Shown here: one piece after another, positions 1 through 64,000 of the stretch | How the letters are laid out: every line of letters starts with the position of its first letter | Position numbering within the stretch: position 1 is the stretch's first letter | Assembly: GCF_050920415.1 (NCBI RefSeq) | Contig: NZ_CP169309.1 | Length of the DNA: 64,000 bases | Origin: Escherichia coli | Lineage (GTDB): Bacteria > Pseudomonadota > Gammaproteobacteria > Enterobacterales > Enterobacteriaceae | Strand: one strand, 5' to 3' | Notes under the pieces: generated by a model | What the model was told of the DNA's origin: nothing | The model's database searches: none | What the model saw: only the letters and a program-made list of their open reading frames with translations | Position numbers and translations under genes: made by a program

Positions 1-1184
1 AACGGGGCCATCAACTTGATACGTTTACTGAATAGATCGCGAATCTCTTCGGGCGCACTGGCAATCATTTCTGCCTGTGCACCGCCGTGCATTCGCATCA
101 GACTTACCCAGCGATCGAGGCGAGAAGCAAGACGACGCTGTAATTTCTCATCATCCCAGAAGTTACCTTCTGGCACTGACCACTGCATTTCTTCCGTCAG
201 CCATTGCCGCCAGCCCTTCGCCTGCGCTTTCTTTTCGCTGCATTGCTTACGCCACTCAGCAATAAAGAGTTCATGACGGGCAGCGGTATCATTTTCTAGT
301 TTGCTGACTGTCGGCACTTTTTTGCTGCCCTGCTGAATAATATGCAGCGCCAGCGCATGAAACGTGCGCGCGGTAATGTCTTCGGTATGTAGCCGTTCGC
401 GAATACGCTCATCCATCTCTTCAGCAGCTTTGCGACCAAAAGCCAGCAATAAAATTTGTTCAGGAGCGGCGTCACCTCGCGCCAGCAACCAGCCTGCACG
501 GGCCACCAGCACCGACGTTTTTCCGCTTCCTGCACCGGCCAGCACTAACAGAGAATGCTCGCCGTTAACGACTGCCCGGGCCTGCGCCGGATTCAGCGGT
601 GAAGACTCAACCTGACGGAAAAAATCCGCATACTCGGTAAGCATAGCTTCGGTATACGCCTGATTATGCTGCAACCGAGCGCCTTCAATATCTTTTAACC
701 AGGCCTGACATTTACGCCACGCCTCACGGCAGTTATCGAATTCTTCCAGTCGGTTGACCGGCAACGGCAACGCCAACAAAGCCTGGCGGATTTGTTGCTG
801 CACGCCAGAAGTTTGCTCACGCGTCAGCCATTTATTTTCTCCGGTGCGCGTGGCAATCAAATCCAGTTGCTGCTGTAAAACACCTGCCGCAATTTCGCTC
901 ATCTCCGCACTCCACCGCCGCCAGTGAGCATCAAGATGATGGTAAAAACGCTGCGTCTCGCCCCATTCGGTGCCGTGCAGACGCACCACTTTTTCGTCCG
1001 GCAGTACAAATTCCAGCTCGCCCCATACCAGACCGCGCTTACAGTGAATTGCCAGTAATTGATTGAAAGGAATAAGGTATTCGTGGCGATCGCCGGAGAC
1101 TTTAATCCCGGCATTGAGGATCACCGCCCGATCGTAAGGGTGCTGTGCCAGACGTTTTCCAAGCGTTGTCGCTTTCAGTTCCAT
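1..1184 (-). CDS. helD: DNA helicase IV, N-terminal part (3' end beyond window start)
   Basis: ATG at complement 1182-1184 opens a frame that runs off the window edge; translation begins MELKATTLGKRLAQHPYDRAV..., recognised as HelD; position next to yccF fits K-12 synteny. Confidence 0.8.
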   Translation of the reverse strand, partial: MELKATTLGKRLAQHPYDRAVILNAGIKVSGDRHEYLIPFNQLLAIHCKRGLVWGELEFVLPDEKVVRLHGTEWGETQRFYHHLDAHWRRWSAEMSEIAAGVLQQQLDLIATRTGENKWLTREQTSGVQQQIRQALLALPLPVNRLEEFDNCREAWRKCQAWLKDIEGARLQHNQAYTEAMLTEYADFFRQVESSPLNPAQARAVVNGEHSLLVLAGAGSGKTSVLVARAGWLLARGDAAPEQILLLAFGRKAAEEMDERIRERLHTEDITARTFHALALHIIQQGSKKVPTVSKLENDTAARHELFIAEWRKQCSEKKAQAKGWRQWLTEEMQWSVPEGNFWDDEKLQRRLASRLDRWVSLMRMHGGAQAEMIASAPEEIRDLFSKRIKLMAP

Positions 1185-1306
1185 GACTCTGTAGATCCAC
1201 ACGAAATGATTTCTTATCAGTGTAACCGTCAGAGAAAACGTGCTCCAGCCCAAAAAAACGTTACAATTGCCGCCCATTACTGAAAACCACAGTAAAGCGA
1301 GGTTTT

Positions 1307-1753
1307 ATGCGTACCGTTTTGAACATTCTGAACTTTGTGCTTGGCGGATTTGCCACCACTCTGGGCTGGCTGTTGGCGACTCTGGTCAGTATTGTGCTAA
1401 TTTTTACCTTACCGCTGACACGATCCTGCTGGGAGATCACTAAACTGTCTCTGGTGCCTTATGGCAATGAAGCTATTCATGTCGATGAACTGAACCCGGC
1501 TGGCAAAAATGTGCTGCTGAATACTGGCGGTACGGTATTGAATATTTTCTGGCTGATTTTCTTTGGCTGGTGGTTATGCCTGATGCACATTGCAACGGGC
1601 ATCGCACAATGTATTTCCATCATTGGCATTCCTGTCGGCATTGCGAACTTTAAAATTGCCGCTATTGCACTATGGCCGGTCGGTCGTCGCGTGGTATCGG
1701 TAGAAACAGCGCAAGCTGCGCGTGAAGCCAATGCACGTCGTCGTTTTGAATAA
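1307..1753 (+). CDS. yccF: inner membrane protein YccF (DUF307)
   Basis: 148-aa ORF, ATG at 1307, hydrophobic throughout; recognised as YccF. Confidence 0.9.
   Translation: MRTVLNILNFVLGGFATTLGWLLATLVSIVLIFTLPLTRSCWEITKLSLVPYGNEAIHVDELNPAGKNVLLNTGGTVLNIFWLIFFGWWLCLMHIATGIAQCISIIGIPVGIANFKIAAIALWPVGRRVVSVETAQAAREANARRRFE
1566..1573 (+). other. Chi octamer GCTGGTGG (RecBCD hotspot motif)
   Basis: exact 8-mer read in sequence inside yccF; activity depends on orientation relative to RecBCD entry. Confidence 0.5.
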
Positions 1754-1771
1754 TCCACTAATATGGCCTTT

Positions 1772-3925
1772 ATGCTAAGTCCTTTGCTCAAACGCTATAC
1801 CTGGAACAGCGCCTGGCTGTATTACGCGCGTATTTTTATTGCGCTTTGTGGAACCACAGCGTTTCCGTGGTGGCTGGGTGATGTAAAACTGACGATTCCG
1901 CTGACGCTGGGGATGGTGGCAGCGGCGCTGACAGATCTCGATGACCGGCTGGCGGGACGTTTGCGTAACCTCATCATTACGCTGTTCTGCTTTTTTATCG
2001 CCTCGGCCTCAGTAGAATTGCTGTTTCCCTGGCCCTGGCTATTTGCAATTGGTTTAACGCTCTCTACCAGCGGCTTCATTTTGCTCGGCGGTCTGGGTCA
2101 ACGCTATGCAACAATTGCCTTCGGTGCGTTACTGATCGCCATTTACACTATGTTGGGGACGTCACTGTATGAGCACTGGTATCAGCAGCCGATGTATCTG
2201 CTGGCCGGTGCCGTCTGGTACAACGTCCTGACACTTATTGGTCATCTACTGTTCCCGGTCCGCCCGCTGCAGGACAACCTGGCGCGTTGCTATGAACAAC
2301 TGGCGCGTTACCTTGAGCTCAAGTCACGCATGTTTGATCCTGATATTGAAGATGAAAGCCAGGCACCGCTGTACGATTTGGCTCTCGCCAACGGTCAGCT
2401 GATGGCGACATTGAATCAGACGAAACTCTCGCTGCTGACCCGCTTACGTGGCGATCGTGGTCAACGGGGAACGCGTCGCACGCTGCATTATTACTTTGTC
2501 GCGCAGGATATTCACGAGCGTGCCAGCTCTTCTCATATTCAGTATCAAACATTGCGTGAACATTTTCGCCACAGCGACGTGCTGTTCCGTTTTCAGCGAC
2601 TGATGTCGATGCAGGGCCAGGCGTGCCAGCAACTGTCACGCTGTATTTTGCTGCGTCAGCCTTATCAACATGATCCGCATTTTGAGCGCGCTTTTACGCA
2701 TATTGATGCTGCGCTAGAGCGGATGCGCGATAACGGCGCGCCTGCCGATTTACTCAAAACACTGGGATTTTTGCTGAACAATTTACGCGCTATTGATGCC
2801 CAACTGGCAACAATTGAATCAGAACAGGCCCAGGCACTGCCCCATAATAATGACGAAAATGAGCTCGCTGATGACAGCCCGCACGGATTGAGTGATATCT
2901 GGCTGCGTCTTAGCCGTCACTTCACACCGGAATCCGCCCTCTTCCGTCATGCGGTAAGAATGTCGCTGGTGTTGTGCTTCGGCTACGCCATCATTCAGAT
3001 AACCGGAATGCATCACGGGTATTGGATCTTGCTGACAAGTTTGTTTGTCTGCCAGCCAAACTATAACGCCACGCGCCACCGCCTGAAGTTAAGGATTATT
3101 GGTACGCTGGTAGGTATCGCCATTGGCATTCCTGTGCTGTGGTTTGTGCCGTCACTGGAAGGGCAGCTGGTGCTGCTGGTTATTACCGGCGTGCTCTTTT
3201 TTGCCTTCCGTAACGTGCAATATGCCCATGCAACGATGTTCATCACACTTTTGGTGCTACTTTGTTTTAACTTGCTGGGTGAAGGTTTCGAAGTGGCGTT
3301 ACCTCGCGTAATCGATACGCTGATTGGTTGTGCCATTGCGTGGGCGGCGGTGAGCTACATCTGGCCTGACTGGAAGTTTCGCAATCTGCCGCGCATGCTC
3401 GAACGTGCCACCGAGGCCAACTGTCGCTATCTCGATGCCATACTGGAGCAATACCATCAGGGGCGTGATAACCGTCTGGCGTATCGTATTGCCCGCCGCG
3501 ATGCACACAACCGTGATGCTGAACTGGCGTCGGTGGTATCAAATATGTCCAGCGAGCCGAACGTTACCCCGCAAATTCGCGAGGCCGCGTTTCGGTTGCT
3601 GTGCCTTAACCATACGTTTACCAGCTATATCTCAGCCCTCGGTGCTCACCGGGAGCAGTTAACTAATCCTGAAATTCTGGCGTTTCTTGATGACGCAGTT
3701 TGCTATGTTGATGACGCGCTACATCATCAACCTGCTGATGAAGAACGCGTCAATCAGGCATTAGCTGACCTGAAACAGCGGATGCAGCAACTTGAACCAC
3801 GGGCAGACAGCAAAGAACCTCTGGTCGTACAACAAGTCGGGTTATTGATTGCATTACTGCCAGAGATTGGTCGTCTGCAACGCCAGATTACTCAAGTTCC
3901 GCAGGAAACTCCTGTTTCGGCGTAA
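1772..3925 (+). CDS. yccS: putative transporter YccS (FUSC-like inner membrane protein)
   Basis: 720-aa ORF from 1763; second ATG at 1772 gives the 717-aa form I recall (MLSPLLKRYTW...); 18 bp downstream of yccF. Confidence 0.85.
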   Translation: MLSPLLKRYTWNSAWLYYARIFIALCGTTAFPWWLGDVKLTIPLTLGMVAAALTDLDDRLAGRLRNLIITLFCFFIASASVELLFPWPWLFAIGLTLSTSGFILLGGLGQRYATIAFGALLIAIYTMLGTSLYEHWYQQPMYLLAGAVWYNVLTLIGHLLFPVRPLQDNLARCYEQLARYLELKSRMFDPDIEDESQAPLYDLALANGQLMATLNQTKLSLLTRLRGDRGQRGTRRTLHYYFVAQDIHERASSSHIQYQTLREHFRHSDVLFRFQRLMSMQGQACQQLSRCILLRQPYQHDPHFERAFTHIDAALERMRDNGAPADLLKTLGFLLNNLRAIDAQLATIESEQAQALPHNNDENELADDSPHGLSDIWLRLSRHFTPESALFRHAVRMSLVLCFGYAIIQITGMHHGYWILLTSLFVCQPNYNATRHRLKLRIIGTLVGIAIGIPVLWFVPSLEGQLVLLVITGVLFFAFRNVQYAHATMFITLLVLLCFNLLGEGFEVALPRVIDTLIGCAIAWAAVSYIWPDWKFRNLPRMLERATEANCRYLDAILEQYHQGRDNRLAYRIARRDAHNRDAELASVVSNMSSEPNVTPQIREAAFRLLCLNHTFTSYISALGAHREQLTNPEILAFLDDAVCYVDDALHHQPADEERVNQALADLKQRMQQLEPRADSKEPLVVQQVGLLIALLPEIGRLQRQITQVPQETPVSA

Positions 3926-4517
3926 GAGAGTCAGCCCATTCTGCAAGCTCCTGGCGGCGTGCCACCGGGAGCGCAGCTTCATGAATGCCGATAATGGCCC
4001 CTTCAAGCATAAACAGAATCTTTTCTGTCACCAGACTGTTTTGCTGCCGCAGTCGCAACCAACACATTTTTGCCCCAAGTATACGTAACGCCCGTACATC
4101 CTTAATCCCCACCTCCCCGAGTATCGCTTCCAGATGAAAAGACATATTGGGCAAATCTTTCAGTCTTTCCCGGGTATTGCGCGTGCTTTTCTCTTTCAGC
4201 GCTGCATCGAGAGAATATTTCGACAGACGCACCAGCTTCAGTTGATTTCGCCATAGACTTTCATCAACCCGATAGTAATTGAGGGTAACGGATCGGCCAC
4301 ACTTTTTATATGTCAGCCAGACAGGCGGATGTTTTACACAGTACTGTGCACTTTGCTCACAAGCCCGAAGATACAACTCACCATCAGAAACCATCGCAAA
4401 CACCGTGTCGTCAACGGTCAGGCTGTAACTACCAAACAATGATCGGTATTCAATTGTGCCCAACGTTGCCAGGTATTCTTGTGATTTATAGATCCGCTTA
4501 TAGGAGAGGCTTTTCAT
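3888..4517 (-). CDS. sxy: competence regulator Sxy/TfoX
   Basis: 209-aa ORF (MKSLSYKRIYKSQEYLATLGTIEYRSLFG...) recognised as Sxy; 3' end overlaps 3' end of yccS. Confidence 0.9.
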   Translation of the reverse strand: MKSLSYKRIYKSQEYLATLGTIEYRSLFGSYSLTVDDTVFAMVSDGELYLRACEQSAQYCVKHPPVWLTYKKCGRSVTLNYYRVDESLWRNQLKLVRLSKYSLDAALKEKSTRNTRERLKDLPNMSFHLEAILGEVGIKDVRALRILGAKMCWLRLRQQNSLVTEKILFMLEGAIIGIHEAALPVARRQELAEWADSLTPKQEFPAELE

Positions 4518-4693
4518 AAAATTCCTTTTAAAATCATAACATAAAAGAATGATTCACATTAACGGATCCGTTAACTACGAAAATAGGCAACTTATTCTTA
4601 AGGGGCAAGATTAATTTATGTTTTCCCGTCACTAACGACAAAATTTGCGAGGCTCTTTCCGAAAATAGGGTTGATCTTTGTCGTCACTGGATG

Positions 4694-4713
4694 TACTGTA
4701 CATCCATACAGTA
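4694..4713 (+). promoter_or_regulatory. LexA operator (SOS box) of sulA
   Basis: tactgtacatccatacagta: CTGT-N8-ACAG palindrome 23 bp upstream of the sulA ATG. Confidence 0.85.
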
Positions 4714-4735
4714 ACTCACAGGGGCTGGATTGATT

Positions 4736-5245
4736 ATGTACACTTCAGGCTATGCACATCGTTCTTCGTCGTTCTCATCCGCAGCAAGTAAAATTGCGCG
4801 TGTCTCTACGGAAAACACTACAGCCGGGCTTATCAGTGAAGTTGTCTATCGCGAAGATCAGCCCATGATGACGCAACTTCTACTGTTGCCATTGTTACAG
4901 CAACTCGGTCAGCAATCGCGCTGGCAACTCTGGTTAACACCGCAACAAAAACTGAGTCGGGAATGGGTACAGGCATCTGGGCTACCCTTAACGAAAGTGA
5001 TGCAGATTAGCCAGCTCTCCCCTTGCCACACTGTGGAGTCAATGGTTCGCGCTTTACGCACGGGCAATTACAGTGTGGTGATCGGTTGGTTGGCAGATGA
5101 TTTGACTGAAGAAGAGCATGCTGAACTTGTTGATGCGGCAAATGAAGGTAACGCTATGGGGTTTATTATGCGTCCGGTAAGCGCATCCTCTCACGCAACG
5201 AGACAACTTTCCGGGCTAAAAATTCACTCTAATTTGTATCATTAA
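4736..5245 (+). CDS. sulA: SOS cell-division inhibitor SulA
   Basis: ORF track starts at a TTG (4730); ATG at 4736 gives 169-aa [13 protein letters not shown]..., recognised as SulA. Confidence 0.9.
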
Positions 5246-5433
5246 GTAAATTTAGGAGTAATCCTGGAACTTTTTTTGTCGCCCAGCCAATGCTTTCAGT
5301 CGTGACTAATATTCCTTGCGAAGTCTTGTCTGAAGCGGTTTCCGCGATTTTCCTCTGTAAATTGCCGCTGACAAAAAAGATTAAACATACCTTATACAAG
5401 ACTTTTTTTTCATATGCCTGACGGAGTTCACAC

Positions 5434-5601
5434 TTGTAAGTTTTCAACTACGTTGTAGACTTTACATCGCCAGGGGTGCTCGGCATAAGCCGAAGATATC
5501 GGTAGAGTTAATATTGAGCAGATCCCCCGGTGAAGGATTTAACCGTGTTATCTCGTTGGAGATATTCATGGCGTATTTTGGATGATAACGAGGCGCAAAA
5601 A
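5434..5601 (+). promoter_or_regulatory. ompA promoter and 133-nt 5' UTR (Hfq/sRNA and RNase E target region)
   Basis: candidate -35 ttgtaa (5434-5439) and -10 tagact (5456-5461); leader beginning gccaggggtgctcggcataagccg at 5469 matches the ompA leader as I recall it. Confidence 0.65.
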
Positions 5602-6654
5602 ATGAAAAAGACAGCTATCGCGATTGCAGTGGCACTGGCTGGTTTCGCTACCGTAGCGCAGGCCGCTCCGAAAGATAACACCTGGTACACTGGTGCTAAA
5701 CTGGGCTGGTCCCAGTACCATGACACTGGTTTCATCAACAACAATGGTCCGACCCACGAAAACCAACTGGGTGCAGGTGCTTTTGGTGGTTACCAGGTTA
5801 ACCCGTATGTTGGCTTTGAAATGGGTTACGACTGGTTAGGTCGTATGCCGTACAAAGGCGACAACATCAATGGCGCATATAAAGCTCAGGGCGTTCAACT
5901 GACCGCCAAACTGGGTTACCCAATCACTGACGATCTGGACATCTACACTCGTCTGGGTGGTATGGTATGGCGTGCAGACACCAAGGCTAACGTACCTGGT
6001 GGCGCATCCTTTAAAGACCACGATACCGGTGTTTCTCCGGTCTTCGCTGGCGGTGTTGAGTACGCGATCACTCCTGAAATCGCTACCCGTCTGGAATACC
6101 AGTGGACCAACAACATCGGTGACGCACACACCATCGGTACTCGTCCGGACAACGGCCTGCTGAGCCTGGGTGTTTCCTACCGTTTCGGTCAGGGCGAAGC
6201 AGCTCCAGTAGTTGCTCCGGCACCAGCTCCGGCACCGGAAGTACAGACCAAGCACTTCACTCTGAAGTCTGACGTTCTGTTCAACTTCAACAAAGCAACC
6301 CTGAAACCGGAAGGTCAGGCTGCTCTGGATCAGCTGTACAGCCAGCTGAGCAACCTGGATCCGAAAGATGGTTCCGTAGTTGTTCTGGGTTACACTGACC
6401 GCATCGGTTCTGACGCTTACAACCAGGGTCTGTCCGAGCGTCGTGCTCAGTCCGTTGTTGATTACCTGATCTCCAAAGGTATCCCGGCAGACAAAATCTC
6501 TGCACGTGGTATGGGTGAATCCAACCCGGTTACTGGCAACACCTGTGACAACGTGAAACAGCGTGCTGCGCTGATCGACTGCCTGGCTCCGGATCGTCGC
6601 GTAGAGATCGAAGTTAAAGGCATCAAAGACGTTGTAACTCAGCCGCAGGCTTAA
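5602..6654 (+). CDS. ompA: outer membrane protein A
   Basis: [21 protein letters not shown] signal peptide, beta-barrel region, APAPAPAP hinge, C-terminal OmpA-like domain; ORF-track start at 5530 is an in-frame extension into the 5' UTR. Confidence 0.95.
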
Positions 6655-6670
6655 GTTATCGTCTGATAGA

Positions 6671-6698
6671 AAAACCCCGCAGCTGCGGGGTTTTTTTT
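6671..6698. terminator. bidirectional rho-independent terminator between convergent ompA and matP
   Basis: A-run, GC stem ccccgcagctgcgggg (6675-6690), then T8 (6691-6698). Confidence 0.8.
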
Positions 6699-6730
6699 CG
6701 CCTTGCGTAAATTGAACTGACTTTCGACAG

Positions 6731-7183
6731 TTATTCCTTACCCAGCAATGCCTGCAGATCCTGCTTTAGAGAAGACATTTTATTCGCGTATTTCTCTTTG
6801 TTTTCCGCATCTTCAATCAGCTGAACAATCGTTTCAGAAAGCGTTTTACCGCGACGCTGCGCAAGACCAGCCAGACGTTGCCAGACAATAAATTCCAGAT
6901 CGATCGATTTTTTGCGCGTATGCTGGTGTTCCGCATTAAAATGGCGCTTCCGTCTGGCCCGAATGGTTTGCTTCATGCGATTGACCAGTTCCGGATTCAT
7001 ATGCTTGTCAATCCAGCCATTTACCAGCACGGGTTCATTTTCCAGCGAGAGCAACACATCGACGGCTTCCTGGGCGGCACTGGCTTCTATGTAACGGGTG
7101 ATTAACTCCCCTTCGCGGTGCTTCTTCACCAGATACTTCCATTTCCAACCGCTTTCAAGATTTTCAAGTTGTTGATATTTCAT
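6731..7183 (-). CDS. matP: macrodomain Ter organiser MatP
   Basis: 150-aa [29 protein letters not shown]... recognised as MatP (YcbG). Confidence 0.9.
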
Positions 7184-7368
7184 AGCGATCTCAATGTTAC
7201 CGTGTAACTCTTTACAGAATATCAGCTTTTTAGGCCAGTGAAGAAAAGAATCTCCATCCTGTGAGCTTTAACGCCCATGCCAGGAGTATTGTCGGTGCTT
7301 TCTACGTGTGCTGCAGTGCCGGTTACGGTATAATCGCGGCTTTGACAACAGACTAAAAAACATCAACT

Positions 7369-9129
7369 TTGACCATTACGAAACTTGCATGGCGTGACCT
7401 GGTTCCTGATACCGATAGCTATCAGGAAATATATGCTCAGCCACATTTGATTGACGAAAACGATCCTATATTCAGTGATACTCAACCGCGACTGCAATTT
7501 GCGCTGGAGCAGTTGCTGCATACGCGAGCATCCTCCTCTTTTATGCTGGCGAAGGCCCCGGAAGAGTCTGAGTATCTGAATCTTATTGCCGATGCCGCGC
7601 GTGCGCTACAAAGCGATGCAGGCCAACTGGTGGGCGGTCACTATGAGGTTTCCGGCCACACCATCCGCTTACGTAACGCAGTGAGTGCAGATGATAATTT
7701 TGCGACTTTAACGCAAGTTGTCACTGCCGACTGGGTAGAAGCGGAACAACTCTTTGGCTGCCTGCGCCAGTTTAATGGTGACATTACCCTGCAGCCAGGT
7801 CTGGTGCATCAGGCAAATGGCGGTATTCTCATCATCTCTTTGCGTACACTGCTGGCGCAACCTCTGCTGTGGATGCGGCTGAAAAATATCGTTAACCGCG
7901 AGCGTTTTGACTGGGTTGCGTTTGACGAGTCGCGCCCTCTCCCCGTCTCTGTGCCTTCGATGCCATTGAAGCTGAAAGTCATTCTGGTAGGCGAACGCGA
8001 ATCATTAGCTGATTTCCAGGAGATGGAGCCAGAGCTTGCTGAGCAGGCTATTTATAGCGAATTTGAAGATACTCTGCAGATTGTCGATGCGGAGTCAGTA
8101 AACCAGTGGTGTCGTTGGGTGACATTTACCGCCAGACATAACCACTTACCTGCACCGGGAGCGGATGCCTGGCCGGTACTTATTCGCGAAGCCGCACGCT
8201 ACACCGGTGAACAAGAAACACTGCCGCTTAGCCCGCAGTGGATCCTCCGCCAGTGTAAAGAGGTCGCCTCACTGTGTGATGGCGACACCTTCTCCGGCGA
8301 GCAGCTAAACTTAATGTTACAGCAGCGTGAATGGCGCGAAGGTTTCCTCGCTGAACGCATGCAGGATGAGATCCTTCAGGAGCAAATCCTGATTGAAACC
8401 GAAGGCGAACGCATCGGGCAAATTAACGCCCTTTCGGTCATTGAATTTCCGGGTCATCCGCGCGCTTTTGGCGAACCTTCTCGCATTAGCTGCGTTGTAC
8501 ATATTGGCGATGGTGAATTCACTGACATCGAACGCAAAGCGGAGCTTGGCGGCAATATCCATGCGAAAGGGATGATGATCATGCAGGCGTTCCTGATGTC
8601 GGAACTTCAGCTTGAGCAACAGATCCCCTTCTCAGCATCGCTGACATTTGAGCAGTCATATAGCGAAGTGGATGGCGATAGTGCCTCAATGGCTGAACTC
8701 TGCGCCCTGATAAGCGCCCTCGCCGATGTGCCGGTGAATCAGAGTATTGCTATCACAGGTTCAGTCGATCAATTCGGTCGCGCCCAGCCAGTCGGTGGTT
8801 TAAATGAGAAAATCGAAGGCTTCTTTGCTATTTGCCAGCAACGTGAGTTAACGGGGAAACAAGGTGTCATTATCCCCACTGCTAACGTTCGCCATTTAAG
8901 TCTTCACAGTGAACTGGTGAAAGCAGTAGAGGAAGGCAAATTCACCATCTGGGCAGTAGACGATGTGACTGAAGCACTGCCGTTATTATTAAATCTGGTG
9001 TGGGATGGCGAAGGCCAAACGACGCTGATGCAAACCATCCAGGAACGTATCGCGCAAGCATCGCAACAGGAAGGACGTCACCGTTTTCCATGGCCATTAC
9101 GTTGGCTGAACTGGTTTATTCCGAACTGA
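7369..9129 (+). CDS. ycbZ: Lon-like protease homolog YcbZ
   Basis: 586-aa ORF with TTG start; C-terminal DGDSAS (Ser codon 8680-8682) resembles the Lon catalytic-Ser motif; no GxxxxGK[ST] P-loop seen by eye. Confidence 0.8.
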
Positions 9130-9140
9130 TCGGACTTGTT
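9124..9140 (+). promoter_or_regulatory. FadR operator of the fabA promoter
   Basis: aactgatcggacttgtt fits the FadR consensus ANCTGGTCNGACNTGTT; overlaps the ycbZ stop codon. Confidence 0.7.
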
Positions 9141-9141
9141 C

Positions 9142-9159
9142 AGCGTACACGTGTTAGCT
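9142..9159 (+). promoter_or_regulatory. probable FabR operator of fabA
   Basis: agcgtacacgtgttagct, palindromic around cacgtg, immediately after the FadR site as I recall for fabA. Confidence 0.5.
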
Positions 9160-9197
9160 ATCCTGCGTGCTTCAATAGAATAAGGCTTACAGAGAAC

Positions 9198-9716
9198 ATG
9201 GTAGATAAACGCGAATCCTATACAAAAGAAGACCTTCTTGCCTCTGGTCGCGGTGAACTGTTTGGCGCTAAAGGCCCGCAATTGCCAGCACCGAACATGC
9301 TGATGATGGACCGTGTCGTCAAAATGACCGAAACGGGGGGGAACTTCGACAAAGGGTATGTTGAAGCAGAACTGGATATCAATCCGGATCTGTGGTTCTT
9401 CGGATGCCACTTCATTGGCGATCCGGTTATGCCGGGATGCCTGGGTCTGGACGCAATGTGGCAGCTGGTAGGGTTCTACCTCGGCTGGCTGGGCGGCGAA
9501 GGTAAAGGCCGCGCACTGGGTGTTGGCGAAGTGAAATTCACTGGTCAGGTTCTGCCGACAGCAAAAAAAGTGACCTACCGTATTCACTTTAAACGCATTG
9601 TTAATCGTCGTCTGATTATGGGTCTGGCAGATGGCGAAGTGCTGGTTGATGGTCGTCTGATTTACACCGCCAGCGACCTGAAAGTCGGTCTGTTCCAGGA
9701 TACGTCTGCCTTCTGA
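9198..9716 (+). CDS. fabA: 3-hydroxydecanoyl-ACP dehydratase/isomerase
   Basis: 172-aa [40 protein letters not shown]...; ORF-track 9000 start is an upstream extension. Confidence 0.95.
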
Positions 9717-9743
9717 TTGAAATCAGACAGAGTATAAAAAGGC

Positions 9744-9773
9744 GAAACCTCCGCATTGCGGAGGTTTCTTTTT
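9744..9773. terminator. rho-independent terminator between convergent fabA and rmf
   Basis: stem gaaacctccgcattgcggaggtttc followed by a T-run. Confidence 0.75.
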
Positions 9774-9785
9774 AAAGAGACAGAA

Positions 9786-9953
9786 TCAGGCCATTACTAC
9801 CCTGTCCGCCATGGCTTCTCGCCAGCCTCCCAGCCATTGTGACCTTTGATTCAGCGTCTGATAGGGACACATTTCTTTTGAGCGTCCGGCGATGCCGGCC
9901 TGATAACCACGTTGATGTGCCCGTTCCAGGCGATCTCGTTTTTGTCTCTTCAT
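9786..9953 (-). CDS. rmf: ribosome modulation factor
   Basis: 55-aa MKRQKRDRLERAHQRGYQAGIAGRSKEMCPYQ... found by hand translation on the minus strand; absent from the ORF track because it is short (the 65-aa ORF 9772-9969 is a different frame). Confidence 0.85.
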   Translation of the reverse strand: MKRQKRDRLERAHQRGYQAGIAGRSKEMCPYQTLNQRSQWLGGWREAMADRVVMA

Positions 9954-10152
9954 GCCTCGTTTCCCTCATACTGGTTTCTGGTGGAAAAGAAAACAGTGAT
10001 TACTAAATGTGCAATCACAGTTAAGCAATACCGCGAATCATAACTGCCGTCAATGCGCAAAATTCACGCCACTGTCATATTTGTGAGCTACACGGGCATG
10101 TCGGTTGTACAAAAAATGTGAAGAGGAACAACTTTTTCCGCATGTTAGAAAC

Positions 10153-10186
10153 AAAAAAACCGCCTCAGGCTACATACCGGAGACGG
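10153..10186 (-). terminator. probable terminator downstream of pqiC
   Basis: minus-strand hairpin ccgtctc...gaggcgg (one G-U pair) followed by U7. Confidence 0.45.
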
Positions 10187-10208
10187 TCATATTTACAAAT
10201 CTTTATAA

Positions 10209-10772
10209 TTAAGGTAGACGCTTTATCTCTTGCGCAATAGAAGCGGCTTCCTGACTCCAGATACTGGCCAGCACCTTAACCATCTCATCGTAACCATCCT
10301 GAGTTTGCACTCCTTCCAGACGGAACGGACGTTTGATCAGTTGTCCCTGGTGGTTCAACAGCCACTCACCACTGACAATGACCTTGCCATCATAGCGCCC
10401 GTTAAACTCCGTTACGGTAACATTGAGCGTATCCTGGGCGCTTCCCAGAGGCTGGGAGGCAACCACCCAGCCAGGCAGTTGCGTGCTCAGGTTGGCAACC
10501 AGAGTGTTGCGCAACTGTTGATCCAACGGGCTGGCCCACAAGTTGTTGTTGGCAATCACATACTTCACATCACTGGTTTGATAAACCACACCATTCCCCG
10601 CCAAATAGTCAGGAACAGCGACCTGCTCTACCCATAACAGGTGATTACCCTGGCTGGCGGTACTTTGTGTACCGCTCTGCACCACAGGTAGCTGGTAATA
10701 GTTTTTATTGATCTCGCCGGAGCTGCATCCGGCCAGCCACAGTGCCGCAATCGTTACTAGCCACTTTTTCAT
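10209..10772 (-). CDS. pqiC: lipoprotein PqiC (YmbA) of the Pqi intermembrane transport system
   Basis: 187 aa with lipobox LAGC; 4-bp overlap with pqiB. Confidence 0.9.
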   Translation of the reverse strand: MKKWLVTIAALWLAGCSSGEINKNYYQLPVVQSGTQSTASQGNHLLWVEQVAVPDYLAGNGVVYQTSDVKYVIANNNLWASPLDQQLRNTLVANLSTQLPGWVVASQPLGSAQDTLNVTVTEFNGRYDGKVIVSGEWLLNHQGQLIKRPFRLEGVQTQDGYDEMVKVLASIWSQEAASIAQEIKRLP

Positions 10773-12409
10773 TGTTTCGCCCTCTTCGGCTCTGGATCTT
10801 TTTTGTCCTTCGCTTCAAATACCAGCGCGTTACTCTTCTCGTTGAGCGTTTTCAGCACCGGCTGCAGTTCACGCAACACCTGATCAAGGCGCTGCATATC
10901 CGCCACCATCTTGTTGTAGGCTGCGGAGCCAGGCTGGAAGCCCTGCATACTGCGATTCAACTCACGTAATGTAGACTGCATATCGGTCGGCAACTGCTGC
11001 ATCGACTGGCTGGCGAGGATCTTGTTCATGCTATCCAGCGTCGTTTGCAGGTTTTTCATGGTGCGCTGACTTTCAGAAAGCGTACTGGTCGCCTGCTCAA
11101 TCATCGGATTCAATGGCAGTTTGTTGATCTTATCCAACGCTTCCATCAGACGCTGCTGGATTTGCGCCAGGCCACCGCTAACGGTCGGGATAATCTGATA
11201 ACCATTAAACTCACGAATACCGGTAATAGCAGGGCTATTTGGATAGAAATCGAGATCAACATACAGTGCGCCAGTGACCAGATTTCCGGTCTTCAGCGAT
11301 CCGCGTAAACCACGTTTCAACAATTCGCCAAGGTGCTCAACAACATCCGCATTTTCACCAAGCTGCATTTTCAGCCGCTCTGGTTCGATACGAATCAGTA
11401 CCGGAATACGGTAATCATCGTTAAATGTCTGACGCATATTCGGCGCAAAGAATGGCACTTTGCTTACGGTACCCAGGCGAATACCCCGGAATTCTACCGG
11501 AGCTCCCGGTTGCAGACCGCGTACCGAATCTTTAAAGAACATCAGATAATCAATGTGATCGGTGTACAACGAATCCTGAATGCTCTTCTGATCATCATAC
11601 AAAACGAAAGCTGTTTTCGGTGCCACTGGCTGCCCTAAATCCAGACCTTCCGGCACATCAAAGCTGACACCGCCACTAAGCAGCGTTGTCAATGAGCCCA
11701 TCTCCACACGCATTCCCGCTGACGTCAAATCAACCGCAATGCCACTATCTTTCCAGAAGCGAACATTGCTGGTCACCAGTCGGTCATAAGGTGCATTGAT
11801 GAACAGTTGATAGCTGATATTGCGTTTTTGCGTATCGAAGGTGCTGGTTTCAACCGAACCTACCCGATAGCCACGGAACAGCACGGGATCTCCTGGCGAG
11901 AGCTGCCCGGCTTTTTTGCTATCGAGAATCACACGGATACCTTTCGCATCAGGCGGGGCCAACGGTGGCGAGTCCAGCAAATCGTATTTATCCATTTTGC
12001 TGCCTTTCGCGCCTGGCTGCAGTTCGATATAAACCCCAGACAGCAGCGTTCCCAGGCCGCTAATCCCTTCTCGACCAATCTGCGGTTTCACCACCCAAAA
12101 GACGGTATCTTTATGCAGCAATTTTTCCATACCGGAATTCAGCCGCGCTTTGATTTCAACGTGCGTCAAATCATCAGCCAGTGTGGCGCTTTCAACCACG
12201 CCGACGTCAACGCTACGGCTTTTAATGGTGGTTTTACCACCTTCTATTCCTTCCGCATTCGCGGTGATCAGGGTCACTTCCGGCCCCTGATGGCTGTAAT
12301 GATAAAAAAGAACCCAGGCCCCAATGAGCGCCGTGACGATAGGAAATATCCACACGGGAGACCAGTTCTTCACTTTCTGGATTTTGGCTTCCCCATTATT
12401 AGATTCCAT
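10769..12409 (-). CDS. pqiB: MCE-domain protein PqiB
   Basis: 546 aa from MESNNGEAKIQKV...; ORF-track start at 12469 is an upstream extension overlapping pqiA. Confidence 0.9.
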   Translation of the reverse strand: MESNNGEAKIQKVKNWSPVWIFPIVTALIGAWVLFYHYSHQGPEVTLITANAEGIEGGKTTIKSRSVDVGVVESATLADDLTHVEIKARLNSGMEKLLHKDTVFWVVKPQIGREGISGLGTLLSGVYIELQPGAKGSKMDKYDLLDSPPLAPPDAKGIRVILDSKKAGQLSPGDPVLFRGYRVGSVETSTFDTQKRNISYQLFINAPYDRLVTSNVRFWKDSGIAVDLTSAGMRVEMGSLTTLLSGGVSFDVPEGLDLGQPVAPKTAFVLYDDQKSIQDSLYTDHIDYLMFFKDSVRGLQPGAPVEFRGIRLGTVSKVPFFAPNMRQTFNDDYRIPVLIRIEPERLKMQLGENADVVEHLGELLKRGLRGSLKTGNLVTGALYVDLDFYPNSPAITGIREFNGYQIIPTVSGGLAQIQQRLMEALDKINKLPLNPMIEQATSTLSESQRTMKNLQTTLDSMNKILASQSMQQLPTDMQSTLRELNRSMQGFQPGSAAYNKMVADMQRLDQVLRELQPVLKTLNEKSNALVFEAKDKKDPEPKRAKQ

Positions 12410-12413
12410 ACTG

Positions 12414-13667
12414 TCAGGACTCCTCATGCTCTGATTCAGGTTGACGATCCCACGACAAACGCGGGTCAAACGTCATCGCAGAAAACATTGTCATTATGAC
12501 GACTAAAGCAAACATTAATGCACCCATTGCTGGATAAATACTCATTAAACCTCCCATACGCACCAGCGCCGAGAGCACCGCGATGACGAAAACGTCAATC
12601 ATTGACCAGCGGCCTACAAACTCTACAACTTCGTAAATCAAATGCATTCTTTCACTGTCGCGCTTGCCATGCCCTTTGGCATCCCAGCACAGCCAGCCAA
12701 TCGCAATCATCTTTAACGTTGGCACCATAATACTGGCCAGGAAGATAACCGCAGCGACGGGATAAGAGCCTTCACTCCATAATAAGATGACACCAGCAAG
12801 AATCGTCGACGGCATTTTCGAGCCTAATAAATCCGTCACCATGATGGGCAAAATATTCGCCGGGAGATACAGCATGATGGACGTAACAAGCAGTGCGAGT
12901 GTCCATTGCAGGCTGTTTCTACGTCGAACGTATCCTTTCGTGCCACAGCGTGGGCACACTGGATCACCAGCTGGAAGAATTGCCGTGCAACAGGAGCACG
13001 AACGCAGCCCCTGACGTATCCCCGTGACGCCCGGTTTTAGCGGCTGACGCAATTCTGGCATTGGGGCGATATCGTCCCATAACCAGCGACGATCAACGCA
13101 CTGAAAGGCGCGCAGTTGCAGGACACAAAATAAACACCATGGGAGAAAGCTGCTGCCTACACCAATGCTGCCGTAGGCCATCAGTTTAACGAAACTCACC
13201 AGCACACCGGCGAGGAAAATCTCCGCCATTCCCCATGTTTTGAGTTGAAAAAGCACCCGTGCCAGTTGCTCTTTTAAACGGACCGGTAATTGTGCGCGAT
13301 TAACCAGTAACAGAATAGTTATCAGGCAAAAAGCGGGAACCAGTTGCACAAACAACAGGAAAAAGGTGCCGAGGCTGGCGTAGTCCTCAGAAAAAAGCAC
13401 GCTGGGAATTTCCAGTAATGTAATTTCACTGGTGACTCCTGCAACGTTCATTTTCACAAAAGGAAACAAGTTGGACAGCAACAGCATGAACAGTGCAGCC
13501 AACGCATAGGCGGTGGGACGCTGCCGAGGGGCATCCCACGCCACGGTTAACGTTGTGCCACACCGGGGACATGCCGCTTTCTGACCATGCTCAAGGCGCG
13601 GTAACGCCACCAGCATGTCACACTGCGAGCACAGGATGTGCTTCGCGGCATGATGATGTTCGCACAT
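12414..13667 (-). CDS. pqiA: paraquat-inducible inner membrane protein PqiA
   Basis: 417 aa with paired CxxC zinc-ribbon-like motifs and hydrophobic segments. Confidence 0.9.
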   Translation of the reverse strand: MCEHHHAAKHILCSQCDMLVALPRLEHGQKAACPRCGTTLTVAWDAPRQRPTAYALAALFMLLLSNLFPFVKMNVAGVTSEITLLEIPSVLFSEDYASLGTFFLLFVQLVPAFCLITILLLVNRAQLPVRLKEQLARVLFQLKTWGMAEIFLAGVLVSFVKLMAYGSIGVGSSFLPWCLFCVLQLRAFQCVDRRWLWDDIAPMPELRQPLKPGVTGIRQGLRSCSCCTAILPAGDPVCPRCGTKGYVRRRNSLQWTLALLVTSIMLYLPANILPIMVTDLLGSKMPSTILAGVILLWSEGSYPVAAVIFLASIMVPTLKMIAIGWLCWDAKGHGKRDSERMHLIYEVVEFVGRWSMIDVFVIAVLSALVRMGGLMSIYPAMGALMFALVVIMTMFSAMTFDPRLSWDRQPESEHEES

Positions 13668-13796
13668 TGGTACTCCTTAATGATGCGCTATTATACAGAT
13701 TGCTAACAAAGCGCTGGTTTTCGTGCCAGATAAACGTTACACATCTGGCAATTTTACCGTTGTCAGCAGCCTCTGTTTAAATCGACTATTTTGCGA

Positions 13797-15704
13797 TCAG
13801 CCACCATTTTTTAACGCTTCAAGATACTCCCAGCGTTCAAAGGCTTGCTCCAGCTCCTGCTCCGCAGCAGCCATATCAGCGAGCACTTTTTGCGTCTGCT
13901 CATGCGGCTGACTAAAGAAGGCAGCATCCGCCACCTGCGTCTGTAGGGCTTCCAGCTTCGCCTCCAGCTCTTCGAGCAATTGCGGCAGTTGCTCCAATTC
14001 GCGCTGCAATTTATAGCTTAGTTTGCTACTGCTGCGTTTTACAGTTTCTGCTTTTGGCGCGGCGGCTTCTTCGGTTTTTTTCACCGCAGGCTGTTTAAGC
14101 GCCACATACTGTTCTTGCTGACCACGGGCATCATGATAACCGCCGACATAACGACCAATTTTACCGCCGCCTTCGAAGATCCAGCATTCTGTAACCGTGT
14201 TATCGACAAACTGACGATCGTGGCTCACCAGCAATACCGTGCCCTGGTAGCTGTCGATCAGTTCTTCCAGCAATTCCAGCGTTTCGACATCAAGGTCGTT
14301 GGTCGGTTCGTCAAGAATCAATAAGTTGCTTGGTTTGAGGAACAAACGCGCCAACAACAAGCGGTTACGCTCACCGCCAGATAGCGCACGTACCGGCGTC
14401 ATCGCCCGTTTCGGATGGAACAGGAAGTCCTGCAAATAACCCAGTACATGGCGTGGTTTGCCATTTACCATCACCTCTTGTTTGCCTTCGGCCAGGTTAT
14501 CCATCACCGTTTTATCGGGATCCAGTTCCGCGCGGTGCTGATCGAAATAAGCCACTTCCAGTTTGGTACCGACGTGAATACGTCCGCTATCTGGTTGAAG
14601 TTGATCTAGCATCAGTTTCAGCAGCGTGGTTTTGCCGCAGCCGTTCGGACCAATCAAGGCAATTTTGTCGCCACGTTGAACCTGGGCAGAAAAATCTTTC
14701 ACCAGTTGCTTACCGTCAACCTGGTAGCAAACGTCTTCCATTTCGAAAACGATCTTACCGGAGCGGCTGGCCTCTTCCACCTGCATCTTCGCCGTCCCCA
14801 TGACCTCACGGCGCTGGCTACGTTCACGGCGCATTGCTTTCAGGGCGCGTACGCGGCCTTCATTACGGGTACGGCGCGCTTTGATCCCCTGGCGGATCCA
14901 CACCTCTTCCTGCGCCAGTTTGCGATCGAACTCGGCATTTTGTAGTTCTTCCACGCGCAGGGCTTCTTCTTTTTCCAGCAGGTACTGGTCGTAATTGCCA
15001 GGATAGGTCACCAGCTTGCCGCGATCGAGATCGACAATGCGCGTCGCCATATTGCGGATAAACGAACGGTCGTGGGAGATGAAAATAATCGTCCCATTGA
15101 AGGTTTTGAGGAACCCTTCCAGCCAGTCGATGGTTTCGATATCCAGGTGGTTGGTGGGTTCATCAAGCAACAGCACGCGCGGATTACTCACCAGCGCACG
15201 TCCCAACGCCGCTTTACGCAGCCAGCCGCCGGAAAGCGATGACAGCGCAACGTTAGGATCTAACCCCAGCTGTGCCAGCACTTCGTTAATGCGGTTTTCC
15301 AGCTGCCACAGGTTGTGGTGATCCAACTGTTCCTGAACCTTCGCCAGTTCGTTGAGATTTTTCTCGCTCGGGTCGTTCATCACCAGGCGCGAAATATCGT
15401 GATAGCGTTTCAGGTATTCCGCTTGTTCTTCAATGCCTTCGGCAACGAAATCATAAACGCTACCCTCAACGTTACGCGGCGGATCCTGTTGCAGACGAGC
15501 GACAATCAAATCTTGCTCGTAAATAATGCGACCGTCATCCAGCCCTTGTTCACGGTTGAGGATTTTCATTAACGTCGATTTGCCTGCGCCGTTACGGCCT
15601 ACCAGACAAACACGTTCGTTATCTTCGATATGCAGTTCTGCGTTATCGAGAAGCGGCGCGTCGCTGAACGACAGCCATGCGCCATGCATACTGATTAATG
15701 ACAT
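13797..15704 (-). CDS. uup: ABC-F family ATPase Uup
   Basis: 635 aa with two Walker A motifs (GRNGAGKST, GPNGCGKTT) and two LSGG signatures, no transmembrane segments. Confidence 0.95.
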   Translation of the reverse strand: MSLISMHGAWLSFSDAPLLDNAELHIEDNERVCLVGRNGAGKSTLMKILNREQGLDDGRIIYEQDLIVARLQQDPPRNVEGSVYDFVAEGIEEQAEYLKRYHDISRLVMNDPSEKNLNELAKVQEQLDHHNLWQLENRINEVLAQLGLDPNVALSSLSGGWLRKAALGRALVSNPRVLLLDEPTNHLDIETIDWLEGFLKTFNGTIIFISHDRSFIRNMATRIVDLDRGKLVTYPGNYDQYLLEKEEALRVEELQNAEFDRKLAQEEVWIRQGIKARRTRNEGRVRALKAMRRERSQRREVMGTAKMQVEEASRSGKIVFEMEDVCYQVDGKQLVKDFSAQVQRGDKIALIGPNGCGKTTLLKLMLDQLQPDSGRIHVGTKLEVAYFDQHRAELDPDKTVMDNLAEGKQEVMVNGKPRHVLGYLQDFLFHPKRAMTPVRALSGGERNRLLLARLFLKPSNLLILDEPTNDLDVETLELLEELIDSYQGTVLLVSHDRQFVDNTVTECWIFEGGGKIGRYVGGYHDARGQQEQYVALKQPAVKKTEEAAAPKAETVKRSSSKLSYKLQRELEQLPQLLEELEAKLEALQTQVADAAFFSQPHEQTQKVLADMAAAEQELEQAFERWEYLEALKNGG

Positions 15705-15715
15705 TACTATTCCTT

Positions 15716-17824
15716 TCAGGCTGCGGTAATCAGCCAGCAGTTGTGGATCTGGCGGTTACGGGCGAAATCCTGGGAGAGCGTTTTTTGCGTAATTTCTTGT
15801 GCTTTCAGCCCCAGTTTTGCCAGTCCGTCAAGATCCATTCGGAAGCCACGTTTGTTGTTCGAGAACATGATCGTCCCACCAGCACGCAGCAGACGTTTCA
15901 AATCTTTCATCAGCGCCAGATGATCGCGCTGAACATCAAACGCATCTTCCATTCGTTTTGAGTTAGAGAAGGTTGGCGGATCGATAAAGATCAGATCGAA
16001 CTGTTCATTTGCCTCACGCAGCCACGCCAGGCAATCGGCCTGAATCAGGCGATGCGCACGCCCGGTTAGGCCATTCAGACGCAGGTTGCGTTCTGCCCAC
16101 TCCAGATAAGTACGCGACATATCCACGGTGGTAGTGCTGCGTGCACCGCCTAATCCCGCGTGCACGGTGGCGCTCCCGGTATAAGAGAACAGGTTGAGGA
16201 AATCTTTGCCTTTGCTCATCTGACCGAGCATACGACGGGCGATACGGTGATCGAGGAACAGACCGGTATCGAGGTAATCCGTCAGGTTCACCCACAAGTG
16301 AGCGTTATATTCGGTGACTTCGAGAAACTCGCCCTTCTCGCCCAGTTTCTGGTACTGATTTTTGCCCTTCTGGCGTTCACGGGTTTTCAGCACCAGTTTG
16401 TTTGGCGCAATCCCCAGTACAGAAATGGTTGCAGCGATAATATCGAACAGACGCTGACGCGCTTTGTGCGCATCAATCGTTTTTGGCGGTGCATACTCCT
16501 GCACCACCACCCAGTCGGCATAACGGTCAACGGCAACGTTATACTCCGGCAGATCGGCATCATACAGGCGATAACATTCAATCCCTTCCTGACGTGCCCA
16601 CTTCTCGAATTTTTTGAGGTTCTTACGCAGGCGGTTGGCGTAGTCTTCCGCTACCATTGCCGGTTTGCTGTCTGGTGTGCTTTCGGCAACGTGATAATTT
16701 TTCTGTACGCAGTCCAGCGGGCCGTTTTTCGCCTTGTACTGTTTGTCTGCACGCAGCTGCAGGCAGCTTAGCAGATCCGGCGAGGCACTAAACAAAGAGA
16801 GATTCCAGCCACCGAACTGGTTTTTCATGATTCGGCCCAGCAGGCTATGCAGTGCAATCAGCGCCGGTTCGCTGTCCAGACGTTCACCGTATGGCGGGTT
16901 GCTCAACACTGTACCGTACGGCCCTTTCGGCAGCGGATTGGTCAGTTGCGCAACATCTTTCACCTCAAAGGTAATCAGTTCACCAATCCCCGCAAGACGT
17001 GCGTTAGTGCGCGCACGTTGAATCACCCGGGCGTCGCTGTCCGAACCGTAAAAATGAGAGCTATACTCTGCCAGTCCTTTACGGGCGCGAGCTTGCGCTT
17101 CCGCTTTCACTTCCTGCCAGATAGCTTCATCATGCTGCGCCCAGCCGCTAAAGCCCCAACGCCCACGGTGCAAGCCTGGTGCGCGATCGGTCGCCAGCAT
17201 CGCCGCTTCAATCAGCAACGTACCAGAACCACACATTGGATCGAGCAGCGGTGTTCCCGGCTGCCAGCCGGATCGCATCACAATCGCGGCTGCCAGTGTT
17301 TCTTTGATCGGCGCAATACCAGCACGATCGCGATAGCCACGCAGATGTAAACCATCACCACTGAGATCAAGGGCGATACTGGCAGTTTCTTTATGCAGCC
17401 AGACGTTAACGCGGATATCCGGCGCATCGCGATCAACATTTGGACGCGGCAAATTTTTCCGCGTGAAAGCATCGACGATCGCGTCTTTCACTTTCATCGC
17501 GCCGTACTGGCTGTTGCGAATGGTGTCATTTAAACCACTGAAATGGACAGCGAAGGTCGCGCCAGGATTAAACATCTCTGTCCAGTTGATCGCCTGAACG
17601 CCGAGATAGAGGTCTAAATCACTGTAAACCTTACACTCGCCCAGCGGCAACATAATACGCGAGGCCAGGCGGCTCCACATCAGGCTCTGGTAAACAAGCC
17701 GTGTGTCGCCCTTAAAATGGACCCCACCCTGAACCACCTGGCATTCAACGGCCCCCAGGTTTTCCAGTTCAGTTTTTAACAGCTCTTCCAGCCCACGGGC
17801 CGTACTGGCAAACAGAGAATTCAT
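15716..17824 (-). CDS. rlmL: bifunctional 23S rRNA methyltransferase RlmKL (m2G2445/m7G2069)
   Basis: 702-aa ORF recognised as RlmL (YcbY); stop lies 11 bp upstream of the uup start. Confidence 0.9.
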
Positions 17825-17921
17825 ATCGTCACTTTTACTCTAAGAAAATTGTTGCGCATTATAGCTAATAAGCGCGTCATGTCATAAAGTTGAGGGCTTA
17901 TTTTCATTTGAGGACCGCACC

Positions 17922-19031
17922 GTGGCGACATTAACCCGGCTTTTTATTCATCCTGTTAAATCGATGCGCGGCATTGGTCTTACACATGCTCTGGCAGATG
18001 TCAGTGGTCTGGCCTTCGATCGCATCTTTATGATCACGGAACTTGACGGTACGTTTATTACCGCTCGCCAGTTTCCCCAGATGGTACGGTTTACTCCTTC
18101 ACCTGTGCATGATGGCTTGCATCTCACCGCACCAGATGGCAGTAGCGCATATGTTCGTTTTGCTGATTTCGCCACACAAGACGCACCAACCGAAGTTTGG
18201 GGCACACATTTTACCGCGCGAATTGCGCCAGACTCGATCAACAAATGGTTAAGTGGATTTTTCTCCCGCGAAGTGCAATTGCGCTGGGTGGGGCCACAAA
18301 TGACCCGGCGCGTGAAACGCCACAACACTGTACCTCTGTCATTTGCTGATGGCTATCCTTACCTTCTTGCTAACGAAGCCTCGTTACGTGATCTCCAACA
18401 ACGTTGTCCGGCCAGTGTAAAAATGGAGCAATTCCGCCCCAATCTGGTGGTTTCCGGCGCGTCAGCCTGGGAAGAAGATAGCTGGAAAGTGATTCGTATT
18501 GGTGATGTGGTGTTTGATGTGGTTAAACCTTGTAGCCGCTGTATTTTCACCACCGTCAGTCCAGAAAAAGGGCAAAAACATCCGGCAGGCGAACCATTAA
18601 AAACATTGCAATCTTTCCGTACTGCCCAGGATAACGGCGATGTCGATTTTGGTCAGAATTTAATTGCCCGTAATAGCGGCGTGATTCGCGTTGGCGATGA
18701 GGTGGAAATTCTGGCAACGGCTCCGGCTAAAATTTACGGCGCAGCTGCCGCTGATGATACCGTCAACATCACGCAACAACCGGACGCAAATGTAGATATT
18801 GACTGGCAGGGACTGGCATTTCGTGGAAATAACCAACAGGTGCTGCTGGAGCAATTAGAAAATCAGGGAATTCGTATCCCTTATTCTTGCCGCGCGGGCA
18901 TTTGTGGAAGCTGCCGTGTTCAGCTTTTAGAAGGCGAAGTCACACCGCTCAAAAAATCAGCAATCAGCAATGATGGCACCATTCTTTGCTGTAGTTGTGT
19001 GCCGAAGACTGCGCTTAAACTAGCGCGTTAA
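17922..19031 (+). CDS. ycbX: MOSC-domain 2Fe-2S protein YcbX
   Basis: 369 aa with GTG start; C-terminal CRAGICGSC...C ferredoxin-like cysteine motif. Confidence 0.9.
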
Positions 19032-19570
19032 ACTGCCTGTTCGAGGCTGAAACTGTCAACATTAACCTGCGGTTTCAGCCTGTCATTCATGATTTTGATG
19101 GCGTCCCCCAACTGCATCGCGCGACCCGCAATAACAACGCAGGGTTGCGCCAACAGGCACAGTGCAGCATTTTCGCCAGATTCAACGACCAGCAAATTGA
19201 CTTGCTCGTGAGTGTCGCTCAACCAAACGCAGGCCGCATCGCCCGGCATGGGCACCCACATTTCACCATGGGAAACAAAATGCCAGCTTTTCGGCATTTG
19301 CGGTTTGAGATAACGAATTGCTACCAGCGCATTAAGCACCAGTTCGGCTTTTTGTTCTTTAGATAAATTAAAATCGCGGCATTTTTCTTCAAATGAGAAA
19401 TAGAGCGCGGCGTCGTCAACGCAAAAGCCTGCGGGAGAAAAGGCATCTGGAGTCAACATTTTGCGCGCAAAACGTGAGCGAAATAGCATACCATTGGCTA
19501 AATCGAGCATCATTCGATCGTGCTCTTCATCGTAATACCAACGCCAGTTATCGTCTGGTTTAATTCGCAT
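19028..19570 (-). CDS. zapC: Z-ring associated protein ZapC
   Basis: 180 aa from [24 protein letters not shown]...; ORF-track start at 19606 is an extension. Confidence 0.9.
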
Positions 19571-19743
19571 TTGCCTCTCCCCTACCCTATAAAACCGCAG
19601 CAACACAATCCATTGTCGCTTCGCTTAATAACCTCAACAATAAAAGTACAAAATGTCTAAATAAGCAACAGCGATGAATATAAAACAACCAGGGCTTAAA
19701 ATAAAGCCCTGATTATCTTATAAAGAGAAATTCAAAGAAATAA

Positions 19744-20754
19744 TTAGATATGGTTAACGATTTCTTTAATCAGCGGCGGTCCTTTAAAAATAAAACCAGA
19801 ATAAATTTGCACCAGTGAGGCCCCCGCAGCAATCTTTTCACGCGCAGCGATAACCGAGTCAATGCCGCCAACACCGATGATCGGTAAGCGACCGTTTAAT
19901 TCCTGAGACAAACGGCGAATAATTTCGGTGCTTTTTAACTGTAGCGGACGACCACTTAAGCCCCCAGTTTGATCGCAATTTTTCATACCCTGTACCAAAG
20001 AACGATCGAGCGTGGTATTGGTTGCAATAACGCCATCAATATTATGGCGAACTAAACTATCGGCAACCTGGATCAATTCTTCTTCAGAAAGATCCGGCGC
20101 GATCTTCACTGCGATCGGCACATATTTATGGTGCATCGCTTGCAAATCATTTTGCTTATTTTTAATCGCGGTTAAGAGATCATCCAGCGCTTCGCCATAT
20201 TGCAGTGTGCGTAGTCCTGGGGTATTCGGCGATGAAATATTGATGGCGATATATCCCGCATAAGCATAGATTTTTTCCATACAAATCAGATAGTCATCTT
20301 TACCCTGCTCCACCGGCGTATCTTTATTTTTGCCGATGTTAATACCCAGGACGCCATCATAATGGGCTTTTTTTACGTTCTCTACGAGGTTATCAACGCC
20401 AAGATTATTAAAGCCCATACGGTTGATCAAACCTTCGGCATCTACCAGACGAAAGAGACGCGGCTTGTCATTACCTGGCTGTGGACGTGGCGTGACGGTA
20501 CCGATCTCGATAGATCCAAACCCCATCGCGCCTAACGCGTCAATGCACTCCCCGTCTTTATCAAGACCGGCTGCCAGACCAAGCGGATTTTTAAACGTCA
20601 GGCCCATGCAGTTAACAGGTTTCGCAGGCACTTTCTGCCGCACCAGTGCTTCAAACGGCGTTCCTGTAATACGGCGTAATTGCTGAAAAGTAAACTCATG
20701 AGCGCGCTCTGGATCGAGCTGGAAAAGGGCTTTACGAACGAAGGGGTAGTACAT
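19744..20754 (-). CDS. pyrD: dihydroorotate dehydrogenase (quinone)
   Basis: 336 aa from [21 protein letters not shown]... Confidence 0.95.
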
Positions 20755-20839
20755 GAACTCTCCTGGATTCCCGGTGTGCAAACCGGGGGCGTATTATGTG
20801 CGAGTTCGGACCAAAAGGGAATTGACCTGCGGCAAAAAA

Positions 20840-20855
20840 AACGCAAACGTTTTCA
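20840..20855 (-). promoter_or_regulatory. PurR box upstream of pyrD
   Basis: aacgcaaacgttttca matches the PurR operator core ACGCAAACGTTTTC; lies about 90 bp upstream of the pyrD ATG. Confidence 0.6.
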
Positions 20856-20864
20856 GAACCTGTT

Positions 20865-21575
20865 TCAGGGCAGATCTTGCTCCTTCTTTGCACTCAAACC
20901 GCCGTAATCATTTATCGCCCGCCAGGCGACATGACACGGTGCTATTGCCTGACACCAGCTTGTCTGACGCTGGCTTTTAGGCGGTACAACTCCCGCATTA
21001 CTTAACGCTTTACCATTTACGCTCACCTGAATCAGGTTAATATAGTACGGCGTTGGGTTAGTGAGTTGCAAACCCTGCGAATTCCGTGACCAGCGTAATT
21101 GTTGATAAGCTTCCAGCGGGTCGCCCGGCAAACCTTCGGGTCGCCAGAACAGTTTAAATACCGAGCGCATCGCTACTTTTACGTTCTGATTTTCTACTTT
21201 GCCGGATGGCACGCTGGCAATGTTTAGTTCAAATAGCGTTTCGCGATCCACAGGCAACATGTCACTTTCCGTTCTCAGTAAGCGCAATGTGCCTGTAGTA
21301 CTTGGCTTCAGAAAAACAAGCGGCGGAGCGGCCAGTAATGGTACTGGCACTGTCGACGCTTCACCCCCGGCCCAACGAGTTGAGCGATTGATTTTACTGT
21401 TAATAAGCCAGGATTCCTGACTGGTATTAGTCAGTGAGATAGATATCGATTCTCTGTGTGCCGGGAAGATAAATCGCGTTCCTCCAACCACCACGCCAGC
21501 CTGCAGTTCACCCGCCACCAGCAGCGATAAAACGGCAAAAATAGAGAGCGTCAATCTGTTCCACGGATTAGTCAT
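20865..21575 (-). CDS. ycbF: putative periplasmic pilus chaperone YcbF
   Basis: PapD-like chaperone sequence; start uncertain (ATG at 21575 gives 236 aa, alternative ATG at 21602). Confidence 0.8.
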   Translation of the reverse strand: MTNPWNRLTLSIFAVLSLLVAGELQAGVVVGGTRFIFPAHRESISISLTNTSQESWLINSKINRSTRWAGGEASTVPVPLLAAPPLVFLKPSTTGTLRLLRTESDMLPVDRETLFELNIASVPSGKVENQNVKVAMRSVFKLFWRPEGLPGDPLEAYQQLRWSRNSQGLQLTNPTPYYINLIQVSVNGKALSNAGVVPPKSQRQTSWCQAIAPCHVAWRAINDYGGLSAKKEQDLP

Positions 21576-22086
21576 AATGAAGTACAAATGTCGCGCTGGC
21601 ATTTACTTTACCCGACTGCACATCGCTATTGACAGGTCGCAATTGCGCATAAAAAGTTAATGGCACCTTACCACTGTGTAAGATGTAGTCTTTACTCGCC
21701 TGGTTAAGCGGAATCAATATCTTCGCATCATCCAGAATCGCAATCGCTAACCCACTGGCGGTATCCGTACCACTTTCAATGGACAACATTTCGCTCTTCA
21801 TTCCGTCGGGTGTTCCTGAAAAAGTGACGTCAACGGTGCTGACATCTGTTCCGCAATCCTGCAAATTAATGATGAAAGATTTCTCCGGGCCATAATTCCC
21901 ATGAGAAAAACGTGTCAGTGAGACATCGCCTAACTGCACATTGCTTTGCTTGCTATCCTGTGCAAGCACGCATGTATTACGGCGAAACGATCCGCTGATG
22001 TTAACCGTGCCATCATGGGCAAACACCTCACAGCTCCCCATCCATCCCACCAGGCACAGAATCCAGATTATTCGTTTCAACGTCAC
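21568..22086 (-). CDS. ycbV: fimbrial-like protein YcbV
   Basis: about 172 aa with GTG start and signal peptide; fimbrial subunit-like. Confidence 0.8.
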   Translation of the reverse strand: MTLKRIIWILCLVGWMGSCEVFAHDGTVNISGSFRRNTCVLAQDSKQSNVQLGDVSLTRFSHGNYGPEKSFIINLQDCGTDVSTVDVTFSGTPDGMKSEMLSIESGTDTASGLAIAILDDAKILIPLNQASKDYILHSGKVPLTFYAQLRPVNSDVQSGKVNASATFVLHYD

Positions 22087-22089
22087 TCC

Positions 22090-22632
22090 TTACTGATAAA
22101 CCAGATCAAAATAGAGAACCGCCGTCGCATTACCGCCCGTTGCTCCCGCCTTAGTGGACTTATAACGAAGTTGATATTTGAGTGTGTTATCCCCCGCTTT
22201 TAAAGGTGTAAGAGGTTGGACCTGATTGAGCGGGATTTCTTGTTGACTTTGCGCATCAAGAATTTGCACAGCAATCCCCGTTGCCATACCACCACTTCCG
22301 TCTGTGTCAGTTAGTTTGAGTAGTGTCGGCGCAAGGGGGTCAGCCTCGCCGCTAAAAAGGACGTCCGCGCCAGCAATACCAGCGGCACAACCGGTGATAT
22401 CGATACTCAAATCAGCAGCAGTGCTTACGGTATTCGCGGTCTGAAAATCACTGATATTAAAATCACCAATATGAATATTTTGTAATGCGCTTTTGGTGGC
22501 GACATCACAGCCCTGATCGACCACATTACCATAAATATGCATACTGACTTGTTCAGGCCCAGCCATCCCTACATGGGTGTTAAGAAGGCTAAAGAACAAG
22601 ATAACGCACTGAGATATAGTTTTTTTCTTCAT
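22090..22632 (-). CDS. ycbU: fimbrial-like protein YcbU
   Basis: 180 aa with signal peptide; fimbrial subunit-like. Confidence 0.85.
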   Translation of the reverse strand: MKKKTISQCVILFFSLLNTHVGMAGPEQVSMHIYGNVVDQGCDVATKSALQNIHIGDFNISDFQTANTVSTAADLSIDITGCAAGIAGADVLFSGEADPLAPTLLKLTDTDGSGGMATGIAVQILDAQSQQEIPLNQVQPLTPLKAGDNTLKYQLRYKSTKAGATGGNATAVLYFDLVYQ

Positions 22633-22643
22633 ACGTTCACGCG

Positions 22644-26305
<3,662 letters not shown>

Positions 26306-26329
26306 CTCGCTCTCTTAACTGAAGACGGC

Positions 26330-27031
26330 TTACGATTTACAGTTGAGTTGCGGCGTTTCCGCCCCGTAGTCATTGATGGTTCGGTACGTTACGCGACTGT
26401 TTTGAGCACCCTTTGGCAGAGGGAATTGGTATTTATCAAATGGGGAGATCATTTGATTTTTAACTACTTTTCCACCTATTTTCAGGTCTGTCAGGGTAAT
26501 GAAATAAGGTGTTGGGTTACTGACCGTAACTATGTCAGCTGACGAAGTGCAACGCAGTTTCGCCGGAGCCTCGGCTAAGGGATACGCTAAACCTTTTGGT
26601 CGCCAGAAAAGTTTGATGACGCTTTGTGTGGCAATCTTCAGGGTATTGCCTTCTTCCCGCTTCGTTGTTGAAGGGACTGCCCGTACGCTGGTGAAGAAAA
26701 GAGTTTCTCTGTCTTTCGCCAATGGCGCACCAATGTACATAATGCGTAACAGATTCTCATTTGCCGGATTCAAGACAAATAGCGGTGGTGTTATAATAAA
26801 ATCCGCTGATTTTTTATTAACTGGTGTCATCACCCAAGACTGAATAAGATAAGAAACATCCGGACTGGTGTTACGTACACCAAGTGAAATTTGCTCTTCA
26901 CCTTCTGAATAAACAAGACGTGTTGCTGCAAGTCCAATCCCGCCTTTACCTGCCGCCCATGCGGATGAACAGCTAAGTAATATTGCTGTTAAACTTACGG
27001 TCACAATTCCCTTTGTTATGCAAGTTTTCAT
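26330..27031 (-). CDS. elfD: periplasmic fimbrial chaperone ElfD
   Basis: 233-aa PapD-like chaperone. Confidence 0.9.
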   Translation of the reverse strand: MKTCITKGIVTVSLTAILLSCSSAWAAGKGGIGLAATRLVYSEGEEQISLGVRNTSPDVSYLIQSWVMTPVNKKSADFIITPPLFVLNPANENLLRIMYIGAPLAKDRETLFFTSVRAVPSTTKREEGNTLKIATQSVIKLFWRPKGLAYPLAEAPAKLRCTSSADIVTVSNPTPYFITLTDLKIGGKVVKNQMISPFDKYQFPLPKGAQNSRVTYRTINDYGAETPQLNCKS

Positions 27032-27113
27032 ATATAGTCACTCTTAAAAAATATGAATGTCCCCTCCAGAACACTGGAGGGGGACTAATTAATAAAACAA
27101 TTAATGTTTTATA

Positions 27114-27653
27114 TTAATAATAGTTAATATGGAAGTTTGTTACCGCATTAACATTACCTGAAGTGGCTTTACCCGTAGCGATATAATCAACTTTAAAGGT
27201 CAACGTCTGATCTCCATTCTGCAACAAAATGTTCCCGGTTTCTGTGTCTGGCTTGATGGTCGTTGTGCCATCATTCATGTACATTTGCAGGGCCACGTTT
27301 GTAGCAGCATCAGAAGAGGCCTGATTAGCAAACGCTGTAATCTGCGTAGTATCCGCAGTGCCATTAAAGGTGAACGTTGCATTTTTTGTTACGGTAATAT
27401 CACAATCTGTTAATTCGATTGGCACATCAGTTTGTACCCCAGATACCTGGCCATTGCTTTGCAACTTCGTAGCACTAACATCTGGCAAAGTCACCACGGA
27501 ATCTTTCATCGCAGCTACCAGCGTACACGCTGGGGCAATGACTTTACCATTAAATGTTACTGAGCCATCCGTGATAGCATTATCATCAGCAGCCATAACA
27601 CTGGACGTTGCACATACCACAGTTATAAACGCCGTCAATACACTTTTTTTCAT
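27114..27653 (-). CDS. elfA: major fimbrial subunit ElfA
   Basis: 179 aa from MKKSVLTAFITVVCATSSVMA...; ends in a Tyr-rich C-terminus (HINYY). Confidence 0.85.
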   Translation of the reverse strand: MKKSVLTAFITVVCATSSVMAADDNAITDGSVTFNGKVIAPACTLVAAMKDSVVTLPDVSATKLQSNGQVSGVQTDVPIELTDCDITVTKNATFTFNGTADTTQITAFANQASSDAATNVALQMYMNDGTTTIKPDTETGNILLQNGDQTLTFKVDYIATGKATSGNVNAVTNFHINYY

Positions 27654-28008
27654 CGTTATCATCCTGATCTTTTCGTAAATATGATAATGCCTTTAAATGA
27701 CATTAGACTTAATAATAACAATAACTGTCCGCCATTTAAATCAAGCATACTTAATCCAATAAGTGACAAATCGTTAATTTATAGATTTCATGAATATATT
27801 CTTATTGCCTGAACGAGTAATTCATTGATTCAACATCGAATGAACATCCAATAAATAAATACACGTGATATATATCCCTCAATCCTTAGTTTATTTTTAG
27901 AAAAAGATACACAAATTTTATATTTGGCATTTTCTTGTCTTTCCGACAAACTGACAGAATTGTTATCAAAGTAAAGAATAAAAGAACAGTTGGTTATAAG
28001 GAGGGAGT
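27654..28008. promoter_or_regulatory. AT-rich divergent control region between elfA and ssuE
   Basis: about 355 bp that is visibly AT-rich with A/T tracts. Confidence 0.5.
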
Positions 28009-28584
28009 ATGCGTGTCATCACCCTGGCGGGGAGTCCTCGTTTTCCTTCTCGCTCCAGTTCTTTGCTGGAATATGCGCGGGAAAAACTGAATAACCTGGA
28101 TGTCGAGGTTTATCACTGGAATCTGCAAAACTTCGCCCCGGAGGATCTGCTCTATGCCCGTTTCGATAGTCCGGCCCTGAAAACTTTTACCGAACAGCTG
28201 CAACAGGCCGATGGGTTAATTGTCGCCACACCTGTGTATAAGGCCGCCTATTCCGGAGCGCTGAAAACCCTGCTCGATCTGCTGCCAGAACGTGCGTTGC
28301 AAGACAAAGTGGTACTGCCGCTGGCAACGGGCGGTACAGTGGCTCACCTTCTGGCGGTCGATTACGCGCTTAAACCGGTATTAAGCGCGCTGAAAGCCCA
28401 GGAGATCCTGCACGGCGTGTATGCCGATGACTCACAGGTGATTGATTACCAACATAAACCACAGTTCACGCCGAATCTACAAACCCGACTTGATGCCGCG
28501 CTCGACACCTTCTGGCAGGCGCTGCACCGCCGCGATGTCCAGGTTCCTGACCTTCTGTCTCTGCGAGGTAACGCCCATGCGTAA
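28009..28584 (+). CDS. ssuE: NAD(P)H-dependent FMN reductase SsuE
   Basis: 191 aa MRVITLAGSPRFPSRSSSLLEYAR...; SD aaggaggga upstream. Confidence 0.95.
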   Translation: MRVITLAGSPRFPSRSSSLLEYAREKLNNLDVEVYHWNLQNFAPEDLLYARFDSPALKTFTEQLQQADGLIVATPVYKAAYSGALKTLLDLLPERALQDKVVLPLATGGTVAHLLAVDYALKPVLSALKAQEILHGVYADDSQVIDYQHKPQFTPNLQTRLDAALDTFWQALHRRDVQVPDLLSLRGNAHA

Positions 28585-29536
28585 GATCATTAAACTGGCG
28601 CTGGCGGGATTGCTTAGCGTCTCTACACTCGCGATTGCCGCAGAGTCGTCTCCAGATGCGTTACGTATTGGCTATCAGAAAGGCAGTATTGGTATGGTGC
28701 TGGCAAAAAGCCACCAATTATTGGAAAAACGCTATCCGAAAACCCAAATCTCGTGGGTGGAGTTCCCCGCTGGGCCGCAAATGTTGGAAGCGTTAAACGT
28801 TGGCAGTATTGATCTCGGCAGTACGGGGGATATTCCGCCAATCTTTGCTCAGGCTGCCGGAGCTGATTTGCTGTACGTGGGCGTCGAACCGCCGAAGCCA
28901 AAAGCCGAAGTGATTCTGGTGGCAGAAAACAGTCCGATCAAAACCGTAGCCGATCTTAAAGGTCACAAAGTTGCCTTTCAGAAAGGTTCCAGCTCGCACA
29001 ATCTTTTACTACGCGCACTACGCCAGGCCGGGCTTAATTTCACGGATATCCAGCCCACTTACCTGACGCCTGCCGATGCCCGCGCCGCGTTCCAGCAAGG
29101 TAACGTCGACGCATGGGCTATCTGGGATCCCTACTACTCCGCTGCGTTATTACAGGGCGGCGTGCGGGTGCTGAAAGACGGCACCGATCTCAATCAAACT
29201 GGCTCGTTTTATCTGGCTGCCCATCCGTATGCAGAAAAAAACGGCGCATTTATTCAGGGTGTACTGGCAACCTTTAGTGAGGCCGATGCGTTAACCCGCA
29301 GCCAGCGCGAGCAAAGCATCGCTTTACTGGCAAAAACGATGGGCTTACCAACGCCGGTGATTGCCTCTTATTTAGATCATCGCCCCCCTACCACCATCAA
29401 ACCGGTTAACGCCGAGGTTGCCGCCTTACAGCAGCAAACGGCAGATCTGTTTTATGAAAACCGTCTGGTGCCGGAAAAAGTCGATATTCGCCAACGTATC
29501 TGGCAGCCCACTCAACTGGAAGGAAAACAATTATGA
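28577..29536 (+). CDS. ssuA: aliphatic sulfonate periplasmic binding protein SsuA
   Basis: 319 aa from [21 protein letters not shown]; ORF-track start at 28442 is an extension inside ssuE. Confidence 0.9.
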
Positions 29537-30678
29537 GTCTGAATATGTTCTGGTTTTTACCGACCCACGGTGACGGGCATTATCTGGGAACGGAAGAAGG
29601 TTCACGCCCGGTTGATCACGGTTATCTGCAACAAATTGCACAAGCAGCGGATCGTCTGGGCTATACCGGTGTGCTGATCCCAACGGGGCGCTCCTGCGAA
29701 GATGCGTGGCTGGTTGCCGCGTCGATGATCCCGGTGACGCAACGGCTGAAGTTTCTTGTCGCCCTGCGTCCCAGCGTAAACTCTCCTACCGTTGCCGCCC
29801 GCCAGGCCGCCACGCTGGATCGTCTCTCTAACGGACGCGCGTTGTTTAATCTGGTCACAGGCAGCGATCCGCAAGAGCTGGCAGGCGACGGCGTATTCCT
29901 CGATCATTGCGAGCGTTACGAAGCCTCGTCTGAATTTACACAGGTCTGGCGGCGCTTATTGCAGGGCGAAACCGTCGATTTTAACGGTAAACATATTCAT
30001 GTACGCGGAGCAAAACTGCTCTTCCCGCCGATTCAACAGCCCTATCCTCCGCTTTACTTTGGCGGCTCGTCAGACGTCGCCCAGGATCTGGCCGCTGAAC
30101 AGGTTGATCTCTACCTCACCTGGGGCGAACCACCGGCGCTGGTAAAAGAGAAGATCGCGCAAGTGCGGGCGAAAGCTGCCGCACATGGACGCAAAATTCG
30201 TTTCGGTATTCGCCTGCACGTGATTGTCCGCGAAACTAACGACGAAGCGTGGCAGGCCGCTAAGCGCTTAATCTCCCATCTTGATGATGAGACCATCGCT
30301 AAAGCACAAGCCGCGTTTGCCCGCACCGATTCCGTGGGGCAACAGCGAATGGCGGCGCTACATAACGGCAAGCGCGACAATCTGGAGATCAGCCCCAATT
30401 TATGGGCAGGCGTTGGCTTAGTGCGCGGCGGTGCCGGGACGGCGTTGGTGGGCGATGGTCCGACGGTCGCCGCGCGAATCAACGAATACGCTGCGCTTGG
30501 CATCGACAGCTTTCTGCTTTCTGGTTATCCGCATCTGGAAGAAGCGTATCGGGTCGGCGAGTTGTTGTTCCCACATCTGGATATTGCCATTCCGGAAATT
30601 CCCCAGCCACAACCGCTGAATCCGCAAGGCGAAGCGGTGGCGAATGATTTTATCCCCCGTAAAGTCGCGCAAAGCTAA
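29533..30678 (+). CDS. ssuD: FMNH2-dependent alkanesulfonate monooxygenase SsuD
   Basis: 381 aa; 4-bp overlap with ssuA. Confidence 0.95.
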
Positions 30679-30689
30679 GGAACAAAATG

Positions 30690-31481
30690 ATGGCAACGCC
30701 AGTGAAAAAGTGGTTATTGCGCGTTGCCCCCTGGTTTTTACCGGTGGGCATCGTGGCGGTGTGGCAACTGGCCTCCTCAGTTGGCTGGCTGTCGACGCGT
30801 ATTTTGCCCTCTCCGGAAGGAGTGATGACGGCGTTCTGGACGCTCTCCGCCAGTGGCGAATTGTGGCAACATCTGGCGATCAGCTCCTGGCGGGCGTTGA
30901 TTGGATTTTCAATTGGCGGATCGCTGGGGTTGATTCTGGGACTGATAAGCGGACTGTCGCGCTGGGGAGAAAGGCTGCTGGATACCTCAATTCAGATGTT
31001 GCGCAACGTGCCGCATCTGGCGCTGATCCCGCTGGTGATTTTGTGGTTTGGCATTGATGAATCCGCAAAAATCTTTCTGGTGGCGCTCGGCACGCTATTC
31101 CCCATTTATATCAACACCTGGCACGGCATCCGTAATATCGATCGCGGTCTGGTGGAAATGGCGCGTAGCTATGGATTATCCGGCATACCGCTGTTTATCC
31201 ATGTGATCCTGCCTGGTGCCCTGCCCTCAATTATGGTCGGCGTACGTTTTGCGTTGGGCCTGATGTGGCTGACGCTGATTGTTGCCGAAACTATTTCTGC
31301 CAATTCCGGCATTGGTTATCTGGCGATGAATGCGCGGGAGTTTTTGCAAACGGATGTGGTGGTAGTCGCCATTATTCTCTACGCCCTGCTCGGCAAACTT
31401 GCTGACGTCAGCGCGCAGCTGTTAGAGCGCCTCTGGCTGCGCTGGAACCCGGCTTATCATTTGAAGGAGGCCACGGTATGA
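30690..31481 (+). CDS. ssuC: aliphatic sulfonate ABC permease SsuC
   Basis: 263 aa from [10 protein letters not shown]...; multiple transmembrane segments. Confidence 0.9.
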
Positions 31482-32245
31482 ATACTGCTCGTCTGAACCA
31501 GGGCACACCCTTGTTACTCAATGCAGTAAGCAAACATTACGCGGAAAATATCGTCCTGAATCAACTGGATTTACATATTCCGGCAGGTCAGTTTGTGGCG
31601 GTGGTTGGCCGCAGCGGTGGTGGCAAAAGTACCCTGCTGCGCCTGCTGGCAGGTCTGGAAACGCCAACCGCAGGCGATGTGTTAGCGGGTACCACACCGC
31701 TGGCTGAGATTCAGGAAGACACGCGAATGATGTTTCAGGATGCGCGTCTGCTACCGTGGAAATCGGTGATTGATAACGTTGGGTTAGGCCTTAAAGGCCA
31801 GTGGCGCGATGCGGCGCGTCGGGTGCTGGCTGCAGTAGGGCTGGAGAATCGCGCGGAGGAATGGCCTGCCGCACTTTCTGGCGGGCAGAAACAGCGTGTG
31901 GCGCTGGCAAGAGCGTTGATTCATCGACCGGGTTTATTATTGCTTGATGAACCGCTCGGGGCGCTGGACGCCCTGACTCGGCTCGAGATGCAGGATTTGA
32001 TTGTGTCACTTTGGCAGGAGCACGGCTTTACCGTACTGTTGGTGACGCATGATGTGAGCGAAGCGGTAGCAATGGCGGACCGGGTGTTGTTAATTGAAGA
32101 GGGAAAAATTGGTCTGGATTTGACGGTGGATATCCCCCGTCCGCGCCGATTAGGGTCGGTGCGATTAGCGGAGCTGGAAGCGGAAGTGTTGCAGCGGGTA
32201 ATGCAGCGTGGGCATTCTGAACAACCGATTCGACGTCATGGTTAA
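31478..32245 (+). CDS. ssuB: aliphatic sulfonate ABC ATP-binding protein SsuB
   Basis: 255 aa with Walker [10 protein letters not shown] and LSGGQKQR signature; 4-bp overlap with ssuC. Confidence 0.95.
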
Positions 32246-32248
32246 TAT

Positions 32249-32445
32249 GCCGGATGTGGCGCACAAAACCAGCGGTTTCAACGGATTGTAGGCCTGATAA
32301 GACGCGTCAAGCGTCGCATCAGGCATTTGGGCACGGCTGCCGGATGCGGCGTGAACGCCTTATCCAGCCTACAAAACCAGCATTTTCAACGGACTTGTAG
32401 GCCTGATAAGACGCGTCAAGCGTCGCATCCGGCATTTGGGCTCAA
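32249..32445. repeat. REP/BIME cluster between convergent ssuB and pepN
   Basis: two near-identical ~68-bp units (32265-32332 and 32372-32441) separated by the REP-type sequence gccggatgcggcgtgaacgccttatccagcctac. Confidence 0.85.
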
Positions 32446-32450
32446 AAGTA

Positions 32451-35063
32451 TCAAGCCAGTGCTTTAGTTATCTTCTCGTACAGATCTCCAGAGAGATTTT
32501 CCAGCCCTTTCAACTGCTCCAGCGCCGCGCGCATTTTCTCCTGACGTTTGGCATCGTAACGCTTCAGGCGAATCAGCGGTTCAATCAGACGTGAAGCCAC
32601 CTGCGGGTTACGGCTGTTGAGGTCGGTAAGCATTTCCACCAGGAACTGGTAACCGCTGCCATCTTCGGCATGGAACGCTGCCGGGTTGCTGCCCGCAAAT
32701 GCCCCAATCAACGAACGAATGCGGTTCGGGTTGCTCATGGTAAATGAGCGATGCTGCAACAGACCACGCACCGTCTCCAGCACATTTGCCGCCGGACTCG
32801 TGGCTTGCAGGATAAACCATTTATCCATCACCAGACCGTCCTGATGCCACTTGTCGTCGTACTCCTGCATCAGCGCGTCACGGCATGGCAGCTGTGCGGC
32901 AACCGCCGCAGAAAGCGCCGCCAGCGCATCGGTCATATTGTTTGCTTCATGGTACTGCTTGCTTACCAGCACGTCAGCCAGATGCGTTTCACCAAAAGCG
33001 AGGAAGCGCAGGCAGGCATTACGCAGAGTGCGTTTTGCAATATCTTCATGCTCAACGCGGTACTCGCTCTGATAATTTGCGTTATAAATAGCCAGCAGCT
33101 CATCCGCCAGTTCAGTCGCCAGAGTACGGGTAAGTGCTTCGCGTACTTCGGCAATAGCAATCGGGTCGATGATATCGAACAGTTCCGCCATTTCATTGAC
33201 GGATGGCAGCGTCAGAATTTCTGCCGCCAGTGCCGGGTCAATCTTCTCATCCAGCAGCACCGCGCGGAAAGCATCGGCAACGTGTGCGGGTAAAGACAAT
33301 GGTTGACCTTGCTGATGACGGGCGACGTTCAGTTTGATGTAGGTTGCCAGCAGGCTTTGTGCCGCATCCCAGCGGGAGAAATCATTACGCGCATGACGCA
33401 TCAGGAAGGTCAGTTGCTGATCGCTCCACTTATATTCCAGTTTCACTGGCGCAGAGAATTCACACAGCAGTGCGGGCACCGGCTGGAAGTAGACATTATC
33501 AAAGACAAAGGTCTGTTCCGCCTGGGTGACGTTCAGTACCGAATTCACCGGGTGACCGCCTTTCTGCAACGGGATCACTTTGCCTTCGTTGTCATACAGT
33601 TCAATGGCAAACGGAATATGCAGCGGCTGTTTTTCTGCCTGATCCGGCGTAGCAGGCGTGCGCTGGCTGATGGTCAGGGTGTACTGCTCGGTTTCCGGAT
33701 TATAGTCGTCTTTGACGGTCACAACCGGCGTACCGGACTGGCTGTACCAACGGCGGAAATGGGAGAGATCGACATTTGACGCATCTTCCATCGCCTGAAC
33801 AAAGTCGTCGCAGGTTGCCGCACTGCCATCATGGCGCTCGAAATAGAGCTGCATCCCTTTCTGGAAGTTTTCTTCGCCCAGCAGAGTGTGGATCATGCGA
33901 ATCACTTCCGCGCCCTTCTCATAAACGGTCAGGGTGTAGAAGTTGTTCATTTCAATAACCATATCCGGGCGGATCGGGTGCGCCATCGGGCTGGCGTCTT
34001 CCGCAAACTGCAATCCGCGCATGGTGCGCACGTTGTTGATACGGTTTACTGCGCGGGAACCAAGATCAGAGCTGAATTCCTGATCGCGGAAGACGGTTAA
34101 GCCTTCTTTCAGGCTGAGCTGGAACCAGTCGCGGCAGGTCACACGGTTACCGGTCCAGTTATGGAAATATTCATGACCAATAACGCGCTCAATATCGAGA
34201 TAATCTTTATCGGTCGCGGTATCGATGCGCGCCAGTACATACTTAGAGTTAAAGATGTTAAGACCTTTATTCTCCATTGCGCCCATATTGAAGAAATCCA
34301 CCGCGACTATCATATAGATGTCGAGGTCATACTCCAGACCGAAGCGTTCTTCATCCCACTTCATGGAATTTTTCAGCGAGGTCATCGCCCACGGTGCACG
34401 GTCGAGATTACCACGATCAACATACAGCTCTAGCGCCACTTCGCGACCAGAACGCGTGGTGAAGGTGTCGCGCAGTACATCAAAGTCACCTGCCACCAGC
34501 GCAAACAGGTAGCACGGTTTCGGGAACGGGTCCTGCCATTGTACCCAGTGGCGTCCGTTTTCCAGTTCGCCTTGCGCAACGCGGTTACCGTTGGAAAGCA
34601 GGAACGGGTATTTGGTTTTATCGGCAATAATTTTGGTGGTAAAACGCGCCAGCACGTCCGGGCGGTCGAGATAATACGTAATATGGCGGAAACCTTCGGC
34701 TTCACACTGGGTGCAAAGCGCATCGCCTGACTGATAAAGCCCTTCCAGCGCAGTATTCGCCGCTGGGCTAATTTCATTAACGATCTTGAGCGTAAAACGC
34801 TCCGGCAAATTACTGATGACCAGTGCGCCCTCTTCTTCTTTCCAGGCGGTCCACGGCTCATCATTAATATGAACAGAAACCAGTTTAAGATCTTCGCCAT
34901 CAAGACGAAGCGGAGCATCTGATGCACCATGACGGACAGCCTGGCTGACCGCGGTAACGACCGTCTTTTGCGCGTCCAGGTCAAAGGTCAAGTCAATATC
35001 AGTAATCTGGTAATCCGGCGCACGATAATCGTGACGGTATTTGGCTTGTGGCTGTTGAGTCAT
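32451..35063 (-). CDS. pepN: aminopeptidase N
   Basis: 870 aa with GAMEN and HEYFH zinc-binding motifs. Confidence 0.95.
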   Translation of the reverse strand: MTQQPQAKYRHDYRAPDYQITDIDLTFDLDAQKTVVTAVSQAVRHGASDAPLRLDGEDLKLVSVHINDEPWTAWKEEEGALVISNLPERFTLKIVNEISPAANTALEGLYQSGDALCTQCEAEGFRHITYYLDRPDVLARFTTKIIADKTKYPFLLSNGNRVAQGELENGRHWVQWQDPFPKPCYLFALVAGDFDVLRDTFTTRSGREVALELYVDRGNLDRAPWAMTSLKNSMKWDEERFGLEYDLDIYMIVAVDFFNMGAMENKGLNIFNSKYVLARIDTATDKDYLDIERVIGHEYFHNWTGNRVTCRDWFQLSLKEGLTVFRDQEFSSDLGSRAVNRINNVRTMRGLQFAEDASPMAHPIRPDMVIEMNNFYTLTVYEKGAEVIRMIHTLLGEENFQKGMQLYFERHDGSAATCDDFVQAMEDASNVDLSHFRRWYSQSGTPVVTVKDDYNPETEQYTLTISQRTPATPDQAEKQPLHIPFAIELYDNEGKVIPLQKGGHPVNSVLNVTQAEQTFVFDNVYFQPVPALLCEFSAPVKLEYKWSDQQLTFLMRHARNDFSRWDAAQSLLATYIKLNVARHQQGQPLSLPAHVADAFRAVLLDEKIDPALAAEILTLPSVNEMAELFDIIDPIAIAEVREALTRTLATELADELLAIYNANYQSEYRVEHEDIAKRTLRNACLRFLAFGETHLADVLVSKQYHEANNMTDALAALSAAVAAQLPCRDALMQEYDDKWHQDGLVMDKWFILQATSPAANVLETVRGLLQHRSFTMSNPNRIRSLIGAFAGSNPAAFHAEDGSGYQFLVEMLTDLNSRNPQVASRLIEPLIRLKRYDAKRQEKMRAALEQLKGLENLSGDLYEKITKALA

Positions 35064-35282
35064 AAATAACCTTTAGCATCTTTTATAGAGTCTGGTGTTC
35101 AGTCTATTCCTGTTGCGTAAATCGCGCTATGCAGAATCTTCATCTTTTCAGGTACAAACGCCTTTATTGCTACATTTTTATAACATACGCAGCGCAATAC
35201 CATCGACCAGAAAGGTGACATATGGTGTGATCGGGGTTCAATAAATTACGAAACAAGGTATACTCCAGCAGTTCCTGAAGAT

Positions 35283-35299
35283 GTTTATTGTACTAAACG
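35283..35299 (+). promoter_or_regulatory. NadR operator upstream of pncB
   Basis: tgtttattgtactaaac: TGTTTA-N6-TAAAC palindrome 30 bp upstream of the pncB ATG. Confidence 0.6.
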
Positions 35300-35328
35300 C
35301 TCCTGTACGAGGACGCTACTGCGCACCT

Positions 35329-36531
35329 ATGACACAATTCGCTTCTCCTGTTCTGCACTCGTTGCTGGATACAGATGCTTATAAGTTGCATATGCAGCAA
35401 GCCGTGTTTCATCACTATTACGATGTGCATGTCGCGGCGGAGTTTCGTTGCCGAGGTGACGATCTGCTGGGTATTTATGCCGATGCTATTCGTGAACAGG
35501 TTCAGGCGATGCAGCATCTGCGCCTGCAGGATGATGAATATCAATGGCTCTCAGCCCTGCCTTTCTTTAAAGCCGACTATCTTAACTGGCTACGCGAGTT
35601 CCGCTTTAACCCGGAACAAGTCACCGTGTCCAACGATAATGGCAAGCTGGATATTCGTTTAAGCGGCCCGTGGCGTGAAGTCATCCTCTGGGAAGTTCCT
35701 TTGCTGGCGGTTATCAGTGAAATGGTACATCGCTATCGCTCACCGCAGGCCGACGTTGCGCAAGCCCTCGACACGCTGGAAAGCAAATTAGTCGACTTCT
35801 CGGCATTAACCGCCGATCTTGATATGTCGCGCTTCCATCTGATGGATTTTGGCACCCGCCGCCGTTTTTCTCGCGAAGTACAAGAAACCATCGTTAAGCG
35901 TCTACAACAAGAATCCTGGTTCGTAGGCACCAGTAATTACGATCTGGCGCGTCGGCTTTCCCTCACGCCAATGGGAACACAAGCACACGAATGGTTCCAG
36001 GCACATCAGCAAATCAGCCCGGACCTTGCCAACAGCCAGCGAGCTGCACTTGCTGCCTGGCTGGAAGAATATCCTGACCAACTTGGCATTGCGTTAACCG
36101 ACTGTATTACCATGGATGCGTTCCTGCGAGATTTCGGCGTAGAATTTGCCAGCCGCTATCAGGGCCTGCGTCATGACTCTGGCGACCCGGTTGAATGGGG
36201 CGAAAAAGCCATTGCACATTATGAGAAGCTGGGAATTGATCCGCAGAGTAAAACGCTGGTTTTCTCTGACAATCTGGATTTACGCAAAGCGGTTGAGCTA
36301 TACCGGCACTTCTCCTCCCGTGTGCAATTAAGTTTTGGTATTGGGACTCGCCTGACCTGCGATATCCCCCAGGTAAAACCCCTGAATATTGTCATTAAGC
36401 TGGTGGAGTGTAACGGTAAACCGGTGGCGAAACTTTCTGACAGCCCTGGCAAAACTATCTGCCACGATAAAGCGTTTGTTCGGGCGCTGCGCAAAGCGTT
36501 CGACCTTCCGCATATTAAAAAAGCCAGTTAA
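35329..36531 (+). CDS. pncB: nicotinate phosphoribosyltransferase
   Basis: 400 aa from [24 protein letters not shown]...; ORF-track start at 35281 is an extension. Confidence 0.95.
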
Positions 36532-36699
36532 TATCATCAGGGAGCTAATCGGCTCCCTTTTTTTACCTTTAATTCCGAAATCTTTCGCTGCATTTGCGAA
36601 TTCTGCTTGTCTGATTGCAGATGCCAGGTAACATAGGTATCCCCCCATTTACGGGTGGACAAGTGTTTATTTTTTCCGACTATTAACAGAGAGAATATT

Positions 36700-38100
36700 A
36701 TGAGCGTTGTGCCTGTAGCCGACGTACTCCAGGGCCGCGTAGCCGTTGACAGCGAAGTCACCGTGCGCGGATGGGTACGTACCCGCCGAGATTCAAAAGC
36801 TGGCATCTCCTTCCTCGCCGTTTATGACGGTTCCTGCTTTGATCCTGTACAGGCTGTCATCAATAATTCTCTGCCCAATTACAATGAAGACGTTCTGCGT
36901 CTGACCACCGGTTGCTCGGTCATTGTGACGGGTAAAGTCGTGGCATCGCCAGGCCAGGGGCAACAATTTGAAATTCAGGCCAGCAAGGTTGAAGTTGCTG
37001 GTTGGGTTGAAGATCCAGACACTTACCCGATGGCGGCAAAACGCCACAGCATTGAGTATCTGCGTGAAGTCGCTCACCTGCGTCCGCGCACAAACCTGAT
37101 TGGTGCCGTCGCGCGCGTTCGCCATACGCTGGCGCAGGCGCTGCATCGCTTCTTTAACGAGCAGGGATTCTTCTGGGTTTCAACGCCACTGATTACTGCG
37201 TCTGATACCGAAGGGGCTGGCGAAATGTTCCGCGTTTCTACGCTGGATCTGGAAAACCTGCCGCGTAACGATCAGGGCAAAGTGGATTTCGACAAAGACT
37301 TCTTTGGTAAAGAGTCTTTCCTGACCGTATCTGGCCAGTTGAACGGTGAAACCTACGCTTGCGCATTGTCCAAAATTTATACCTTCGGCCCGACTTTCCG
37401 TGCTGAAAACTCCAACACCAGCCGTCACCTGGCGGAATTCTGGATGCTGGAGCCGGAAGTGGCGTTTGCTAACCTGAACGATATCGCGGGTCTGGCTGAA
37501 GCCATGCTGAAATATGTCTTCAAAGCGGTTCTCGAAGAACGCGCTGACGACATGAAATTCTTCGCTGAACGCGTAGATAAAGATGCCGTTTCACGTCTGG
37601 AACGCTTTATTGAGGCCGATTTCGCGCAGGTGGATTACACCGACGCAGTGACCATTCTCGAAAACTGCGGCAGGAAGTTTGAAAACCCGGTTTACTGGGG
37701 CGTCGATCTCTCTTCTGAGCATGAGCGTTATCTGGCAGAAGAACACTTTAAAGCACCGGTAGTGGTTAAAAACTATCCGAAAGATATTAAAGCGTTCTAT
37801 ATGCGCCTTAACGAAGACGGTAAAACCGTTGCGGCTATGGATGTTCTGGCTCCGGGCATCGGTGAAATCATTGGTGGTTCTCAGCGTGAAGAGCGTCTGG
37901 ACGTGCTGGACGAGCGTATGCTGGAAATGGGCCTGAATAAAGAAGATTACTGGTGGTATCGCGATCTGCGTCGCTACGGTACTGTTCCGCATTCCGGTTT
38001 CGGTCTTGGTTTTGAACGCCTGATTGCTTACGTAACTGGCGTGCAAAACGTGCGTGATGTGATTCCGTTCCCACGTACTCCGCGTAACGCCAGCTTCTAA
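36700..38100 (+). CDS. asnS: asparagine--tRNA ligase
   Basis: 466 aa from [14 protein letters not shown]...; class II aaRS features (FRAE, GGSQRE). Confidence 0.95.
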
Positions 38101-38113
38101 TTTAGCGTCTTCA

Positions 38114-38142
38114 AGAGCCAGCACCCGCTGGCTCTTTTTTTA
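38114..38142 (+). terminator. rho-independent terminator of asnS
   Basis: stem agagccagcacccgctggctct followed by T7. Confidence 0.8.
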
Positions 38143-38479
38143 TCCTTTCTGTCAAGTTATCTGTTTGTTAAGTCAAGCAATCTATTTGCAACCCCGCCAT
38201 AACGATCATCCTGTTACGGAATATTACACTGCAACATTTGCGCACAAAAACTAATCCGCATTCTTATTGCGGATTAGTTTTTTCTTAGCTGATAGCACAA
38301 TTTTCATACTATTTTTTGGCGTTCTGGATGTCTGAACGAGGATTTAGTGTCAGGTCGATAAAGTTTCTATCAGAAACAAAATTTCCTTTTAGTTAATTTA
38401 AATATAAGGAAATCATATAAATAGATAAAAATTGCTGTAAATATCATCTCGCTTCTAAGGAAATATGACGGTGTTCACA

Positions 38480-38701
38480 AAGTTCCTTAAATTTTACTTT
38501 TAGTTACATATTTTTTCTTTTTGAAACCAAATCTTTATCTTTGTAGCACTTTCACGGTAGCGAAACGTTAGTTTGAATGGAAAGATGCCTGCAGACACAT
38601 AAAGACACCAAACTCTCATCAATAGTTCCGTAAATTTTTATTGACAGAACTTATTGACGGCAGTGGCAGGTGTCATAAAAAAACCATGAGGGTAATAAAT
38701 A
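38480..38701 (+). promoter_or_regulatory. ompF promoter with OmpR-binding region and about 110-nt 5' UTR (micF target)
   Basis: AT-rich tttacttttagttacatattttttctttttgaaaccaaatctttatctttgtagcactttcacgg resembles the OmpR F1-F3 boxes as I recall them; exact boundaries not verified. Confidence 0.55.
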
Positions 38702-39790
38702 ATGATGAAGCGCAATATTCTGGCAGTGATCGTCCCTGCTCTGTTAGTAGCAGGTACTGCAAACGCTGCAGAAATTTATAACAAAGATGGCAACAAAGTA
38801 GATCTGTACGGTAAAGCTGTCGGTCTGCATTATTTCTCCAAGGGTAACGGTGAAAACAGTTACGGTGGCAATGGCGACATGACCTATGCCCGTCTTGGTT
38901 TTAAAGGGGAAACTCAAATCAATTCCGATCTGACCGGTTATGGTCAGTGGGAATATAACTTCCAGGGTAACAACTCTGAAGGCGCTGACGCTCAAACTGG
39001 TAACAAAACGCGTCTGGCATTCGCGGGTCTTAAATACGCTGACGTTGGTTCTTTCGATTACGGCCGTAACTACGGTGTGGTTTATGATGCACTGGGTTAC
39101 ACCGATATGCTGCCAGAATTTGGTGGTGATACTGCATACAGCGATGACTTCTTCGTTGGTCGTGTTGGCGGCGTTGCTACCTATCGTAACTCCAACTTCT
39201 TTGGTCTGGTTGATGGCCTGAACTTCGCTGTTCAGTACCTGGGTAAAAACGAGCGTGACACTGCACGCCGCTCTAACGGCGACGGTGTTGGCGGTTCTAT
39301 CAGCTACGAATACGAAGGCTTTGGTATCGTTGGTGCTTATGGCGCCGCTGACCGTACCAACCTGCAAGAAGCTCAACCTCTTGGCAACGGTAAAAAAGCT
39401 GAACAGTGGGCTACTGGTCTGAAGTATGACGCGAACAACATCTACCTGGCAGCGAACTACGGTGAAACCCGTAACGCTACGCCGATCACTAATAAATTTA
39501 CAAACATCAGCGGCTTCGCCAACAAAACGCAAGATGTTCTGTTAGTTGCGCAATACCAGTTCGATTTCGGTCTGCGTCCGTCCATCGCTTACACCAAATC
39601 TAAAGCGAAAGACGTAGAAGATATCGGTGATGTTGATCTGGTGAACTACTTTGAAGTGGGCGCAACCTACTACTTCAACAAAAACATGTCCACCTATGTT
39701 GACTACATCATCAACCAGATCGATTCTGACAACAAACTGGGCGTAGGTTCAGACGACACCGTTGCTGTGGGTATCGTTTACCAGTTCTAA
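38702..39790 (+). CDS. ompF: outer membrane porin F
   Basis: 362 aa [22 protein letters not shown]...; C-terminal Phe. Confidence 0.95.
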
Positions 39791-39815
39791 TAGCACACCT
39801 CTTTGTTAAATGCCG

Positions 39816-39846
39816 AAAAAACAGGACTTTGGTCCTGTTTTTTTTA
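39816..39846 (+). terminator. rho-independent terminator of ompF
   Basis: stem acaggactttggtcctgt followed by T-run. Confidence 0.8.
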
Positions 39847-39974
39847 TGCCTTCCAGAGCAATCTCACGTCTTGCAAAAACAGCCTGCGTTTTCATCAGTA
39901 ATAGTTGGAATTTTGTAAATCTCCCGTTACCCTGATAGCGGACTTCCCTTCTGTAACCATAATGGAACCTCGTC

Positions 39975-41165
39975 ATGTTTGAGAACATTACCGCCGCTCC
40001 TGCCGACCCGATTCTGGGCCTGGCCGATCTGTTTCGTGCCGATGAACGTCCCGGCAAAATTAACCTCGGGATTGGTGTCTATAAAGATGAGACGGGCAAA
40101 ACCCCGGTACTGACCAGCGTGAAAAAGGCTGAACAGTATCTGCTCGAAAATGAAACCACCAAAAATTACCTCGGCATTGACGGCATCCCTGAATTTGGTC
40201 GCTGCACTCAGGAACTGCTGTTTGGTAAAGGTAGCGCCCTGATCAATGACAAACGTGCTCGCACGGCACAGACTCCGGGTGGCACTGGCGCACTACGCGT
40301 GGCTGCCGATTTCCTGGCAAAAAATACCAGCGTTAAGCGTGTGTGGGTGAGCAACCCAAGCTGGCCGAACCATAAGAGCGTCTTTAACTCTGCAGGTCTG
40401 GAAGTTCGTGAATACGCTTATTATGATGCGGAAAATCACACCCTTGACTTCGATGCACTGATTAACAGCCTGAACGAAGCTCAGGCTGGCGACGTAGTGC
40501 TGTTCCATGGCTGCTGCCATAACCCAACCGGTATCGACCCTACGCTGGAACAATGGCAGACACTGGCACAACTTTCCGTTGAGAAAGGCTGGTTACCGCT
40601 GTTTGACTTCGCTTACCAGGGGTTTGCCCGTGGTCTGGAAGAAGATGCTGAAGGACTGCGCGCTTTCGCGGCTATGCATAAAGAGCTGATTGTTGCCAGT
40701 TCCTACTCTAAAAACTTTGGCCTGTACAACGAGCGTGTTGGCGCTTGTACTCTGGTTGCTGCTGACAGTGAGACCGTTGATCGCGCATTCAGCCAAATGA
40801 AAGCGGCGATTCGCGCTAACTACTCTAACCCTCCAGCACACGGCGCTTCTGTTGTTGCCACCATCCTGAGCAACGATGCGTTACGTGCGATTTGGGAACA
40901 AGAGCTGACTGATATGCGCCAGCGTATTCAGCGTATGCGTCAGTTGTTCGTCAATACGCTGCAGGAAAAAGGCGCAAACCGCGACTTCAGCTTTATCATC
41001 AAACAGAACGGCATGTTCTCCTTCAGTGGCCTGACAAAAGAACAAGTGCTGCGTCTGCGCGAAGAGTTTGGCGTGTATGCTGTTGCTTCTGGTCGCGTAA
41101 ACGTGGCCGGGATGACACCAGATAATATGGCTCCGCTGTGCGAAGCGATTGTGGCAGTGCTGTAA
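39975..41165 (+). CDS. aspC: aspartate aminotransferase
   Basis: 396 aa [36 protein letters not shown]... Confidence 0.95.
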
Positions 41166-41182
41166 GCGTTAAAAACAATGAA

Positions 41183-41207
41183 GCCCGCTGAAAAGCGGGC
41201 TTTTTTA
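41183..41207. terminator. bidirectional terminator between convergent aspC and gloC
   Basis: stem gcccgctgaaaagcgggc flanked by an A-run and T6. Confidence 0.8.
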
Positions 41208-41214
41208 TGCGCCT

Positions 41215-41862
41215 TTACCAGACGGGCATTTCGTCTTGCAGGAAGGGATTATGCAGGCGCTCATAACCAAGTGTGGATAATGGTCCGTGACCCGGAATAA
41301 ATGTCACATCATCCCCCAGTGGCAGCAATTTATCTTTGATTGAAGAAATCAGTTGATTATGATCGCCACGCGGGAAGTCACTGCGCCCTACTCCACCTTT
41401 GAAAATAACGTCGCCAGAAATCAGCAGCCTTGCCCGCTCATCAAAAAACACGACATGACCCGGCGTATGCCCAGGGCAATGTAACACCTGTAAAGTCACA
41501 TTCCCTATGCTGATGGTATCGCCTTCGTTCAGCCAACGATCTGGCGTCAGCGGCTGGCACTCTTCCAGACCAAACATACGACTTTGCGCAGGCAAGCCTT
41601 GCAGCCAGAACTCATCTTCTTTTTCCGGGCCAAAAACCGGCACGCCGTAATGTTGCACCAGTTCCGCCGCTGCGCCAACGTGGTCCAGATGACCATGAGT
41701 CAGCAGGATCTGCATCAGTGTCAGGCCGCTGGCATCAACTTCCTGTTTGATTTTTTCCGCATCGCCGCCAGGATCGACCAGTGCGGCCAGACGGGTTTGT
41801 TCACACCAGATCAATGAACAGTTCTGGGAGAATGCGGTGACCGGAATAATACGATAGTTCAT
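41215..41862 (-). CDS. gloC: hydroxyacylglutathione hydrolase GloC (metallo-beta-lactamase fold)
   Basis: 215 aa with THGHLDH motif. Confidence 0.9.
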
Positions 41863-41888
41863 ACTGCCCCTGTTTCGTTAAGCGATTA

Positions 41889-42437
41889 CTACCAGTGCCG
41901 TGCTGGCCCGGTATCAATATGCACAAAGTTACTACGTGGGTAATATCCTACACCACCTGCGCGCATAGATAACGCGGCTTTGCGAATATTGCTTAACGCG
42001 ATACCTTCAATGTGGAAATCCATCGCCTGGCCTTTAGTGTGATAGCTTTTCTTCGCTACTCCACGGCTGCGGGCGCGTAGTTCATTGTTGGTATCAATGG
42101 AACGATAACCGGAAATGAGTTGCACCGGTTTGCGGGTGCCTAACAACCCTTGCAGGCGATACAACTGGTCGAATAATCCTGGGTCGATGGACTTTATTTT
42201 GTTCGCGCGGTAATCGCGGAAAAAATGGTTAAGTTTTGCCAATTCTTCCTGAATATAGCCTCTGCCATCGAAAAACTCCGCTTTGATTGACTCTCCGGTA
42301 TGAAGATTATTGAGTGTCAAAATGCGCGGGCGTGGGGTCGAGAGTGTTGCAAACGCCGGGGTCGGCAGGATGGCGGCACCGAGTGCAACGCCACCAAGCG
42401 CCAGCAGTTTGCGGCGATTAGCGTCGAATTTGTCCAT
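41889..42437 (-). CDS. mepK: peptidoglycan L,D-endopeptidase MepK (YcbK)
   Basis: 182 aa from MDKFDANRRKLLALGGVALGAAILPTPAFA (twin-arginine-like signal); ORF-track TTG start at 42446 is an extension. Confidence 0.85.
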   Translation of the reverse strand: MDKFDANRRKLLALGGVALGAAILPTPAFATLSTPRPRILTLNNLHTGESIKAEFFDGRGYIQEELAKLNHFFRDYRANKIKSIDPGLFDQLYRLQGLLGTRKPVQLISGYRSIDTNNELRARSRGVAKKSYHTKGQAMDFHIEGIALSNIRKAALSMRAGGVGYYPRSNFVHIDTGPARHW

Positions 42438-42617
42438 GATAATCAAGTCTACAGGTCAATGTTATCGTTTATATGCACTTCTGGCGCACAAGAGGCACCT
42501 TAACCGCCCGTAAAGCAGACGTCAAGATGACTCAACCCCAGCAGTGACGGGGGCTGCAGAGAAGCGCCCCCGATCATGCTAATTATTACGACAACTGATT
42601 TCCCCGAACTGCTTCAT

Positions 42618-44465
42618 TTACCTGATTAATTGTTCCGCTTTCGATACGATTTGCGAGCTGGATCGCGCAGGCAGATCATAATTGTAAATATCTGTACGAT
42701 ACTGGGTACGACCATCTGCACCAACAAAGGCCGTCAGATAGAAGAGATTCACCGGAATCGACTGCCGAATATTGACGTAACGCGTATCGCCCTGCTTCAG
42801 CGCATCAGAAATACGTTTGTCATTCCAGCCTGCATCCTGCAACAGCATATTCGCCAGATCGGAAGCTTTATTCACTCGTACACAGCCTGAGCTCAATGCG
42901 CGTGTATCACGCTTGAACAGATTGTGGTTCGGCGTGTCATGCAAATAAATGGCCTCTGAACTCGGCATATTGAATTTATAGCGCCCCAGCGAGTTCCGTG
43001 GGCCTGGAGCCTGCTGGAAGCGGAACGGTAAATTCGAGGCCGTGATTGTAGACCAGTCAACCTGCCACGGATCAATCGCCTCCCTGCTGTTCCAACCGCG
43101 CATCACCGTATAGCCATGGCTTTCGAGATATCCCGGATCGTTGCGCACTTTCGGCAGAATATCTTTGCGTGCCAGAGTTGGTGGTACATTCCACGGCGGG
43201 TTTACCACCACGTTGTTAAGGGCACTGCTCATCATTGGCGTTTTGCGATCGGGGCGACCGACAATGACTCGCGAATCCAGCACCTGATTGCCGTTCTGAT
43301 AGTAGACCAGCGAATAGGCCGGAATGTTAACCATGATCCCGGTAGAAAGCTCTGTTGGCAGCAAGCGCAATCGCTGGATGTTGAGTGCCAACACGCCAGC
43401 ACGCTGGGCGGGCGTTACGTTTAACCAGTCACGCGTTGCCGGGCCAATAGCACCATCTGCCCCCAATCCTTGCCATGCCTGAAAACGTTTAACGGCTTCC
43501 ACCAGTTCATTATCGTAGGCGGCACGAACGACAGGCGCAGGTTTACTACGAGACGTAGTTTGCTTGTCCATCGGCTTAGTTTCTGCTGTTTCAACAGTAA
43601 CAGCGGATGGGCTGACTACCGCGTCAGTTGGCGTGTCATCGCCAGGTAGCGTAATTTTCGGCCCCCCGTCCAGCATGCCTGTACGCTGCAATATTTCGCG
43701 CAACGCCGGTACGTCGTTACTCCACTGCCCTGGGCGCAACGTTGCTTTGCCGGTCAGTTGGGGCCACGGTTTGGTGTCACTGAGTAAGGCCAGTAAAGAT
43801 TCATGCATCGCCGCATATTGCGGATGCTGCGGTGCCAGTCCTGCAACAAACGTCGGCAATTGACCTTTATCCAGCGCCAGCTGCCATTGGTTAATCACCG
43901 AGAGCGGCGGCGTGGAAAGCGCATAAGGTTTACTGCTGTATAACCAGCGAGTGCCTTTGACTGGAATATTTGCGATGAAATGGAGATAGCCCATCATCGC
44001 ATCAGAGAGCACCACATCGCGTGCCATCCCGTTAATACCAGGATCGGTCAGCAACTCTACCCATTTATTAAACTGCGGCTGGAAACCGGCAATCGCCACT
44101 TCTGCCAGCTGTTGCTGGAAGGCTTTAACAGCATCACGGTTTTCCCACATGGGTTGCATATCGCGTGCGGCATACAACAGTTGAAGCTGGTTAAGATAAA
44201 CCGGCTTATAGCCTGCAGGTAATTGAGATTCGATTTGCGTGCGGGCTTTTTCTGCCGCACCTTCAGGCAATGGCTGGATCCCCGCCATTATTGCCGTGGC
44301 CTGCGCCTGCGGCAGTGCCTCGCCCTGTTCGCTGACAGCCACCGGGCTGTCGCCAGGGATTACTTCAGGCTCATCGGCCTGAGCATTGAACAGTGGAGCG
44401 AATGTTACGGCCACGCACAAACTGATTGCCGACAGCCGACGACCACACATCATATTAAGCAACAT
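42618..44465 (-). CDS. ldtD: L,D-transpeptidase LdtD (YcbB)
   Basis: 615 aa with signal peptide; C-terminal YkuD-like region with catalytic-type Cys in SSGCVRV. Confidence 0.9.
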
Positions 44466-44687
44466 CCCTTGCCCCCTGTTTTTATCATACTCTGAATAGC
44501 CAGGCTGTTATTTTACGACTTGCCTGTACAACGCCAATACTCACGAAAGTATGACGAGCAAGCCTGTTACTCATCAGGCTTATCTTCAGTATATAAACGC
44601 CGATACGTTTTTACATAACCTAATGTAAAGAAGTTTAAAGAAAAGCGCGCCAGAATGTGGCACTTTTTTAGTGCAGAAACGGAGTTT

Positions 44688-44720
44688 TCAGAAACAGGAA
44701 AGGCGGCATCGCTGCCGCCT
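44688..44720 (-). terminator. probable terminator downstream of mukB
   Basis: hairpin aggcggcatcgctgccgcct immediately after the mukB stop, then a U-rich tract on the minus strand. Confidence 0.45.
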
Positions 44721-44725
44721 CAATC

Positions 44726-47700
44726 TTAACTCGCCTGGGAAGGCGCTTCGTCAGTTCCTGGAAGCGTTTCAGGGAGTTGCGGTGCAAAACCACGCAGACC
44801 GACTACGTGAACGTGTTCGGTATTCTGGAAGACTTTACGCACCAGTTTATAGGTGGTGCCTTTTTCCGGGCTGATATTTTCCGGCGCTGCGATGATGAGC
44901 TGCATTTGCAAACGCTCACACAATTCAAACAGCGTGGCGATGGAACGGGCATCCAGTCGCGCTGCTTCATCAAGGAACAGCAGACGGCAAGGAGAGATAT
45001 CTTTACCGCGCAAGCGGCGAGATTCATCTTCCCAACTCTGTACCACCATCACCAGAATCGACATACCGGTACCAATAGCCTCACCGGTCGACAATGCACC
45101 AGACTCCGCGCGCAACCAGCCATCGGAACCACGGTTAACCTCAACTTCCATTTCAAGATAGTTACGGTAATCCAGCAGTTCTTCACCGATGGTCTGCGGC
45201 GTGCGCTGCCCCATATCAATCTGCGGATTAAGGCGCTGATACAGTTTCGCCAGCGCTTCCGAGAAGGTCAGACGGTTGCTGTTAAACAGATCCTGATGTT
45301 GTTCGTGCTGTTCAGAGAGCACATCCAGCAGCATGGCGTGCGTTTCACGCACGTTCACGTTGAGGCGCACGCTGTTCACCTGACCGAACGATACGTTCTG
45401 CAAGCCCTGGTTGAGCATACGGATACGGTTCTGCTCGCGCTGAATAGTTTTACGGATGATGTTCGCCACGCTGCGGGAACTGATCGCCAGTTTCTGTTCG
45501 CGGGACGTTAACTCTTCAGTCAGACGGCTAAGTTCGATCTCCATCTGCTCGATAGCTTCAACCGGATCATCGGTACGAATAATATCCTGACGAATACGCT
45601 CGCGCAGATGCTGATAAACCGCCACGAAGAACTGAATTTTACGTTCCGGACGTTTTGGATCTTCCGACATACGCAGCACGTCGCGCAGATGTTCGTTATC
45701 CGCTACCGCGAGACGCAACGCACCCAACGCCTTATCCGACATGGAACGCAAATCATCAGCGGAGAGATAAGCCAGCTCACGACGGTGTAAGCGGCGCTCA
45801 ACACCGTTATCTTTCACCATGCGCATCACTGCACACCAGCCCGCTTTCGCGGTCACTACCTGCTCGCGCATCTCAAAGTAATCACGCTCCAGCTTGCGCA
45901 GTTTGCGGGTCAGGTTGTCCATCTCCGCTTCGCAGAAGGTAAGCGCTTTTTCCAGTTGGTTGCGACGTGAACGGTTATTGCTCAGCTGCGCATGTAACTC
46001 ATCACGGCGAATACGCGCCCGCTCTTCTGCCCCGCTATCAGCACGCACGCCGATATCCTGCAATTCACGTTGCAGATCGTTGAGTAGCTCTTTTTTGGTG
46101 TCATACGAACTTTTCAGCGAAGCCAGTACCTGATTGTACTGACTTAACTGCGCGGCGTGTCCGCGCAACGCTTCACGAGCGCGGGTACGCTCCGCTTCCG
46201 CCTGTTCCAGACGTTCACGCAGTTTTTCGTTGAGATCGCTGTTACCGCTAAGCATTTCTGCCGAGTCAGAGTAGCTAAAGTGCGCACGACGCTGCACCAC
46301 TTCCGTCAGGGCAAACGCCTGCTGACGGGCATCGCGCTGCATCTGCTGAGAGTACGCGTAATCTTCTTTTAACTGTTCGAACTGTTCCGGGTCACTCTGC
46401 AATACCGAAACGATCGGTTCCAGTTTCGCCAGTTGATTACCGAACTGCTGAACAAAACGCGCGGCTTCCTGGGCTTCATCCAGACGTTCGCGGATTTCAT
46501 CGACGCGATCCGCCAGGCTGTCATCAGCCAACAGGTTGAGACGCGGCAGAATGCGGTTCAGCGCCGTAACGCCTTCTTTCGCCTGCTCAAACTGAATACG
46601 CTGCTGCTGGTTATCATTTTCATGATTACTCAACGCCCGCTCCAGTTCGACGCGACGGCTGTTCAGTTGACGGATTTCGGCTTCCGGATCAGACTCAAAC
46701 GCCACCGCCAGATGGCTGCCGATAAAGCGGCTGAACGCCTGATGCAGACGCTGGGTTTTCTGTACATCAAAGGAGAGCGTGGCGAAGCGTTCGGAAAGCA
46801 CTTCACGCTCGGCATGGAGGCTTTCGATGCGGCTTTCGCGCGCCGCGCGTCCAAACAGCGGCACTTCCGGGAAACGTGAATAACGCCACTGACGATCGGC
46901 GATTTTCACCACTACCGCTTTTTCCAGCTCATCAACGCTGAACACGCTGTCATCGAATGACTGCGGATCCCCTTCGATCAGATAGAGATCTTCCGGGCAA
47001 TCGGTCAAGCCTTCCAGGTGTTCGGTTACCTGTGACAGATCTGGCACCACGATGGCGTGGCGTGACGGGCCATACAGCGCCGAGAAGTACGGCGCATCTT
47101 CCAGGCTAACATCGTCATAAATTTCTGACAGCAACACGCCGCCAAAACGCTCCGCCAGCGCATTCAGACGCTGGTCTTCAGAACCACCTGGCTGGCTTAA
47201 ACGTTCGATCTCTTCATCGACGGCGTTTTTGCGCGCGCCTACTTCATCGCGTTCAACAATCGCCTCGCGCTCACGCTCCAGCAACTGTTGCAGAAATTCG
47301 GTGACATCCTGGCTTGAGGAGAATTCTTCGCCGCACTGTTCGCTCAACTGGTTGAGACTGTTTTGCGCTGCCAGCCAAACCGGCGCACGCTGCATCAAAC
47401 TCTGAATGCGAGACTGCAGCTGTTCCTGCTCCTGGCGCAGTGCCATACGCTCTTCGCGGGCGTTAGACACGCTATTGGAAAGAGAGGCAATGCGCGCTTC
47501 CAGCTCCTGATGCAGAGCTTCCAGTTCATCAATATCAAAATTCTTGCCCTGACGTTTGCAGAAATCTGCCAGCAGACGCTCAGCTTCTTGCTGTTCGCGC
47601 AGACGCTGTTCCAGTTCGCTTAAGCGCATTCGCAACGGCTGAACCTGCTCTGCCAGGTGACGCTGATCGACCCCTTCGCGCAGCAGTTCGCGAGCGACAT

Positions 47701-49186
47701 CCCACGCCTCGTTACGCGCCAGCGGGCCGTTGATTGCCACCACCAGCTGATAAGCCTGCTCAAACTGGCTGTGCGCGGTTTGCGCCATGCTCATTTTCTG
47801 CTCAAGAGAGAGCATTTTTTCAGTCGCTTCCAGCTCTTTCGCCTGGAAGGTTTCCAGCCATTCGGCGGCGCTGTCGGCGGTTAAGTCCGGCAGATGGCAC
47901 AGTTCTTTGGCACGATTAAGCGCAGCAATCGCCTGGTTATACTGGATCGCGCGCGTTTGCTGGACGTCCAGCGCCTGCTGGTAGTCAGCAAGCTGGCTTT
48001 TCAGCTCGTCCACTTCCAGTTCGGCAGCTTCCGCACGAGCCTCATTCTCTTCCTGGCGTTCGATGGCTTCTGCCACCACTTCGTTTTGCTCTTCCAGACG
48101 GATCTGCAGCTCATCGAGATCCGCTTCGTAGCGTTCGATCTTCTCCTGCTGACGCAGTGCGGTTTGCACCAGGTTCAGGTGATCGCTGGCCGCCTGATAA
48201 TCCGCTTCCAGATCGCCTTCGGCACCGTTGTGCTCTGCCAGTTCACGCGCCATATCGACGTGTTTGTACTGCTCAGCCGCCAGTTGCTGACGCGAAGTGT
48301 GAAGCTCACGACGAAACTCCAGCGCTTTATCCAGGTGAACACGGCGCTCGTTGGCGTGGCGCATGTAGTCCGCCGCCACGTAGTTAGTCGCTTCGCTGAT
48401 CAGATGCTTGAACAAGTCACGGTCAGACTGGGTAACACGAATCGCTTCCAGCGTCATACGGTTTTCACGCAGCGCCGCTTCCATGTCCTGAAACGCTTTG
48501 CGCACGCCGCTATTTTCTGGCAACAGGTAGTCGCGCAGAGAACGGGTGATGGCGCTGGAAATCCCGCCGTACAGCGAAGCTTCAATCAGACGATAGAATT
48601 TACTACGATCAGACGCTGAGCGCAGACGACGTGCGATGATGCCCAGATCGAACATCAGCGAGTGGTAATCGGTAATGGAGTTGAACTGCTTAAACTGCAC
48701 GCCTTCCATCGCTTCGAGCTTGTCTTTCAGCTCGTTAAGCGGGAGCACGCGCGCCTGACGTTCATTCAGAGTTTCGGTCACCAGTTGTGTCGGCTGCACC
48801 GACATCGGCAAGCCCTGAATGGCAAATGGTTTGATATCAACTTTACGATCGCGCCCGGCAACCTGTTGCAGACGCACGCCGACCACCACGCGCTGATGGC
48901 GCGAGTTAATGGTGTCGAGCATCGAATAGCAGACACCCGCTTTCAGCTTACCGTGCAGACCTTTATCGCGCGAACCGCTGGTGGCCCCGGCTTCCGTGGT
49001 GTTACGGAAATGCAGCAGGGTCAGGTCGGGGATCAGCGCCGTAACGAACGCCGCCATGGTAGTAGATTTACCCGCACCGTTACCACCGGAGAGCGTCGTA
49101 ACCAGCTCATCGAGGTCAAAAGTTCGGGCAAAAAAGCCGTTCCAGTTAATCAGCGTCAGTGAGCGAAATTTACCGCGTTCAATCAT
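44726..49186 (-). CDS. mukB: chromosome partition protein MukB (SMC-like condensin)
   Basis: 1486 aa with N-terminal Walker [10 protein letters not shown] and long coiled-coil-type sequence. Confidence 0.95.
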
Positions 49187-49890
49187 TATTCTTCCTCTCC
49201 GCTATCTGGCTGATTCTCTTCGGTTTCATCGTTGAGTTGCAGATGATTTTCAATCGGCATTGCTTCGCCATCACGAATCAGGCGACGCTGTGCTTCACGG
49301 GGATCGTCGCCAGCACGCACATCGGCTCCGAAGCGGAACACCGATTCGGTAATGCGGAACTTGCTGCTGTCGTGGCCCATAAACCACACCATGCCTAAAC
49401 GACGCAGACGGTTGAGCGAAGAACGTACTTTCTCCTGCAACTTCTGCCGGTCAACGTCTGAACCGGTTGAACGGTTGTTCACCAGTTTCAGCAGTTTCGC
49501 TTCATCGGCCAGGGTGAGCAGTTCATCGTACAGTTCCTGCTGGGTGAAAATCCCCTCATTCGCCAGCCGTTCCGGGCTGAGATAAAGATAACAGAGGATT
49601 TTCCCGACCATCATATCCAGTTCCGACAAGACGGAACGAGGGATAATAGTGGTGGAACGTGGGCGTAAATAGAAGAACCCCTCCGGTGCGCGAATAAGCT
49701 CAACGTTATAACGCGCGTAAAATTCTTCCAGATATTCCTGAAAATCCATCAGGAATGCATGATTATCCAGTTCGTCAAGGCCAATATGGCGGCCTGAACG
49801 TAAGGCGCTATCCAGCGCCGGAAATAACGGATTCGCCAGCGCCTGCGCCAGCTTAACCGGCATCACTTGTTCAATATTTGTCGATGACAT
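49186..49890 (-). CDS. mukE: chromosome partition protein MukE
   Basis: 234 aa from [16 protein letters not shown]...; 1-bp overlap with mukB (TAATG) and 20-bp overlap with mukF; start choice moderately certain. Confidence 0.85.
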
Positions 49891-51193
49891 GCGCCTGTAC
49901 CTTGGCTCCGTAATCATTAATCGGCTGCCATTTCGCTGGCAGTCCGGTGAAATCTGCTTGCGCTACGCCAAGACGTACCGCCTGATCAATAACAATGCGC
50001 GCAACGTCAAAGTGACGTGCACGCGGATACTGTGACAGATATTCGCGTACCACCAGACCAAGATCCAACGGCACTTGTCTGGTTTTGTACACGGCAAGTT
50101 GTTCTTCGATGATCGCCGCCAGCTGTTCGCGGATCTCGTTAAACTCTTCGTACTCCAGATCCTCAGGAAGTTCCCCAGTCACCTCTTCATCGCGCAGTGC
50201 CATCTCTTCGTCACGCATATCCAGCAGACGATCGGCATTGGCATAAGTTAGCGCCCACGGTTCATCAAAATAGGTTTGTACCGACTGACGTAACCGCTGA
50301 GCAAAGACGCGGTTTTTATCCATATCGATAGCGGTACGAATAAATTTGTGTACGTGGCGGTCGTAGCCAATCCATAAGTCGATGGATTGCTGGCCCCAGC
50401 TGATAATACGGTCAAGTTTGCTTTGCAGATCGAACACCAGACGATCGACGAAATGCAGATCATCATGAGTCATCGTCGCATCCTGAATGCGTAACAGATT
50501 AGCCTGCAATTTATCACCTGCCGCTTCCAGCGTATCCTGCAATTCACGCAGCGTTCCGGAAGTTTCCGAAAGCAACAATTCGCAGCTGGAAATCGCCGCC
50601 CGCCAGTCTTTGTTCAGCAACTGGGCGATATCATCTTTCACCTGCTGCTGCTGTTCGTCCATCAGACGTTGCGTCAGGTCGATGCTGTCGAAAATTTCTG
50701 CTACCGAATATTTCAGTGGCGCATAGACATTACGGTGCCAGTGAAACTCATCACCGCCCTCTTCGGCGGCATCTGCCGCGCGTTTCAGTTCGCCCGCCAC
50801 AATCGACAACTGCATAGAAAGGCGCAGCGTCGAAAACTCGCGCTGACGGATGTAGTAATCGGTAATACCGATGCCAAGCGGCGTCAGACGGTAAATTGCG
50901 TTCCCTTCAGCCTGCTCGCTGGTAAAGCGGTTCAGCAGACGTTGACGCACCATGTCGTTGATCGCGTTGTTGGCGCGCACGCCGATGGTTTCGCTGGTTT
51001 GCTCAAACGCATCACTCACATGGCGGAATGCATCCACCAGCTCGCCTTCACTCATCTCACCATCCAGACGCTCGCCGTTCAGCGTGGCAACTGCCAGCAG
51101 AAAAGAGAGTCGGTCTACCGGCAGCGAGATGGAGAAGTCATTTTTTCTGGCCCAGGCAACCAGTTCGGGGACTGTCTGGGAAAATTCACTCAT
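49871..51193 (-). CDS. mukF: chromosome partition protein MukF (kleisin)
   Basis: 440 aa [22 protein letters not shown]... Confidence 0.95.
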
Positions 51194-51975
51194 ACTTTAT
51201 CCTTGCTCTGCGGTTTGCGCGCGGTGACATGAATATAACGCCCCAGGGTAATATACGGTTCCTGACGGCAATAACGCGTTTCTAATTCAAGTAATGCTTC
51301 ATAGCAGTCGCGCTGCTGGTGCTTCTCGCGCAGGTAATCATGAAACACGCGAACGCCGGTCTTACCCATAATTTGCCAACCAGCTTCTTCCAGCCACAGA
51401 TAAACCTGCGCCGGGTCGCGTGGATAATCTGGCGAAAGCGTCCGTTTTTTCTTTTTCGGCATTCCCGCCTGCACGTAATCAAAATTCCCGGCGACCATGT
51501 TATGCATCAGCAAGCCGTGCGCATTGTAGAACATTAACGACAACACACCGCCTGGACGTAACACTGACCACAGGGTCTGCAATACGCTGCGGGGATCGGC
51601 CACCCACTCGAGCACCGCATGGAACAATATCAGATCAACGGGCGTTTCCAAATGCGAAGCAACATCCTGAGCGGCGCAATGTATAAATTGCATGTTGTCG
51701 CTCACACCTTTTGCTTCTGCCGCCTGTTTTGCGCGGTCGATCATCTGCGCTGAAAGATCGCATAAAATGACCTGATGCCCACGCTCGGCCATTTTGATTG
51801 CGGTCTGCCCTTCTCCACCGCCAGCATCCAGCACACGCAGTTTTTGCGAGCCCATTTCCGCCAGCACGCGATCGAGATCCTGCCACAGAATAGCCTGTCG
51901 AAGCTGCCCTTTGGTGGTGCCGTAAATGTTACGGGAAAACTTTTCCGCAATATCATCAAAATTGCGATCCTGCAT
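51190..51975 (-). CDS. cmoM: SAM-dependent tRNA methyltransferase CmoM (SmtA)
   Basis: 261 aa from [13 protein letters not shown]...; LDAGGGEG methyltransferase motif; 4-bp overlap with mukF. Confidence 0.9.
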
Positions 51976-52110
51976 TGCTTTCTCCACCGGTTGGCTAAGA
52001 CGTTTTCTGATAAAGACGCTATTTTGTCACAGCCACGGCGAGAATGAACCCGTCTGGTGTAATATCGCTGGCGATCCCTTGCTATATGGTCAAAAAAGGA
52101 ACCAGAAAGG

Positions 52111-52890
52111 ATGCTTTTTACACTGAAAAAAGTGATTGGCAATATGTTGCTGCCACTTCCGCTGATGTTGCTGATTATTGGCGCTGGCCTGGCGCTGCTG
52201 TGGTTTAGCCGTTTTCAAAAAACCGGGAAGATTTTTATTAGCATTGGGTGGCTGGCGCTCTTGTTATTGAGTTTGCAACCGATAGCCGACCGCCTGCTGC
52301 GTCCCATCGAAAGCACCTATCCGACATGGAATAATTCGCAAAAAGTGGACTATATCGTGGTGCTCGGAGGTGGTTATACCTGGAACCCGCAGTGGGCACC
52401 GAGCTCTAATTTAATCAATAACAGTCTGCCACGCCTGAATGAAGGTATCCGCTTATGGCGCGAAAATCCGGGATCAAAACTGATCTTCACGGGAGGCGTA
52501 GCAAAAACCAATACGGTGAGTACAGCCGAAGTAGGTGCCCGAGTTGCGCAATCGCTGGGCGTGCCGCGCGAGCAAATTATCACTCTGGATTTGCCAAAAG
52601 ATACCGAAGAAGAAGCTGCGGCAGTGAAACAGGCAATTGGTGACGCACCTTTCCTGCTGGTGACCTCCGCATCACATCTGCCGCGGGCGATGATCTTTTT
52701 TCAGCAGGAAGGGTTAAATCCGCTACCAGCCCCGGCGAATCAGTTGGCCATCGACTCGCCGCTTAATCCGTGGGAACGAGCTATCCCTTCTCCAGTCTGG
52801 TTAATGCATAGCGATCGTGTTGGATATGAAACGCTTGGCCGCATCTGGCAGTGGCTGAAAGGTTCGTCAGGCGAGCCACGGCAAGAGTGA
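52111..52890 (+). CDS. elyC: envelope biogenesis factor ElyC (DUF218)
   Basis: 259-aa ORF with N-terminal transmembrane segments. Confidence 0.9.
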   Translation: MLFTLKKVIGNMLLPLPLMLLIIGAGLALLWFSRFQKTGKIFISIGWLALLLLSLQPIADRLLRPIESTYPTWNNSQKVDYIVVLGGGYTWNPQWAPSSNLINNSLPRLNEGIRLWRENPGSKLIFTGGVAKTNTVSTAEVGARVAQSLGVPREQIITLDLPKDTEEEAAAVKQAIGDAPFLLVTSASHLPRAMIFFQQEGLNPLPAPANQLAIDSPLNPWERAIPSPVWLMHSDRVGYETLGRIWQWLKGSSGEPRQE

Positions 52891-53760
52891 TTTTGATGCC
52901 AGATCGAAGTTGCGCCGACTAAATCGTCCGGTATTAACCAGTTGCGCAACTTCATCCCATAACACATACAACCAACGCCGCCAGATGAACGACTCCGCCA
53001 CTGGCGCGCGTTGCAGATAACTCCAGAGCAAATCTTCCGCCAGAGAATTATCCATTAGTCGGAACAGTTCGTATTCTCGCGGTGCCCAAAGCATTAGTCC
53101 CGGTCCGACCATCGCCAGTAACTGATCGCTGCGCGAATCTTTCAGCATGCTGCCTAAACAGAAGTTACCGTGAATCAGCACACAATTGTCGTTAAAGCCT
53201 TCAAATAATGCCGGGAGACATTCACGGGTGCGAAACAGGATCCGCTTATCTTGCATCGTTAGACCGGTGTTATTGAACTGATTGAGCGTAGTCCATAGCA
53301 CTTCAACATGTTGCCGGTACCATGAGGGCCAGAAATTTTCCTGAGTATTGTCGACCGCGCCGACGCAACCACGACTGTCCTGACGGTGCCAGGCCAGTAA
53401 GGCTTCAACGATTTGGTCTTTGAGTTGTTCCCAGCGTTCTGGTGTTCGGGCTGGTGCCTCCACCGAAACACCACGCATTCGCTCCAGTAGCAGGACATCG
53501 GGGCCGGGGTGTTCTTCATGCGTCATCACACCATAAATAGTCGGCATACGGACAGTCCCACTTCTTGCCAGCATGGTGGTTTTCCATGCCAGTTGTCGGG
53601 CTCTTCCGGGCGCACTAAAGCTTCTTGCCATTAACGGCATTGGGTTTCCCTGGCTGTCATACAAAGCCCACAACGCCGTATCCGCTTTTTCATTGACGCA
53701 CTCAATACGACTGAGTTTTTCGCCCAGTAAATGGCTTAATTCGGCACGCAGCTGTTCCAT
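52867..53760 (-). CDS. ycbJ: uncharacterised kinase-like protein YcbJ (aminoglycoside phosphotransferase-like fold, tentative)
   Basis: 297-aa ORF MEQLRAELSHLLGEKLSRIE...; family assignment from memory. Confidence 0.8.
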   Translation of the reverse strand: MEQLRAELSHLLGEKLSRIECVNEKADTALWALYDSQGNPMPLMARSFSAPGRARQLAWKTTMLARSGTVRMPTIYGVMTHEEHPGPDVLLLERMRGVSVEAPARTPERWEQLKDQIVEALLAWHRQDSRGCVGAVDNTQENFWPSWYRQHVEVLWTTLNQFNNTGLTMQDKRILFRTRECLPALFEGFNDNCVLIHGNFCLGSMLKDSRSDQLLAMVGPGLMLWAPREYELFRLMDNSLAEDLLWSYLQRAPVAESFIWRRWLYVLWDEVAQLVNTGRFSRRNFDLASKSLLPWLA

Positions 53761-53913
53761 TCAGATTACCCTCATAAAAGCTACTGCTTTCATAATGAGC
53801 GCCAATATAAAAGATGTCACCTGAATGAGATCAATTGTTGAAAAGAAAAATTGAGGAAAATCGTAACGGTACGACACTCCTCCCAAAATTGGCTGGAGTG
53901 TCGTGAAGTGAAA

Positions 53914-54839
<926 letters not shown>

Positions 54840-54890
54840 AGTTCCTCCAGATGGATCGGGTTATGAATGCATAAATCTTATCATAATCAT

Positions 54891-56123
54891 TTATGCGACG
54901 GGGTCTATTTCCCAGCCGGCGCGGCAATCAGTAAAGAGGCCTTGCGGGCAGCGTCCTAATGTCACCCGCGTTGCCTGCTGCCAGTTAGCGAAATCAGTAA
55001 TCGCCTGACGTAACCCTTTTTGCAGCGTTGTCGTTGGTTTAATGCCTTCCTGTAACCACAGAGAGATAACTTCAAGGATGCCTGTCTGGCGATGCATTTT
55101 GGCATCCATTCGCCCAACTAATTGCCCACGATGTAATAACGGCAGAACAAAATAGCCATACTGGCGTTTCGGCGCTGGGGTATAGCACTCCAGCCGGTAG
55201 CTAAAATCAAAAAGCTGCTCCGCGCGTTTGCGATCCCAGACAACAGGATCAAAAGGCGAAAGTACCGCGCTGTGCGTTGCAGTGAGCTTTCCGGCGAGCG
55301 CGCGTTCGAGTAGCGGCAGCAAATCAGCATGCAGCCAAAGATTGCCCAATTTTTCAACATGCACAGCAATGATTTGCTGCTGTTCAGCCCTCGCTTCGCG
55401 CCAAGCCGCCAGTGCCGGACGTTTCAGCCGATAGTAATCTGCCAGCCACTGTTCGCGGAATATGCCCAGGCTACGCGCACTGTTATCCAGCATGATGATT
55501 TCTGCTTCTGTTTGCGAAACGAGATCGCGCTCATCATCCCAGTCAGGCATGACACGGTGGGTTAAATCATAAACGCGCTGGAAGTTGCGCCGTTCAATCA
55601 CCATCACCTTTCCGGCAGTAAATAAACCTTCCAGATGCCGTTTATGCGGCTTCCATTCCCACCAACCGCTTGCACCTTTACGAGAATGCTCGAAATCGGC
55701 TGAACGTACCGGCCCCTTATCATGAATATGTTGAATTAACTGTGCAATTTCTGCCGCATGTTCCTGCATCCAGGCGTCTTTGTATTTCCAGCCCATTTTT
55801 TCAGGTGCCAGCATGCGGTGGCGAATAAGACGAAAATCGCTACGTGGCATAAAGCAGGCTTCATGCGCCCAGTATTCCATTAATTCGCCACGCGCCAGAG
55901 ACTCATCCAACCACTGCGCAGGATAATTTCCCAGACGACTGAAAAGCACCAGATATGGACTACGGGCAACAATATTGATGGTATCGATTCGCAGCAAGGA
56001 CATGCGGGAGATCGTTGCCGGAATATCCTCCAACGACGCTCGACGGCGGGGTTTGTTTAACAGGCCTTGCGCGGCAAGGTGAAGATTACGCGCATCAGCA
56101 AGGGAGAGGTGCGGCAGCGACAT
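54891..56123 (-). CDS. ycaQ: winged-helix DNA glycosylase YcaQ
   Basis: 410-aa ORF recognised as YcaQ. Confidence 0.85.
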   Translation of the reverse strand: MSLPHLSLADARNLHLAAQGLLNKPRRRASLEDIPATISRMSLLRIDTINIVARSPYLVLFSRLGNYPAQWLDESLARGELMEYWAHEACFMPRSDFRLIRHRMLAPEKMGWKYKDAWMQEHAAEIAQLIQHIHDKGPVRSADFEHSRKGASGWWEWKPHKRHLEGLFTAGKVMVIERRNFQRVYDLTHRVMPDWDDERDLVSQTEAEIIMLDNSARSLGIFREQWLADYYRLKRPALAAWREARAEQQQIIAVHVEKLGNLWLHADLLPLLERALAGKLTATHSAVLSPFDPVVWDRKRAEQLFDFSYRLECYTPAPKRQYGYFVLPLLHRGQLVGRMDAKMHRQTGILEVISLWLQEGIKPTTTLQKGLRQAITDFANWQQATRVTLGRCPQGLFTDCRAGWEIDPVA

Positions 56124-56159
56124 TCATGACTCCGTCAATCGAACGCTGCCGCGGCGTAA

Positions 56160-57146
56160 CTAGTTGCCAGAAGCCAGCGAGGTTAGTTGCGCAAGCAGTT
56201 TCGCTGGTTCATCGCCTGAAAGCTGTGCGTCAACAGGCAAATACCACCAATTATCATCTGCAAAGGCCCGGCATTTCACCGCATCTTTTTCAGTCATAAC
56301 TAGCGTTTGCCCGTCGCTTACCAACGCGCTGACATCCGTATAATTCAAAGACTGATGATCGGCCAGTGGTACACATTTTTCCGGTTGTACGCCGCACATC
56401 TTCAGCGTGGCAAAAAAGCGCGGCGGATGCCCAATCCCCGCCATCGCCACCACATGTTCAAGTTGAGCAACGTCACAACGCGTACCGGTACGTAAATTCA
56501 CCGCCTGCCCCGGCAGCAGATGCATGGGGATTTCACCGCTGCGGGGGACACCGCCGTTGACGATTACCGCATCAACCGACTTTAAGCGCCCCGCTCGCTC
56601 ACGCATTGGCCCCGCCGGCAACCACCAGCCATTGCCAAAGCGACGCACGCCATCAATAACGACGATTTCAACATCACGCGCCAGACGATAATGCTGTAAA
56701 CCGTCGTCGGTTACGATGATCTGCACATCAGGGTGTTGCGCCAGAATGGCTTTTACCGCATCAGAACGCACGGGAGAAACCGCAACAGGCGCGCCAGTGC
56801 GTTGATAAATCAACACAGGTTCATCACCCGCCTGTGCTGTGGTGGTATCTACCGACAATAACAGCGGATACGATTCAGCCTTACCGCCATATCCCCGGGA
56901 CACGACTCCCACGCGAATACCGCGCTGTTGCAACTGTTCCACCAGCCAGACAACGACCGGAGTTTTTCCGTTGCCGCCAGCGGTGAGATTACCAACCACG
57001 ACAACCGGTACGGGGGCACGCCAGGCGCGCTTCAGTTTTAGTTTATAGCAAAGACGGATCGCGCCACTCACCAGACCATACAACCAGGAGAGTGGCAGCA
57101 ATAGCCGCCACAAAGGGGATTCACCAGACCAGATTTTTTCGATCAT
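56160..57146 (-). CDS. lpxK: tetraacyldisaccharide 4'-kinase
   Basis: 328 aa with P-loop-like [11 protein letters not shown]; 4-bp overlap with msbA. Confidence 0.95.
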
Positions 57147-58891
57147 TGGCCAAACTGCATTTTGTGAAGTTGCGCGTAAACGCCACGGTGCTCAAGCAAA
57201 TCGTTATGCGTACCGCGTTCCACAATGACACCATCCTCGACGACCACGATTTCGTCTGCCTTTTCAATGGTAGACAAGCGGTGGGCAATCACCAGAGAGG
57301 TACGGTTTTTCTGCAACTCATCCAGTGCCGCCTGAATCGCACGTTCAGATTCGGTATCCAGCGCCGAGGTAGCTTCGTCCAGAATCAGAATCGGGCTATC
57401 ACGCAACAAGGCTCGAGCGATGGCAATACGCTGACGCTGACCGCCAGAGAGCAGCACGCCGTTTTCACCAATCACTGTATCGAGACCGTTATCCATCTTA
57501 TTGATGAAGTCCATGGCGTAGGCCATACGCGCCGCTTCTTCAATTTGCTCACGGCTGTACTGTTCTGTCCGTGCGTAAGCAATGTTGTTGGCAACCGTAT
57601 CGTTAAACAGATGGACATTCTGCGACACCAGAGCAACCTGGTTACGTAAAGACGCCAGGGTATACTCGCGCAGATCGTGACCATCCATCAGGATTTCGCC
57701 TTCATCAATATCGTAAAAACGTGTGATTAGGCTGGCGATGGTTGATTTACCTGAACCAGAGCGTCCAACCAGAGCAACCGTCTTCCCTGCCGGAATTTTC
57801 AGGTTGATGTTACGCAATGCGGGTACATCACGTCCCGGATAAGTAAAGGTGACATTGCGGAATTCTACGTCGCCAGTCGCACGCTCGATCACGCGCTTAC
57901 CTTCGTCTTTCTCCTGCTCACTGTCCAGAATGGTAAACAGCGTCTGACAAGCCGCCATACCGCGCTGGAACTGGGCGTTAACGTTGGTCAGCGATTTCAG
58001 CGGACGCATCAGTGCAATCATTGAAGAGAAAACAACGGTAATCGTACCGGCAGTCAGGCTATCCATGACGCTAGGGAAGCTCGCCGCATACAGAACAAAC
58101 GCCAGCGCTAAAGAGGCGATCAACTGAATGATCGGATCAGAGATGGAAGAGGCTGAAACCATTTTCATCCCCTGAAGACGCATTCGGTTACTGACTTTAT
58201 CGAAGCGTTTCGTTTCCACCTCCTGACCACCAAAAATCAATACTTCTTTGTGGCCCTTCAGCATTTGTTCTGCGCTGGTGGTCACCTGCCCCATGGTGTT
58301 CTGCATGTTTTTACTGATGTTGCGAAAACGCTTCGATACAACGCGAATCGCAATCGAAACAATCGGTGCCAGCACAATCAAAATGATCGACAGTTGCCAA
58401 CTGTAATAGAACATCATGATGAACAGGCCGATGATCGACGCACCTTCACGCACAACAGTAATCAGTGCGCCGGAAGAAGAAGAAGCAACCTGTTCGGAAT
58501 CGTAGGTGATACGTGACAACAGCGTACCCGTTGACTGTTTGTCAAAGAATGAAACTGGCATTCCCATCATGTGACCAAACAGGCGGCGACGCATGGTCAT
58601 TACCACCTTTCCTGATACCCAGGAGATACAGTAGCTGGAGACATAGCTGGTGATACCACGTAAAATCATCAGCCCGATCACCACCAGCGGCATCCACACC
58701 AGCACGGAGCGATCTGTTTTACCAAAGCCATCATCAAGAAGTGGCTTAAGGAGCGATAACATGAAGGTATCGCTGGCTGCGTTGAGGATTAACGCTACGC
58801 CCGCCACGATCAGACCCGCTTTAAAAGGCGCAATGGTTGGCCACAGTCGGCGGAACGTCTGCCACGTAGAGAGATCTTTGTCGTTATGCAT
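57143..58891 (-). CDS. msbA: lipid A / lipopolysaccharide flippase MsbA (ABC exporter)
   Basis: 582 aa with N-terminal transmembrane domain, Walker [10 protein letters not shown] and LSGGQRQR signature. Confidence 0.95.
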
Positions 58892-58927
58892 TCAAAAAAC
58901 CAGCATTTGTTGAAATAGCCGCATATT

Positions 58928-61192
58928 CTACCCGTTATCCACTGGCACGCCAAACCACTGATGATACCAACGAGGTAAAATTTGCTCCCTGAGGCTGCTA
59001 ATCCGCCAGCCTTGCGCTGAAAAATCGACCGTTACTTGCCCCTGATGAGGAGTATCAAGCCACGTATAACCCTGTTGTTGATAGCGATGCTTAACTTTGT
59101 TAGAGGGCAGTCGCCATGCGTTATAGCGCGATGCCGATGCGAGTGCCACTTTTCCATTCACTCGCTGAATTAATGGCAACGATGATGAGGTATTACTGCC
59201 ATGGTGAGGTACCTGAAGTAATGTTGCCTGCATTTGCTGCCAGTAACGGCTTAGCATCTTTTGTTCAGCGGGGGCTTCAATATCACCGGTTAGAAGAATG
59301 CTATTCGTCCCGTCATCAATCTTAACCACACAGGAATGGTTATTTCCTTTATCGTTGCTACCTTGTAAAGGCCAGTGCGCGCTGAAACGCAATCCTTGCC
59401 ATTGCCACGCTTCGCCACGCACACAGGGCTGATGATGTTCCCAGCTTAAAGGGCTTCTGACCCATAACGTCGGCCAGGCTCGTAATATCGAGTCCAGCCC
59501 TCCCCGATGATCCAGATGTTCATGACTCAAAATGACGCCTTCTGGTTCAAGATTATGCCAGCGTAGCCAGGGGATAATCAGTTGTTGCCCACTATCCCCC
59601 TCCGGCCAGGCCAGTCCGGTGTCATAGAGAATCGCTTTACCGTTTCGCGCAATGACCATTGCCAGCCCTTGCCCGACATCAAGCATGTACACCTGCCACG
59701 CGTCAGGCCGAGGTTTTTGCCACAGCGGCCAGCACATCAGCAAGCCTCCAGCCACACACATTGCCGGCAACGCTCGCCAGGCGTTTAATCGCCATACCAC
59801 CAGTAAGAACCATGGGGAAAATGTTAGCCATTGCCAACGTTCAGCAATGTTGATCCACCCTTCCGGCAAACTCTTTAACCCCCAGAAAAGTAAAGCCAAA
59901 GACCGGTCGGCAAGAAACCATACTCCTTGTTCTACGATTAACGGCCCGCTTAAATGCATAACCATCGCTGCGAGGATCAACGGAACCGTGATAAATGTCA
60001 CCAGGGGAATTGCAAATAGGTTTGCAATAAACGAGGTCAGACTAATGCCATGAAATATGACGATTTGCACGGGCATAAGCAGGAGGGTGATTCCCAGTTG
60101 CAGATGGATGAGGGAAACAACCGCGCGCAATACCGGCGGCAGCTGCCACTCCGGACAGGGAAACCACTGATACCAAAAAATCAGTGCCGCGACCGCAGCG
60201 GCAGAGAGCCATAAACTTTGCGAGAGAATGGCAACAGGATCCATCAGCAAAATTGCCGCCAGACAACATATCCATACATCCCAGCCACTCCATTGTCGTC
60301 CACTTAACTTAAGCATTCCCCAAATGGCAAGCGCCACCACGGTACGCAATGCAGGAGGTTGCATTCCCGTTAGCCAGGCGTAAAAAGCAGCACAGCAGAT
60401 TCCACCAATTAATGGCATTTGCCAGTGGATCCAGCACCCAGGCAGAAAAACTTGCCCACCGCGAATGAGTCCTGCAGCCAGCAACGCCGCAAAAGCGATG
60501 TGCAATCCTGATATCGCCATTAAATGCGCCGTTCCAGTATCACGCATGATATTTTTGATTTCTTTGGGGACGGATAACCGTTCCCCCATACCTAATCCAA
60601 GAATAACCGCGTTCCACATATAGGGTTGCAGCGTTGTTTGTAGTGACGCCAGATACTGTGCACGCAGGCTACAATTCGGTTCAATGACACTTGCCTGCAG
60701 AAAACGCCCGGTGAGCGGTTGATGCTGGGCAATGGCATAACGCTGGCTATCAAAGCCGCCATCATTAAGTTGGCCATGAACTGCACGAACTTTGAGTTTC
60801 ATTGACCATACTTGTCCGGCACAAACCGCTTGCGGAAGATATTCGCCATACAGTACGAGGCCTGGCGCAGGGAATATACGTCGACCTTGTAGATGAGTAA
60901 TTTGACCGTAATGAGTGGTCATGCCGTCAGTAGCAATGATCTCAACAATTGCATCCTGCGTCGAGCCAGTTAAGGTTTCTCCTGCCCACAAAATTTGCTT
61001 TGCCGCTGATATGCCCCAAAGAAAAAACAGCAACGTCAGCGCGATATAACGGACGGCTTTAACACGAATAAATGCCAGTACGCAGGCGAAGATAGTCAGA
61101 AGCACAAGGGTTACTGTCCCTGGCAATTGGGGCAAAATCAGCAACGGAAAAATTCCGCAAATTATGCATACTCCGACTGTCGTTATTTTCAT
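58928..61192 (-). CDS. ycaI: ComEC/Rec2-like inner membrane protein YcaI
   Basis: 754 aa from MKITTVGVCIICGIF...; polytopic N-terminal region and C-terminal metallo-beta-lactamase motif SHEHLDHRGG. Confidence 0.9.
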   Translation of the reverse strand: MKITTVGVCIICGIFPLLILPQLPGTVTLVLLTIFACVLAFIRVKAVRYIALTLLFFLWGISAAKQILWAGETLTGSTQDAIVEIIATDGMTTHYGQITHLQGRRIFPAPGLVLYGEYLPQAVCAGQVWSMKLKVRAVHGQLNDGGFDSQRYAIAQHQPLTGRFLQASVIEPNCSLRAQYLASLQTTLQPYMWNAVILGLGMGERLSVPKEIKNIMRDTGTAHLMAISGLHIAFAALLAAGLIRGGQVFLPGCWIHWQMPLIGGICCAAFYAWLTGMQPPALRTVVALAIWGMLKLSGRQWSGWDVWICCLAAILLMDPVAILSQSLWLSAAAVAALIFWYQWFPCPEWQLPPVLRAVVSLIHLQLGITLLLMPVQIVIFHGISLTSFIANLFAIPLVTFITVPLILAAMVMHLSGPLIVEQGVWFLADRSLALLFWGLKSLPEGWINIAERWQWLTFSPWFLLVVWRLNAWRALPAMCVAGGLLMCWPLWQKPRPDAWQVYMLDVGQGLAMVIARNGKAILYDTGLAWPEGDSGQQLIIPWLRWHNLEPEGVILSHEHLDHRGGLDSILRAWPTLWVRSPLSWEHHQPCVRGEAWQWQGLRFSAHWPLQGSNDKGNNHSCVVKIDDGTNSILLTGDIEAPAEQKMLSRYWQQMQATLLQVPHHGSNTSSSLPLIQRVNGKVALASASRYNAWRLPSNKVKHRYQQQGYTWLDTPHQGQVTVDFSAQGWRISSLREQILPRWYHQWFGVPVDNG

Positions 61193-61345
61193 GCACCCTC
61201 CCTGTTTATAGAAAGTGTGCAACTTTGTTGAATGGTTGTCTGGTGGAAGTTTTGCGTTCCCCGAGGCACGTTCAGAAGAATTTAACGACAGGGTGAAAAC
61301 TGCTCAAAACTCTGCGAGGCAGCTTCCAGTTCCAGATTAGAGAAA

Positions 61346-61370
61346 TGAAAAAAGCACCCGACAGGTGCTT
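61346..61370 (-). terminator. rho-independent terminator of ihfB
   Basis: stem agcacccgacaggtgct with a U-run on the minus strand (A7 at 61346-61352 on plus). Confidence 0.75.
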
Positions 61371-61397
61371 TTCTCGCGTTCAAGTTTGAGTAAAAAC

Positions 61398-61682
61398 TTA
61401 ACCGTAAATATTGGCGCGATCGCGCAGTTCTTTACCTGGTTTAAAGTGAGGAACGTATTTTCCTTCCAGTTCTACTTTATCGCCAGTCTTCGGATTACGT
61501 CCGGTACGTGGTGCGCGGTAGTGCAAAGAGAAACTGCCGAAACCGCGGATTTCAATACGCTCGCCCTGCGCAAGAGTCGAGGCCATATGCTCCAGCATCT
61601 CTTTTACTGCATCTTCAACCGTCTTGGCGGGAATGTGCGATTGCTGGGTGGCAAGTCTTTCTATCAATTCTGACTTGGTCAT
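61398..61682 (-). CDS. ihfB: integration host factor beta subunit
   Basis: 94 aa [35 protein letters not shown]... Confidence 0.95.
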
Positions 61683-61736
61683 GATTCCTCCGGTTCCTTA
61701 AAGGCAAATTTAGCGGCTGCTGTTGCTGCATTGATT

Positions 61737-61758
61737 AAGGGCGGCCGTAGCCGCCCTT
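61737..61758 (-). terminator. hairpin between rpsA and ihfB (partial terminator or attenuator)
   Basis: GC-rich inverted repeat aagggcggccgtagccgccctt 84 bp after the rpsA stop; weak U-tract. Confidence 0.45.
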
Positions 61759-61841
61759 AGTGCTTGATTACAGGACGAAACCTGCAATCTGTCAAGTAAA
61801 CTCAACAAACTTCGGAATAAAAATCCCGAAGAGTCAGAGAA

Positions 61842-63515
61842 TTACTCGCCTTTAGCTGCTTTGAAAGCTTCAGCCATTGCGTTGTTGGAGAAGTTTGCAT
61901 CTTCCTGTTTGTTAACAGTTGCGATTGCATCTTTCTCGTCAGCTTCGTCTTTCGCACGAACAGACAGGCTGATTGCGCGGTTTTTACGATCAACGCCGGT
62001 GAATTTAGCTTCAACTTCGTCGCCAACGCTCAGAACCAGGGTAGCGTCTTCAACGCGGTCACGGGATGCTTCAGAAGCACGCAGGTAACCTTCTACGCCG
62101 TCAGCCAGTTCTACGGTTGCGCCTTTAGCGTCAACTGCAGTTACTTTACCGGTTACGATAGCGCCTTTCTTGTTCAGAGCAACCCAGTTGTTGAACGGAT
62201 CTTCTGCGAGCTGTTTAACGCCCAGGGAGATACGTTCACGTTCTGCGTCAACCTGCAGAACAACTGCAGCGATTTCGTCGCCTTTTTTGTATTCACGAAC
62301 TGCTTCTTCGCCTGCAACGTTCCAGGAGATGTCAGACAGGTGAACCAGGCCGTCGATGCCGCCGTCCAGGCCGATGAAGATACCGAAGTCAGTGATAGAC
62401 TTGATTTTACCTTCAACACGGTCACCCTTGTTGTGGGTTTCCGCGAACTGCTGCCACGGGTTAGCTTTGCACTGTTTCAGACCCAGGGAGATACGACGAC
62501 GTTCTTCGTCGATATCCAGAACCATAACTTCCACTACATCGCCAACGTTAACAACTTTGGACGGGTGGATGTTTTTGTTGGTCCAATCCATTTCGGAAAC
62601 GTGTACCAGGCCTTCAACGCCTTCTTCGATTTCAACGAAGCAGCCGTAGTCGGTCAGGTTGGTCACGCGACCAGTCAGTTTGGTACCTTCCGGATAACGT
62701 TTAGCGATAGCTACCCACGGATCTTCGCCCAGCTGTTTCAGGCCCAGGGATACACGGGTACGTTCGCGGTCGAACTTCAGCACTTTAACAGTGATTTCGT
62801 CGCCCACGTTGACGATTTCGCTCGGATGCTTAACACGTTTCCAGGCCATATCAGTGATGTGCAGCAGGCCGTCAACGCCGCCCAGATCAACGAATGCACC
62901 GTAGTCAGTGAGGTTCTTAACGATACCTTTAACTTCCATGCCTTCCTGCAGGTTTTCCAGCAGCTGATCGCGCTCTGCGCTGTTTTCGGATTCGATAACG
63001 GCACGACGAGAAACAACAACGTTGTTGCGCTTCTGATCCAGCTTGATTACTTTGAATTCAAGCTCTTTGCCTTCCAGGTGCAGAGTGTCACGCACCGGAC
63101 GAACGTCTACCAGAGAACCTGGCAGGAACGCACGAATACCGTTCAGCTCAACAGTGAAGCCGCCCTTAACTTTGCCGTTGATAACACCGGTAACAGTTTC
63201 AGCATCTTCGTAAGCTTTTTCCAGCGTGATCCAGGCTTCGTGACGTTTAGCTTTCTCACGGGACAGCAGAGTTTCACCGAAGCCGTCTTCTACTGCGTCC
63301 AGAGCAACGTCAACTTCGTCACCTACCTGGATTTCCAGCTCGCCCTGGGCGTTTTTGAACTGCTCAGCCGGGATGGCGGACTCAGATTTCAGACCAGCGT
63401 CAACCAGTACTACGTCTTTGTCGATAGCAACAACAACGCCACGAACGATAGAACCCGGGCGGGTTTCGATTTCTTTTAAGGACTCTTCAAAGAGTTGAGC
63501 AAAAGATTCAGTCAT
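61842..63515 (-). CDS. rpsA: 30S ribosomal protein S1
   Basis: 557 aa [34 protein letters not shown]...; repeated S1 domains. Confidence 0.95.
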
Positions 63516-63625
63516 GTTTAATCTTCAGGTTTATATTTAACGTCCACCTGGCTCCATGCCGGATGGGGTTGTTTAACATACCCGCTGTCATTCCATTGCA
63601 ACGGGGGTACTGCAAATTCGGTCGC

Positions 63626-64000
63626 TTATGCGAGAGCCAATTTCTGGCGCGCGTATTGTAGCGCTTTTTCAATCACTTGCTCAATGCTTAAGGTGGTGGA
63701 ATCCAACACTAAAGCATCGGCTGCCGGAACCAGTGGCGCTACCGCTCGGTTACGATCGCGGTCGTCGCGTTCTTTGATCTCGGCCAAAAGGCGCTCAAAG
63801 TTAACACTAAAGCCCTTCTCCTGCAACTGTAGCATGCGGCGATGCGCACGTTCTTCCGAGGAGGCGTCAAGGAAAATTTTCACTGGCGCATCAGGGAATA
63901 CCACCGTTCCCATATCGCGGCCATCGGCAATCAAGCCTGGTAATTCGCGAAACGCGCGTTGGCGACGCAATAATGCTTCACGAACGCGTGGGAATGCCGC
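63626..64000 (-). CDS. cmk: cytidylate kinase, C-terminal part (5' end beyond window end)
   Basis: frame ends ...[19 protein letters not shown] at 63626 and is open to the window edge. Confidence 0.8.

Follow-up and report, generated by a model that had tools for sequence, protein, structure and literature searches.

The rlmKL-uup junction of Escherichia coli: anatomy, conservation and bearing on translational coupling

Genes and junction anatomy

The window analysed here is a 64,000-nt stretch of Escherichia coli chromosomal DNA (contig NZ_CP169309.1) in which rlmKL (rlmL) and uup lie next to each other on the minus strand. Gene coordinates were obtained from the open reading frame (ORF) listing and from the RefSeq annotation of an identical E. 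coli record. Both products were identified over their full lengths, RlmKL by a match to the equivalog NF008748 (1124.9 bits, cutoff 466) and Uup by a match to the NCBIfam equivalog NF050005 (1138.6 bits, cutoff 900), with a further match of Uup to NF008358 at 1260 bits. The features of the two genes and of their junction are as follows:

15716..17824, minus strand: rlmKL coding sequence, bifunctional 23S rRNA m7G2069/m2G2445 methyltransferase, 702 aa (ORF, NF008748, RefSeq)
13797..15704, minus strand: uup coding sequence for the ribosome-associated ABC-F ATPase Uup, 635 aa (ORF, NF050005, NF008358, RefSeq)
15718..15716, minus strand: rlmKL stop codon TGA (sequence)
15715..15705, minus strand: 11-nt intercistronic spacer AAGGAATAGTA (sequence)
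15711..15715, minus strand: Shine-Dalgarno (SD) core AAGGA of uup, its first base directly after the TGA and its last base 6 nt before the ATG
15709..15707, minus strand: additional stop TAG in the rlmKL frame (sequence)
15706..15704, minus strand: additional stop TAA in the rlmKL frame, sharing bases with the uup start as TAATG
15704..15702, minus strand: uup start codon ATG (sequence, ORF listing, RefSeq annotation)

Read on the minus strand, the junction runs GCA GCC TGA AAGGAATAGTA ATG TCA TTA, i.e., the end of rlmKL, the spacer, and the start of uup. The original prediction had described an rlmL stop, an SD, and a uup start 11 nt apart, and this description is exact in the minus-strand sequence, the ORFs, and the annotation of the identical record. 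The duplex of AAGGA with the 16S anti-SD, spaced 6 nt from the uup ATG, has an energy of − 5.6 kcal/mol, a value near the middle of the range for 39 genes of the window. The cost of opening the uup ribosome-binding site (RBS) is likewise mid-rank (17th of the 39). By both duplex energy and conservation, then, the uup SD is neither weak nor absent, the trait that is typical of obligate coupling. A 151-nt segment spanning the junction shows 100% identity to K-12, so that results from K-12 can be applied to it directly.

Operon context and conservation

The 11-nt gap between these adjacent, same-strand genes offers no space for a terminator plus a promoter, and a sequence scan of the minus strand found no terminator-like or promoter-like site at the junction. 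A consensus scan of the minus strand within rlmKL likewise returned no sigma-70-like site at the scan threshold, while upstream of the gene it returned a candidate for the operon promoter:

17885..17858, minus strand: promoter-like site ATGACA-16-TATAAT, 5′ of rlmKL (consensus scan, 11 of 12 matches)

Reddy and Gowrishankar are said to have mapped, in work from 2000, a promoter 5′ of ycbY by primer extension, and ycbY insertions were reportedly polar on uup. The rlmL-uup operon is stated as such in 10.1101/2023.06.11.543863, and Table S3 of Huber et al. 2023 (PMC10666635) lists b0949 with an 11-nt gap to b0948 in the transcription unit rlmL-uup of EcoCyc-derived tables, flagged ‘CMPLX not’ (products without a known complex). 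In K-12, mRNA levels are 173.8 for rlmL and 174.2 for uup, and each gene has a Gini_mRNA of about 0.30, below the cutoff of 0.45 that the authors used for ORFs with intragenic promoters; ribosome densities are 190.5 and 144.6 and translation efficiencies 1.10 and 0.83, respectively (PMC5318159 supplement). At equal mRNA levels, the uup/rlmL ratio of ribosome density is thus 0.76. Taken together, the literature and the equal K-12 mRNA abundances identify rlmKL and uup as one transcription unit; the operon is already known and its junction already catalogued. The original prediction had further called the two genes a functionally coherent pair, which agrees with the methylation of 23S rRNA by RlmKL and with the suppression of the 50S assembly defect of a bipA deletion by Uup overexpression (PMC6723617).

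A homologous-protein search reached no further than relatives of at least 89% identity, and distant relatives were found through a representative search and contig look-ups. In 79 of 80 Enterobacteriaceae species, uup begins 1–15 nt downstream of rlmKL. The gap is + 12 nt in 62 species and + 1 to + 6 nt in eight, the SD of these short-gap lineages being situated within the rlmKL coding sequence. Among the 79 species, the rlmKL stop is TGA in 69, and AAGGA is kept in 73 at 6–8 nt from the uup ATG; in some E. coli, a 1-nt deletion has turned the stop into TAA. The position of the stop varies from + 1 to + 15 nt relative to the uup start, while the module of SD and ATG stays conserved. Of 24 distinct TGA-type junctions, 23 carry an in-frame backup stop, whereas shuffled sequences gave 7.2 ± 2.2. 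Further afield, uup lies downstream of rlmKL in seven of eight distant relatives sampled and is absent from that position in the eighth. Where RlmKL is 49–64% identical, the gap is − 1, 0, or + 5 nt; in two distant relatives a glutaredoxin-like gene of 77–78 aa separates rlmKL from uup, and in others the gap is + 19 or + 68 nt. The Uup N-terminus MSLIS is kept as far as relatives with a 42% identical RlmKL.

Initiation of uup translation

That the stop abuts the SD had been taken in the original prediction to indicate translational coupling, an inference that fails: gaps of 11 nt that contain an SD form a common class in E. coli. Within the window, the gap is at most 11 nt in 13 of the 27 same-strand neighbour pairs and exactly 11 nt in three (rlmKL/uup, elfG/ycbU, and ssuD/ssuC); across the E. 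coli genome, 203 pairs at + 9 to + 12 nt make up 7% of unidirectional pairs (Huber et al. 2023, PMC10666635). The junction pattern is real, yet it is no more than the operon background would give.

The spacing of + 11 nt also falls outside the most efficient coupling range (− 4 to + 3 nt) and within a wider range, up to about + 25/+ 40 nt, in which coupling is reduced or context-dependent. At + 13/+ 14 nt, published coupling lies anywhere between intact and abolished according to context, and reinitiation efficiency drops with distance; some synthetic studies have found coupling undiminished from − 4 to + 25 nt. Authors who measured this distance dependence deem independent initiation likely where a gap of 11 nt holds an SD. 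Overlapping pairs, moreover, vary in relative translation as much as non-overlapping pairs do, and depletion of RRF left the ratios of downstream to upstream ribosomes unchanged, genome-wide as well as for five coupled reporters. This result speaks against a major part for re-initiation in E. coli coupling; Saito et al. favoured structure melting as the general mechanism. Our literature search found no experiment on the rlmKL-uup junction and no paper containing both ‘uup’ and ‘translational coupling’.

Folding of the region around the uup start predicted one local stem:

15727..15739, minus strand: predicted 5′ arm (UGC..GGCUGAUUA, rlmKL codons C-W-L-I-T) of the − 9.3 kcal/mol stem
15685..15697, minus strand: predicted 3′ arm (UAAUCAGU..GCA, uup codons 3–7)

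The stem (8 + 3 bp) encloses the stop, the SD, and the AUG, leaving the SD and the AUG themselves unpaired. Across 78 distinct sequences, the stem can pair in 96% of cells; all five measures of covariation equalled their shuffle means, and only one compensatory cell was seen; the RNAalifold covariation term was − 0.53. Conservation of the stem is explained by its arms, both of which consist of constrained codons (W-L-I-T and S-L-I-S-M-H). The overall fold around the junction is not unusual (z = − 0.48), and the predicted pairing partners of the uup start region shift with the length of the folded context. When the upstream ORF was held open, the predicted cost of opening the uup RBS decreased from 11.2 to 6.7 kcal/mol, i.e., by 4.5 kcal/mol, a relief that ranks fourth among 17 operon-internal genes. 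At 0.437, the in vivo DMS Gini for the start region of uup exceeds that of rlmL (0.347; PMC5318159 supplement), a hint that this region is structured and may have to be opened by upstream ribosomes. No Rfam match at E ≤ 1 was found in 13400..18300.

A long-range sequestration of the uup start was considered separately and rejected. In contexts of 400–600 nt, the best pairing site within rlmKL for the SD, the AUG, and positions + 9 to + 18 was 15862..15888, at − 24.3 kcal/mol, and the best sites in unrelated mRNAs reached − 20.7 to − 21.9 kcal/mol. The orthologous segment had a median of − 12.6 kcal/mol against a median of − 18.4 for the best site anywhere, was top-ranked in only two of 79 species, and scored − 11.1 in another E. 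coli. Because it is strain-specific, this strong pairing is probably due to chance.

Given how common the gap class is, how variable published coupling has been, and that no covariation-supported structure sequestering the RBS was found around this start, coupling is permitted by the anatomy of the junction and not more than that; partial coupling of uup to rlmKL is plausible. We consider it likely that this is a standard intercistronic junction in a known, constitutively expressed two-gene operon, with uup initiated at its own SD and partial coupling probable. The mode of uup initiation and any degree of coupling we infer as follows. A promoter 5′ of rlmKL would give rise to a single mRNA carrying both genes, and uup would be initiated at its own moderate SD, AAGGA, inside the 11-nt gap. 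A ribosome stopped at a UGA covers roughly the next 12–13 nt in standard toeprint geometry. By that geometry, a ribosome at the rlmKL UGA would cover the whole SD up to the uup AUG, and ribosomes completing rlmKL would melt the 5′ arm of the − 9.3 kcal/mol stem, the 3′ arm of which is formed by uup codons 3–7. With the SD covered and the stem arm melted in this manner, translation of rlmKL would probably aid uup initiation somewhat without being required for it, i.e., the two would be partially coupled. The near-equal output of RlmKL and Uup would then stem mainly from shared transcription and similar initiation strengths.

Three observations count against this explanation. The similar ribosome densities of rlmL and uup would suit full coupling equally well. 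In 79 Enterobacteriaceae, stop and start are never more than 15 nt apart, and in several distant relatives they overlap or abut; such persistent closeness could reflect selection for coupling. The third is the DMS Gini, which is higher at the uup start than in rlmL.

The foremost alternative, which we regard as possible though rather unlikely, is that coupling acts mainly through RNA unfolding, the uup start being structured with the rlmKL 3′ end and opened only by translation of the last codons. The enclosing, widely pairable local stem, the lower predicted opening cost with the upstream ORF open, the higher DMS Gini at the uup start, and the general mechanism favoured by Saito et al. all speak for it. 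Against these stand the shuffle-level covariation of a stem built from constrained codons, the ordinary overall fold with partners that depend on context length, the strain specificity of the strongest partner (15862..15888), and the unpaired state of the SD and the AUG within the stem.

Tight coupling by termination-reinitiation, in which the terminating ribosome or its 30S subunit is retained and captured by the adjacent SD such that Uup synthesis is slaved to that of RlmKL, seems to us unlikely. It would accommodate the 11 nt between stop and start, the SD beginning at the base after the stop, a terminating-ribosome footprint that by toeprint geometry would extend to the AUG, the density ratio of 0.76 on equal mRNA, the short distances in all 79 Enterobacteriaceae and at − 1, 0, and + 5 nt in distant relatives, and the synthetic constructs that lost no coupling up to + 25 nt. 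It is opposed by the drop of reinitiation efficiency with distance and its context-dependent, sometimes abolished state at + 13/+ 14 nt, by the ribosome ratios unchanged under RRF depletion, and by the equally variable relative translation of overlapping and non-overlapping pairs; furthermore, the SD of uup makes a handed-over ribosome unnecessary, and the stop is not fixed relative to the uup start.

We think it quite improbable that the tight junction has been selected to hold the RlmKL:Uup production ratio fixed, with both proteins acting together on 50S precursors and uup translation substantially coupled to that of rlmKL. In line with such a reading are the gap of at most 15 nt in all 79 Enterobacteriaceae that have the pair, the overlapping or abutting genes of distant relatives, and an in-frame backup stop kept despite sequence turnover.

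Expression of uup largely from its own promoter in the 3′ part of rlmKL, which would render the tight junction irrelevant to expression, is very improbable in view of the equal mRNA levels, the Gini_mRNA below the cutoff, the absence of a sigma-70-like site from the minus strand of rlmKL at the scan threshold, the rlmL-uup transcription unit of the EcoCyc-derived tables, and the reported polarity of ycbY insertions. In PMC12083536, E. coli operons in general are described as often having internal promoters.

Were uup translation to depend on rlmKL, then rlmKL deletions or nonsense alleles would also reduce Uup, and some of what is ascribed to missing m7G2069/m2G2445 methylation could in part be a phenotype of Uup; a preprint from the Boel group (10.1101/2023.06.11.543863) raises the converse concern of uup deletions affecting rlmL. 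That the two genes have stayed together so widely strengthens the case for a role of Uup in 50S biogenesis or translation. As one of about 200 similar junctions in E. coli, this one reveals nothing new about coupling, and its significance is modest.

Comparison with known junctions

The junction fits the class of unidirectional pairs at + 9 to + 12 nt, which share a 9–12-nt distance, a polycistronic transcript, and room for an SD; rlmL-uup is itself an entry in the class of Huber et al., with its SD within the 11-nt gap of a polycistronic message, and does not differ from it. In the same window, ssuD-ssuC (30678/30690, plus strand) shares the 11-nt gap and an AAGGA SD that overlaps or abuts the stop; it differs in comprising sulfonate utilisation genes and in its stop, which is TAA whereas that of rlmKL is TGA. 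Other Gammaproteobacteria have rlmKL-uup junctions like that of E. coli, with uup directly 3′ of rlmKL at a tight junction, and some distant relatives depart from it through the glutaredoxin-like insert, the + 19/+ 68 gaps, or the lack of a downstream uup. With the classical coupled pairs (trpB-trpA, rplK-rplA, rpmI-rplT, and prfA-prmC), rlmKL-uup has in common a single operon, a close stop and start, and related products. Those pairs are mostly − 4/− 1 overlaps, whereas rlmKL and uup are separated by 11 nt with a competent SD outside the upstream ORF, and the start of uup, unlike theirs, is without a covariation-supported sequestering structure.

Architecture and conservation of the rlmKL-uup junction

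The junction lies in a region of the E. coli chromosome that is 100% identical in NZ_CP169399.1, where it is annotated rlmKL and uup,. Of 5426 complete E. coli genomes, 5425 contain the region and one had no match; four of the 5427 matches were on plasmid-labelled records. The two genes are as follows:

15716..17824, minus strand: rlmKL (also rlmL or ycbY), a 702-aa ORF ending in TGA; NCBIfam equivalog NF008748, 1125 bits
13797..15704, minus strand: uup, a 635-aa ORF opened by ATG; NCBIfam equivalog NF050005, 1139 bits

The minus strand from 15718 to 15702 reads TGA AAGGAATAGTA ATG, in which bases 1-5 of the 11-nt spacer form the Shine-Dalgarno (SD) core AAGGA, ending 6 nt from the uup ATG; the stop, SD, and start geometry of the original prediction was exact. 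Over the 151 nt spanning the junction, K-12 derivatives and most other E. coli have the same sequence as the window, so that K-12 data are applicable to it.

A search with RlmKL, using one genome per species, yielded 80 Enterobacteriaceae loci, in 79 of which uup directly follows rlmKL, the last contig ending too early to judge; none of the 79 species has an overlap. Most species (62) have a 12-nt gap; in the others it measures 11 nt (eight species), 15 nt (one), or 1-6 nt (eight). AAGGA is found 6-8 nt from the ATG in 73 of the 79. The position of the stop varies, with TGA at +11, +12, or +15, TAA at +11, and, in the short-gap lineages, TAA or TAG at +1 to +6 with the SD within rlmKL. Because the stop moves while AAGGA and ATG stay, the conserved unit is the SD plus ATG and not the stop-start distance. 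E. coli is itself polymorphic: in O104:H4 FWSEC0009 and PSS-15, a 1-nt deletion changes GCC TGA AAGG to GCC TAA AGG, so that the stop becomes TAA and the gap shrinks to 10 nt, the SD being unaltered. Several Klebsiella RlmKL proteins (P0012, P0033, P0042, P0060) are named "2-phospho-D-glycerate hydrolyase" by one public source, which looks like a propagated misannotation.

Beyond the TGA, the rlmKL frame continues AAG GAA TAG TAA (15704..15718, minus strand), and its last stop runs into the uup start codon as TAATG. Of the 24 distinct TGA-type junctions of the Enterobacteriaceae, 23 have a TAA or TAG in the rlmKL frame ahead of the ATG, at differing positions, against 7.2 ± 2.2 expected from spacer shuffles, a statistic that ignores phylogeny; the other two frames hold stops in 1 and 6 of the 24. 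Since the majority 12-nt gap places rlmKL and uup in one reading frame, such stops would block a fusion protein from UGA read-through.

Diverse RlmKL representatives (42-64% identity) led to eight contigs of more distant relatives. Here uup is immediately downstream of rlmKL in five, at -1 (TAATG), 0, +5, +19, or +68 nt, follows a 77-78 aa glutaredoxin-like gene in two, and is absent downstream in one. The intervening gene (PF05768; 5602..5838 in contig L089 and 5612..5845 in L090, where RlmKL is 45-46% identical) is joined at +1/+2 nt and then by a -4/-1 overlap. The pair is old and usually tightly packed, in agreement with earlier neighbourhood analyses. Such packing is a weak argument for coupling, since a lost first stop meets the in-frame stops of an A/T-rich spacer and a wider gap needs an insertion. 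In contig L084 (RlmKL 64% identical), pqiA begins only 11 nt after uup (7541..7553); the E. coli gap is 129 nt (window 13668..13796), with a promoter-like site at 13779..13751 on the minus strand and no terminator-like hairpin, and on these grounds the ancestral unit may have been rlmKL-uup-pqiABC.

Transcription and RNA structure

An independent uup promoter is unlikely on several grounds, the first being a near-consensus site upstream of rlmKL:

17885..17858, minus strand: promoter-like site ATGACA-16-TATAAT

A consensus scan of the minus strand within rlmKL found no comparable site. Reddy and Gowrishankar, in J Bacteriol in 2000, reportedly mapped a promoter upstream of ycbY and found ycbY insertions to be polar on uup. 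The remaining grounds are that mRNA abundance in K-12 is equal (173.8 for rlmL and 174.2 for uup), that Gini_mRNA is about 0.30 for both, below the 0.45 threshold that marks ORFs with an intragenic promoter (Burkhardt et al. 2017, PMC5318159), and that the genes are co-transcribed according to an ABCF comparison preprint (10.1101/2023.06.11.543863). Ribosome density is 190.5 for rlmL vs 144.6 for uup, and translation efficiency 1.10 vs 0.83 (Burkhardt et al. 2017, PMC5318159); the value for rlmKL is the higher although uup has the better SD, that of rlmKL being very weak (best duplex -2.4 kcal/mol, 12 nt from ATG; 17825..17850, minus strand). GATC density is 9.0/kb in rlmKL and 7.9/kb in uup (13797..17824) and 11.9/kb in pyrD (19744..20754), about twice the window mean of 4.8/kb, which agrees with pyrD-rlmL-uup being a published stable SeqA-binding locus (PMC2912659).

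The local fold at the junction is unremarkable (z = -0.48), and no Rfam family matched the region. Its most persistent element is a predicted 8+3 bp stem (-9.3 kcal/mol) between 15727..15739 (rlmKL codons C-W-L-I-T) and 15685..15697 (uup codons 3-7), enclosing the stop, SD, and AUG. Among 78 distinct sequences the stem is pairable in 96% of cells, and every covariation measure equalled the shuffle mean, with only one compensatory cell. Because both arms are constrained codons, this conservation would by itself say nothing about selection for pairing. When the upstream ORF was forced single-stranded, the predicted opening cost of the uup ribosome-binding site fell from 11.2 to 6.7 kcal/mol, ranking 4th of 17 operon-internal genes of the window, and the in vivo DMS Gini is 0.437 in the uup start region vs 0.347 in rlmL (Burkhardt et al. 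2017, PMC5318159). A modest unfolding-type contribution to uup initiation is plausible, but the sequence comparison does not support it.

In longer contexts the uup start region (15683..15715) pairs with 15862..15888 on the minus strand (-24.3 kcal/mol). As a means of start sequestration this duplex was treated as chance, since it is specific to this strain's allele (GUGCUGGUGGGAC) and is lost in orthologues, even within Escherichia.

Translational coupling and comparison with known junctions

The original prediction read the junction as translational coupling of a functionally coherent pair. The coherence is reasonable, as RlmKL modifies 23S rRNA and the 50S assembly defect of a bipA deletion is suppressed by Uup overexpression (PMC6723617). 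Obligate coupling is not indicated. In published work reinitiation efficiency falls with distance, being gene-pair-dependent at +14 nt and reduced by 80-100% at +38 nt, and older studies differ, from coupling undiminished out to +25 nt to coupling abolished at +13 nt. RRF depletion left coupled reporters unchanged, as it did the ratios between neighbouring genes across the genome (Saito et al. 2020), and relative translation varies as much in overlapping as in non-overlapping pairs (Burkhardt et al. 2017, PMC5318159). Our literature search found no discussion of coupling at uup. Most likely ribosomes initiate uup on the common transcript through the gene's own SD; some facilitation is likely, because ribosomes finishing rlmKL would, by standard footprint geometry, cover the SD at termination and would melt the predicted local stem.

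The junction is a real sequence feature of a typical operon-internal type. The uup SD duplex (-5.6 kcal/mol) is of middle strength among the window's 39 genes, and the predicted opening cost of its ribosome-binding region ranks 17th of 39. E. coli gene pairs show a small peak at +10/11 nt, and the +9 to +12 class comprises 203 pairs, polycistronic in 194 of 201 and likely initiated independently (Huber et al. 2023, PMC10666635). The supplement of that study lists rlmL-uup at 11 nt, in transcription unit rlmL-uup and not as a known complex. The junction is an ordinary boundary between two genes of a known operon and has already been tabulated. The window has 27 pairs of same-strand neighbours, of which 13 have gaps of at most 11 nt and three have exactly 11 nt, including ssuD/ssuC, where, as at rlmKL/uup, the downstream gene's own AAGGA accompanies the 11-nt gap, there overlapping the stop.

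Follow-up and report, generated by a model that had tools for sequence, protein, structure and literature searches.

The convergent genes ycbX and zapC of Escherichia coli end in a single tetranucleotide, TTAA, which contains both of their stop codons. This arrangement is a stop-stop overlap of the [CT]TA[AG] class. Very probably it persists because purifying selection acts on each of the two stops, and not because the overlap itself has a function, and each gene has a Rho-terminated 3' untranslated region (3' UTR) that is antisense to its partner. In the window, by which is meant the whole stretch of 64,000 nucleotides that was analysed (contig NZ_CP169309.1), the tetramer occupies positions 19028-19031 on both strands, and the surrounding sequence at 19023-19037, read directly, is gcgcgTTAAactgcc. 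The list of open reading frames places the ycbX stop, TAA, at 19029-19031 on the + strand and the zapC stop, likewise TAA, at the complement of 19028-19030 on the - strand; position 19028 doubles as the third position of CGT (Arg), the final sense codon of ycbX, and position 19031 is paired with the third base of GTT (Val), the final sense codon of zapC. The stop positions and the shared TTAA formed the core of the original prediction, and they are confirmed by the sequence, the list of reading frames and the RefSeq coordinates.

Both members of the pair are real protein-coding genes, and Pfam domains, PDB identity and RefSeq agree on the names ycbX and zapC which the prediction had assigned to them. 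The ycbX coding sequence (17922-19031, + strand) specifies a protein of 369 amino acids with MOSC_N, MOSC and 2Fe-2S ferredoxin (Fer2) domains, annotated as the 6-N-hydroxylaminopurine resistance protein. The zapC coding sequence (19028-19570, - strand) specifies an FtsZ-associated cell division protein of 180 amino acids with ZapC_N and ZapC_C domains; its open reading frame spans 19028-19606 on the - strand, and the annotated start lies at 19570. The ZapC encoded in the window is identical to the crystallised protein in PDB entries 5FO3 and 5E1L, the constructs of which cover residues 1-180. RefSeq annotates the identical 4-nt overlap in MFDS1022581, which is 100% identical to the window over the tested stretch and was the source of the annotation comparison (ycbX 17922-19031 on the + strand and zapC 19028-19570 on the - strand, in window coordinates). 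The K-12 annotation likewise has ycbX and zapC overlapping by 4 nt, the overlap is annotated in all eight of the natural E. coli records that were inspected, and both genes are annotated under every match returned by a search of E. coli genomes with a 60-mer from the window.

How little sequence freedom the shared tetramer allows can be seen by enumeration. Of the 12 single substitutions that TTAA can undergo, ten abolish one stop or both, and the resulting read-through would lengthen YcbX by 59 codons or ZapC by 35, in the window and in K-12 alike. Only two changes are harmless, a C in place of the T at 19028 or a G in place of the A at 19031; each of them converts one stop from TAA to TAG and is synonymous in the last codon of the partner. 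Two stops which share a tetramer would in this way be locked together, with almost any change lengthening a protein, and they could be separated only by a small insertion that recreates both stops.

A second lock would be supplied by the C-terminus of ZapC, which is near-invariant and would pin the zapC stop in its place, while the tail of YcbX is variable in sequence and differs in length by one residue. Across 76 species the ZapC ending [E/D]QAV (residues 176-180, window 19031-19045, - strand) is nearly invariant beside residues from about 165 to 174, and synonymous sites, that vary; the Pfam ZapC_C domain ends at residue 168, and the invariant ending falls outside it. A protease degron may lie in the free ending ...QAV, and such a degron would pin the zapC stop and with it the whole junction; this proposal is made plausible by the fact that ZapC is a reported ClpXP substrate.

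Within E. coli, the polymorphism found among the surveyed alleles is confined to position 19031, one of the two positions at which change is permitted. The description of the TTAA as palindromic holds for the window but is strain-specific, since K-12 and most E. coli carry TTAG; the overlap itself is constant. The K-12 junction reads GCGCGTTAGACTGCC, with ycbX ending in TAG and GTC as the last zapC codon. The original prediction had named a difference that moves one of the stops as the finding that would count against it; the A to G difference at 19031 in most E. coli turns the TAA of ycbX into TAG and leaves the stop where it is. Of 5,426 complete E. coli genomes, at least 185 have the TTAA allele and at least 4,174 the TTAG allele, according to a census which is approximate because it was made by megablast with allele-specific 30-mers, for which a match is possible only through a 28-mer that spans the variable base. 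A third frequent haplotype, sampled in one strain (EC052) from an identity band of about 1,092 genomes, is also TTAG. The window thus carries the minority allele of E. coli, yet this allele is the majority state of the family as a whole.

The window and K-12 diverge by about 7% around the junction, and the differences are clustered, with 22 of the 43 mismatches in the ycbX-zapC pair falling within the 300 nt of 18922-19222. The cluster includes the adjacent YcbX changes M348I, G349S and D350N, together with about 12 purely synonymous changes in zapC, the ZapC protein being the same as that of K-12. A 60-mer of the window from this segment is common to only 17 of 5,419 genomes, and the pattern suggests that 18922-19222 may be a short imported allele; in other Escherichia species, however, this segment likewise diverges more than the sequence on either side of it. 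A separate difference between the two strains lies upstream of ycbX, where K-12 has a 146-nt insertion in the rlmL-ycbX intergenic region (at window 17840-17845; positions 2001-2146 of the K-12 locus) flanked by a duplication of CTAAGA. The insertion is absent from the window strain, in which the intergenic region measures 97 nt as against 243 nt in K-12, and it looks like a small mobile repeat element; an sX9 hit in the insertion from the Rfam search was dismissed as chance, given its 25.8 bits against a gathering score of 44.

The overlap is not a chance coincidence of one genome, but is conserved among orthologous pairs. Both stops were located in the zapC neighbourhoods of species representatives, the best 80 of 288 loci, all of them from Enterobacteriaceae and drawn from genera that include Escherichia, Citrobacter, Salmonella, Klebsiella, Kosakonia, Kluyvera, Buttiauxella, Cedecea and Atlantibacter. 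The 4-nt overlap is kept in 74 of these best 80 loci. The tetramer in the 74, read in the ycbX sense, is TTAA in 60, TTAG in seven and CTAA in seven, and no other was seen; the tetramers found in nature are limited to these three because nearly all other changes destroy a stop. In all 74, the zapC frame has GTT or GTC (Val) before its stop, and the ycbX frame NNT or NNC.

In the remaining six of the 80 loci the stops are parted by gaps of 6, 10, 11, 16, 45 and 70 nt. All six gapped loci retain both C-terminal residues; examples are Raoultella (gtt TAA AACGCG CTA agg) and one strain of Citrobacter amalonaticus. The sequences imply that the gaps arose by small insertions which recreated both stops, and the differing flanking sequences indicate that such an opening probably happened more than once. 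The overlap is ancient, conserved and ordinary. Conservation in 74 of 80 loci fits selection for the overlap itself as well as it fits mutational freezing, and the data cannot separate the two.

A single genome in the E. coli collection departs from the overlap, and it does so by design. In the RF1-free strain B-95.deltaA the junction reads GCGCGT TGA GC TTA GAC, such that ycbX ends in TGA and a 6-nt insertion parts the two genes. Mukai et al. (2015; PMC4434889) named the ycbX overlap and deliberately separated it in constructing this strain, which they describe as highly reproductive, and the sharing of stops is on this evidence dispensable for a healthy laboratory strain. The pair belongs there with the other overlaps handled during recoding (yajL, ytfJ, hypB and tatD), in that the ycbX TAG of B and K-12 shares its bases with the neighbouring reading frame. 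Unlike that of B and K-12, the ycbX stop of the window is TAA, for which the edit required by UAG recoding would be unneeded.

The configuration also belongs to a class which has been known for some time. Lillo & Krakauer (2007; PMC2174442) described convergent 4-nt overlaps as consisting of CTAA, TTAA, CTAG and TTAG, with a length distribution that jumps at 4 nt. The tables of that paper contain 1,890 convergent overlaps from 58 genomes; 1,218 of these measure 5 nt or more, and by our computation from these tables the 4-nt overlaps number 672 of the 1,890 (36%), or about a dozen per genome. Codon structure alone makes it impossible for two stops to overlap by 1-3 nt. In E. coli, Huvet and Stumpf counted 75 convergent overlapping pairs. 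The first 50 kb of the window contain six convergent pairs, two of which overlap, namely yccS/sxy by 38 nt and ycbX/zapC by 4 nt; the former pair (yccS on the + strand, ending at 3925, and sxy on the - strand, from 3888) overlaps at window 3888-3925 and is likewise part of the E. coli excludome (PMC12288877). On all three of the points that were examined, namely two real convergent coding genes, one [CT]TA[AG] tetramer that contains both stops and conservation of the overlap among orthologous pairs, ycbX/zapC is a member of the stop-stop class: it has the same configuration and the modal length, and the origin of such overlaps lies largely in neutral mutation of stop codons. There is no difference in kind from the class of Lillo & Krakauer, and the present analysis contributes the history of this pair among lineages and its TTAA/TTAG polymorphism in E. 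coli.

The absence of intergenic DNA raises the question of how the two converging transcripts end. A consensus terminator scan placed no intrinsic terminator at either stop or immediately beyond it on the strand concerned, its closest hits being a palindrome at 18865-18881 and the pyrD terminator at 19690-19711, and an intrinsic or bidirectional terminator was rejected as the primary mechanism, the scan being empty at the junction and the intergenic bases numbering zero. Mapping of 3' ends was the check put forward in the original prediction, and published K-12 data supply it: the zapC end lies 92 nt inside ycbX, and the Rho regions of both transcripts lie in the coding sequence of the partner. 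In supplementary file 1 of Adams et al. (2021; PMC7815308), MG1655 1006586(+) is entered as a 3' end antisense to ycbX; it was seen in one of three conditions (LB, OD 0.4) and is weak, with 937 reads. This position was transferred by locating its 61-nt sequence in the K-12 locus and following the colinear alignment, with which an independent coordinate conversion agreed; in the window it falls at 18936(-), inside the ycbX coding sequence and 92 nt beyond the zapC stop. The zapC 3' UTR transferred from the K-12 Term-seq data is therefore 92 nt long (18936-19027, - strand) and antisense to the last 31 or so ycbX codons. For ycbX, the lists in PMC7815308 contain no curated Term-seq 3' end.

The comparison with bicyclomycin in supplementary file 2 of the same study shows increased read-through on both strands, which makes both K-12 transcripts Rho-dependent. 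One Rho region, 1006647(+), is antisense to ycbX (score 7.24, p = 1.1e-24) and places the zapC-sense peak at about 18875 on the - strand of the window; the other, 1006040(-), is antisense to zapC (Rho score 4.34, p = 7.4e-8) and gives a ycbX read-through or 3' UTR from 19032 to the transferred peak at 19482 on the + strand, which crosses most of zapC. These Rho positions are coarse, as the score is based on 800-nt windows. The two 3' UTRs lie on opposite sides of the tetramer, each within the coding sequence of the partner gene, and the claim of fully overlapping 3' UTR space accordingly stands only in part: neither gene has a private 3' UTR, but the UTRs overlap the coding sequence of the partner and not each other. 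The window strain presumably behaves like K-12 in its 3' ends and its Rho dependence.

The picture which these data favour is one in which termination is handed to Rho within the partner coding sequence because intergenic DNA is absent. There would be no room for an intrinsic terminator; each RNA polymerase, once past its stop, would run on antisense into the coding region of the partner; the untranslated RNA beyond each stop would be terminated by Rho; and the zapC RNA would then apparently be trimmed back to the end that lies 92 nt beyond its stop. Base composition is compatible with Rho, though not diagnostic of it. In the ycbX sense the C/G ratio shows a modest enrichment, at 1.2-1.6 from +1 to +250 past the stop, and in the zapC sense it is about 1.0 up to +150 and then 1.5-1.8 from +150 to +250, which is again modest.

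Several structural elements occur in the vicinity. A palindrome with a perfect 5-bp stem, AGGGAATTCGTATCCCT, lies inside ycbX at 18865-18881; it is weak and terminator-like on both strands, it coincides with the transferred Rho peak near 18875, and its synonymous sites are not unusually conserved. A hairpin GCUGA-UUUUU-UCAGC just upstream of the 3' end in K-12 is broken in the window by a synonymous change, and a stable, conserved hairpin in the zapC 3' UTR was rejected, as the folds of the window and of K-12 differ. Farther away, the intrinsic terminator hairpin of pyrD (19690-19711, both strands; CAGGGCTT-AAAATA-AAGCCCTG) carries a run of T on the - strand and, on the + strand, a T-rich tail that is weaker, and its sequence indicates that it may work in both directions. 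The pyrD terminator could catch ycbX-sense polymerases that escape Rho, and if bidirectional it would shield pyrD from the zapC-antisense read-through coming out of ycbX. No Rfam family was found at the junction; at E <= 1 the only hit is the PyrD leader (RF02373), which is far off, upstream of pyrD at 20749-20822 on the - strand, and is full-length (97.9 bits, E = 7.5e-17).

The reading which competes most directly with purifying selection on the two stops is that the pair is a functional excludon, in which the forced antisense overlap gives reciprocal repression of zapC and ycbX, proposed to act through RNA polymerase interference, RNase III cleavage of the sense/antisense duplex, or both, and in which the missing intergenic space has been selected for this purpose. 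ExcludonFinder (PMC12288877) does place zapC-ycbX in the MG1655 excludome, among 165 convergent pairs whose coverage overlaps in 50% or more of 58 RNA-seq sets; ycbX-sense transcription enters zapC for about 450 nt before the Rho stop; the arrangement is conserved across Enterobacteriaceae; and published K-12 RNA-seq, Term-seq and Rho regions agree that the transcripts overlap, as those of convergent excludons do. The coverage criterion, however, is automatically satisfied by any expressed pair with overlapping coding sequences, and for this reason a place in the excludome does not amount to evidence of regulation. What defines an excludon functionally is that interference and RNase III make the expression of the two genes mutually exclusive, and ycbX/zapC fits the descriptive definition only: unlike that of functional excludons, its overlap is forced by the coding sequences and limited by Rho, which curtails both of the antisense extensions.

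Further observations weigh against this reading. Gaps of 6-70 nt have opened in six lineages, and synonymous sites in the overlap zone are unconstrained. The entropy at four-fold third positions over the last 30 codons, taken in 10-codon bins, is 1.21, 1.07 and 1.57 for zapC (gene mean 1.38) and 1.46, 1.66 and 1.16 for ycbX (gene mean 1.46), and among 76 orthologous pairs there is no dip near the junction of the kind expected for a conserved embedded RNA signal. The literature consulted revealed no functional link between the products, one of which bundles FtsZ while the other detoxifies N-hydroxylated bases. The engineered strain B-95.deltaA is silent on the excludon question, because its edit leaves the transcript overlap in place. 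We therefore regard a functional excludon as unlikely. Its most specific form, in which zero spacing is kept for a reciprocal antisense control that links stabilisation of the Z-ring to detoxification of mutagenic base analogues, with Rho setting the reach of the silencing, is very unlikely. On the reading that purifying selection on the two stops maintains the overlap, we infer that the sense/antisense overlap has little regulatory effect.

Head-on collision of RNA polymerases at or near the junction, rather than Rho, could also be imagined to end both transcripts. The concept is established for convergent pairs of E. coli (bioRxiv 10.1101/2022.10.23.513370), and a convergent geometry with zero spacing would permit it. 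The published model nevertheless requires a stem-loop, a bidirectional terminator element which fixes the site of collision, and such a stem-loop is neither present nor conserved at the junction; bicyclomycin raises read-through on both strands, which points to Rho; and the sole mapped 3' end sits 92 nt beyond the junction. Collision-driven termination is accordingly highly improbable. Overlapping bidirectional intrinsic terminators between convergent genes (Ju et al. 2019, as named in PMC7815308) answer the same problem as that faced by ycbX/zapC, namely the ending of two converging transcripts in a shared space. In contrast to them, ycbX/zapC is without a GC-rich hairpin, A/U tracts or intergenic space, and it is Rho that ends each transcript in the coding sequence of the partner. 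That one of the stops might be an artefact of annotation or sequencing, and not the real end of its protein, such that there is no true overlap, can be given practically no credence, as both frames end alike in 74 of the best 80 loci, the ZapC ending [E/D]QAV is conserved at the protein level while synonymous sites vary, crystallised ZapC extends over residues 1-180, and all eight of the natural E. coli records that were inspected have the 4-nt overlap.

As a discovery the overlap carries little weight. RefSeq already annotates it, the class to which it belongs has been in the literature since 2007, the pair was named and engineered apart in 2015, and its transcript overlap and 3' ends have been published; the count of the overlap among species representatives and the allele frequencies in E. 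coli are minor additions. There are practical consequences all the same for anyone who works with these genes: editing or recoding either stop, or either C-terminus, also touches the other gene, and the TTAA allele of the window strain avoids the TAG problem that is found in K-12 and B strains. The pair is chiefly of value as a clean teaching case, in which shared stops are frozen mutationally, with only the wobble between TAA and TAG allowed, and in which genes that have no intergenic DNA between them pass the task of termination to Rho, inside the neighbouring gene.

What the first reader, a model, noticed from the sequence alone, without database searches (positions are those of the whole stretch)
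17922..19031. ycbX: MOSC domain fused to a plant-type ferredoxin motif
The protein ends with [11 protein letters not shown]...C, a 2Fe-2S ferredoxin-like cysteine pattern, fused to a MOSC-type N-terminal region. That is a self-contained electron-transfer/reductase architecture. It uses a GTG start.
Basis: partly seen in the sequence, partly recalled or inferred. Interest (0 to 1): 0.25.

Follow-up and report, generated by a model that had tools for sequence, protein, structure and literature searches.

The report
Known E. coli ycbX reductase gene

Summary
Window 17922-19031 (+) is a 369-codon ORF with a GTG start and a TAA stop. RefSeq annotates the same coordinates as ycbX, "6-N-hydroxylaminopurine resistance protein". 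The protein is 98% identical to K-12 b0947, and the gene is present in 5425 of 5426 complete E. coli genomes.

Pfam finds MOSC_N (residues 1-116), MOSC (139-262) and Fer2 (297-362), all well above threshold. The cysteine pattern is C323-X4-C328-X2-C331-X25-C357. These four cysteines are invariant in 51 of 51 diverse relatives. The neighbouring C356 (6/51) and C359 (25/51) are not. The loop before the fourth ligand is 4 residues shorter than the canonical 29. Relatives vary from 12 to 36, and E. coli YfaE has 26, so the spacing is compatible with [2Fe-2S] ligation and the refutation test fails.

The AlphaFold model (pLDDT 91) matches human mARC1 over the N-terminal part and plant ferredoxins over the C-terminal part.

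"Self-contained" is an overstatement. There is no FAD/NAD(P)H domain. Relatives of 600-660 aa carry one between MOSC and Fer2, and the literature shows that E. coli YcbX needs CysJ.

The proposed deletion test was published in 2008. Already known; low interest.

The parts
17922..19031 (+). ycbX coding sequence (369 codons plus a TAA stop)
   Evidence: ORF list. The RefSeq annotation maps to the same coordinates. 98% aa identity to K-12 b0947.
17910..17924 (+). Ribosome-binding site GAGGA (17910-17914), a 7-nt spacer, and the GTG start codon (17922-17924)
   Evidence: Sequence. Identical in K-12 and in MFDS1022581. No other in-frame start lies upstream.
17922..18269 (+). MOSC_N beta-barrel domain (residues 1-116)
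   Evidence: Pfam PF03476, 113 bits, E 8e-33. The fold matches human mARC1.
18336..18707 (+). MOSC domain (residues 139-262), the molybdenum-cofactor catalytic domain
   Evidence: Pfam PF03473, 82 bits. PDB sequence hit to mARC1, E 1.5e-32. Foldseek hit to mARC1, E 2.5e-22.
18531..18542 (+). C204-S-R-C207 motif. C207 (codon 18540-18542) is the predicted Mo-ligand cysteine.
   Evidence: Aligns to CSRC of mARC1. C207 is kept in 135/139 relatives. Where C204 is replaced, the rest of the motif stays intact; where C207 is lost, the motif is degraded. The single universally conserved MOSC cysteine is Cys273 in mARC1 (PMC10637980).
18708..18809 (+). Inter-domain linker (residues 263-296), too short to hold a flavin domain
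   Evidence: No Pfam hit. pLDDT falls to 60-67 over residues 271-290 and below 50 at 275-278. In long relatives this position holds FAD_binding_6 and NAD_binding_1.
18810..19007 (+). Plant-type [2Fe-2S] ferredoxin domain (residues 297-362)
   Evidence: Pfam PF00111, 54 bits. PDB ferredoxin sequence hits down to E 6e-10. Foldseek hits to ferredoxins with target TM 0.65-0.73.
18888..18992 (+). Cluster-ligand cysteines C323 (18888-18890), C328 (18903-18905), C331 (18912-18914) and C357 (18990-18992): C-X4-C-X2-C-X25-C
   Evidence: Positions. All four are invariant in 51/51 diverse relatives, against C356 at 6/51 and C359 at 25/51. HMMER aligns C357 to the fourth ligand of solved ferredoxins, with a 4-residue deletion in the loop before it.
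17825..17921 (.). 97-bp divergent intergenic region between rlmL (minus strand) and ycbX. It should contain the ycbX promoter.
   Evidence: ORF coordinates. A promoter-like site was found only on the minus strand, 17885->17858, 11 of 12 matches, facing rlmL. No consensus sigma-70 match was found for ycbX itself. A sigma-S study lists the K-12 intergenic region as 'including ycbX promoter' and reports weak rpoS dependence (PMC3141248).

Best explanation
The feature is the chromosomal E. coli gene ycbX. It encodes a three-domain cytoplasmic molybdoenzyme: MOSC_N beta-barrel, MOSC catalytic domain and C-terminal plant-type [2Fe-2S] ferredoxin domain.

Mechanism:
1. NADPH reduces the flavins of a separate protein, CysJ (from the literature).
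2. CysJ passes single electrons to the [2Fe-2S] cluster held by C323, C328, C331 and C357 of the YcbX ferredoxin domain. The ligand assignment is inferred here from conservation and alignment.
3. The cluster passes the electrons to the molybdenum cofactor bound in the MOSC/MOSC_N module, whose Mo is ligated by C207. This is inferred from alignment to mARC1 Cys273 and from conservation.
4. Mo(IV) performs the two-electron reduction of N-hydroxylated substrates, for example 6-N-hydroxylaminopurine to adenine, and so protects the cell from their toxic and mutagenic effects (from the literature).

The ferredoxin domain plays the part that cytochrome b5 plays for eukaryotic mARC.
For: Identity:
- RefSeq annotates ycbX at the same coordinates.
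- 98% aa identity to K-12 b0947, with no cysteine or motif residue changed.
- Same neighbours: rlmL, zapC, pyrD.
- Present in 5425/5426 complete E. coli genomes.

Domains:
- Pfam MOSC_N, MOSC and Fer2 all score above their curated cutoffs.
- PDB sequence hits to mARC1 (E 1.5e-32) and to plant-type ferredoxins.
- The AlphaFold model (pLDDT 91.1) matches mARC1 at E 2.5e-22 and ferredoxins at target TM 0.65-0.73.

Ligands:
- C323, C328, C331 and C357 are invariant in 51/51 relatives; C356 and C359 are variable.
- C207 is the indispensable cysteine of the CSRC motif.

No flavin domain:
- Only three Pfam domains and a 34-residue linker.
- Long relatives carry FAD_binding_6 and NAD_binding_1 at that position.

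Function and partner, from the literature:
- HAP-to-adenine reduction, CysJ as electron donor, and YcbX described as an iron-sulfur protein (PMC3831636).
- The proposed electron path CysJ -> Fe-S -> Moco (PMC5818509).
Against: Nothing found contradicts this explanation. Five caveats apply.
- The third-to-fourth ligand spacing is 25 rather than the canonical 29.
- No solved structure of YcbX itself appeared in the PDB searches, so the ligand assignment and the inter-domain electron path rest on homology.
- The primary experimental papers (Kozmin 2008 and 2010, Kalimuthu 2022, Yang 2023) are not in the held library, so their results are taken from papers that cite them.
- This allele has 9 substitutions relative to K-12, three of them (I348, S349, N350) in the loop between the third and fourth ligands. 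Their effect is untested.
- A review questions whether 6-HAP-type compounds occur under physiological conditions, so the natural substrate is uncertain.
Confidence: 0.95

Rival explanations
1. One reading: YcbX is a fully self-contained reductase that needs no partner protein. It would take electrons directly from a pyridine nucleotide and pass them through its own ferredoxin domain to the Mo site.
For: The catalytic domain and an electron-transfer domain are in one chain. Single-chain versions that include a reductase module do exist among relatives.
Against: No FAD, FMN or NAD(P)H-binding domain is detected. The MOSC-Fer2 linker is only 34 residues. Self-contained relatives need about 250 extra residues of FAD_binding_6 and NAD_binding_1 at that position. 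Genetic work reported in the literature identifies CysJ as the specific electron donor.
Confidence: 0.03
2. The C-terminal cysteine motif does not hold a [2Fe-2S] cluster. The shortened 25-residue loop, or a different fourth ligand (C356 or C359), would give a different metal site or a purely structural domain.
For: The spacing differs from the canonical X29. Three adjacent candidate cysteines (CCSC) make the fourth ligand ambiguous from this sequence alone.
Against: C357 is invariant in 51/51 relatives, while C356 (6/51) and C359 (25/51) are not. Loop length varies from 12 to 36 among relatives that keep all four cysteines. E. coli YfaE, annotated in K-12 as a ferredoxin-like protein, has C-X4-C-X2-C-X26-C. 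Pfam Fer2 gives E 1.4e-14. The modelled domain superposes on solved ferredoxins at about 2.9 A rmsd. The literature describes YcbX as an iron-sulfur protein with a [2Fe-2S] ferredoxin domain.
Confidence: 0.02
3. The allele in this window is an inactive or decaying copy, because it belongs to a divergent lineage with 9 amino-acid changes.
For: The allele is only about 97.7% identical at the DNA level to most E. coli ycbX genes, and 99% or more identical to just 4 genomes. L41 replaces a proline and L298 a glutamine that are the majority residues in Enterobacteriaceae. Some distant orthologs have lost the catalytic cysteine.
Against: The reading frame is full length with no frameshift or premature stop. 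Every ligand cysteine and every residue invariant in the 26-sequence alignment is retained. All three Pfam domains match over nearly their full profile length. The start codon and ribosome-binding site are intact.
Confidence: 0.02

Closest known systems
E. coli K-12 YcbX (b0947, NP_415467.1; 6-N-hydroxylaminopurine resistance protein)
   Same: Same gene. 369 aa, 360/369 residues identical, same GTG start, same three domains, same cysteines, same neighbours rlmL and zapC.
   Different: Nine substitutions, window residue first: T5I, L41P, S105A, S187R, V281A, L298Q, I348M, S349G, N350D. K-12 also carries an extra segment of about 146 bp in the rlmL-ycbX spacer.
Human mARC1 (PDB 6FW2, 7P41), the eukaryotic MOSC_N-MOSC amidoxime reductase
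   Same: Same MOSC_N plus MOSC fold and the same CSRC active-site motif. The literature reports the same type of two-electron N-reduction, including of 6-HAP.
   Different: mARC1 has no fused ferredoxin. It receives electrons from the separate proteins cytochrome b5 and NADH-cytochrome b5 reductase, and it is membrane-anchored on mitochondria. Foldseek reports 21% identity over the aligned region.
Single-chain MOSC-flavin reductase-ferredoxin proteins (Vibrio VCA0924/VPA0411 type; here P0128, P0134, P0135, P0145, P0209, P0232)
   Same: They share MOSC_N, MOSC and a C-terminal Fer2 domain with the same four cysteines. They are 35-46% identical to the query over the matched stretches.
   Different: They carry FAD_binding_6 and NAD_binding_1 between MOSC and Fer2, so they are truly self-contained. 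Most have the canonical X29 loop or a longer one.
Plant-type [2Fe-2S] ferredoxins (e.g. PDB 1ROE, 1IUE, 1A70) and E. coli YfaE
   Same: Same C-X4-C-X2-C motif, a fourth cysteine in an 'IL-x-C' context, and the same fold.
   Different: Here the ferredoxin is a domain of a larger enzyme. The loop before the fourth ligand is 25 residues, against 29 in plant ferredoxins and 26 in YfaE.
E. coli YiiM (MOSC domain plus C-terminal helical bundle)
   Same: It is the second Moco-dependent HAP-detoxifying MOSC enzyme of E. coli.
   Different: YiiM has no MOSC_N barrel and no ferredoxin domain. It is thought to use a different electron donor, Fre.

Membership tests
YcbX family (bacterial MOSC_N-MOSC-Fer2 N-reductases) | N-terminal MOSC_N beta-barrel domain | tested here: met
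   PF03476, 113.2 bits against a cutoff of 25, profile positions 1-118 of 119. The fold matches mARC1.
YcbX family (bacterial MOSC_N-MOSC-Fer2 N-reductases) | MOSC domain with the universally conserved Mo-ligand cysteine | tested here: met
   PF03473, 82.2 bits against a cutoff of 22.7. C207 aligns to the second cysteine of CSRC in mARC1 and is conserved in 135/139 relatives. Equating it with mARC1 Cys273 relies on my recollection of the mARC1 numbering.
YcbX family (bacterial MOSC_N-MOSC-Fer2 N-reductases) | C-terminal [2Fe-2S] ferredoxin domain with four ligand cysteines | tested here: met
   PF00111, 54.2 bits against a cutoff of 21. C323, C328, C331 and C357 are invariant in 51/51 relatives.
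YcbX family (bacterial MOSC_N-MOSC-Fer2 N-reductases) | Orthology to E. coli K-12 b0947 (sequence and synteny) | tested here: met
   98% aa identity. Flanked by rlmL and zapC as in K-12.
YcbX family (bacterial MOSC_N-MOSC-Fer2 N-reductases) | Binds molybdenum cofactor and reduces N-hydroxylated substrates; deletion sensitises cells to HAP | not testable with these tools
   Known for K-12 YcbX from the literature only.
YcbX family (bacterial MOSC_N-MOSC-Fer2 N-reductases) | Dependence on CysJ as electron donor | not testable with these tools
   From the literature. The absence of a flavin domain found here is consistent with it.
Plant-type [2Fe-2S] ferredoxin (Pfam Fer2, PF00111) | C-X4-C-X2-C motif plus a distal fourth cysteine | tested here: met
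   C323-X4-C328-X2-C331...C357. HMMER aligns these residues onto the cysteines of solved ferredoxins.
Plant-type [2Fe-2S] ferredoxin (Pfam Fer2, PF00111) | Canonical 29-residue spacing between the third and fourth ligands | tested here: not met
   The spacing is 25, a 4-residue deletion relative to 1ROE and 1IUE. This is not a strict family requirement: 31/51 relatives have 29, 8/51 have 25, and the range is 12-36. YfaE has 26.
Plant-type [2Fe-2S] ferredoxin (Pfam Fer2, PF00111) | Beta-grasp ferredoxin fold | tested here: met
   Foldseek hits to many solved ferredoxins, E about 4e-6, target TM 0.65-0.73, rmsd 2.5-3.0 A.
Single-chain MOSC-FNR-ferredoxin reductases (Vibrio VCA0924 type) | FAD_binding_6 and NAD_binding_1 domains between MOSC and Fer2 | tested here: not met
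   Neither domain is found in the window protein. Both are found in six relatives of 604-664 aa.

The most novel reading that the evidence does not exclude
The short 25-residue loop defines a subgroup of unfused YcbX proteins, found in E. coli and its nearer relatives. In this reading the ferredoxin domain has adapted to a different reductase partner, CysJ, rather than to an FNR-type module. The ferredoxin domain may also have a role of its own. Four diverged members of this subgroup (P0124, P0138, P0146, P0149) have lost the Mo-ligand cysteine but keep all four cluster cysteines, and one of them still sits next to zapC. The three substitutions this window's allele carries inside that loop (I348, S349, N350) could then tune partner docking or cluster potential.
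Probability: 0.1. Interest if true: 0.3.

Novelty: already known. Interest (0 to 1): 0.07.

Why it matters
It matters little as a discovery. YcbX, its MOSC-ferredoxin architecture, its role in resistance to N-hydroxylated base analogues and its CysJ dependence were published from 2008 onward, and NCBI names the gene routinely.

This check adds three things:
- an explicit ligand assignment (C323, C328, C331, C357 for the cluster and C207 for Mo), backed by conservation across diverse relatives;
- the observation that the E. coli-type ferredoxin domain has a loop 4 residues shorter than the canonical one;
- a correction of the 'self-contained' reading.

No solved YcbX structure appeared in the PDB copy searched, so the inter-domain electron path is still modelled rather than observed. 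A review also questions whether HAP-type compounds occur physiologically, so the natural substrate remains uncertain.

Tried and rejected
- Alternative start codons. There is none upstream in frame. ATG at codon 15 would delete conserved MOSC_N residues, so it was rejected.
- C356 or C359 as the fourth cluster ligand. Rejected on conservation: 6/51 and 25/51, against 51/51 for C357.
- C204 as the Mo ligand. Less likely than C207, because C204 can be replaced with the motif otherwise intact, whereas loss of C207 goes with a degraded motif.
- Antisense and overlapping ORFs inside ycbX, for example the 126-aa ORF on the minus strand at 17948-18328. Treated as by-products of the coding frame and not pursued.
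- Known RNA families in the gene. Rfam finds nothing in or next to ycbX.
- Primary papers (PMC2740630, PMC2849459, PMC10544827, doi 10.1016/j.bbabio.2022.148579). None is held, so their results are cited only through papers that quote them.
- Measuring Cys-Cys and cluster-to-Mo distances in the AlphaFold model. The coordinates are not exposed to the script environment.
- A sigma-70 promoter for ycbX. The consensus scan finds none on the + strand in the 97-bp spacer. The only strong site faces rlmL.

Full report
**Observation**

The window holds an ORF at 17922..19031 on the + strand. It has 369 codons, a GTG start and a TAA stop. The nearest upstream in-frame stop is TAG at 17862, and no ATG, GTG or TTG lies in frame between it and the GTG. 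A GAGGA Shine-Dalgarno sequence sits at 17910-17914, 7 nt before the GTG.

The next in-frame start, ATG at codon 15, would remove residues 2-14. Three results argue against it:
- these residues match the Pfam MOSC_N profile from position 1;
- they align to 'GTVAQLWIYPVKS' of human mARC1;
- they include P11 (135/139) and K13 (133/139), near-invariant in diverse relatives.

RefSeq annotates the same start and end in strain MFDS1022581. K-12 b0947 is annotated as a CDS of the same length, and the GTG context is identical in K-12. Its cysteines are at residues 323, 328, 331, 356, 357 and 359.

**Identity**

The DNA matches 5425 of 5426 complete E. coli genomes at one place per genome (median). The match is annotated everywhere as ycbX, '6-N-hydroxylaminopurine resistance protein YcbX'. 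It is flanked by rlmL/rlmKL (divergent) and zapC (convergent), followed by pyrD. The protein is 360/369 identical to K-12 YcbX, and none of the nine differences touches a cysteine or a motif residue.

**Domains**

Pfam gives MOSC_N at residues 1-116 (113 bits), MOSC at 139-262 (82 bits) and Fer2 at 297-362 (54 bits, E 1.4e-14). All three are far above the curated cutoffs.

NCBIfam places the C-terminal domain closest to the YfaE and plant-type ferredoxin models, below their whole-protein cutoffs, as expected for a single domain. Against the PDB by sequence, residues 2-265 hit human mARC1 (E 1.5e-32) and residues about 300-367 hit several dozen plant-type ferredoxins.

An AlphaFold2 model built on a 26-sequence alignment is confident, with mean pLDDT 91.1 and pTM 0.76. 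Confidence is low only in the linker around residues 271-290. Foldseek matches the model to mARC1 structures (E 2.5e-22, query TM 0.67) and then to plant-type ferredoxins (target TM 0.65-0.73, rmsd about 2.9 A). No solved structure of YcbX itself turned up.

The pattern is C323-X4-C328-X2-C331, followed by three candidate fourth ligands in 'ILCCSC'.

HMMER alignments to solved ferredoxins place C357 on their fourth ligand, with a 4-residue deletion in the preceding loop. I took the best 150 representatives of 50%-identity clusters, extracted the 50 that carry a C-X4-C-X2-C motif, and aligned them with the query.
- C323, C328, C331 and C357 are cysteine in 51 of 51 sequences.
- C356 is cysteine in 6 of 51 and is usually alanine.
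- C359 is cysteine in 25 of 51.
- The third-to-fourth spacing is the canonical 29 in 31 sequences and 25 in 8 sequences, namely the query and its nearer relatives, all of the unfused type or fragments. Otherwise it ranges from 12 to 36.

E. coli YfaE, annotated in K-12 as a ferredoxin-like radical-maintenance protein, aligns with one gap and has a spacing of 26. The spacing is therefore compatible with [2Fe-2S] ligation, and the ligand set is C323, C328, C331 and C357.

**Molybdenum site**

The MOSC domain contains C204-S-R-C207, which aligns to CSRC of mARC1. In 139 aligned relatives, C204 is kept in 134 and C207 in 135.

The exceptions are informative. Four sequences replace C204 with S or I but keep 'R-C-x-x-T-T' intact. 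The four that lack C207 have a visibly degraded motif. C207 is thus the indispensable cysteine. This fits the single universally conserved MOSC cysteine that ligates Mo, Cys273 in mARC1 (PMC10637980). Equating C207 with Cys273 by residue number relies on my recollection of the mARC1 numbering. The alignment and the conservation do not depend on it.

**How it works**

The literature reports the following.
- YcbX and YiiM are the two Moco-dependent activities that reduce 6-N-hydroxylaminopurine to adenine. Their loss makes E. coli hypersensitive to N-hydroxylated base analogues. CysJ is the specific electron donor for YcbX (PMC3831636).
[quoted passage not shown] X-ray absorption data fit a Mo site with dithiolene, one cysteine and two oxygen ligands (PMC10637980).
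- The proposed electron path is NADPH -> CysJ flavins -> Fe-S cluster -> Moco -> substrate (PMC5818509).

The domain and ligand evidence obtained here is fully consistent with that scheme. The identity, domains, conserved ligands and fold were shown here. The cofactor content, activity and CysJ dependence come from the literature. The ligand assignment and the intramolecular electron path are inferred.

**'Self-contained'**

The protein has no flavin or NAD(P)H domain, and the MOSC-Fer2 linker is only 34 residues long.

The 150 representatives fall into three length classes:
- about 335-427 aa, with the Fer2 motif, like this protein;
- about 574-690 aa, with the Fer2 motif;
- about 257-298 aa, covering only query residues 1 to about 270.

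Pfam scans of a sample show that six of the long forms carry FAD_binding_6 and NAD_binding_1 between MOSC and Fer2. Two of the short forms carry only MOSC_N and MOSC. The long forms are the truly self-contained version, and the literature describes them for Vibrio.

**Novelty**

None for the finding itself.

**Things noticed in passing**

1. The stop codons of ycbX and zapC overlap, with a 4-bp overlap of the annotated CDSs at 19028-19031. No terminator can lie between the genes. An RNA-seq study lists zapC-ycbX as a convergent excludon.
2. K-12 carries about 146 bp more in the rlmL-ycbX spacer than this window (243 bp against 97 bp). About 77% of complete genomes (4191/5425) have that insert.
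3. This allele is 99% or more identical to only 3-4 genomes and about 96-98% identical to the rest.
4. Four diverged YcbX relatives of the short-loop subgroup lack the Mo-ligand cysteine but keep all four cluster cysteines. One of them still abuts zapC.
5. Rfam finds the PyrD leader at 20749-20822 (-) and naRNA4 at 32291-32369 (-).

Noticed in passing
window 19028-19031 (ycbX stop TAA at 19029-19031; zapC stop on the minus strand at 19028-19030): The convergent genes ycbX and zapC overlap by 4 bp at their stop codons, so no intergenic terminator can separate them and their transcripts must overlap. An RNA-seq study (PMC12288877) lists zapC-ycbX among convergent 'excludons'. In a distant relative (L003) the two genes still abut directly (6146/6147).
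   Followed up: partly
window 17825-17921, compared with L002 (K-12) 4602-4844: The rlmL-ycbX divergent spacer is 97 bp here and in strain MFDS1022581, but 243 bp in K-12. K-12 has an extra segment of about 146 bp just upstream of the rlmL start codon. A probe spanning the insert is covered to at least 80% in 4191 of 5425 complete genomes, with a median of one place per genome. It is therefore a common presence/absence polymorphism, not a high-copy repeat at this stringency. The nature of the insert was not determined.
   Followed up: partly
window 17700-19250: This stretch is 99% or more identical to only 3-4 of 5425 complete E. coli genomes (best: strain MFDS1022581 at 99.9%) and 95-99% identical to all the others, typically about 97.7%. 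This suggests the window comes from an uncommon E. coli lineage, or that the locus is unusually diverged.
   Followed up: partly
P0124, P0138, P0146, P0149; L003 5001-6146: Four diverged YcbX relatives (34-45% identity over the matched stretches, on unnamed metagenome or read-archive contigs) lack the Mo-ligand cysteine equivalent to C207 and have a degraded CSRC motif. They retain all four ferredoxin cluster cysteines and the short 25-residue loop. P0138 still lies convergent to zapC, and its MOSC Pfam hit is only 'weak'. They could be decaying enzymes or a repurposed ferredoxin domain.
   Followed up: partly
window 17885-17858 (minus strand): A strong sigma-70-like promoter match (ATGACA, 16-nt spacer, TATAAT; 11 of 12) faces rlmL. 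No comparable match for ycbX was found on the + strand of the spacer. A sigma-S profiling paper reports weak rpoS dependence of ycbX (PMC3141248).
   Followed up: partly
window 20749-20822 (-) and 32291-32369 (-): Rfam matches above gathering score: the PyrD leader upstream of pyrD (97.9 bits) and the nucleoid-associated RNA naRNA4/CssrE (82.2 bits).
   Followed up: no
P0259 (630 aa) and P0234 (486 aa), relatives: Unusual architectures among MOSC relatives. P0259 has two MOSC and two MOSC_N matches in one chain. P0234 has MOSC_N-MOSC followed by a weak GNAT acetyltransferase match.
   Followed up: no
window 17600-19800: The simple terminator scan finds 10 hairpin-plus-T-run sites, against 3.5 +/- 2.0 expected from shuffles. 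Most lie inside coding sequence. One (19690-19711, + strand) lies between zapC and pyrD.
   Followed up: no

Follow-up and report, generated by a model that had tools for sequence, protein, structure and literature searches.

pyrD, the gene for quinone-dependent dihydroorotate dehydrogenase, raises at this locus the question of whether a palindrome-like 16-mer a short distance upstream of it is an operator of the purine repressor PurR and, if so, how a repressor bound there would act on the promoter and what the allele carried by this strain would mean for binding. The locus lies in a 64-kb window of Escherichia coli DNA, the whole stretch that was analysed. A sequence-only reading of the window had recognised a PurR operator core at 20840–20855, upstream of pyrD. 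The match stands, with its coordinates shifted by one base to the canonical 16-mer at 20841–20856; the neighbouring gene was also named correctly, with the correction that the natural strand of both box and gene is the minus strand. On the plus strand, 20841–20854 reads acgcaaacgttttc and the full box, 20841–20856, reads ACGCAAACGTTTTCAG; on the pyrD strand the 16-bp operator (PUR box) reads CTGAAAACGTTTGCGT, with its central CpG at 20848–20849.

The pyrD ORF (19744–20754, minus strand, ATG at 20754) was identified from the RefSeq annotation of a strain with 100% identity, and its upstream neighbour is the fimbrial chaperone gene ycbF (ORF 21602–20865, minus strand). The box falls inside the 110-bp ycbF–pyrD intergenic region, 8 nt past the ycbF stop codon; its centre lies 94.5 bp upstream of the pyrD ATG, and 86 bases separate box and ATG. 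The ycbF–pyrD region is 100% identical to that of E. coli strain MFDS1022581, in which the RefSeq gene order is elfC-elfG-ycbU-ycbV-ycbF-pyrD-zapC, with ycbX on the other strand, and the 701 bp around the box were matched in 5,425 of 5,426 complete E. coli genomes.

We are confident that 20841–20856 is the PurR operator of the pyrD promoter and that it modestly lowers pyrD transcription when purines are plentiful. The site links the purine and pyrimidine pathways, in that excess purine slightly cuts the synthesis of dihydroorotate dehydrogenase, with consequences for nucleotide pool balance. Purine-repressor control of pyrD is already known and the idea is not new: in E. coli and Salmonella it goes back to 1990, and a genome-wide study confirmed it in 2011. 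The fresh points are small ones, namely the positional and orientational conservation of the box in most Enterobacteriaceae, the boundary of a fimbrial island that falls within it, the operator alleles of differing predicted strength and a rare G-to-T change in the window.

Motif strength and published PurR binding

A search of the window for the perfect palindrome ACGCAAACGTTTGCGT, allowing at most three mismatches, returned the pyrD box as its single match. The box agrees with the palindrome at 13 of 16 positions and fits 12 of the 14 specified positions of the published ChIP-derived motif ACGNAAACGTTTGCNT (PMC3159470). The PurR ChIP-chip motifs tabulated by Cho et al. 2011 (PMC3159470, Table 1), 27 of them once pyrD is set aside, were used to build a weight matrix. 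Motif scoring of this kind was a check that the sequence-only reading had proposed: the box scores 16.2 bits leave-one-out and is the best match in the window, while the 27 ChIP sites span 12.0–24.9 bits and six of them score below it. Its two halves are unequal, the right half-site ACGCAAAC being a perfect consensus PurR half-site (12.5 bits) and the left one poorer than in the strongly repressed pur genes. Two further matrix matches in the window were rejected: the next-best, at 57240–57255 (13.8 bits), overlaps long ORFs and lies near the maximum of 13.5 bits reached in the control segments described below, and another, at 19751–19766 (11.9 bits), lies inside pyrD and falls below that maximum.

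Taken alone, the motif match is not beyond chance in 64 kb. The three-mismatch search is expected to yield 0.59 matches per window of this size and gave at least one in 42 of 100 shuffles, and a score of 16.2 bits was reached in 90 of 300 random 64-kb sequences. What carries the case is thus where the box lies, what has been published on it and how well it is conserved.

As to location, the box of the window aligns base for base with the K-12 box (locus L002), at the same position, with one difference, at position 2. In K-12 MG1655, Table 1 of Cho et al. 2011 (PMC3159470) gives a PurR ChIP-chip peak at pyrD with the motif CGGAAAACGTTTGCGT at 1,003,889–1,003,904. This peak, seen only with added adenine, has a log2 enrichment of 1.01, which is among the weakest signals in the table. 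Cho et al. class pyrD both with the promoters characterised earlier and with the genes for which experiments had demonstrated direct repression by PurR. For pyrC and pyrD alike, PurR repression is described as weak in PMC6245113, with reference to Choi and Zalkin 1990 and Wilson and Turnbough 1990; according to this review, carAB P1 is repressed by PurR to an extent comparable with those two genes and far less than the purine genes are. The RegulonDB paper PMC3548332 cites Vial et al. 1993 for dual control of Salmonella pyrD by purines and pyrimidines. In an engineered purR pepA argR triple mutant pyrD expression was not raised (PMC4491880), a result which shows how small the effect of PurR on pyrD is and how readily pyrimidine control can mask it.

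The proposal that pyrD is under purine-repressor control is thus borne out by the K-12 ChIP-chip peak and the cited weak repression (PMC3159470, PMC6245113), together with conservation of the box in the Enterobacteriaceae. In vivo PurR occupancy, for the K-12 allele, and PurR-dependent repression were established by others, and the identity of the site with that of K-12, its conservation, its position and its orientation are the results of this analysis; for the effect size and the precise promoter map we depend on citations at second hand and on our own derivation. The repressor gene purR lies outside the window and is almost certainly carried by this strain, given that 5,424 of the 5,426 complete E. 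coli genomes have it.

Conservation of the box and the edge of the fimbrial island

pyrD starts were collected blind to the box, with a degenerate DNA pattern that encodes the N-terminal sequence MYYPFVRKA of PyrD, applied to a single genome of each species. The scan yielded 120 loci, mostly from Enterobacteriaceae, of which 115 had at least 250 nt of upstream sequence. A box of at least 14 bits is present in 106 of these 115 loci, always on the pyrD strand and with its centre 89–105 bp from the ATG, and all 526 control segments, cut to the same length from these loci, stay below that threshold (maximum 13.5 bits). Positions 5, 6, 8, 9 and 11–14 are invariant in all 106 boxes, and the outer positions vary as they do in the PurR sites of E. 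coli. To the left of the box the sequences of different genera cannot be aligned, and the core of the box is kept with either ssuE or a 7.1-kb fimbrial island upstream. On comparative grounds, this is the pattern that would be expected of a selected protein-binding site, and because the box is conserved in both place and orientation, the explanation by chance is removed.

The distance between box centre and ATG falls into two classes, of 93–94 bp (26 loci; Escherichia, Salmonella, Citrobacter and Kluyvera) and of 102–104 bp (73 loci; Klebsiella, Enterobacter, Kosakonia and others). The difference corresponds to an insertion of ∼10 bp, or about one helical turn, between the box and the T-run that follows it in Klebsiella, Enterobacter and their relatives. 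The two classes are compatible with a face-of-the-helix requirement and are only suggestive of one, because a single ancestral indel may account for them.

The box is not found at every pyrD locus. Eight loci with a conserved PyrD N-terminus have a best score below 8 bits within 250 nt (L028, L033, L053, L074, L099, L117, L120 and L123); the box-less loci include Erwinia persicina and Tenebrionibacter intestinalis, and L046 has only a degenerate box of 13.0 bits. Lineages without the box may have lost PurR control of pyrD or may never have had it. Enterobacterial-type pyrD starts also appeared in L058, a 260-bp contig of Alkalicoccobacillus porphyridii, and in L087, from Chryseobacterium sp. 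18061, where ssuE lies next to pyrD and the PurR box scores 19.8 bits; both are probably contaminating contigs in those assemblies.

In the window, the DNA upstream of the box belongs to the elfADCG-ycbUVF fimbrial island, a 7.1-kb segment (20855–27946, minus strand) that occupies the ancestral ssuE–pyrD intergenic region. The window becomes homologous to island-less E. coli again at 20854 on one side and at 27947 on the other, and the island replaces 75 bp of island-less sequence. Its pyrD-side end therefore falls between box positions 2 and 3, so that the left half-site has its two outermost bases on the island side. The island is missing from ∼1,350 of 5,425 E. coli genomes, about a quarter, in which ssuE lies divergently upstream of pyrD. 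Among the pyrD loci with a recognisable upstream neighbour this neighbour is ssuE in 89 of 90, and by this distribution the ssuE–pyrD arrangement is the ancestral one.

The operator occurs in E. coli as alleles of different predicted strength. Island-less E. coli and E. albertii have the box AAGAAAACGTTTGCTA (14.5 bits), most island-bearing strains have CGGAAAACGTTTGCGT (20.8 bits) and the window has CTGAAAACGTTTGCGT (16.1 bits). The island may in this way have created an allelic series and, if affinity differs along with predicted score, its acquisition could have retuned the purine control of pyrD in a lineage-dependent manner, a possibility that we put forward only tentatively and regard as doubtful.

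Two observations bear on the history of the island itself. In Pseudocitrobacter (L018, P. faecalis, and also L031) a ycbF-like chaperone gene with 52.7% identity lies directly upstream of pyrD, ∼113 nt away in L018, and the junction at the box, ATGAAAACGTTTGCGTTTTTTTT, with the flank GCGTTTTTTTT, is the same as in island-bearing E. coli. This suggests that Pseudocitrobacter and E. coli have the island and its junction in common, whether by descent or by transfer. The two flanks of the island in the window have also diverged unequally from island-less E. coli: the ssuE flank is 89.9% identical (window 27947–28870 compared with 2002–2925 of L003), and the pyrD flank 98.5%, which hints at a history of recombination.

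Promoter anatomy and the likely mode of repression

A sigma-70 scan of 20600–21100 detected no strong consensus promoter. The pyrD promoter was placed from the conserved hexamer CATAAT and from the published description of the start sites (PMC6524683); all of its elements are on the minus strand. The −10 hexamer CATAAT (20793–20798) is invariant or nearly so across species, and a weak −35 hexamer, TTCCCT (20821–20816), was assigned by a 17-bp spacing from it. This putative −35 element is contained in a conserved block, GCAGGTCAATTCCCTTT (20813–20829), in which 107 distinct enterobacterial sequences agree at 90% identity or more and which is separated from the −10 hexamer by a variable spacer. 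The block is conserved far beyond the need of a 3-of-6 match to the −35 hexamer, and it may bind some further factor or represent a promoter element of unusual type. On its upstream side, a run of T residues directly follows the box (20834–20840, approximately −54 to −48 from the inferred start; T8 if the last base of the box is included). Like the core of the box, it is at least 90% conserved in the same set of 107 distinct sequences and is possibly an A/T tract resembling an UP element. Downstream of the −10 hexamer, ACGCCCCCGG and the leader are almost invariant from 20792 down to the ATG at 20754.

For pyrC and pyrD, transcripts have been described to start with a C, 6–7 nt after the Pribnow box, when CTP/GTP is high, and, under low CTP, at a G two bases further on; with the additional C residues a 5' hairpin can form, which limits translation (PMC6524683). 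Applied to the window, this description gives alternative starts within 20784–20787 (minus strand), at C 20787 or 20786 at high CTP and at G 20784 at low CTP/GTP. The corresponding hairpin, CCCGG-N8-CCGGG, occupies 20770–20787 on the minus strand. RNAs that begin at a C fold a hairpin of 5–6 bp at their extreme 5' end (−13.9 and −10.8 kcal/mol), and the RNA that begins at G is without the 5' hairpin (−6.7 kcal/mol, centroid −3.1). The predicted folds support a start-site-dependent hairpin as described in PMC6524683.

The same region is recognised by the Rfam model PyrD_leader (RF02373), which matches the leader/control region of pyrD at 20749–20822 (minus strand) over its full length, 1–74, with 97.9 bits against a gathering score of 47. 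The match reaches ∼35 nt upstream of the inferred starts at 20784–20787 and, if these starts hold, the 5' part of the Rfam model is promoter DNA, from −35 to −10, rather than RNA. Weak, sub-threshold Rfam matches to RmaA and SNORA57 were dismissed as chance.

With +1 at 20786, the PurR box would extend from approximately −70 to −55, with its centre at −62.5, upstream of the −35 element; these positions derive from the published starts. PurR sites generally lie between −35 and −10 (Cho et al., PMC3159470). When purines are plentiful, hypoxanthine or guanine would bind PurR, and the PurR dimer would then bind the imperfect palindrome at 20841–20856 and modestly lower pyrD transcription. Because the box is upstream of the −35 element and not between −35 and −10, PurR bound there would probably not exclude RNA polymerase outright. 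It would more likely hamper upstream contacts, whether of the alpha-subunit C-terminal domain or of an UP-element-like kind, or bend the DNA unfavourably beside the T-run. Repressors are known to act by competing for alpha-CTD contacts upstream (PMC6524683), and such a mode may apply to pyrD. The upstream position of the box fits the modest published effect. The purine input would be layered on the main control of pyrD, in which CTP/GTP-sensitive choice of start site determines whether the leader carries the 5' hairpin, and with it whether translation is limited.

The rare position-2 allele, competing explanations and known systems

Position 2 of the box (20855, minus strand) is T in the window, whereas K-12 and almost every other E. 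coli with the island have G there. The exact 73-nt segment with the T allele is common to no more than 3 of 5,408 E. coli genomes, and none of the other 27 ChIP sites of E. coli has T at this position. For the change from G to T, the full matrix predicts a cost of 4.6 bits (20.8–20.9 to 16.1–16.2 bits) and a pooled half-site matrix a cost of 1.8 bits. Position 2 carries 0.69 bits of information, and T occurs there in 4 of 54 pooled half-sites and in 4 of the 106 orthologous pyrD boxes, for example in ATGAAAACGTTTGCGT from Pseudocitrobacter. Judged by these scores, the T allele would be expected to bind PurR somewhat more weakly than the K-12 allele without loss of the site, and we infer that the G-to-T variant of the window retains PurR binding. 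A decayed operator, in which the same change has largely removed PurR control of pyrD from this strain, would be consistent with the rarity of the variant, with the missing T among the ChIP sites and the full-matrix cost, and with a K-12 site that is itself already weakly occupied. We consider it unlikely. The low information content of position 2, the recurrence of T in half-sites and orthologues and the smaller pooled cost argue against it, as does the fact that the boxes of island-less E. coli and of the Salmonella type score the same or lower (14.5–16.7 bits). Purine control of Salmonella pyrD has moreover been reported (Vial et al. 1993, cited in PMC3548332).

Explanations without PurR as the main binding protein are much less probable still. 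LacI-family operators share a central CG with A/T arms, and RbsR, the closest paralogue of PurR, is reported to touch purine genes, so that the box might be bound chiefly by another repressor of this family with a AAACGTTT-centred operator, RbsR for example. That reading is very improbable given a ChIP signal that is specific for tagged PurR and adenine-dependent (PMC3159470) and a right half-site that is perfect for PurR, although such a protein might bind in addition to PurR. The palindrome and T-run could instead serve mainly as an intrinsic terminator of the elf-ycbF fimbrial operon, since the sense strand reads AAAACG-UUUG-CGUUUU followed by more U, starting 8 nt after the ycbF stop codon; yet the hairpin has only two G-C pairs and −4.1 kcal/mol (centroid), it folds no better than shuffled sequence (z = 0.4, with 124 of 200 shuffles folding at least as well), and the box is equally conserved in the 89 loci with divergent ssuE, where there is nothing to terminate. 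A terminator scan gave no match on the minus strand, and a Rho-independent terminator of ycbF was rejected for want of a stable G+C-rich hairpin; we give this role very little weight. Least credible of all is that an AT-rich, palindrome-like 16-mer resembles the PurR consensus by chance and has no function. The shuffled and random sequences above show how readily a match of this quality arises in 64 kb, but they do not account for its coincidence with the K-12 site bound by PurR in vivo, for its fixed place and orientation across species against an empty control set, or for a core that is invariant where the neighbouring sequence varies or has been replaced by the island. A PurR operator of the pyrD promoter thus remains the preferred reading.

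The closest known system is the pyrD operator of K-12, which has the same locus, orientation and distance from the ATG (94.5 bp to the centre), 15 of 16 bases in common and an identical downstream promoter and leader; it differs in having G at position 2, where the T of the window is a rare allele. The strongly repressed pur genes (purF, purT, purHD, purL and others) have the same 16-bp palindromic motif with a central CpG. Their operators, however, generally lie between −35 and −10 (PMC3159470), whereas the pyrD box is, by our placement, upstream of −35, and the published effect at pyrD is weak. A further parallel is the PUR box of carAB P1 (centre −128.5; PMC6245113), likewise an upstream box at a pyrimidine-pathway promoter with weak purine-specific repression, although the effect of PurR at carAB needs PepA and a higher-order nucleoprotein complex, unlike anything known for pyrD. 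The start-switching leader of pyrC and pyrD (RF02373) adjoins the box on its downstream side and belongs to the same regulatory region, where it provides a separate, pyrimidine-sensing mechanism that acts on translation.

Follow-up and report, generated by a model that had tools for sequence, protein, structure and literature searches.

The operon elfADCG-ycbUVF of Escherichia coli, also named ycbQRSTUVF, specifies the ELF or Ycb fimbriae, and Ycb has been classed as gamma-1 (PMC7098969). In K-12 it is normally silent, or cryptic (PMC5797941; PMC4914927), being silenced by H-NS and activated by SlyA (PMC5797941). Several related or analogous systems have been described. Salmonella Bcf, encoded by bcfABCDEFG(H), has been called the orthologue of Ycb (PMC7886704; PMC5343171) and has two chaperones, BcfB and BcfG (PMC5583245). 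The Auf system, aufABCDEFG, comprises a major subunit, two minor subunits, an adhesin, an usher and the chaperones AufB and AufF (PMC12928451), and is reportedly a close relative of Ycb, the two being mutually exclusive (PMC3559732). Type 1 fimbriae, fimAICDFGH, belong to the same gamma-1 class but use a single chaperone, FimC, for all subunits. Finally, CupB2/CupB4 of Pseudomonas aeruginosa (PMC3031594) and EcpB/EcpE of E. coli (PMC4461329) are precedents for chaperone pairs with proposed non-redundant roles.

The window analysed here is a 64,000-nucleotide stretch of E. coli contig NZ_CP169309.1. Positions 20865-27653 carry seven packed minus-strand genes, encoding four fimbrial subunits, one usher and two PapD-like chaperones, with ssuE on one side and pyrD on the other. 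The sequence-only reading had proposed the identities, order and shared orientation of these genes, and the reading frames, their Pfam domains and the RefSeq and K-12 names all agree with it:

27114-27653, minus strand: elfA (ycbQ), major fimbrial subunit (179 aa) that has a signal peptide and, at its N terminus, a donor-strand segment (Fimbrial, E 1e-15)
26330-27031, minus strand: elfD (ycbR), proximal PapD-like chaperone of 233 aa, canonical and FimC/SfaE-like (PapD_N 1.1e-34, PapD_C 2e-15)
23705-26305, minus strand: elfC (ycbS), outer-membrane usher of 866 aa (PapC_N/Usher/PapC_C)
22644-23714, minus strand: elfG (ycbT), two-domain tip adhesin-like subunit of 356 aa, with Fimbrial on residues 211-356 only
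22090-22632, minus strand: ycbU, minor fimbrial subunit of 180 aa, BcfE-like (Fimbrial 4.9e-15)
21568-22086, minus strand: ycbV, minor fimbrial subunit, FimF/BcfF-like (Fimbrial 3.3e-19)
20865-21575 (K-12 start) or 20865-21602 (PGAP start), minus strand: ycbF, distal PapD-like chaperone of 236 or 245 aa

We are highly confident that this segment carries the known operon elfADCG-ycbUVF of the gamma-1 chaperone-usher class, intact and as a rare allele. A sequence 100% identical to it is present in NZ_CP169399.1, where RefSeq names elfA, elfD, elfC, elfG, ycbU, ycbV and ycbF between ssuE and pyrD. In K-12 MG1655 (b0938-b0944) the same seven genes occur in the same order, with the same overlaps and in the same ssuE/pyrD position, at 93-96% nucleotide and 92-97% amino acid identity gene by gene. 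The window nevertheless holds a divergent allele (dS 0.13-0.25 against K-12), and copies of at least 99% identity were found in only 2 of 5,426 complete genomes. Two further differences from K-12 are small: ycbV has ACG at 22083-22081 where K-12 has ATG, with possible in-frame starts at GTG (22086) or TTG (22080), and the poly-G tract of ycbF, G7 in K-12, is interrupted in the window (G5-T).

The components are those of a chaperone-usher operon, namely a three-domain usher, two-domain chaperones and PF00419 pilins that include a two-domain tip adhesin. Fimbrial (PF00419) was detected in four proteins (E 1e-15 to 1.6e-28), PapD_N and PapD_C in ElfD and YcbF, both above the gathering score, and PF13954 (3e-48), PF00577 (Usher, 7e-222) and PF13953 (1e-18) in ElfC. 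NCBIfam equivalogs exceeded their cut-offs for ElfC (NF011740, 1735 bits vs 995) and YcbF (NF008483, 515 bits vs 357). After its own equivalog, ElfC is best matched by FimD (948 bits) and LpfC (853 bits), a model ranking that groups it with the gamma-1 ushers. Homology support is overwhelming, and the cluster is not a chance pattern. The tight packing described earlier is confirmed: elfA-elfD, elfD-elfC, elfG-ycbU and ycbU-ycbV are separated by 82, 24, 11 and 3 nt, respectively, and the reported elfC/elfG overlap is exactly 10 nt (23705-23714).

Position by position, the Salmonella Bcf models of NCBIfam are the best or second-best non-self matches of the window proteins (BcfA, BcfB, BcfD, BcfE, BcfF, and PRK15192 for YcbF), a comparison that covered these models and Bcf-like loci. 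ElfA, which is 95.5% identical to K-12 ElfA at the amino acid level (dN/dS 0.10), is best matched by BcfA and then by LpfA/FimI/FimA; ElfD (dN/dS 0.09-0.11) by BcfB (204 bits); ElfG by LpfD and BcfD; YcbU by BcfE (124 bits); and YcbV (dN/dS 0.09-0.16) by FimF (116 bits) and BcfF (112 bits). The correspondence of the two chaperones is reciprocal, as ElfD falls to the BcfB model and YcbF, after its own model, to NF011739/PRK15192 (206 bits). Bcf-like Enterobacter loci share the gene order of the window, whereas Salmonella bcf has a different chromosomal location, and the sampled Bcf-type loci have an extra subunit gene and, in some cases, a DsbA/ScsC-like (bcfH-like) gene after the distal chaperone, both of which the window lacks.

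The component set of Auf is the same as that of the window operon. In the Auf-type E. coli locus that stood in for CFT073 auf in our sequence comparison, the distal chaperone groups within the YcbF clade, and each subunit is orthologous to its counterpart by position. That locus lies between glgP and glpD, its adhesin gene comes after the U-V-chaperone block rather than before it as in Ycb, and its chaperones are only 36-40% identical to those of the window. Type 1 fimbriae share the same kinds of parts: the PDB matches of ElfD are SfaE (5.5e-51) and FimC (1.2e-49), those of YcbV are FimF (5e-19) and FimI (4e-18), and FimD is the next-best model of ElfC. The Fim gene order differs, and the window adhesin is LpfD/BcfD-like rather than FimH-like; the sole PDB match of ElfG is 5afo (E 2e-25, residues 33-356). 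As in the window operon, a pair of PapD-like chaperones sharing about 30% identity is encoded in each of the CupB and Ecp operons, with one gene close to that of the major subunit and the other at a distal position. However, these operons belong to different chaperone-usher clades, Ecp to the alternative pathway, and are not homologous to the window operon at the operon level.

The expression of the operon may be governed from the divergent region upstream of elfA, and three non-coding features bear on its transcript:

27654-28008, minus strand: ssuE-elfA divergent intergenic/regulatory region, AT-rich
27061-27082, minus strand: GC-rich 9-bp hairpin within the 82-nt elfA-elfD spacer
20837-20854, minus strand: weak AU-rich hairpin and U-run 10 nt past the ycbF stop, a possible weak operon terminator

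GC content falls to 34.5% in 27400-27999, compared with about 47-50% within the operon, and an AT-rich promoter region is consistent with the cryptic status reported in the literature. It contains a sigma-70-like match at 27740-27712 (TTTAAA-17-TATTAT with TG), by consensus only and in a total count not above that of shuffles. The sequence TCAGGATGATAA at 27667-27656, 8 bp upstream of elfA, is a possible SlyA site and is identical in K-12, where SlyA is reported to bind the ssuE-elfA intergenic region (PMC5797941). The RNA of 27020-27125 (minus strand) folds with a minimum free energy of -29 kcal/mol, whereas shuffles give -15.3 +/- 3.2 (z = -4.33). Stem-loops follow papA and fimA, and by analogy the elfA-elfD hairpin is probably an intra-operon attenuator or an mRNA-stabilising stem-loop after the major-subunit gene. 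At the other end of the operon, the region 20760-20880 (minus strand) as a whole folds no better than shuffles (z = -0.9); directly downstream, a PyrD leader (Rfam RF02373, 20749-20822, 97.9 bits) marks the start of the next transcription unit. Elsewhere inside the operon, promoter- and terminator-like consensus matches were no commoner than in shuffles.

With the K-12 start, ycbF overlaps the end of ycbV by 8 nt (ATGACTAA); with the PGAP start the overlap is 35 nt. The 8-nt overlap is kept at most related loci, in the Auf-type locus only if aufF is re-started at an internal Met. In a consensus scan, ycbF had no promoter-like site before it and the ycbV/ycbF junction gave no terminator call, and the K-12 operon has been listed as a single unit induced by SlyA (PMC5797941). 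There is thus no sequence sign of the independent transcription of ycbF that had been raised as a possible objection. Transcription would start in the AT-rich ssuE-elfA region and read through to ycbF, the strong hairpin after elfA would probably tilt stoichiometry towards the major subunit, and YcbF would be translationally coupled to ycbV.

Judged by its sequence, YcbF is a functional, anciently diverged PapD-like paralogue. Its two PapD domains (PapD_N 9.6e-28, PapD_C 3.1e-14; PDB FimC 6.4e-34) bear out the second chaperone that had been noticed at the distal end. The pairwise comparison that had been suggested gave 33% identity between ElfD and YcbF. Arg8 and Lys112 (PapD numbering) anchor the C-terminal carboxylate of the subunit, and the PPL and LPxDRE surface motifs are shared by usher-targeting chaperones and would serve that targeting. 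In mature YcbF, R8 and K115 align with FimC R8 and K112 (PapD numbering checked against 1pdk) and are invariant in all 20 chaperones aligned; R8, K115, P-x-L (PPL in YcbF) and DRE are kept in all nine aligned distal chaperones. The domain-1 motifs APPLVFL and LPVDRETLF are present, and the G1 strand is hydrophobic and alternating (V-K-V-A-M; L-Q-L-A-I in FimC). The F1-G1 loop is short; FimC and ElfD have 2-3 more residues there. Three pairwise comparisons gave ycbF dN/dS values of 0.166, 0.174 and 0.138, indicating purifying selection, and full-length ycbF was found in 4062 of 5426 complete genomes.

That ycbF in the window is nonetheless a degenerate paralogue or an independently transcribed gene is extremely improbable. 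Its start is disputed between PGAP (21602) and the K-12 curators (21575), the 21575 ATG has no obvious Shine-Dalgarno before it, and ycbF is a pseudogene in some other strains. Against this, the window reading frame is intact under either start and scores above the equivalog cut-off; the retained motifs and the dN/dS contradict degeneracy, and the ycbV overlap, with no promoter- or terminator-like site at the junction, fits coupled expression.

The distal chaperones of nine loci are monophyletic (99% bootstrap), and among the Ycb-type loci their subtree mirrors that of the proximal chaperones. All of them carry C182 and C188 (C-x5-C, domain 2); further marks of the clade are a loop insertion of 7-8 residues and a G1-strand Arg. 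Among the chaperones sampled for the tree, its closer relatives are the single chaperones of simple Cedecea/Serratia operons, and its proximal partners are more distant. Distal chaperones evolve faster than proximal ones; in the same genome pairs, ycbF and elfD identities are 93 vs 97%, 78 vs 85% and 53 vs 65%. The order A-chaperone-usher-adhesin-U-V-chaperone also occurs in Pseudocitrobacter, Citrobacter, Escherichia sp. E1V33, Buttiauxella and Enterobacter, and the architecture with a distal chaperone is kept in at least six genera. The U-V-chaperone block is invariant, with the adhesin gene before or after it. All related loci have an adhesin-like gene orthologous to elfG (100% bootstrap). 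YcbU clusters with the U-position subunits of these loci (90%) and with the product of gene four in the Auf-type locus (76%). YcbF is the counterpart of Salmonella BcfG and of the Auf-type second chaperone (AufF position), inherited together with ycbU-ycbV. The distal chaperone had been called atypical, which holds against the generic one-chaperone operon and for chaperone-usher operons generally, where it is uncommon, but not within the Ycb/Bcf/Auf lineage, where it is the rule and an ancestral, already described architecture. Since the second, distal chaperone is an old conserved feature common to related fimbriae of Salmonella and other enterobacteria, the locus is a known and ordinary one.

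By homology, the subunits would be exported by Sec and captured in the periplasm by the PapD-like chaperones through donor-strand complementation; ElfC, the usher, would then receive them for polymerisation by donor-strand exchange. This would yield an ElfA rod with YcbU and YcbV as FimF/BcfE-F-like adaptors and ElfG as an LpfD/BcfD-like two-domain adhesin. In our working model ElfD handles at least the major subunit and YcbF prefers the minor subunits YcbV/YcbU; YcbF may be partly dispensable because ElfD can substitute for it. The sequence-only reading had fairly said that sequence does not reveal which subunits YcbF serves, and synteny and rate covariation gave us only weak leads, which point to YcbU/YcbV. 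Over 14 loci, with pairwise distances controlled for usher divergence, YcbF residual distances covary with those of YcbV (r 0.32, p 0.006) and YcbU (r 0.29, p 0.02), and show no covariation with those of ElfA (r 0.02) or ElfG (r 0.01); the signal is weak and is lost when another control is used, and gene adjacency is a confounder. The ranking for ElfD is the opposite (ElfD-ElfG r 0.21). Our literature search found no published binding data for YcbF.

It is unlikely that YcbF is instead dedicated to the two-domain adhesin ElfG, in the manner of the proposed tip-adhesin chaperone CupB4 with CupB5/CupB6 (PMC3031594). The Auf-type locus and one other locus (L020) have an adhesin-like gene downstream of the distal chaperone, the adhesin gene adjoins the U-V-chaperone block in the Ycb/Bcf order, and within loci of that order YcbF and ElfG residual distances do correlate (r 0.33, p 0.02). 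Yet across all 14 loci this covariation is nil, below that of ElfD with ElfG, and the conserved overlapping junction of ycbF is with ycbV, not elfG. A possible but rather doubtful reading is that YcbF is a redundant spare with no dedicated client, that ElfD assembles the whole fibre, and that ycbF persists by linkage while slowly being lost. Of the seven ycb mutants of K-12, six, including those of ycbU and ycbV, had an invasion defect and only the ycbF deletion had none (PMC4914927), which argues against a strict need for YcbF in YcbU/YcbV function under the conditions used. The gene is independently frameshifted or IS-disrupted in 9 of 59 sampled carriers (about 15%), including O157:H7 (T deletion), strain AH02 (poly-G tract frameshift) and strain EC2 (IS1 insertion). 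Its substitution rate exceeds that of elfD, and AlphaFold models of YcbF-linker-YcbV and ElfD-linker-YcbV fusions, of only moderate confidence, were indistinguishable (pLDDT 79.1 vs 79.6; pTM 0.50 for both). On the other hand, the dN/dS of ycbF is far below neutrality, the invariant catalytic-type residues and the clade-specific C-x5-C, G1 Arg and loop insertion are kept across genera only 36-57% identical, and the distal clade dates back at least to the Ycb/Bcf-like/Auf-type split. In O157:H7 the usher and adhesin genes are also pseudogenes, so the loss of ycbF there belongs to the decay of the operon as a whole and is no sign that ycbF in particular is dispensable.

Returning to YcbF as a chaperone for YcbU and YcbV, we tentatively suggest, as one possibility and not as the probable outcome, that YcbF, BcfG and the Auf-type distal chaperone form a distinct, ancient, client-restricted PapD-like subfamily that entered the Ycb/Bcf/Auf ancestor as a ycbU-ycbV-chaperone module and serves FimF-like adaptors. 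If this is true, the distal-chaperone subfamily would give a division of labour inside a classical gamma-1 fimbria.

The locus at 20865-27653 is the known ELF/Ycb operon, elfADCG-ycbUVF, intact and in a rare allele. Seven consecutive ORFs lie there, and all Pfam domain matches in their products far exceed the gathering thresholds. The seven-gene fimbrial locus proposed by the sequence-only reading stands, with the strand corrected to minus:

elfA, 27114-27653, minus strand, ORF with a Pfam Fimbrial domain (major subunit)
elfD, 26330-27031, minus strand, ORF with PapD_N and PapD_C domains (proximal chaperone)
elfC, 23705-26305, minus strand, ORF with PapC_N, Usher and PapC_C domains (usher)
elfG, 22644-23714, minus strand, ORF with a Pfam Fimbrial domain (two-domain, adhesin-like)
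ycbU, 22090-22632, minus strand, ORF with a Pfam Fimbrial domain (minor subunit)
ycbV, 21568-22086, minus strand, ORF with a Pfam Fimbrial domain (minor subunit)
ycbF, 20865-21575 (or 20865-21602), minus strand, ORF with PapD_N and PapD_C domains (distal chaperone)

From elfA to ycbF the gene junctions measure +82, +24, -10, +11, +3 and -8 nt, the 10-bp elfC/elfG overlap being exactly as first described. The chromosome of E. coli MFDS1022581 is 100% identical, and there RefSeq names the genes elfA, elfD, elfC, elfG, ycbU, ycbV and ycbF and places them between ssuE and pyrD. K-12 MG1655 has the identical layout (b0938-b0944), with 93.2-95.6% nucleotide and 92.4-96.8% amino acid identity per gene, and the NCBIfam equivalog cut-offs are passed by the usher (1735 vs 995 bits) and by YcbF (515 vs 357 bits). 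Databases and papers already cover the operon, both of its chaperones, its gamma-1 class and its cryptic status. The start of ycbV differs between alleles: the K-12 ATG is ACG in the window (22080-22086, minus strand), with an in-frame GTG (22086) and TTG (22080) on either side, and at the K-12 start position Escherichia sp. E1V33 reads GTG. The annotation pipeline PGAP shortens ycbV to a start at 22041, with which the signal peptide would be missing.

At least 99% identity over the locus is found in only 2 of 5,426 complete E. coli genomes, nearly all others falling at 90-95%. Synonymous divergence from K-12 is 0.13-0.25 across the operon, 0.46 for ssuE and 0.10 for pyrD, which suggests, on sequence comparison, that the ssu-elf span may be an old or imported haplotype. 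In the flanks (28009-36000 and 8000-16000 of the window) the closest match other than the strain itself reaches 98.4%, in the pqi/uup flank, and most E. coli are 90-95% identical on the ssu-pepN side; since the flanks show it too, the source strain as a whole comes from an uncommon lineage.

The operon has been described as cryptic and as induced as one unit by SlyA, which antagonises H-NS repression (PMC5797941). The spacer between ssuE and elfA (355 bp, 34.5% GC) is rich in AT and contains TCAGGATGATAA, the proposed SlyA site of K-12 (PMC5797941), together with a sigma-70-like match from a consensus scan whose promoter and terminator hits showed no excess over shuffles (11 vs 14.0; 13 vs 8.4). 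A strong 9-bp GC-rich hairpin in the elfA-elfD spacer (27061-27082, minus strand; fold z = -4.3), missed by the terminator scan because its U-run is displaced, probably works as an attenuator or stabiliser, setting how much major subunit is made relative to minor subunits. Beyond ycbF there is a weak U-tailed hairpin and then, 42 nt past the stop codon, the PyrD leader (Rfam RF02373, 97.9 bits; 20749-20822, minus strand), the only Rfam match in the locus; the operon unit therefore ends here, and pyrD, on the shared strand, has its own regulatory start at the leader. Forced expression yields gamma-1-type fimbriae (PMC7098969), and ELF/Ycb fimbriae bind laminin and heparin (PMC4914927).

It had been left open whether ycbF might be a degenerate paralog or be transcribed on its own. 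Neither is borne out. YcbF aligns with FimC over its full length (E 6e-34). It keeps a hydrophobic G1 strand, both the PPL and the LPxDRE motif, and the Arg8/Lys112 pair, whose counterparts in mature YcbF are R8 and K115 (1pdk served to confirm the PapD numbering). All 20 aligned chaperones share R8, K112, P-x-L and D-x-E without change, and DRE is present in all except one single chaperone. Nei-Gojobori dN/dS for ycbF is 0.166 between the window and K-12, 0.174 between the window and Escherichia sp. E1V33, and 0.138 between K-12 and E1V33, against 0.09-0.11 for elfD and 0.01-0.04 for pyrD; judged by these ratios, ycbF is under purifying selection, somewhat relaxed, and by every available sequence test the protein is predicted to be functional. 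Its start lies within the last ycbV codons (ATGACTAA), an 8-nt overlap that recurs in most loci sampled (Pseudocitrobacter, Buttiauxella, Enterobacter and E1V33) and that is seen in the Auf-type locus once aufF is re-started at an internal Met. The consensus scan found no promoter-like or terminator-like site at the ycbV/ycbF junction. A 26-nt direct repeat, 88% identical, joins ycbF (21130-21155) and elfD (26589-26614) and encodes the conserved KLFWRP(E/K)GL, the G1-strand/Lys112 segment. A repeat search of the locus returned nothing except this stretch, which is the only nucleotide-level trace of the common origin of the two chaperone genes.

A second chaperone at the distal end had been called atypical. 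This holds against a generic chaperone-usher operon, and two chaperones have been called unusual in papers on ECP (PMC10038029, PMC4461329), but within the Ycb/Bcf/Auf lineage such a gene is the norm. Every YcbF homologue at about 39% identity or more is a distal chaperone, typically encoded after a major subunit, a chaperone, an usher, a two-domain adhesin and two small subunits, in that order; matches at or below 37% identity are ordinary single proximal chaperones. This order is shared by operons of Pseudocitrobacter and Citrobacter, which likewise occupy the ssuE/pyrD site, and of Escherichia sp. E1V33, Buttiauxella and Enterobacter, whereas the Auf-type E. coli locus, which lies between glgP and glpD, and a metagenomic relative have usher, small, small, chaperone, adhesin instead. 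A search of genome contigs with ElfC returned only 4 loci (Pseudocitrobacter and Escherichia sp. E1V33), and therefore gave no related operons without a distal chaperone for comparison.

In a neighbour-joining tree, nine distal chaperones are monophyletic with 99% bootstrap support, and among Ycb-type loci their subtree mirrors that of the proximal chaperones. The sister of the distal clade (94%) is formed by single chaperones of simple Cedecea/Serratia operons and not by the proximal partners of the distal chaperones, a placement that is biased because the outgroups were picked as the nearest non-distal YcbF matches. The subunits are positional orthologues across loci, with 100% bootstrap support for the adhesin, 90% for the U-type (76% with the Auf-type locus included) and 46% for the V-type. 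The best NCBIfam model for ElfD is BcfB (204 bits); YcbF matches its own model first, then PRK15192 of the Bcf series (206 bits), and BcfB at 94 bits. Chaperone pairs have been listed for Salmonella Bcf (BcfB/BcfG; PMC5583245) and for Auf (AufB/AufF; PMC12928451), and Bcf has been identified as the orthologue of Ycb (PMC7886704, PMC5343171); the distal chaperone is therefore a known, ancestral feature, conserved within the Ycb/Bcf/Auf lineage and already documented there. Auf and Ycb have also been described as related and mutually exclusive (PMC3559732), and our megablast with the distal chaperone gene of the Auf-type locus, which detected 228 genomes only, did not confirm the exclusivity at this sensitivity.

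Compared with proximal chaperones, distal ones carry 7-8 extra residues after the LINSKI strand and have an F1-G1 loop that is slightly shorter; an Arg in their G1 strand (A-x-R-x3-K) is invariant, and so is a domain 2 C-x5-C pair, which is C182/C188 in mature YcbF. They also evolve faster, distal vs proximal identities in matched genome pairs being 93 vs 97%, 78 vs 85%, 53 vs 65% and 76 vs 92%. Equivalence of the Cys pair with the PapD C207-C212 disulfide was rejected on position, since the PapD pair follows the INDYGG motif and the YcbF pair precedes it. A DsbA/ScsC-like gene (thioredoxin-fold, BcfH-like, 281 aa) and/or a gene for a Wzy_C-domain protein (561-574 aa, O-antigen-ligase/O-oligosaccharyltransferase-like) comes after the distal chaperone in some relatives, as in the related operons L020 (9836-12409), L021 (9694-11379) and L005 (10730-11017); the window has neither. 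The DsbA/ScsC-like neighbour is notable because distal chaperones have an invariant Cys pair, and these downstream genes hint at possible pilin modification.

Of 5,426 complete genomes, 4,062 contain ycbF at full length, and among 59 carriers sampled at even spacing, 9 had a net indel or an IS1 insertion. These lesions are independent events. A T deletion that follows the KLFWRPEG codons is common to O157:H7 strains; the frameshift of strain AH02 comes from one G missing at the poly-G site, which is a G7 homopolymer in K-12 (about 10150-10160 of the K-12 locus) and is interrupted, G5-T, in the window (21369-21373); in strain EC2 the gene is interrupted by IS1. Strain 2452 exemplifies operon deletion mediated by IS elements, two IS1A copies standing in place of elfD through most of ycbF (4509-6120 of its locus) and leaving elfA and a 138-nt piece of ycbF. 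In the O157:H7 strain TW14359 (2270-7710 of its locus) and the O157 strain AR-0429 (2770-8210), RefSeq annotates elfC as frameshifted, elfG with an internal stop and ycbF as frameshifted; with usher and elfG also pseudogenes, the whole operon is therefore decaying there. O55:H7 RM12579 has the full 711-nt ycbF span. The O157:H7 pseudogenes sit oddly with the ELF literature, which rests largely on that serotype, and they matter for the interpretation of ELF results obtained in it. Among the K-12 ycb mutants, only the ycbF deletion caused no invasion defect (PMC4914927).

There are three leads as to which subunits YcbF may serve. In our model ElfD, which matches SfaE and FimC with E about 1e-50, would be the general FimC-like chaperone of the operon. 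We tentatively consider it possible, while leaning slightly against it, that YcbF is a specialised, partly dispensable chaperone for FimF/BcfE-F-like adaptors. Synteny provides one lead, as the small-small-chaperone block and its overlapping junction are conserved and the adhesin gene lies on one side of the block or on the other. Rate covariation across 14 loci (partial Mantel, usher divergence controlled) provides another: YcbF covaries with YcbV (r 0.32, p 0.006) and YcbU (r 0.29, p 0.02), and not with ElfA or ElfG (r 0.02 and 0.01). The effect is small: it is no longer significant when each group is reduced to a single representative, becomes negative under mean-distance control and is inseparable from gene adjacency or recombination. 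The ranking is consistent, V > U >> A, G for YcbF and A, G, U > V for ElfD. As precedent, non-redundant roles have been proposed for the chaperones CupB2 and CupB4 (PMC3031594). A strict requirement for YcbF is disfavoured, because ycbU and ycbV mutants are defective and the ycbF deletion is without phenotype (PMC4914927), and because AlphaFold2 models of mature chaperone fused through a (GGGGS)6 linker to mature YcbV (14 paired orthologous rows) were equally confident for YcbF (pLDDT 79.1, pTM 0.50) and ElfD (pLDDT 79.6, pTM 0.50) and did not discriminate between them.

Our literature search found no binding or assembly role reported for YcbF, BcfG or AufF, nor, in the searchable literature, an explanation for the second chaperone. 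Fim manages with one chaperone. Why the type-1-like Ycb, Bcf and Auf fimbriae retain a second under purifying selection, and have kept it throughout the divergence of these genera, is the question that this locus poses. There is little new in the locus itself. Its residual value lies in a testable question of client specificity in the YcbF/BcfG/AufF subfamily, and the comparative results (the clade, the block, the Cys pair, the rate and the losses) narrow the experiments needed on the distal chaperone.

Follow-up and report, generated by a model that had tools for sequence, protein, structure and literature searches.

An exceptionally AT-rich and composite intergenic region between the elf fimbrial operon and ssuEADCB in Escherichia coli

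In the Escherichia coli genome analysed here, the Elf/Ycb fimbrial operon and the sulfonate-utilisation operon ssuEADCB diverge from a 355-bp spacer that is composite: approximately 290 bp of it belong to the elf island, and only the last ~65 bp before ssuE are ancestral. The spacer very probably serves as a bidirectional control region of the cryptic elfADCG-ycbUVF operon and of ssuEADCB, subject to silencing by H-NS and counter-silencing by SlyA. For the orthologous region of E. coli K-12, silencing of the H-NS type over AT-rich DNA and a coupling of the two divergent promoters have been described before. What our analysis adds to the published K-12 picture is the composite make-up of the spacer, with the island junction falling inside the ssuE promoter region, and the loss of a deeply conserved element upstream of ssuE in elf+ E. 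coli. We analysed a stretch of 64 kb (hereafter, the window), and the features discussed below are collected in Table 1. The coordinates of elfA and ssuE were taken from the 100%-identical RefSeq chromosome of E. coli MFDS1022581.

Table 1. Features of the elfA–ssuE spacer and its surroundings (window coordinates)
Feature	Position	Strand	Remarks	Basis
elf island, ycbF-ycbV-ycbU-elfG-elfC-elfD-elfA and ~290 bp of spacer	~20855–27943	-	~7.1 kb	Comparison with elf-less E. coli G749
elfA (ycbQ), major subunit gene of Elf/Ycb chaperone-usher fimbriae	27114–27653	-	42.6% GC	RefSeq annotation, identical genome
elfA/ssuE divergent intergenic region	27654–28008	.	355 bp, 28.5% GC	Gapless alignment to K-12 997513–997867
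Conserved block	27655–27667		elfA Shine-Dalgarno (SD) and proposed SlyA site	Three-way comparison
TCAGGATGATAA, elfA SD region and SlyA site proposed by Curran et al.	27656–27667	-	8 bp upstream of elfA	
Conserved block	27672–27691			Three-way comparison
ssuE-ward sigma-70-like site ATGACA-17-AATAAC (K-12: AATAAT)	27697–27725	+		Prediction of PMC3946193, placed in the window
Predicted sigma-70 elfA promoter TTTAAA-17-TATTAT	27712–27740	-	TGn before the -10 (extended -10)	Consensus scan
Conserved block	27729–27740			Three-way comparison
Overlapping pair of matches to TCGATAAATT, the high-affinity motif of H-NS	27771–27785	.	Weak enrichment	Motif scan
Conserved block	27781–27797		Adjoins the H-NS motif matches	Three-way comparison
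Exact match to the IHF consensus WATCARNNNNTTR (AATCAATGAATTA)	27818–27830	-	0.1 expected in shuffles	
Conserved block AATAAATAAAT	27850–27860	.		Three-way comparison
Putative upstream activating region of ssuE in its elf+-specific form	27885–27943	+	Weak in-register similarity to the ancestral region	
Conserved blocks ATACACAAA and TTATATTTGG	27907–27915 and 27918–27927	+	Where the recognition site of the LysR-type regulator (LTTR) Cbl is expected	
Putative ancestral ssuE core promoter and leader	27944–28008	+	Common to elf+ and elf- E. coli	Blocks conserved in 71 elf-less genomes
AATTGTTATCAA, conserved block	27958–27969	+	TATCAA (27964–27969), candidate -10 of ssuE	
Conserved block	27990–28003		Includes the ssuE SD	Three-way comparison
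ssuE SD AAGGAG	27998–28003	+		
ssuE (NADPH-dependent FMN reductase), leading the ssuEADCB operon	28009–28584	+	55% GC	RefSeq annotation, identical genome

Composition and conservation of the spacer

The elfA start codon (ATG at 27653, minus strand) and the ssuE start (28009, plus strand) leave exactly 355 bp between them. A+T makes up 71.5% of this DNA, and its GC content lies far below that of the window as a whole (50.8%) and below that of either flanking gene (Table 1). The spacer is the AT-richest 355-bp stretch of the 64 kb: only 0.07% of all segments of this length are equally GC-poor, and every one of them overlaps it. The description of the 355-bp spacer as conspicuously AT-rich in the initial annotation is therefore accurate, and its ends are exact to the nucleotide. 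The sole other part of the window below 33% GC is 38133–38749. The stretch with the second-lowest GC content (38101–38702, about 30% GC) corresponds to the asnS–ompF intergenic region, which is the ompF control region, as mapped against K-12.

The spacer is collinear with the ssuE–elfA spacer of K-12 MG1655, which has the same flanking genes and the same length; the alignment contains no gaps, with substitutions at 34 of the 355 positions (90.4% identity). Identity is highest on the elfA side (97% over 27654–27753) and lowest over 27854–27943 (85.6%), and amounts to 87.7%, again without gaps, over 27944–28008. The elfA genes themselves are 94.6% identical at the nucleotide level. K-12 retains the proposed SlyA site, the predicted elfA promoter, the IHF consensus match and the core promoter blocks of ssuE. 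The substitutions include a cluster at 27875–27885, where 7 of 11 positions differ from K-12 against ~90% identity in the rest of the spacer, and a C at 27725. More broadly, the 355-bp region was matched over at least 80% of its length in 3966 of 5426 complete E. coli genomes. A more distant reference is provided by Escherichia sp. E1V33 (L075), in which ElfA is 82% and the spacer 74.5% identical to those of the window; the three-way comparison of the window, K-12 and this strain defined the conserved blocks listed as such in Table 1.

Several observations concern the lineage that carries this DNA. It is rare: identity of at least 99% at both elfA–ssuE and pepN, as tested with 27100–28600 and 33000–34500, was found in 2 of the 5426 complete genomes (MFDS1022581 and N96). 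Divergence from K-12 is 2–5% over most of the window and 5–10% across elf-ssu-pepN, and ssuE of the window is at most 87–91% identical to that of any Escherichia species representative. The spacer has also been a target of insertion sequences: in E. coli ABWA45 (L004, 2576–3849), ISKpn26 lies in the spacer together with a deletion of elfA through part of ycbU, and in NZ_OU701449.1 (H6), IS1 lies inside the region that matches the spacer.

The elf island and the pyrD–ssuE arrangement

E. coli G749 lacks the entire elf operon, and 236 bp separate its pyrD from ssuE. This 236-bp spacer occurs intact in 1353 of the 5426 complete E. coli genomes (25%), and in about a quarter of the genomes the match to the elfA–ssuE spacer is confined to its final ~62 bp; the haplotypes are about 73% elf+ and about 25% elf-. 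The Ycb operon has been found in phylogroups A, B1, D and E and not in B2, and the elf-less quarter fits this published absence (PMC3559732).

The two ends of the island were located by comparison with G749. On the right, K-12 and G749 are about 100% identical from ~27946 to the ssuE ATG and ~40% identical just upstream, and this drop makes the junction sharp. On the left, the homology between the window and G749 stops right after the pyrD PurR box GCAAACGTTTTC (20843–20854), and the ycbF stop codon lies 10 nt beyond the box (20843–20867 region). No target-site duplication is evident at either junction. The GC content of the island is 45.8%, against 51.4% for the rest of the window, and that of its ~290-bp share of the spacer is about 26%.

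A pattern scan of one genome per species then yielded 120 Enterobacterales loci containing ssuE. In 70 of these loci pyrD lies 215–262 bp from ssuE, mostly at about 240–250 bp, and the DNA upstream of ssuE is 40–50% GC. Escherichia sp. E1V33 and three Pseudocitrobacter genomes were the only ones with an elf-like operon between pyrD and ssuE, the island being absent from nearly all other species recovered by the scan. Given the adjacency of pyrD and ssuE across species and the rarity of the elf-like operon, the elf-less arrangement is ancestral and the greater part of the spacer island-borne. The ancestral pyrD–ssuE spacer, as seen in Enterobacterales and in E. coli of the phylogroup-B2 type, is 230–260 bp long at 40–50% GC. 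Its final ~65 bp, with the core promoter, leader and SD of ssuE, are also present in the window, as are the pyrD promoter and PurR box on the other side of the island, but the window lacks a conserved 16-mer described below. The AT-rich DNA came in with the fimbrial island and is therefore not intrinsic to ssu control.

In the three Pseudocitrobacter spp. (L012, L025, L118), the elf-like operon occupies the same pyrD/ssuE position, ElfA is 54–56% identical, and the spacers are 346–471 bp long with 29–32% GC and keep an ancestral-like ssuE upstream block. A contig labelled Chryseobacterium sp. 18061 (L063) also displays the enterobacterial pyrD–ssuE arrangement, with PyrD 91% identical to that of E. 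coli, and is probably a contamination or an assembly mislabelling.

Sequence elements on both sides of the junction

On the elfA side, TCAGGATGATAA recurs unchanged in K-12 and in Escherichia sp. E1V33, and two palindromic matches to TTAN6TAA lie at 27751–27762 and 27963–27974. The hexamers of the predicted elfA promoter and their 17-nt spacing are kept in both reference strains. Shimada et al. (2014) reported that the RpoD holoenzyme binds the K-12 spacer in vitro, and the promoter that they assigned to elfA, independently of our scan, has the same hexamers (PMC3946193). They predicted promoters in both directions, and the ssuE-ward one would lie ~290 bp away from ssuE on its upstream side, where the predicted elfA promoter on the opposite strand overlaps it; the T-to-C difference from K-12 at 27725 falls in its -10.

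The two H-NS motif matches consist of TCTATAAATT on the minus strand (27776–27785), with 1 mismatch to TCGATAAATT, and the overlapping TCGTTAATTT on the plus strand, with 2 mismatches. The spacer holds 3 such sites at up to 2 mismatches, against 1.2 ± 1.1 in shuffles, and the overlapping pair is suggestive as candidate H-NS nucleation sites. The enrichment is weak and a phased A-tract signal is absent (see below), so that any specific nucleation site here is putative. Further towards ssuE, the match to the IHF consensus is identical in K-12. Binding of IHF in the ssu promoter region was reportedly described by van der Ploeg in 1999, and we take the positions of the Cbl, CysB and IHF sites at this promoter to be those of van der Ploeg et al.

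On the ssuE side, we aligned 71 elf-less genomes, namely, 70 species representatives and E. coli G749. The alignment shows strongly conserved blocks, the most striking being a near-invariant 16-mer, C[GA]GATAAATCATTT[AC]G, which precedes the ssuE start codon by 97 nt (5880–5895 of the G749 locus, L003). The 16-mer lies at roughly -60 relative to the conserved TATCAA, where the recognition site of a LysR-type activator would sit. When the spacers of the window and of K-12 were searched with a position weight matrix (PWM), the 16-mer was absent from both, the best score being -2.1 against 25.9 for G749. The elf+ DNA in the same register (27879–27940) resembles the ancestral profile only weakly, at 40% identity; of about 590 offsets, this one ranks third by PWM score (shuffle P = 0.005). 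The segment may be either a very diverged allele that arrived with the island or a replacement. The substitution cluster at 27875–27885, where the similarity to the ancestral ssuE upstream region starts, may be a junction scar. Both 27944–28008 and 27854–27943 are orthologous, without gaps, to characterised K-12 ssu promoter DNA; Cbl activates the ssu promoter according to secondary citations, and its recognition site is predicted to lie within 27885–27943.

These observations raise the possibility, which we put forward only tentatively, that part of the DNA through which ssuE is activated from upstream was exchanged when the elf island came in, a different and AT-richer sequence now occupying this register beside H-NS-bound DNA. 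In that case, elf+ and elf- strains would control sulfonate utilisation through different cis elements, only elf+ strains would receive H-NS/SlyA input, and models of the ssu promoter built on K-12 would not hold for the ancestral arrangement.

The other Cbl-dependent operon is tauABCD. The 16-mer was considered as a general Cbl motif and was not found in the K-12 tauA upstream region. The K-12 yaiS–tauA spacer (L126, 318–932) is 615 bp long and 30% GC, is a listed promoter island and is marked as H-NS-bound; given that tauABCD too lies behind an AT-rich promoter-island spacer, both Cbl targets of K-12 (ssu and tau) adjoin H-NS-bound DNA.

Probable silencing and counter-silencing, and alternative readings

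The initial annotation had proposed an H-NS-type silenced promoter and possible shared control of the two divergent promoters, and the literature on the K-12 orthologue bears out both proposals. Both flanking operons are H-NS-associated in the ChIP studies of Grainger, Kahramanoglou and Oshima, as these are compiled in PMC5797941; the main text of Grainger 2006 does not name the elf or ssu genes, and these findings apply to K-12. Curran et al. demonstrated by EMSA that SlyA, an H-NS antagonist, binds the 355-bp K-12 fragment, and SlyA overproduction in K-12 raised ssuEADCB 3.6-fold and elfADCG-ycbUVF 2.7-fold (PMC5797941). Under laboratory conditions the elf (ycb) operon is cryptic (PMC5797941), and Quinn et al. 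2014 observed a raised OmpR ChIP signal at the ycb operon (PMC3945435). According to Korea 2010, cited in both PMC5797941 and PMC3966885, H-NS reportedly represses "several" of the cryptic fimbrial genes of the chaperone-usher type in K-12, which may include elf/ycb. Fusions of elfA and ssuE were also tested in a later reporter study.

Taken together, these data favour the reading that the spacer is a bidirectional, H-NS-silenced and SlyA-counter-silenced control region. The island-borne AT-rich DNA would carry the elfA promoter and serve as a platform for H-NS nucleation and spreading, which would keep elf silent by xenogeneic silencing. Its composition and location are those of such a system: A+T is far above that of the neighbourhood, and ~290 bp of the spacer lie inside an accessory segment. 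The H-NS-covered tract would also dampen ssu, given that it abuts the ssuE promoter and ends within ~20 bp of the -35 region. SlyA on the same fragment would counteract H-NS for both operons, perhaps together with OmpR and other factors. Induction of ssu in sulfur starvation would still proceed via its own activator, Cbl, acting just upstream of the ssuE -35, and the synthesis of Cbl would need CysB. The induction by SlyA is modest and comes from overproduction experiments, and the H-NS effect on ssu could be indirect. Given the 90% identity and the identical layout and composition, the K-12 mechanism would be expected to hold in the source strain, in which the positions of the promoters, the transcription start sites and the Cbl site are predictions.

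A different account of the silencing regards the spacer as a promoter island that traps RNA polymerase (RNAP): overlapping promoter-like sites would yield abortive products, and ternary complexes of RNAP, H-NS and DNA, rather than occlusion by H-NS, would silence the region. Panyukov and Ozoline (2013) listed the K-12 orthologue (996773_328, ssuE/elfA) among 78 "promoter islands", which the Ozoline group defines by a density of 8 or more PlatProm-predicted start points per 100 bp, sustained for 300 bp or more; this island is H-NS-bound "according to all studies" and linked to genes predicted to be foreign (PMC3661553). The binding of the RpoD holoenzyme in vitro and the promoters predicted both ways are also consistent with a trap. 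However, a sigma-70 consensus scan counted 4 promoter-like sites in the spacer, and dinucleotide-preserving shuffles gave 2.8 ± 1.8, so there is no excess over composition. We consider a trap possible, if doubtful; it is compatible with the main picture and would be a refinement of it rather than a true competitor.

It could also be argued that the AT-richness is the ordinary composition of promoter-bearing intergenic DNA and that the two promoters are independent, elf being governed by unknown factors and ssu by Cbl/CysB. Neither A/T tracts, nor TpA steps, nor promoter-like hexamers exceed what composition predicts: runs of at least four A or four T number 6, against 7.4 ± 2.3 in mononucleotide shuffles, and the 38 TpA steps, although in the top 0.2% of the window, are under the shuffle mean of 45. 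The A/T tracts to which the initial annotation had drawn attention are therefore present, but no more numerous than expected. In addition, elf-less genomes run ssuE from a spacer of 40–50% GC, so ssu has no need for AT-rich DNA, and H-NS genomic SELEX in vitro left the elfA–ssuE spacer unmarked, a mild counterpoint (PMC3946193). On the other hand, 28.5% GC is the extreme of the 64 kb, and three ChIP studies of H-NS in vivo, together with SlyA binding and the co-induction of both operons in K-12, are hard to reconcile with independent promoters of ordinary composition, which we consider improbable.

Coupling of the two promoters by intrinsic curvature from helically phased A-tracts is quite unlikely. 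Several A/T runs cluster at 27894–27933, and H-NS is classically tied to curved DNA (discussed in PMC3946193); however, the AA/TT periodicity at 10–11.5 bp in the spacer stays under the shuffle average (P = 0.90), and the signal peaks at a period of 8.5 bp. The spacer is thus genuinely and exceptionally AT-rich, and curvature, which the initial annotation had suggested computing, finds no support from phased A-tracts beyond composition.

It is very improbable that the spacer hides a gene or a fimbrial phase-variation switch: the 43-codon open reading frame at 27681–27812 (+) is intact in K-12, where its 3 internal substitutions are synonymous and fall on third codon positions, but an SD is lacking and only 15 codons remain in Escherichia sp. 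E1V33, so that it is probably not a gene; with regard to a small RNA, the K-12 spacer has no annotated feature inside it, and an Rfam search of 27000–28700 with a permissive E-value gave no match at E ≤ 1; the single GATC in the spacer leaves no pap-like pair for a pap-type Dam/Lrp switch; and, as for a fimS-type invertible element, the best inverted repeat (16 nt, 13 of 16 matches, 81% complementary) has a counterpart at least as good in 35% of shuffles and is weakened by K-12 substitutions, and the elf operon contains no recombinase gene.

Silencing by H-NS with counter-silencing by SlyA, which we thus prefer, places the spacer beside known divergent promoters controlled by these two proteins (hlyE/C0299, slyA/ydhIJK and Salmonella pagC/pagD). 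Like them, it is AT-rich, horizontally acquired DNA between divergent operons that is H-NS-bound and from which SlyA activates both ways, the data here being those of K-12 (PMC5797941); the SlyA site proposed for K-12 is present in the window, and binding itself was observed with the K-12 fragment. Unlike in those systems, ssu is an ancestral core metabolic operon with a dedicated LysR-type activator, and only its neighbour is foreign. The elfA promoter also resembles those of cryptic K-12 chaperone-usher operons (sfm, yad and yeh; F9 in UPEC) in poor laboratory expression, H-NS repression and AT-rich upstream DNA, several of these promoters also being on the promoter-island list; no invertible element or Dam/Lrp switch is evident at the elfA spacer.

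A foreign fimbrial island thus came to lie within a few tens of bp of a core metabolic promoter, silencer-binding DNA included. The natural coexistence of elf+ and elf- haplotypes in E. coli offers a comparison that may reveal how xenogeneic silencing spills onto a neighbouring housekeeping operon.
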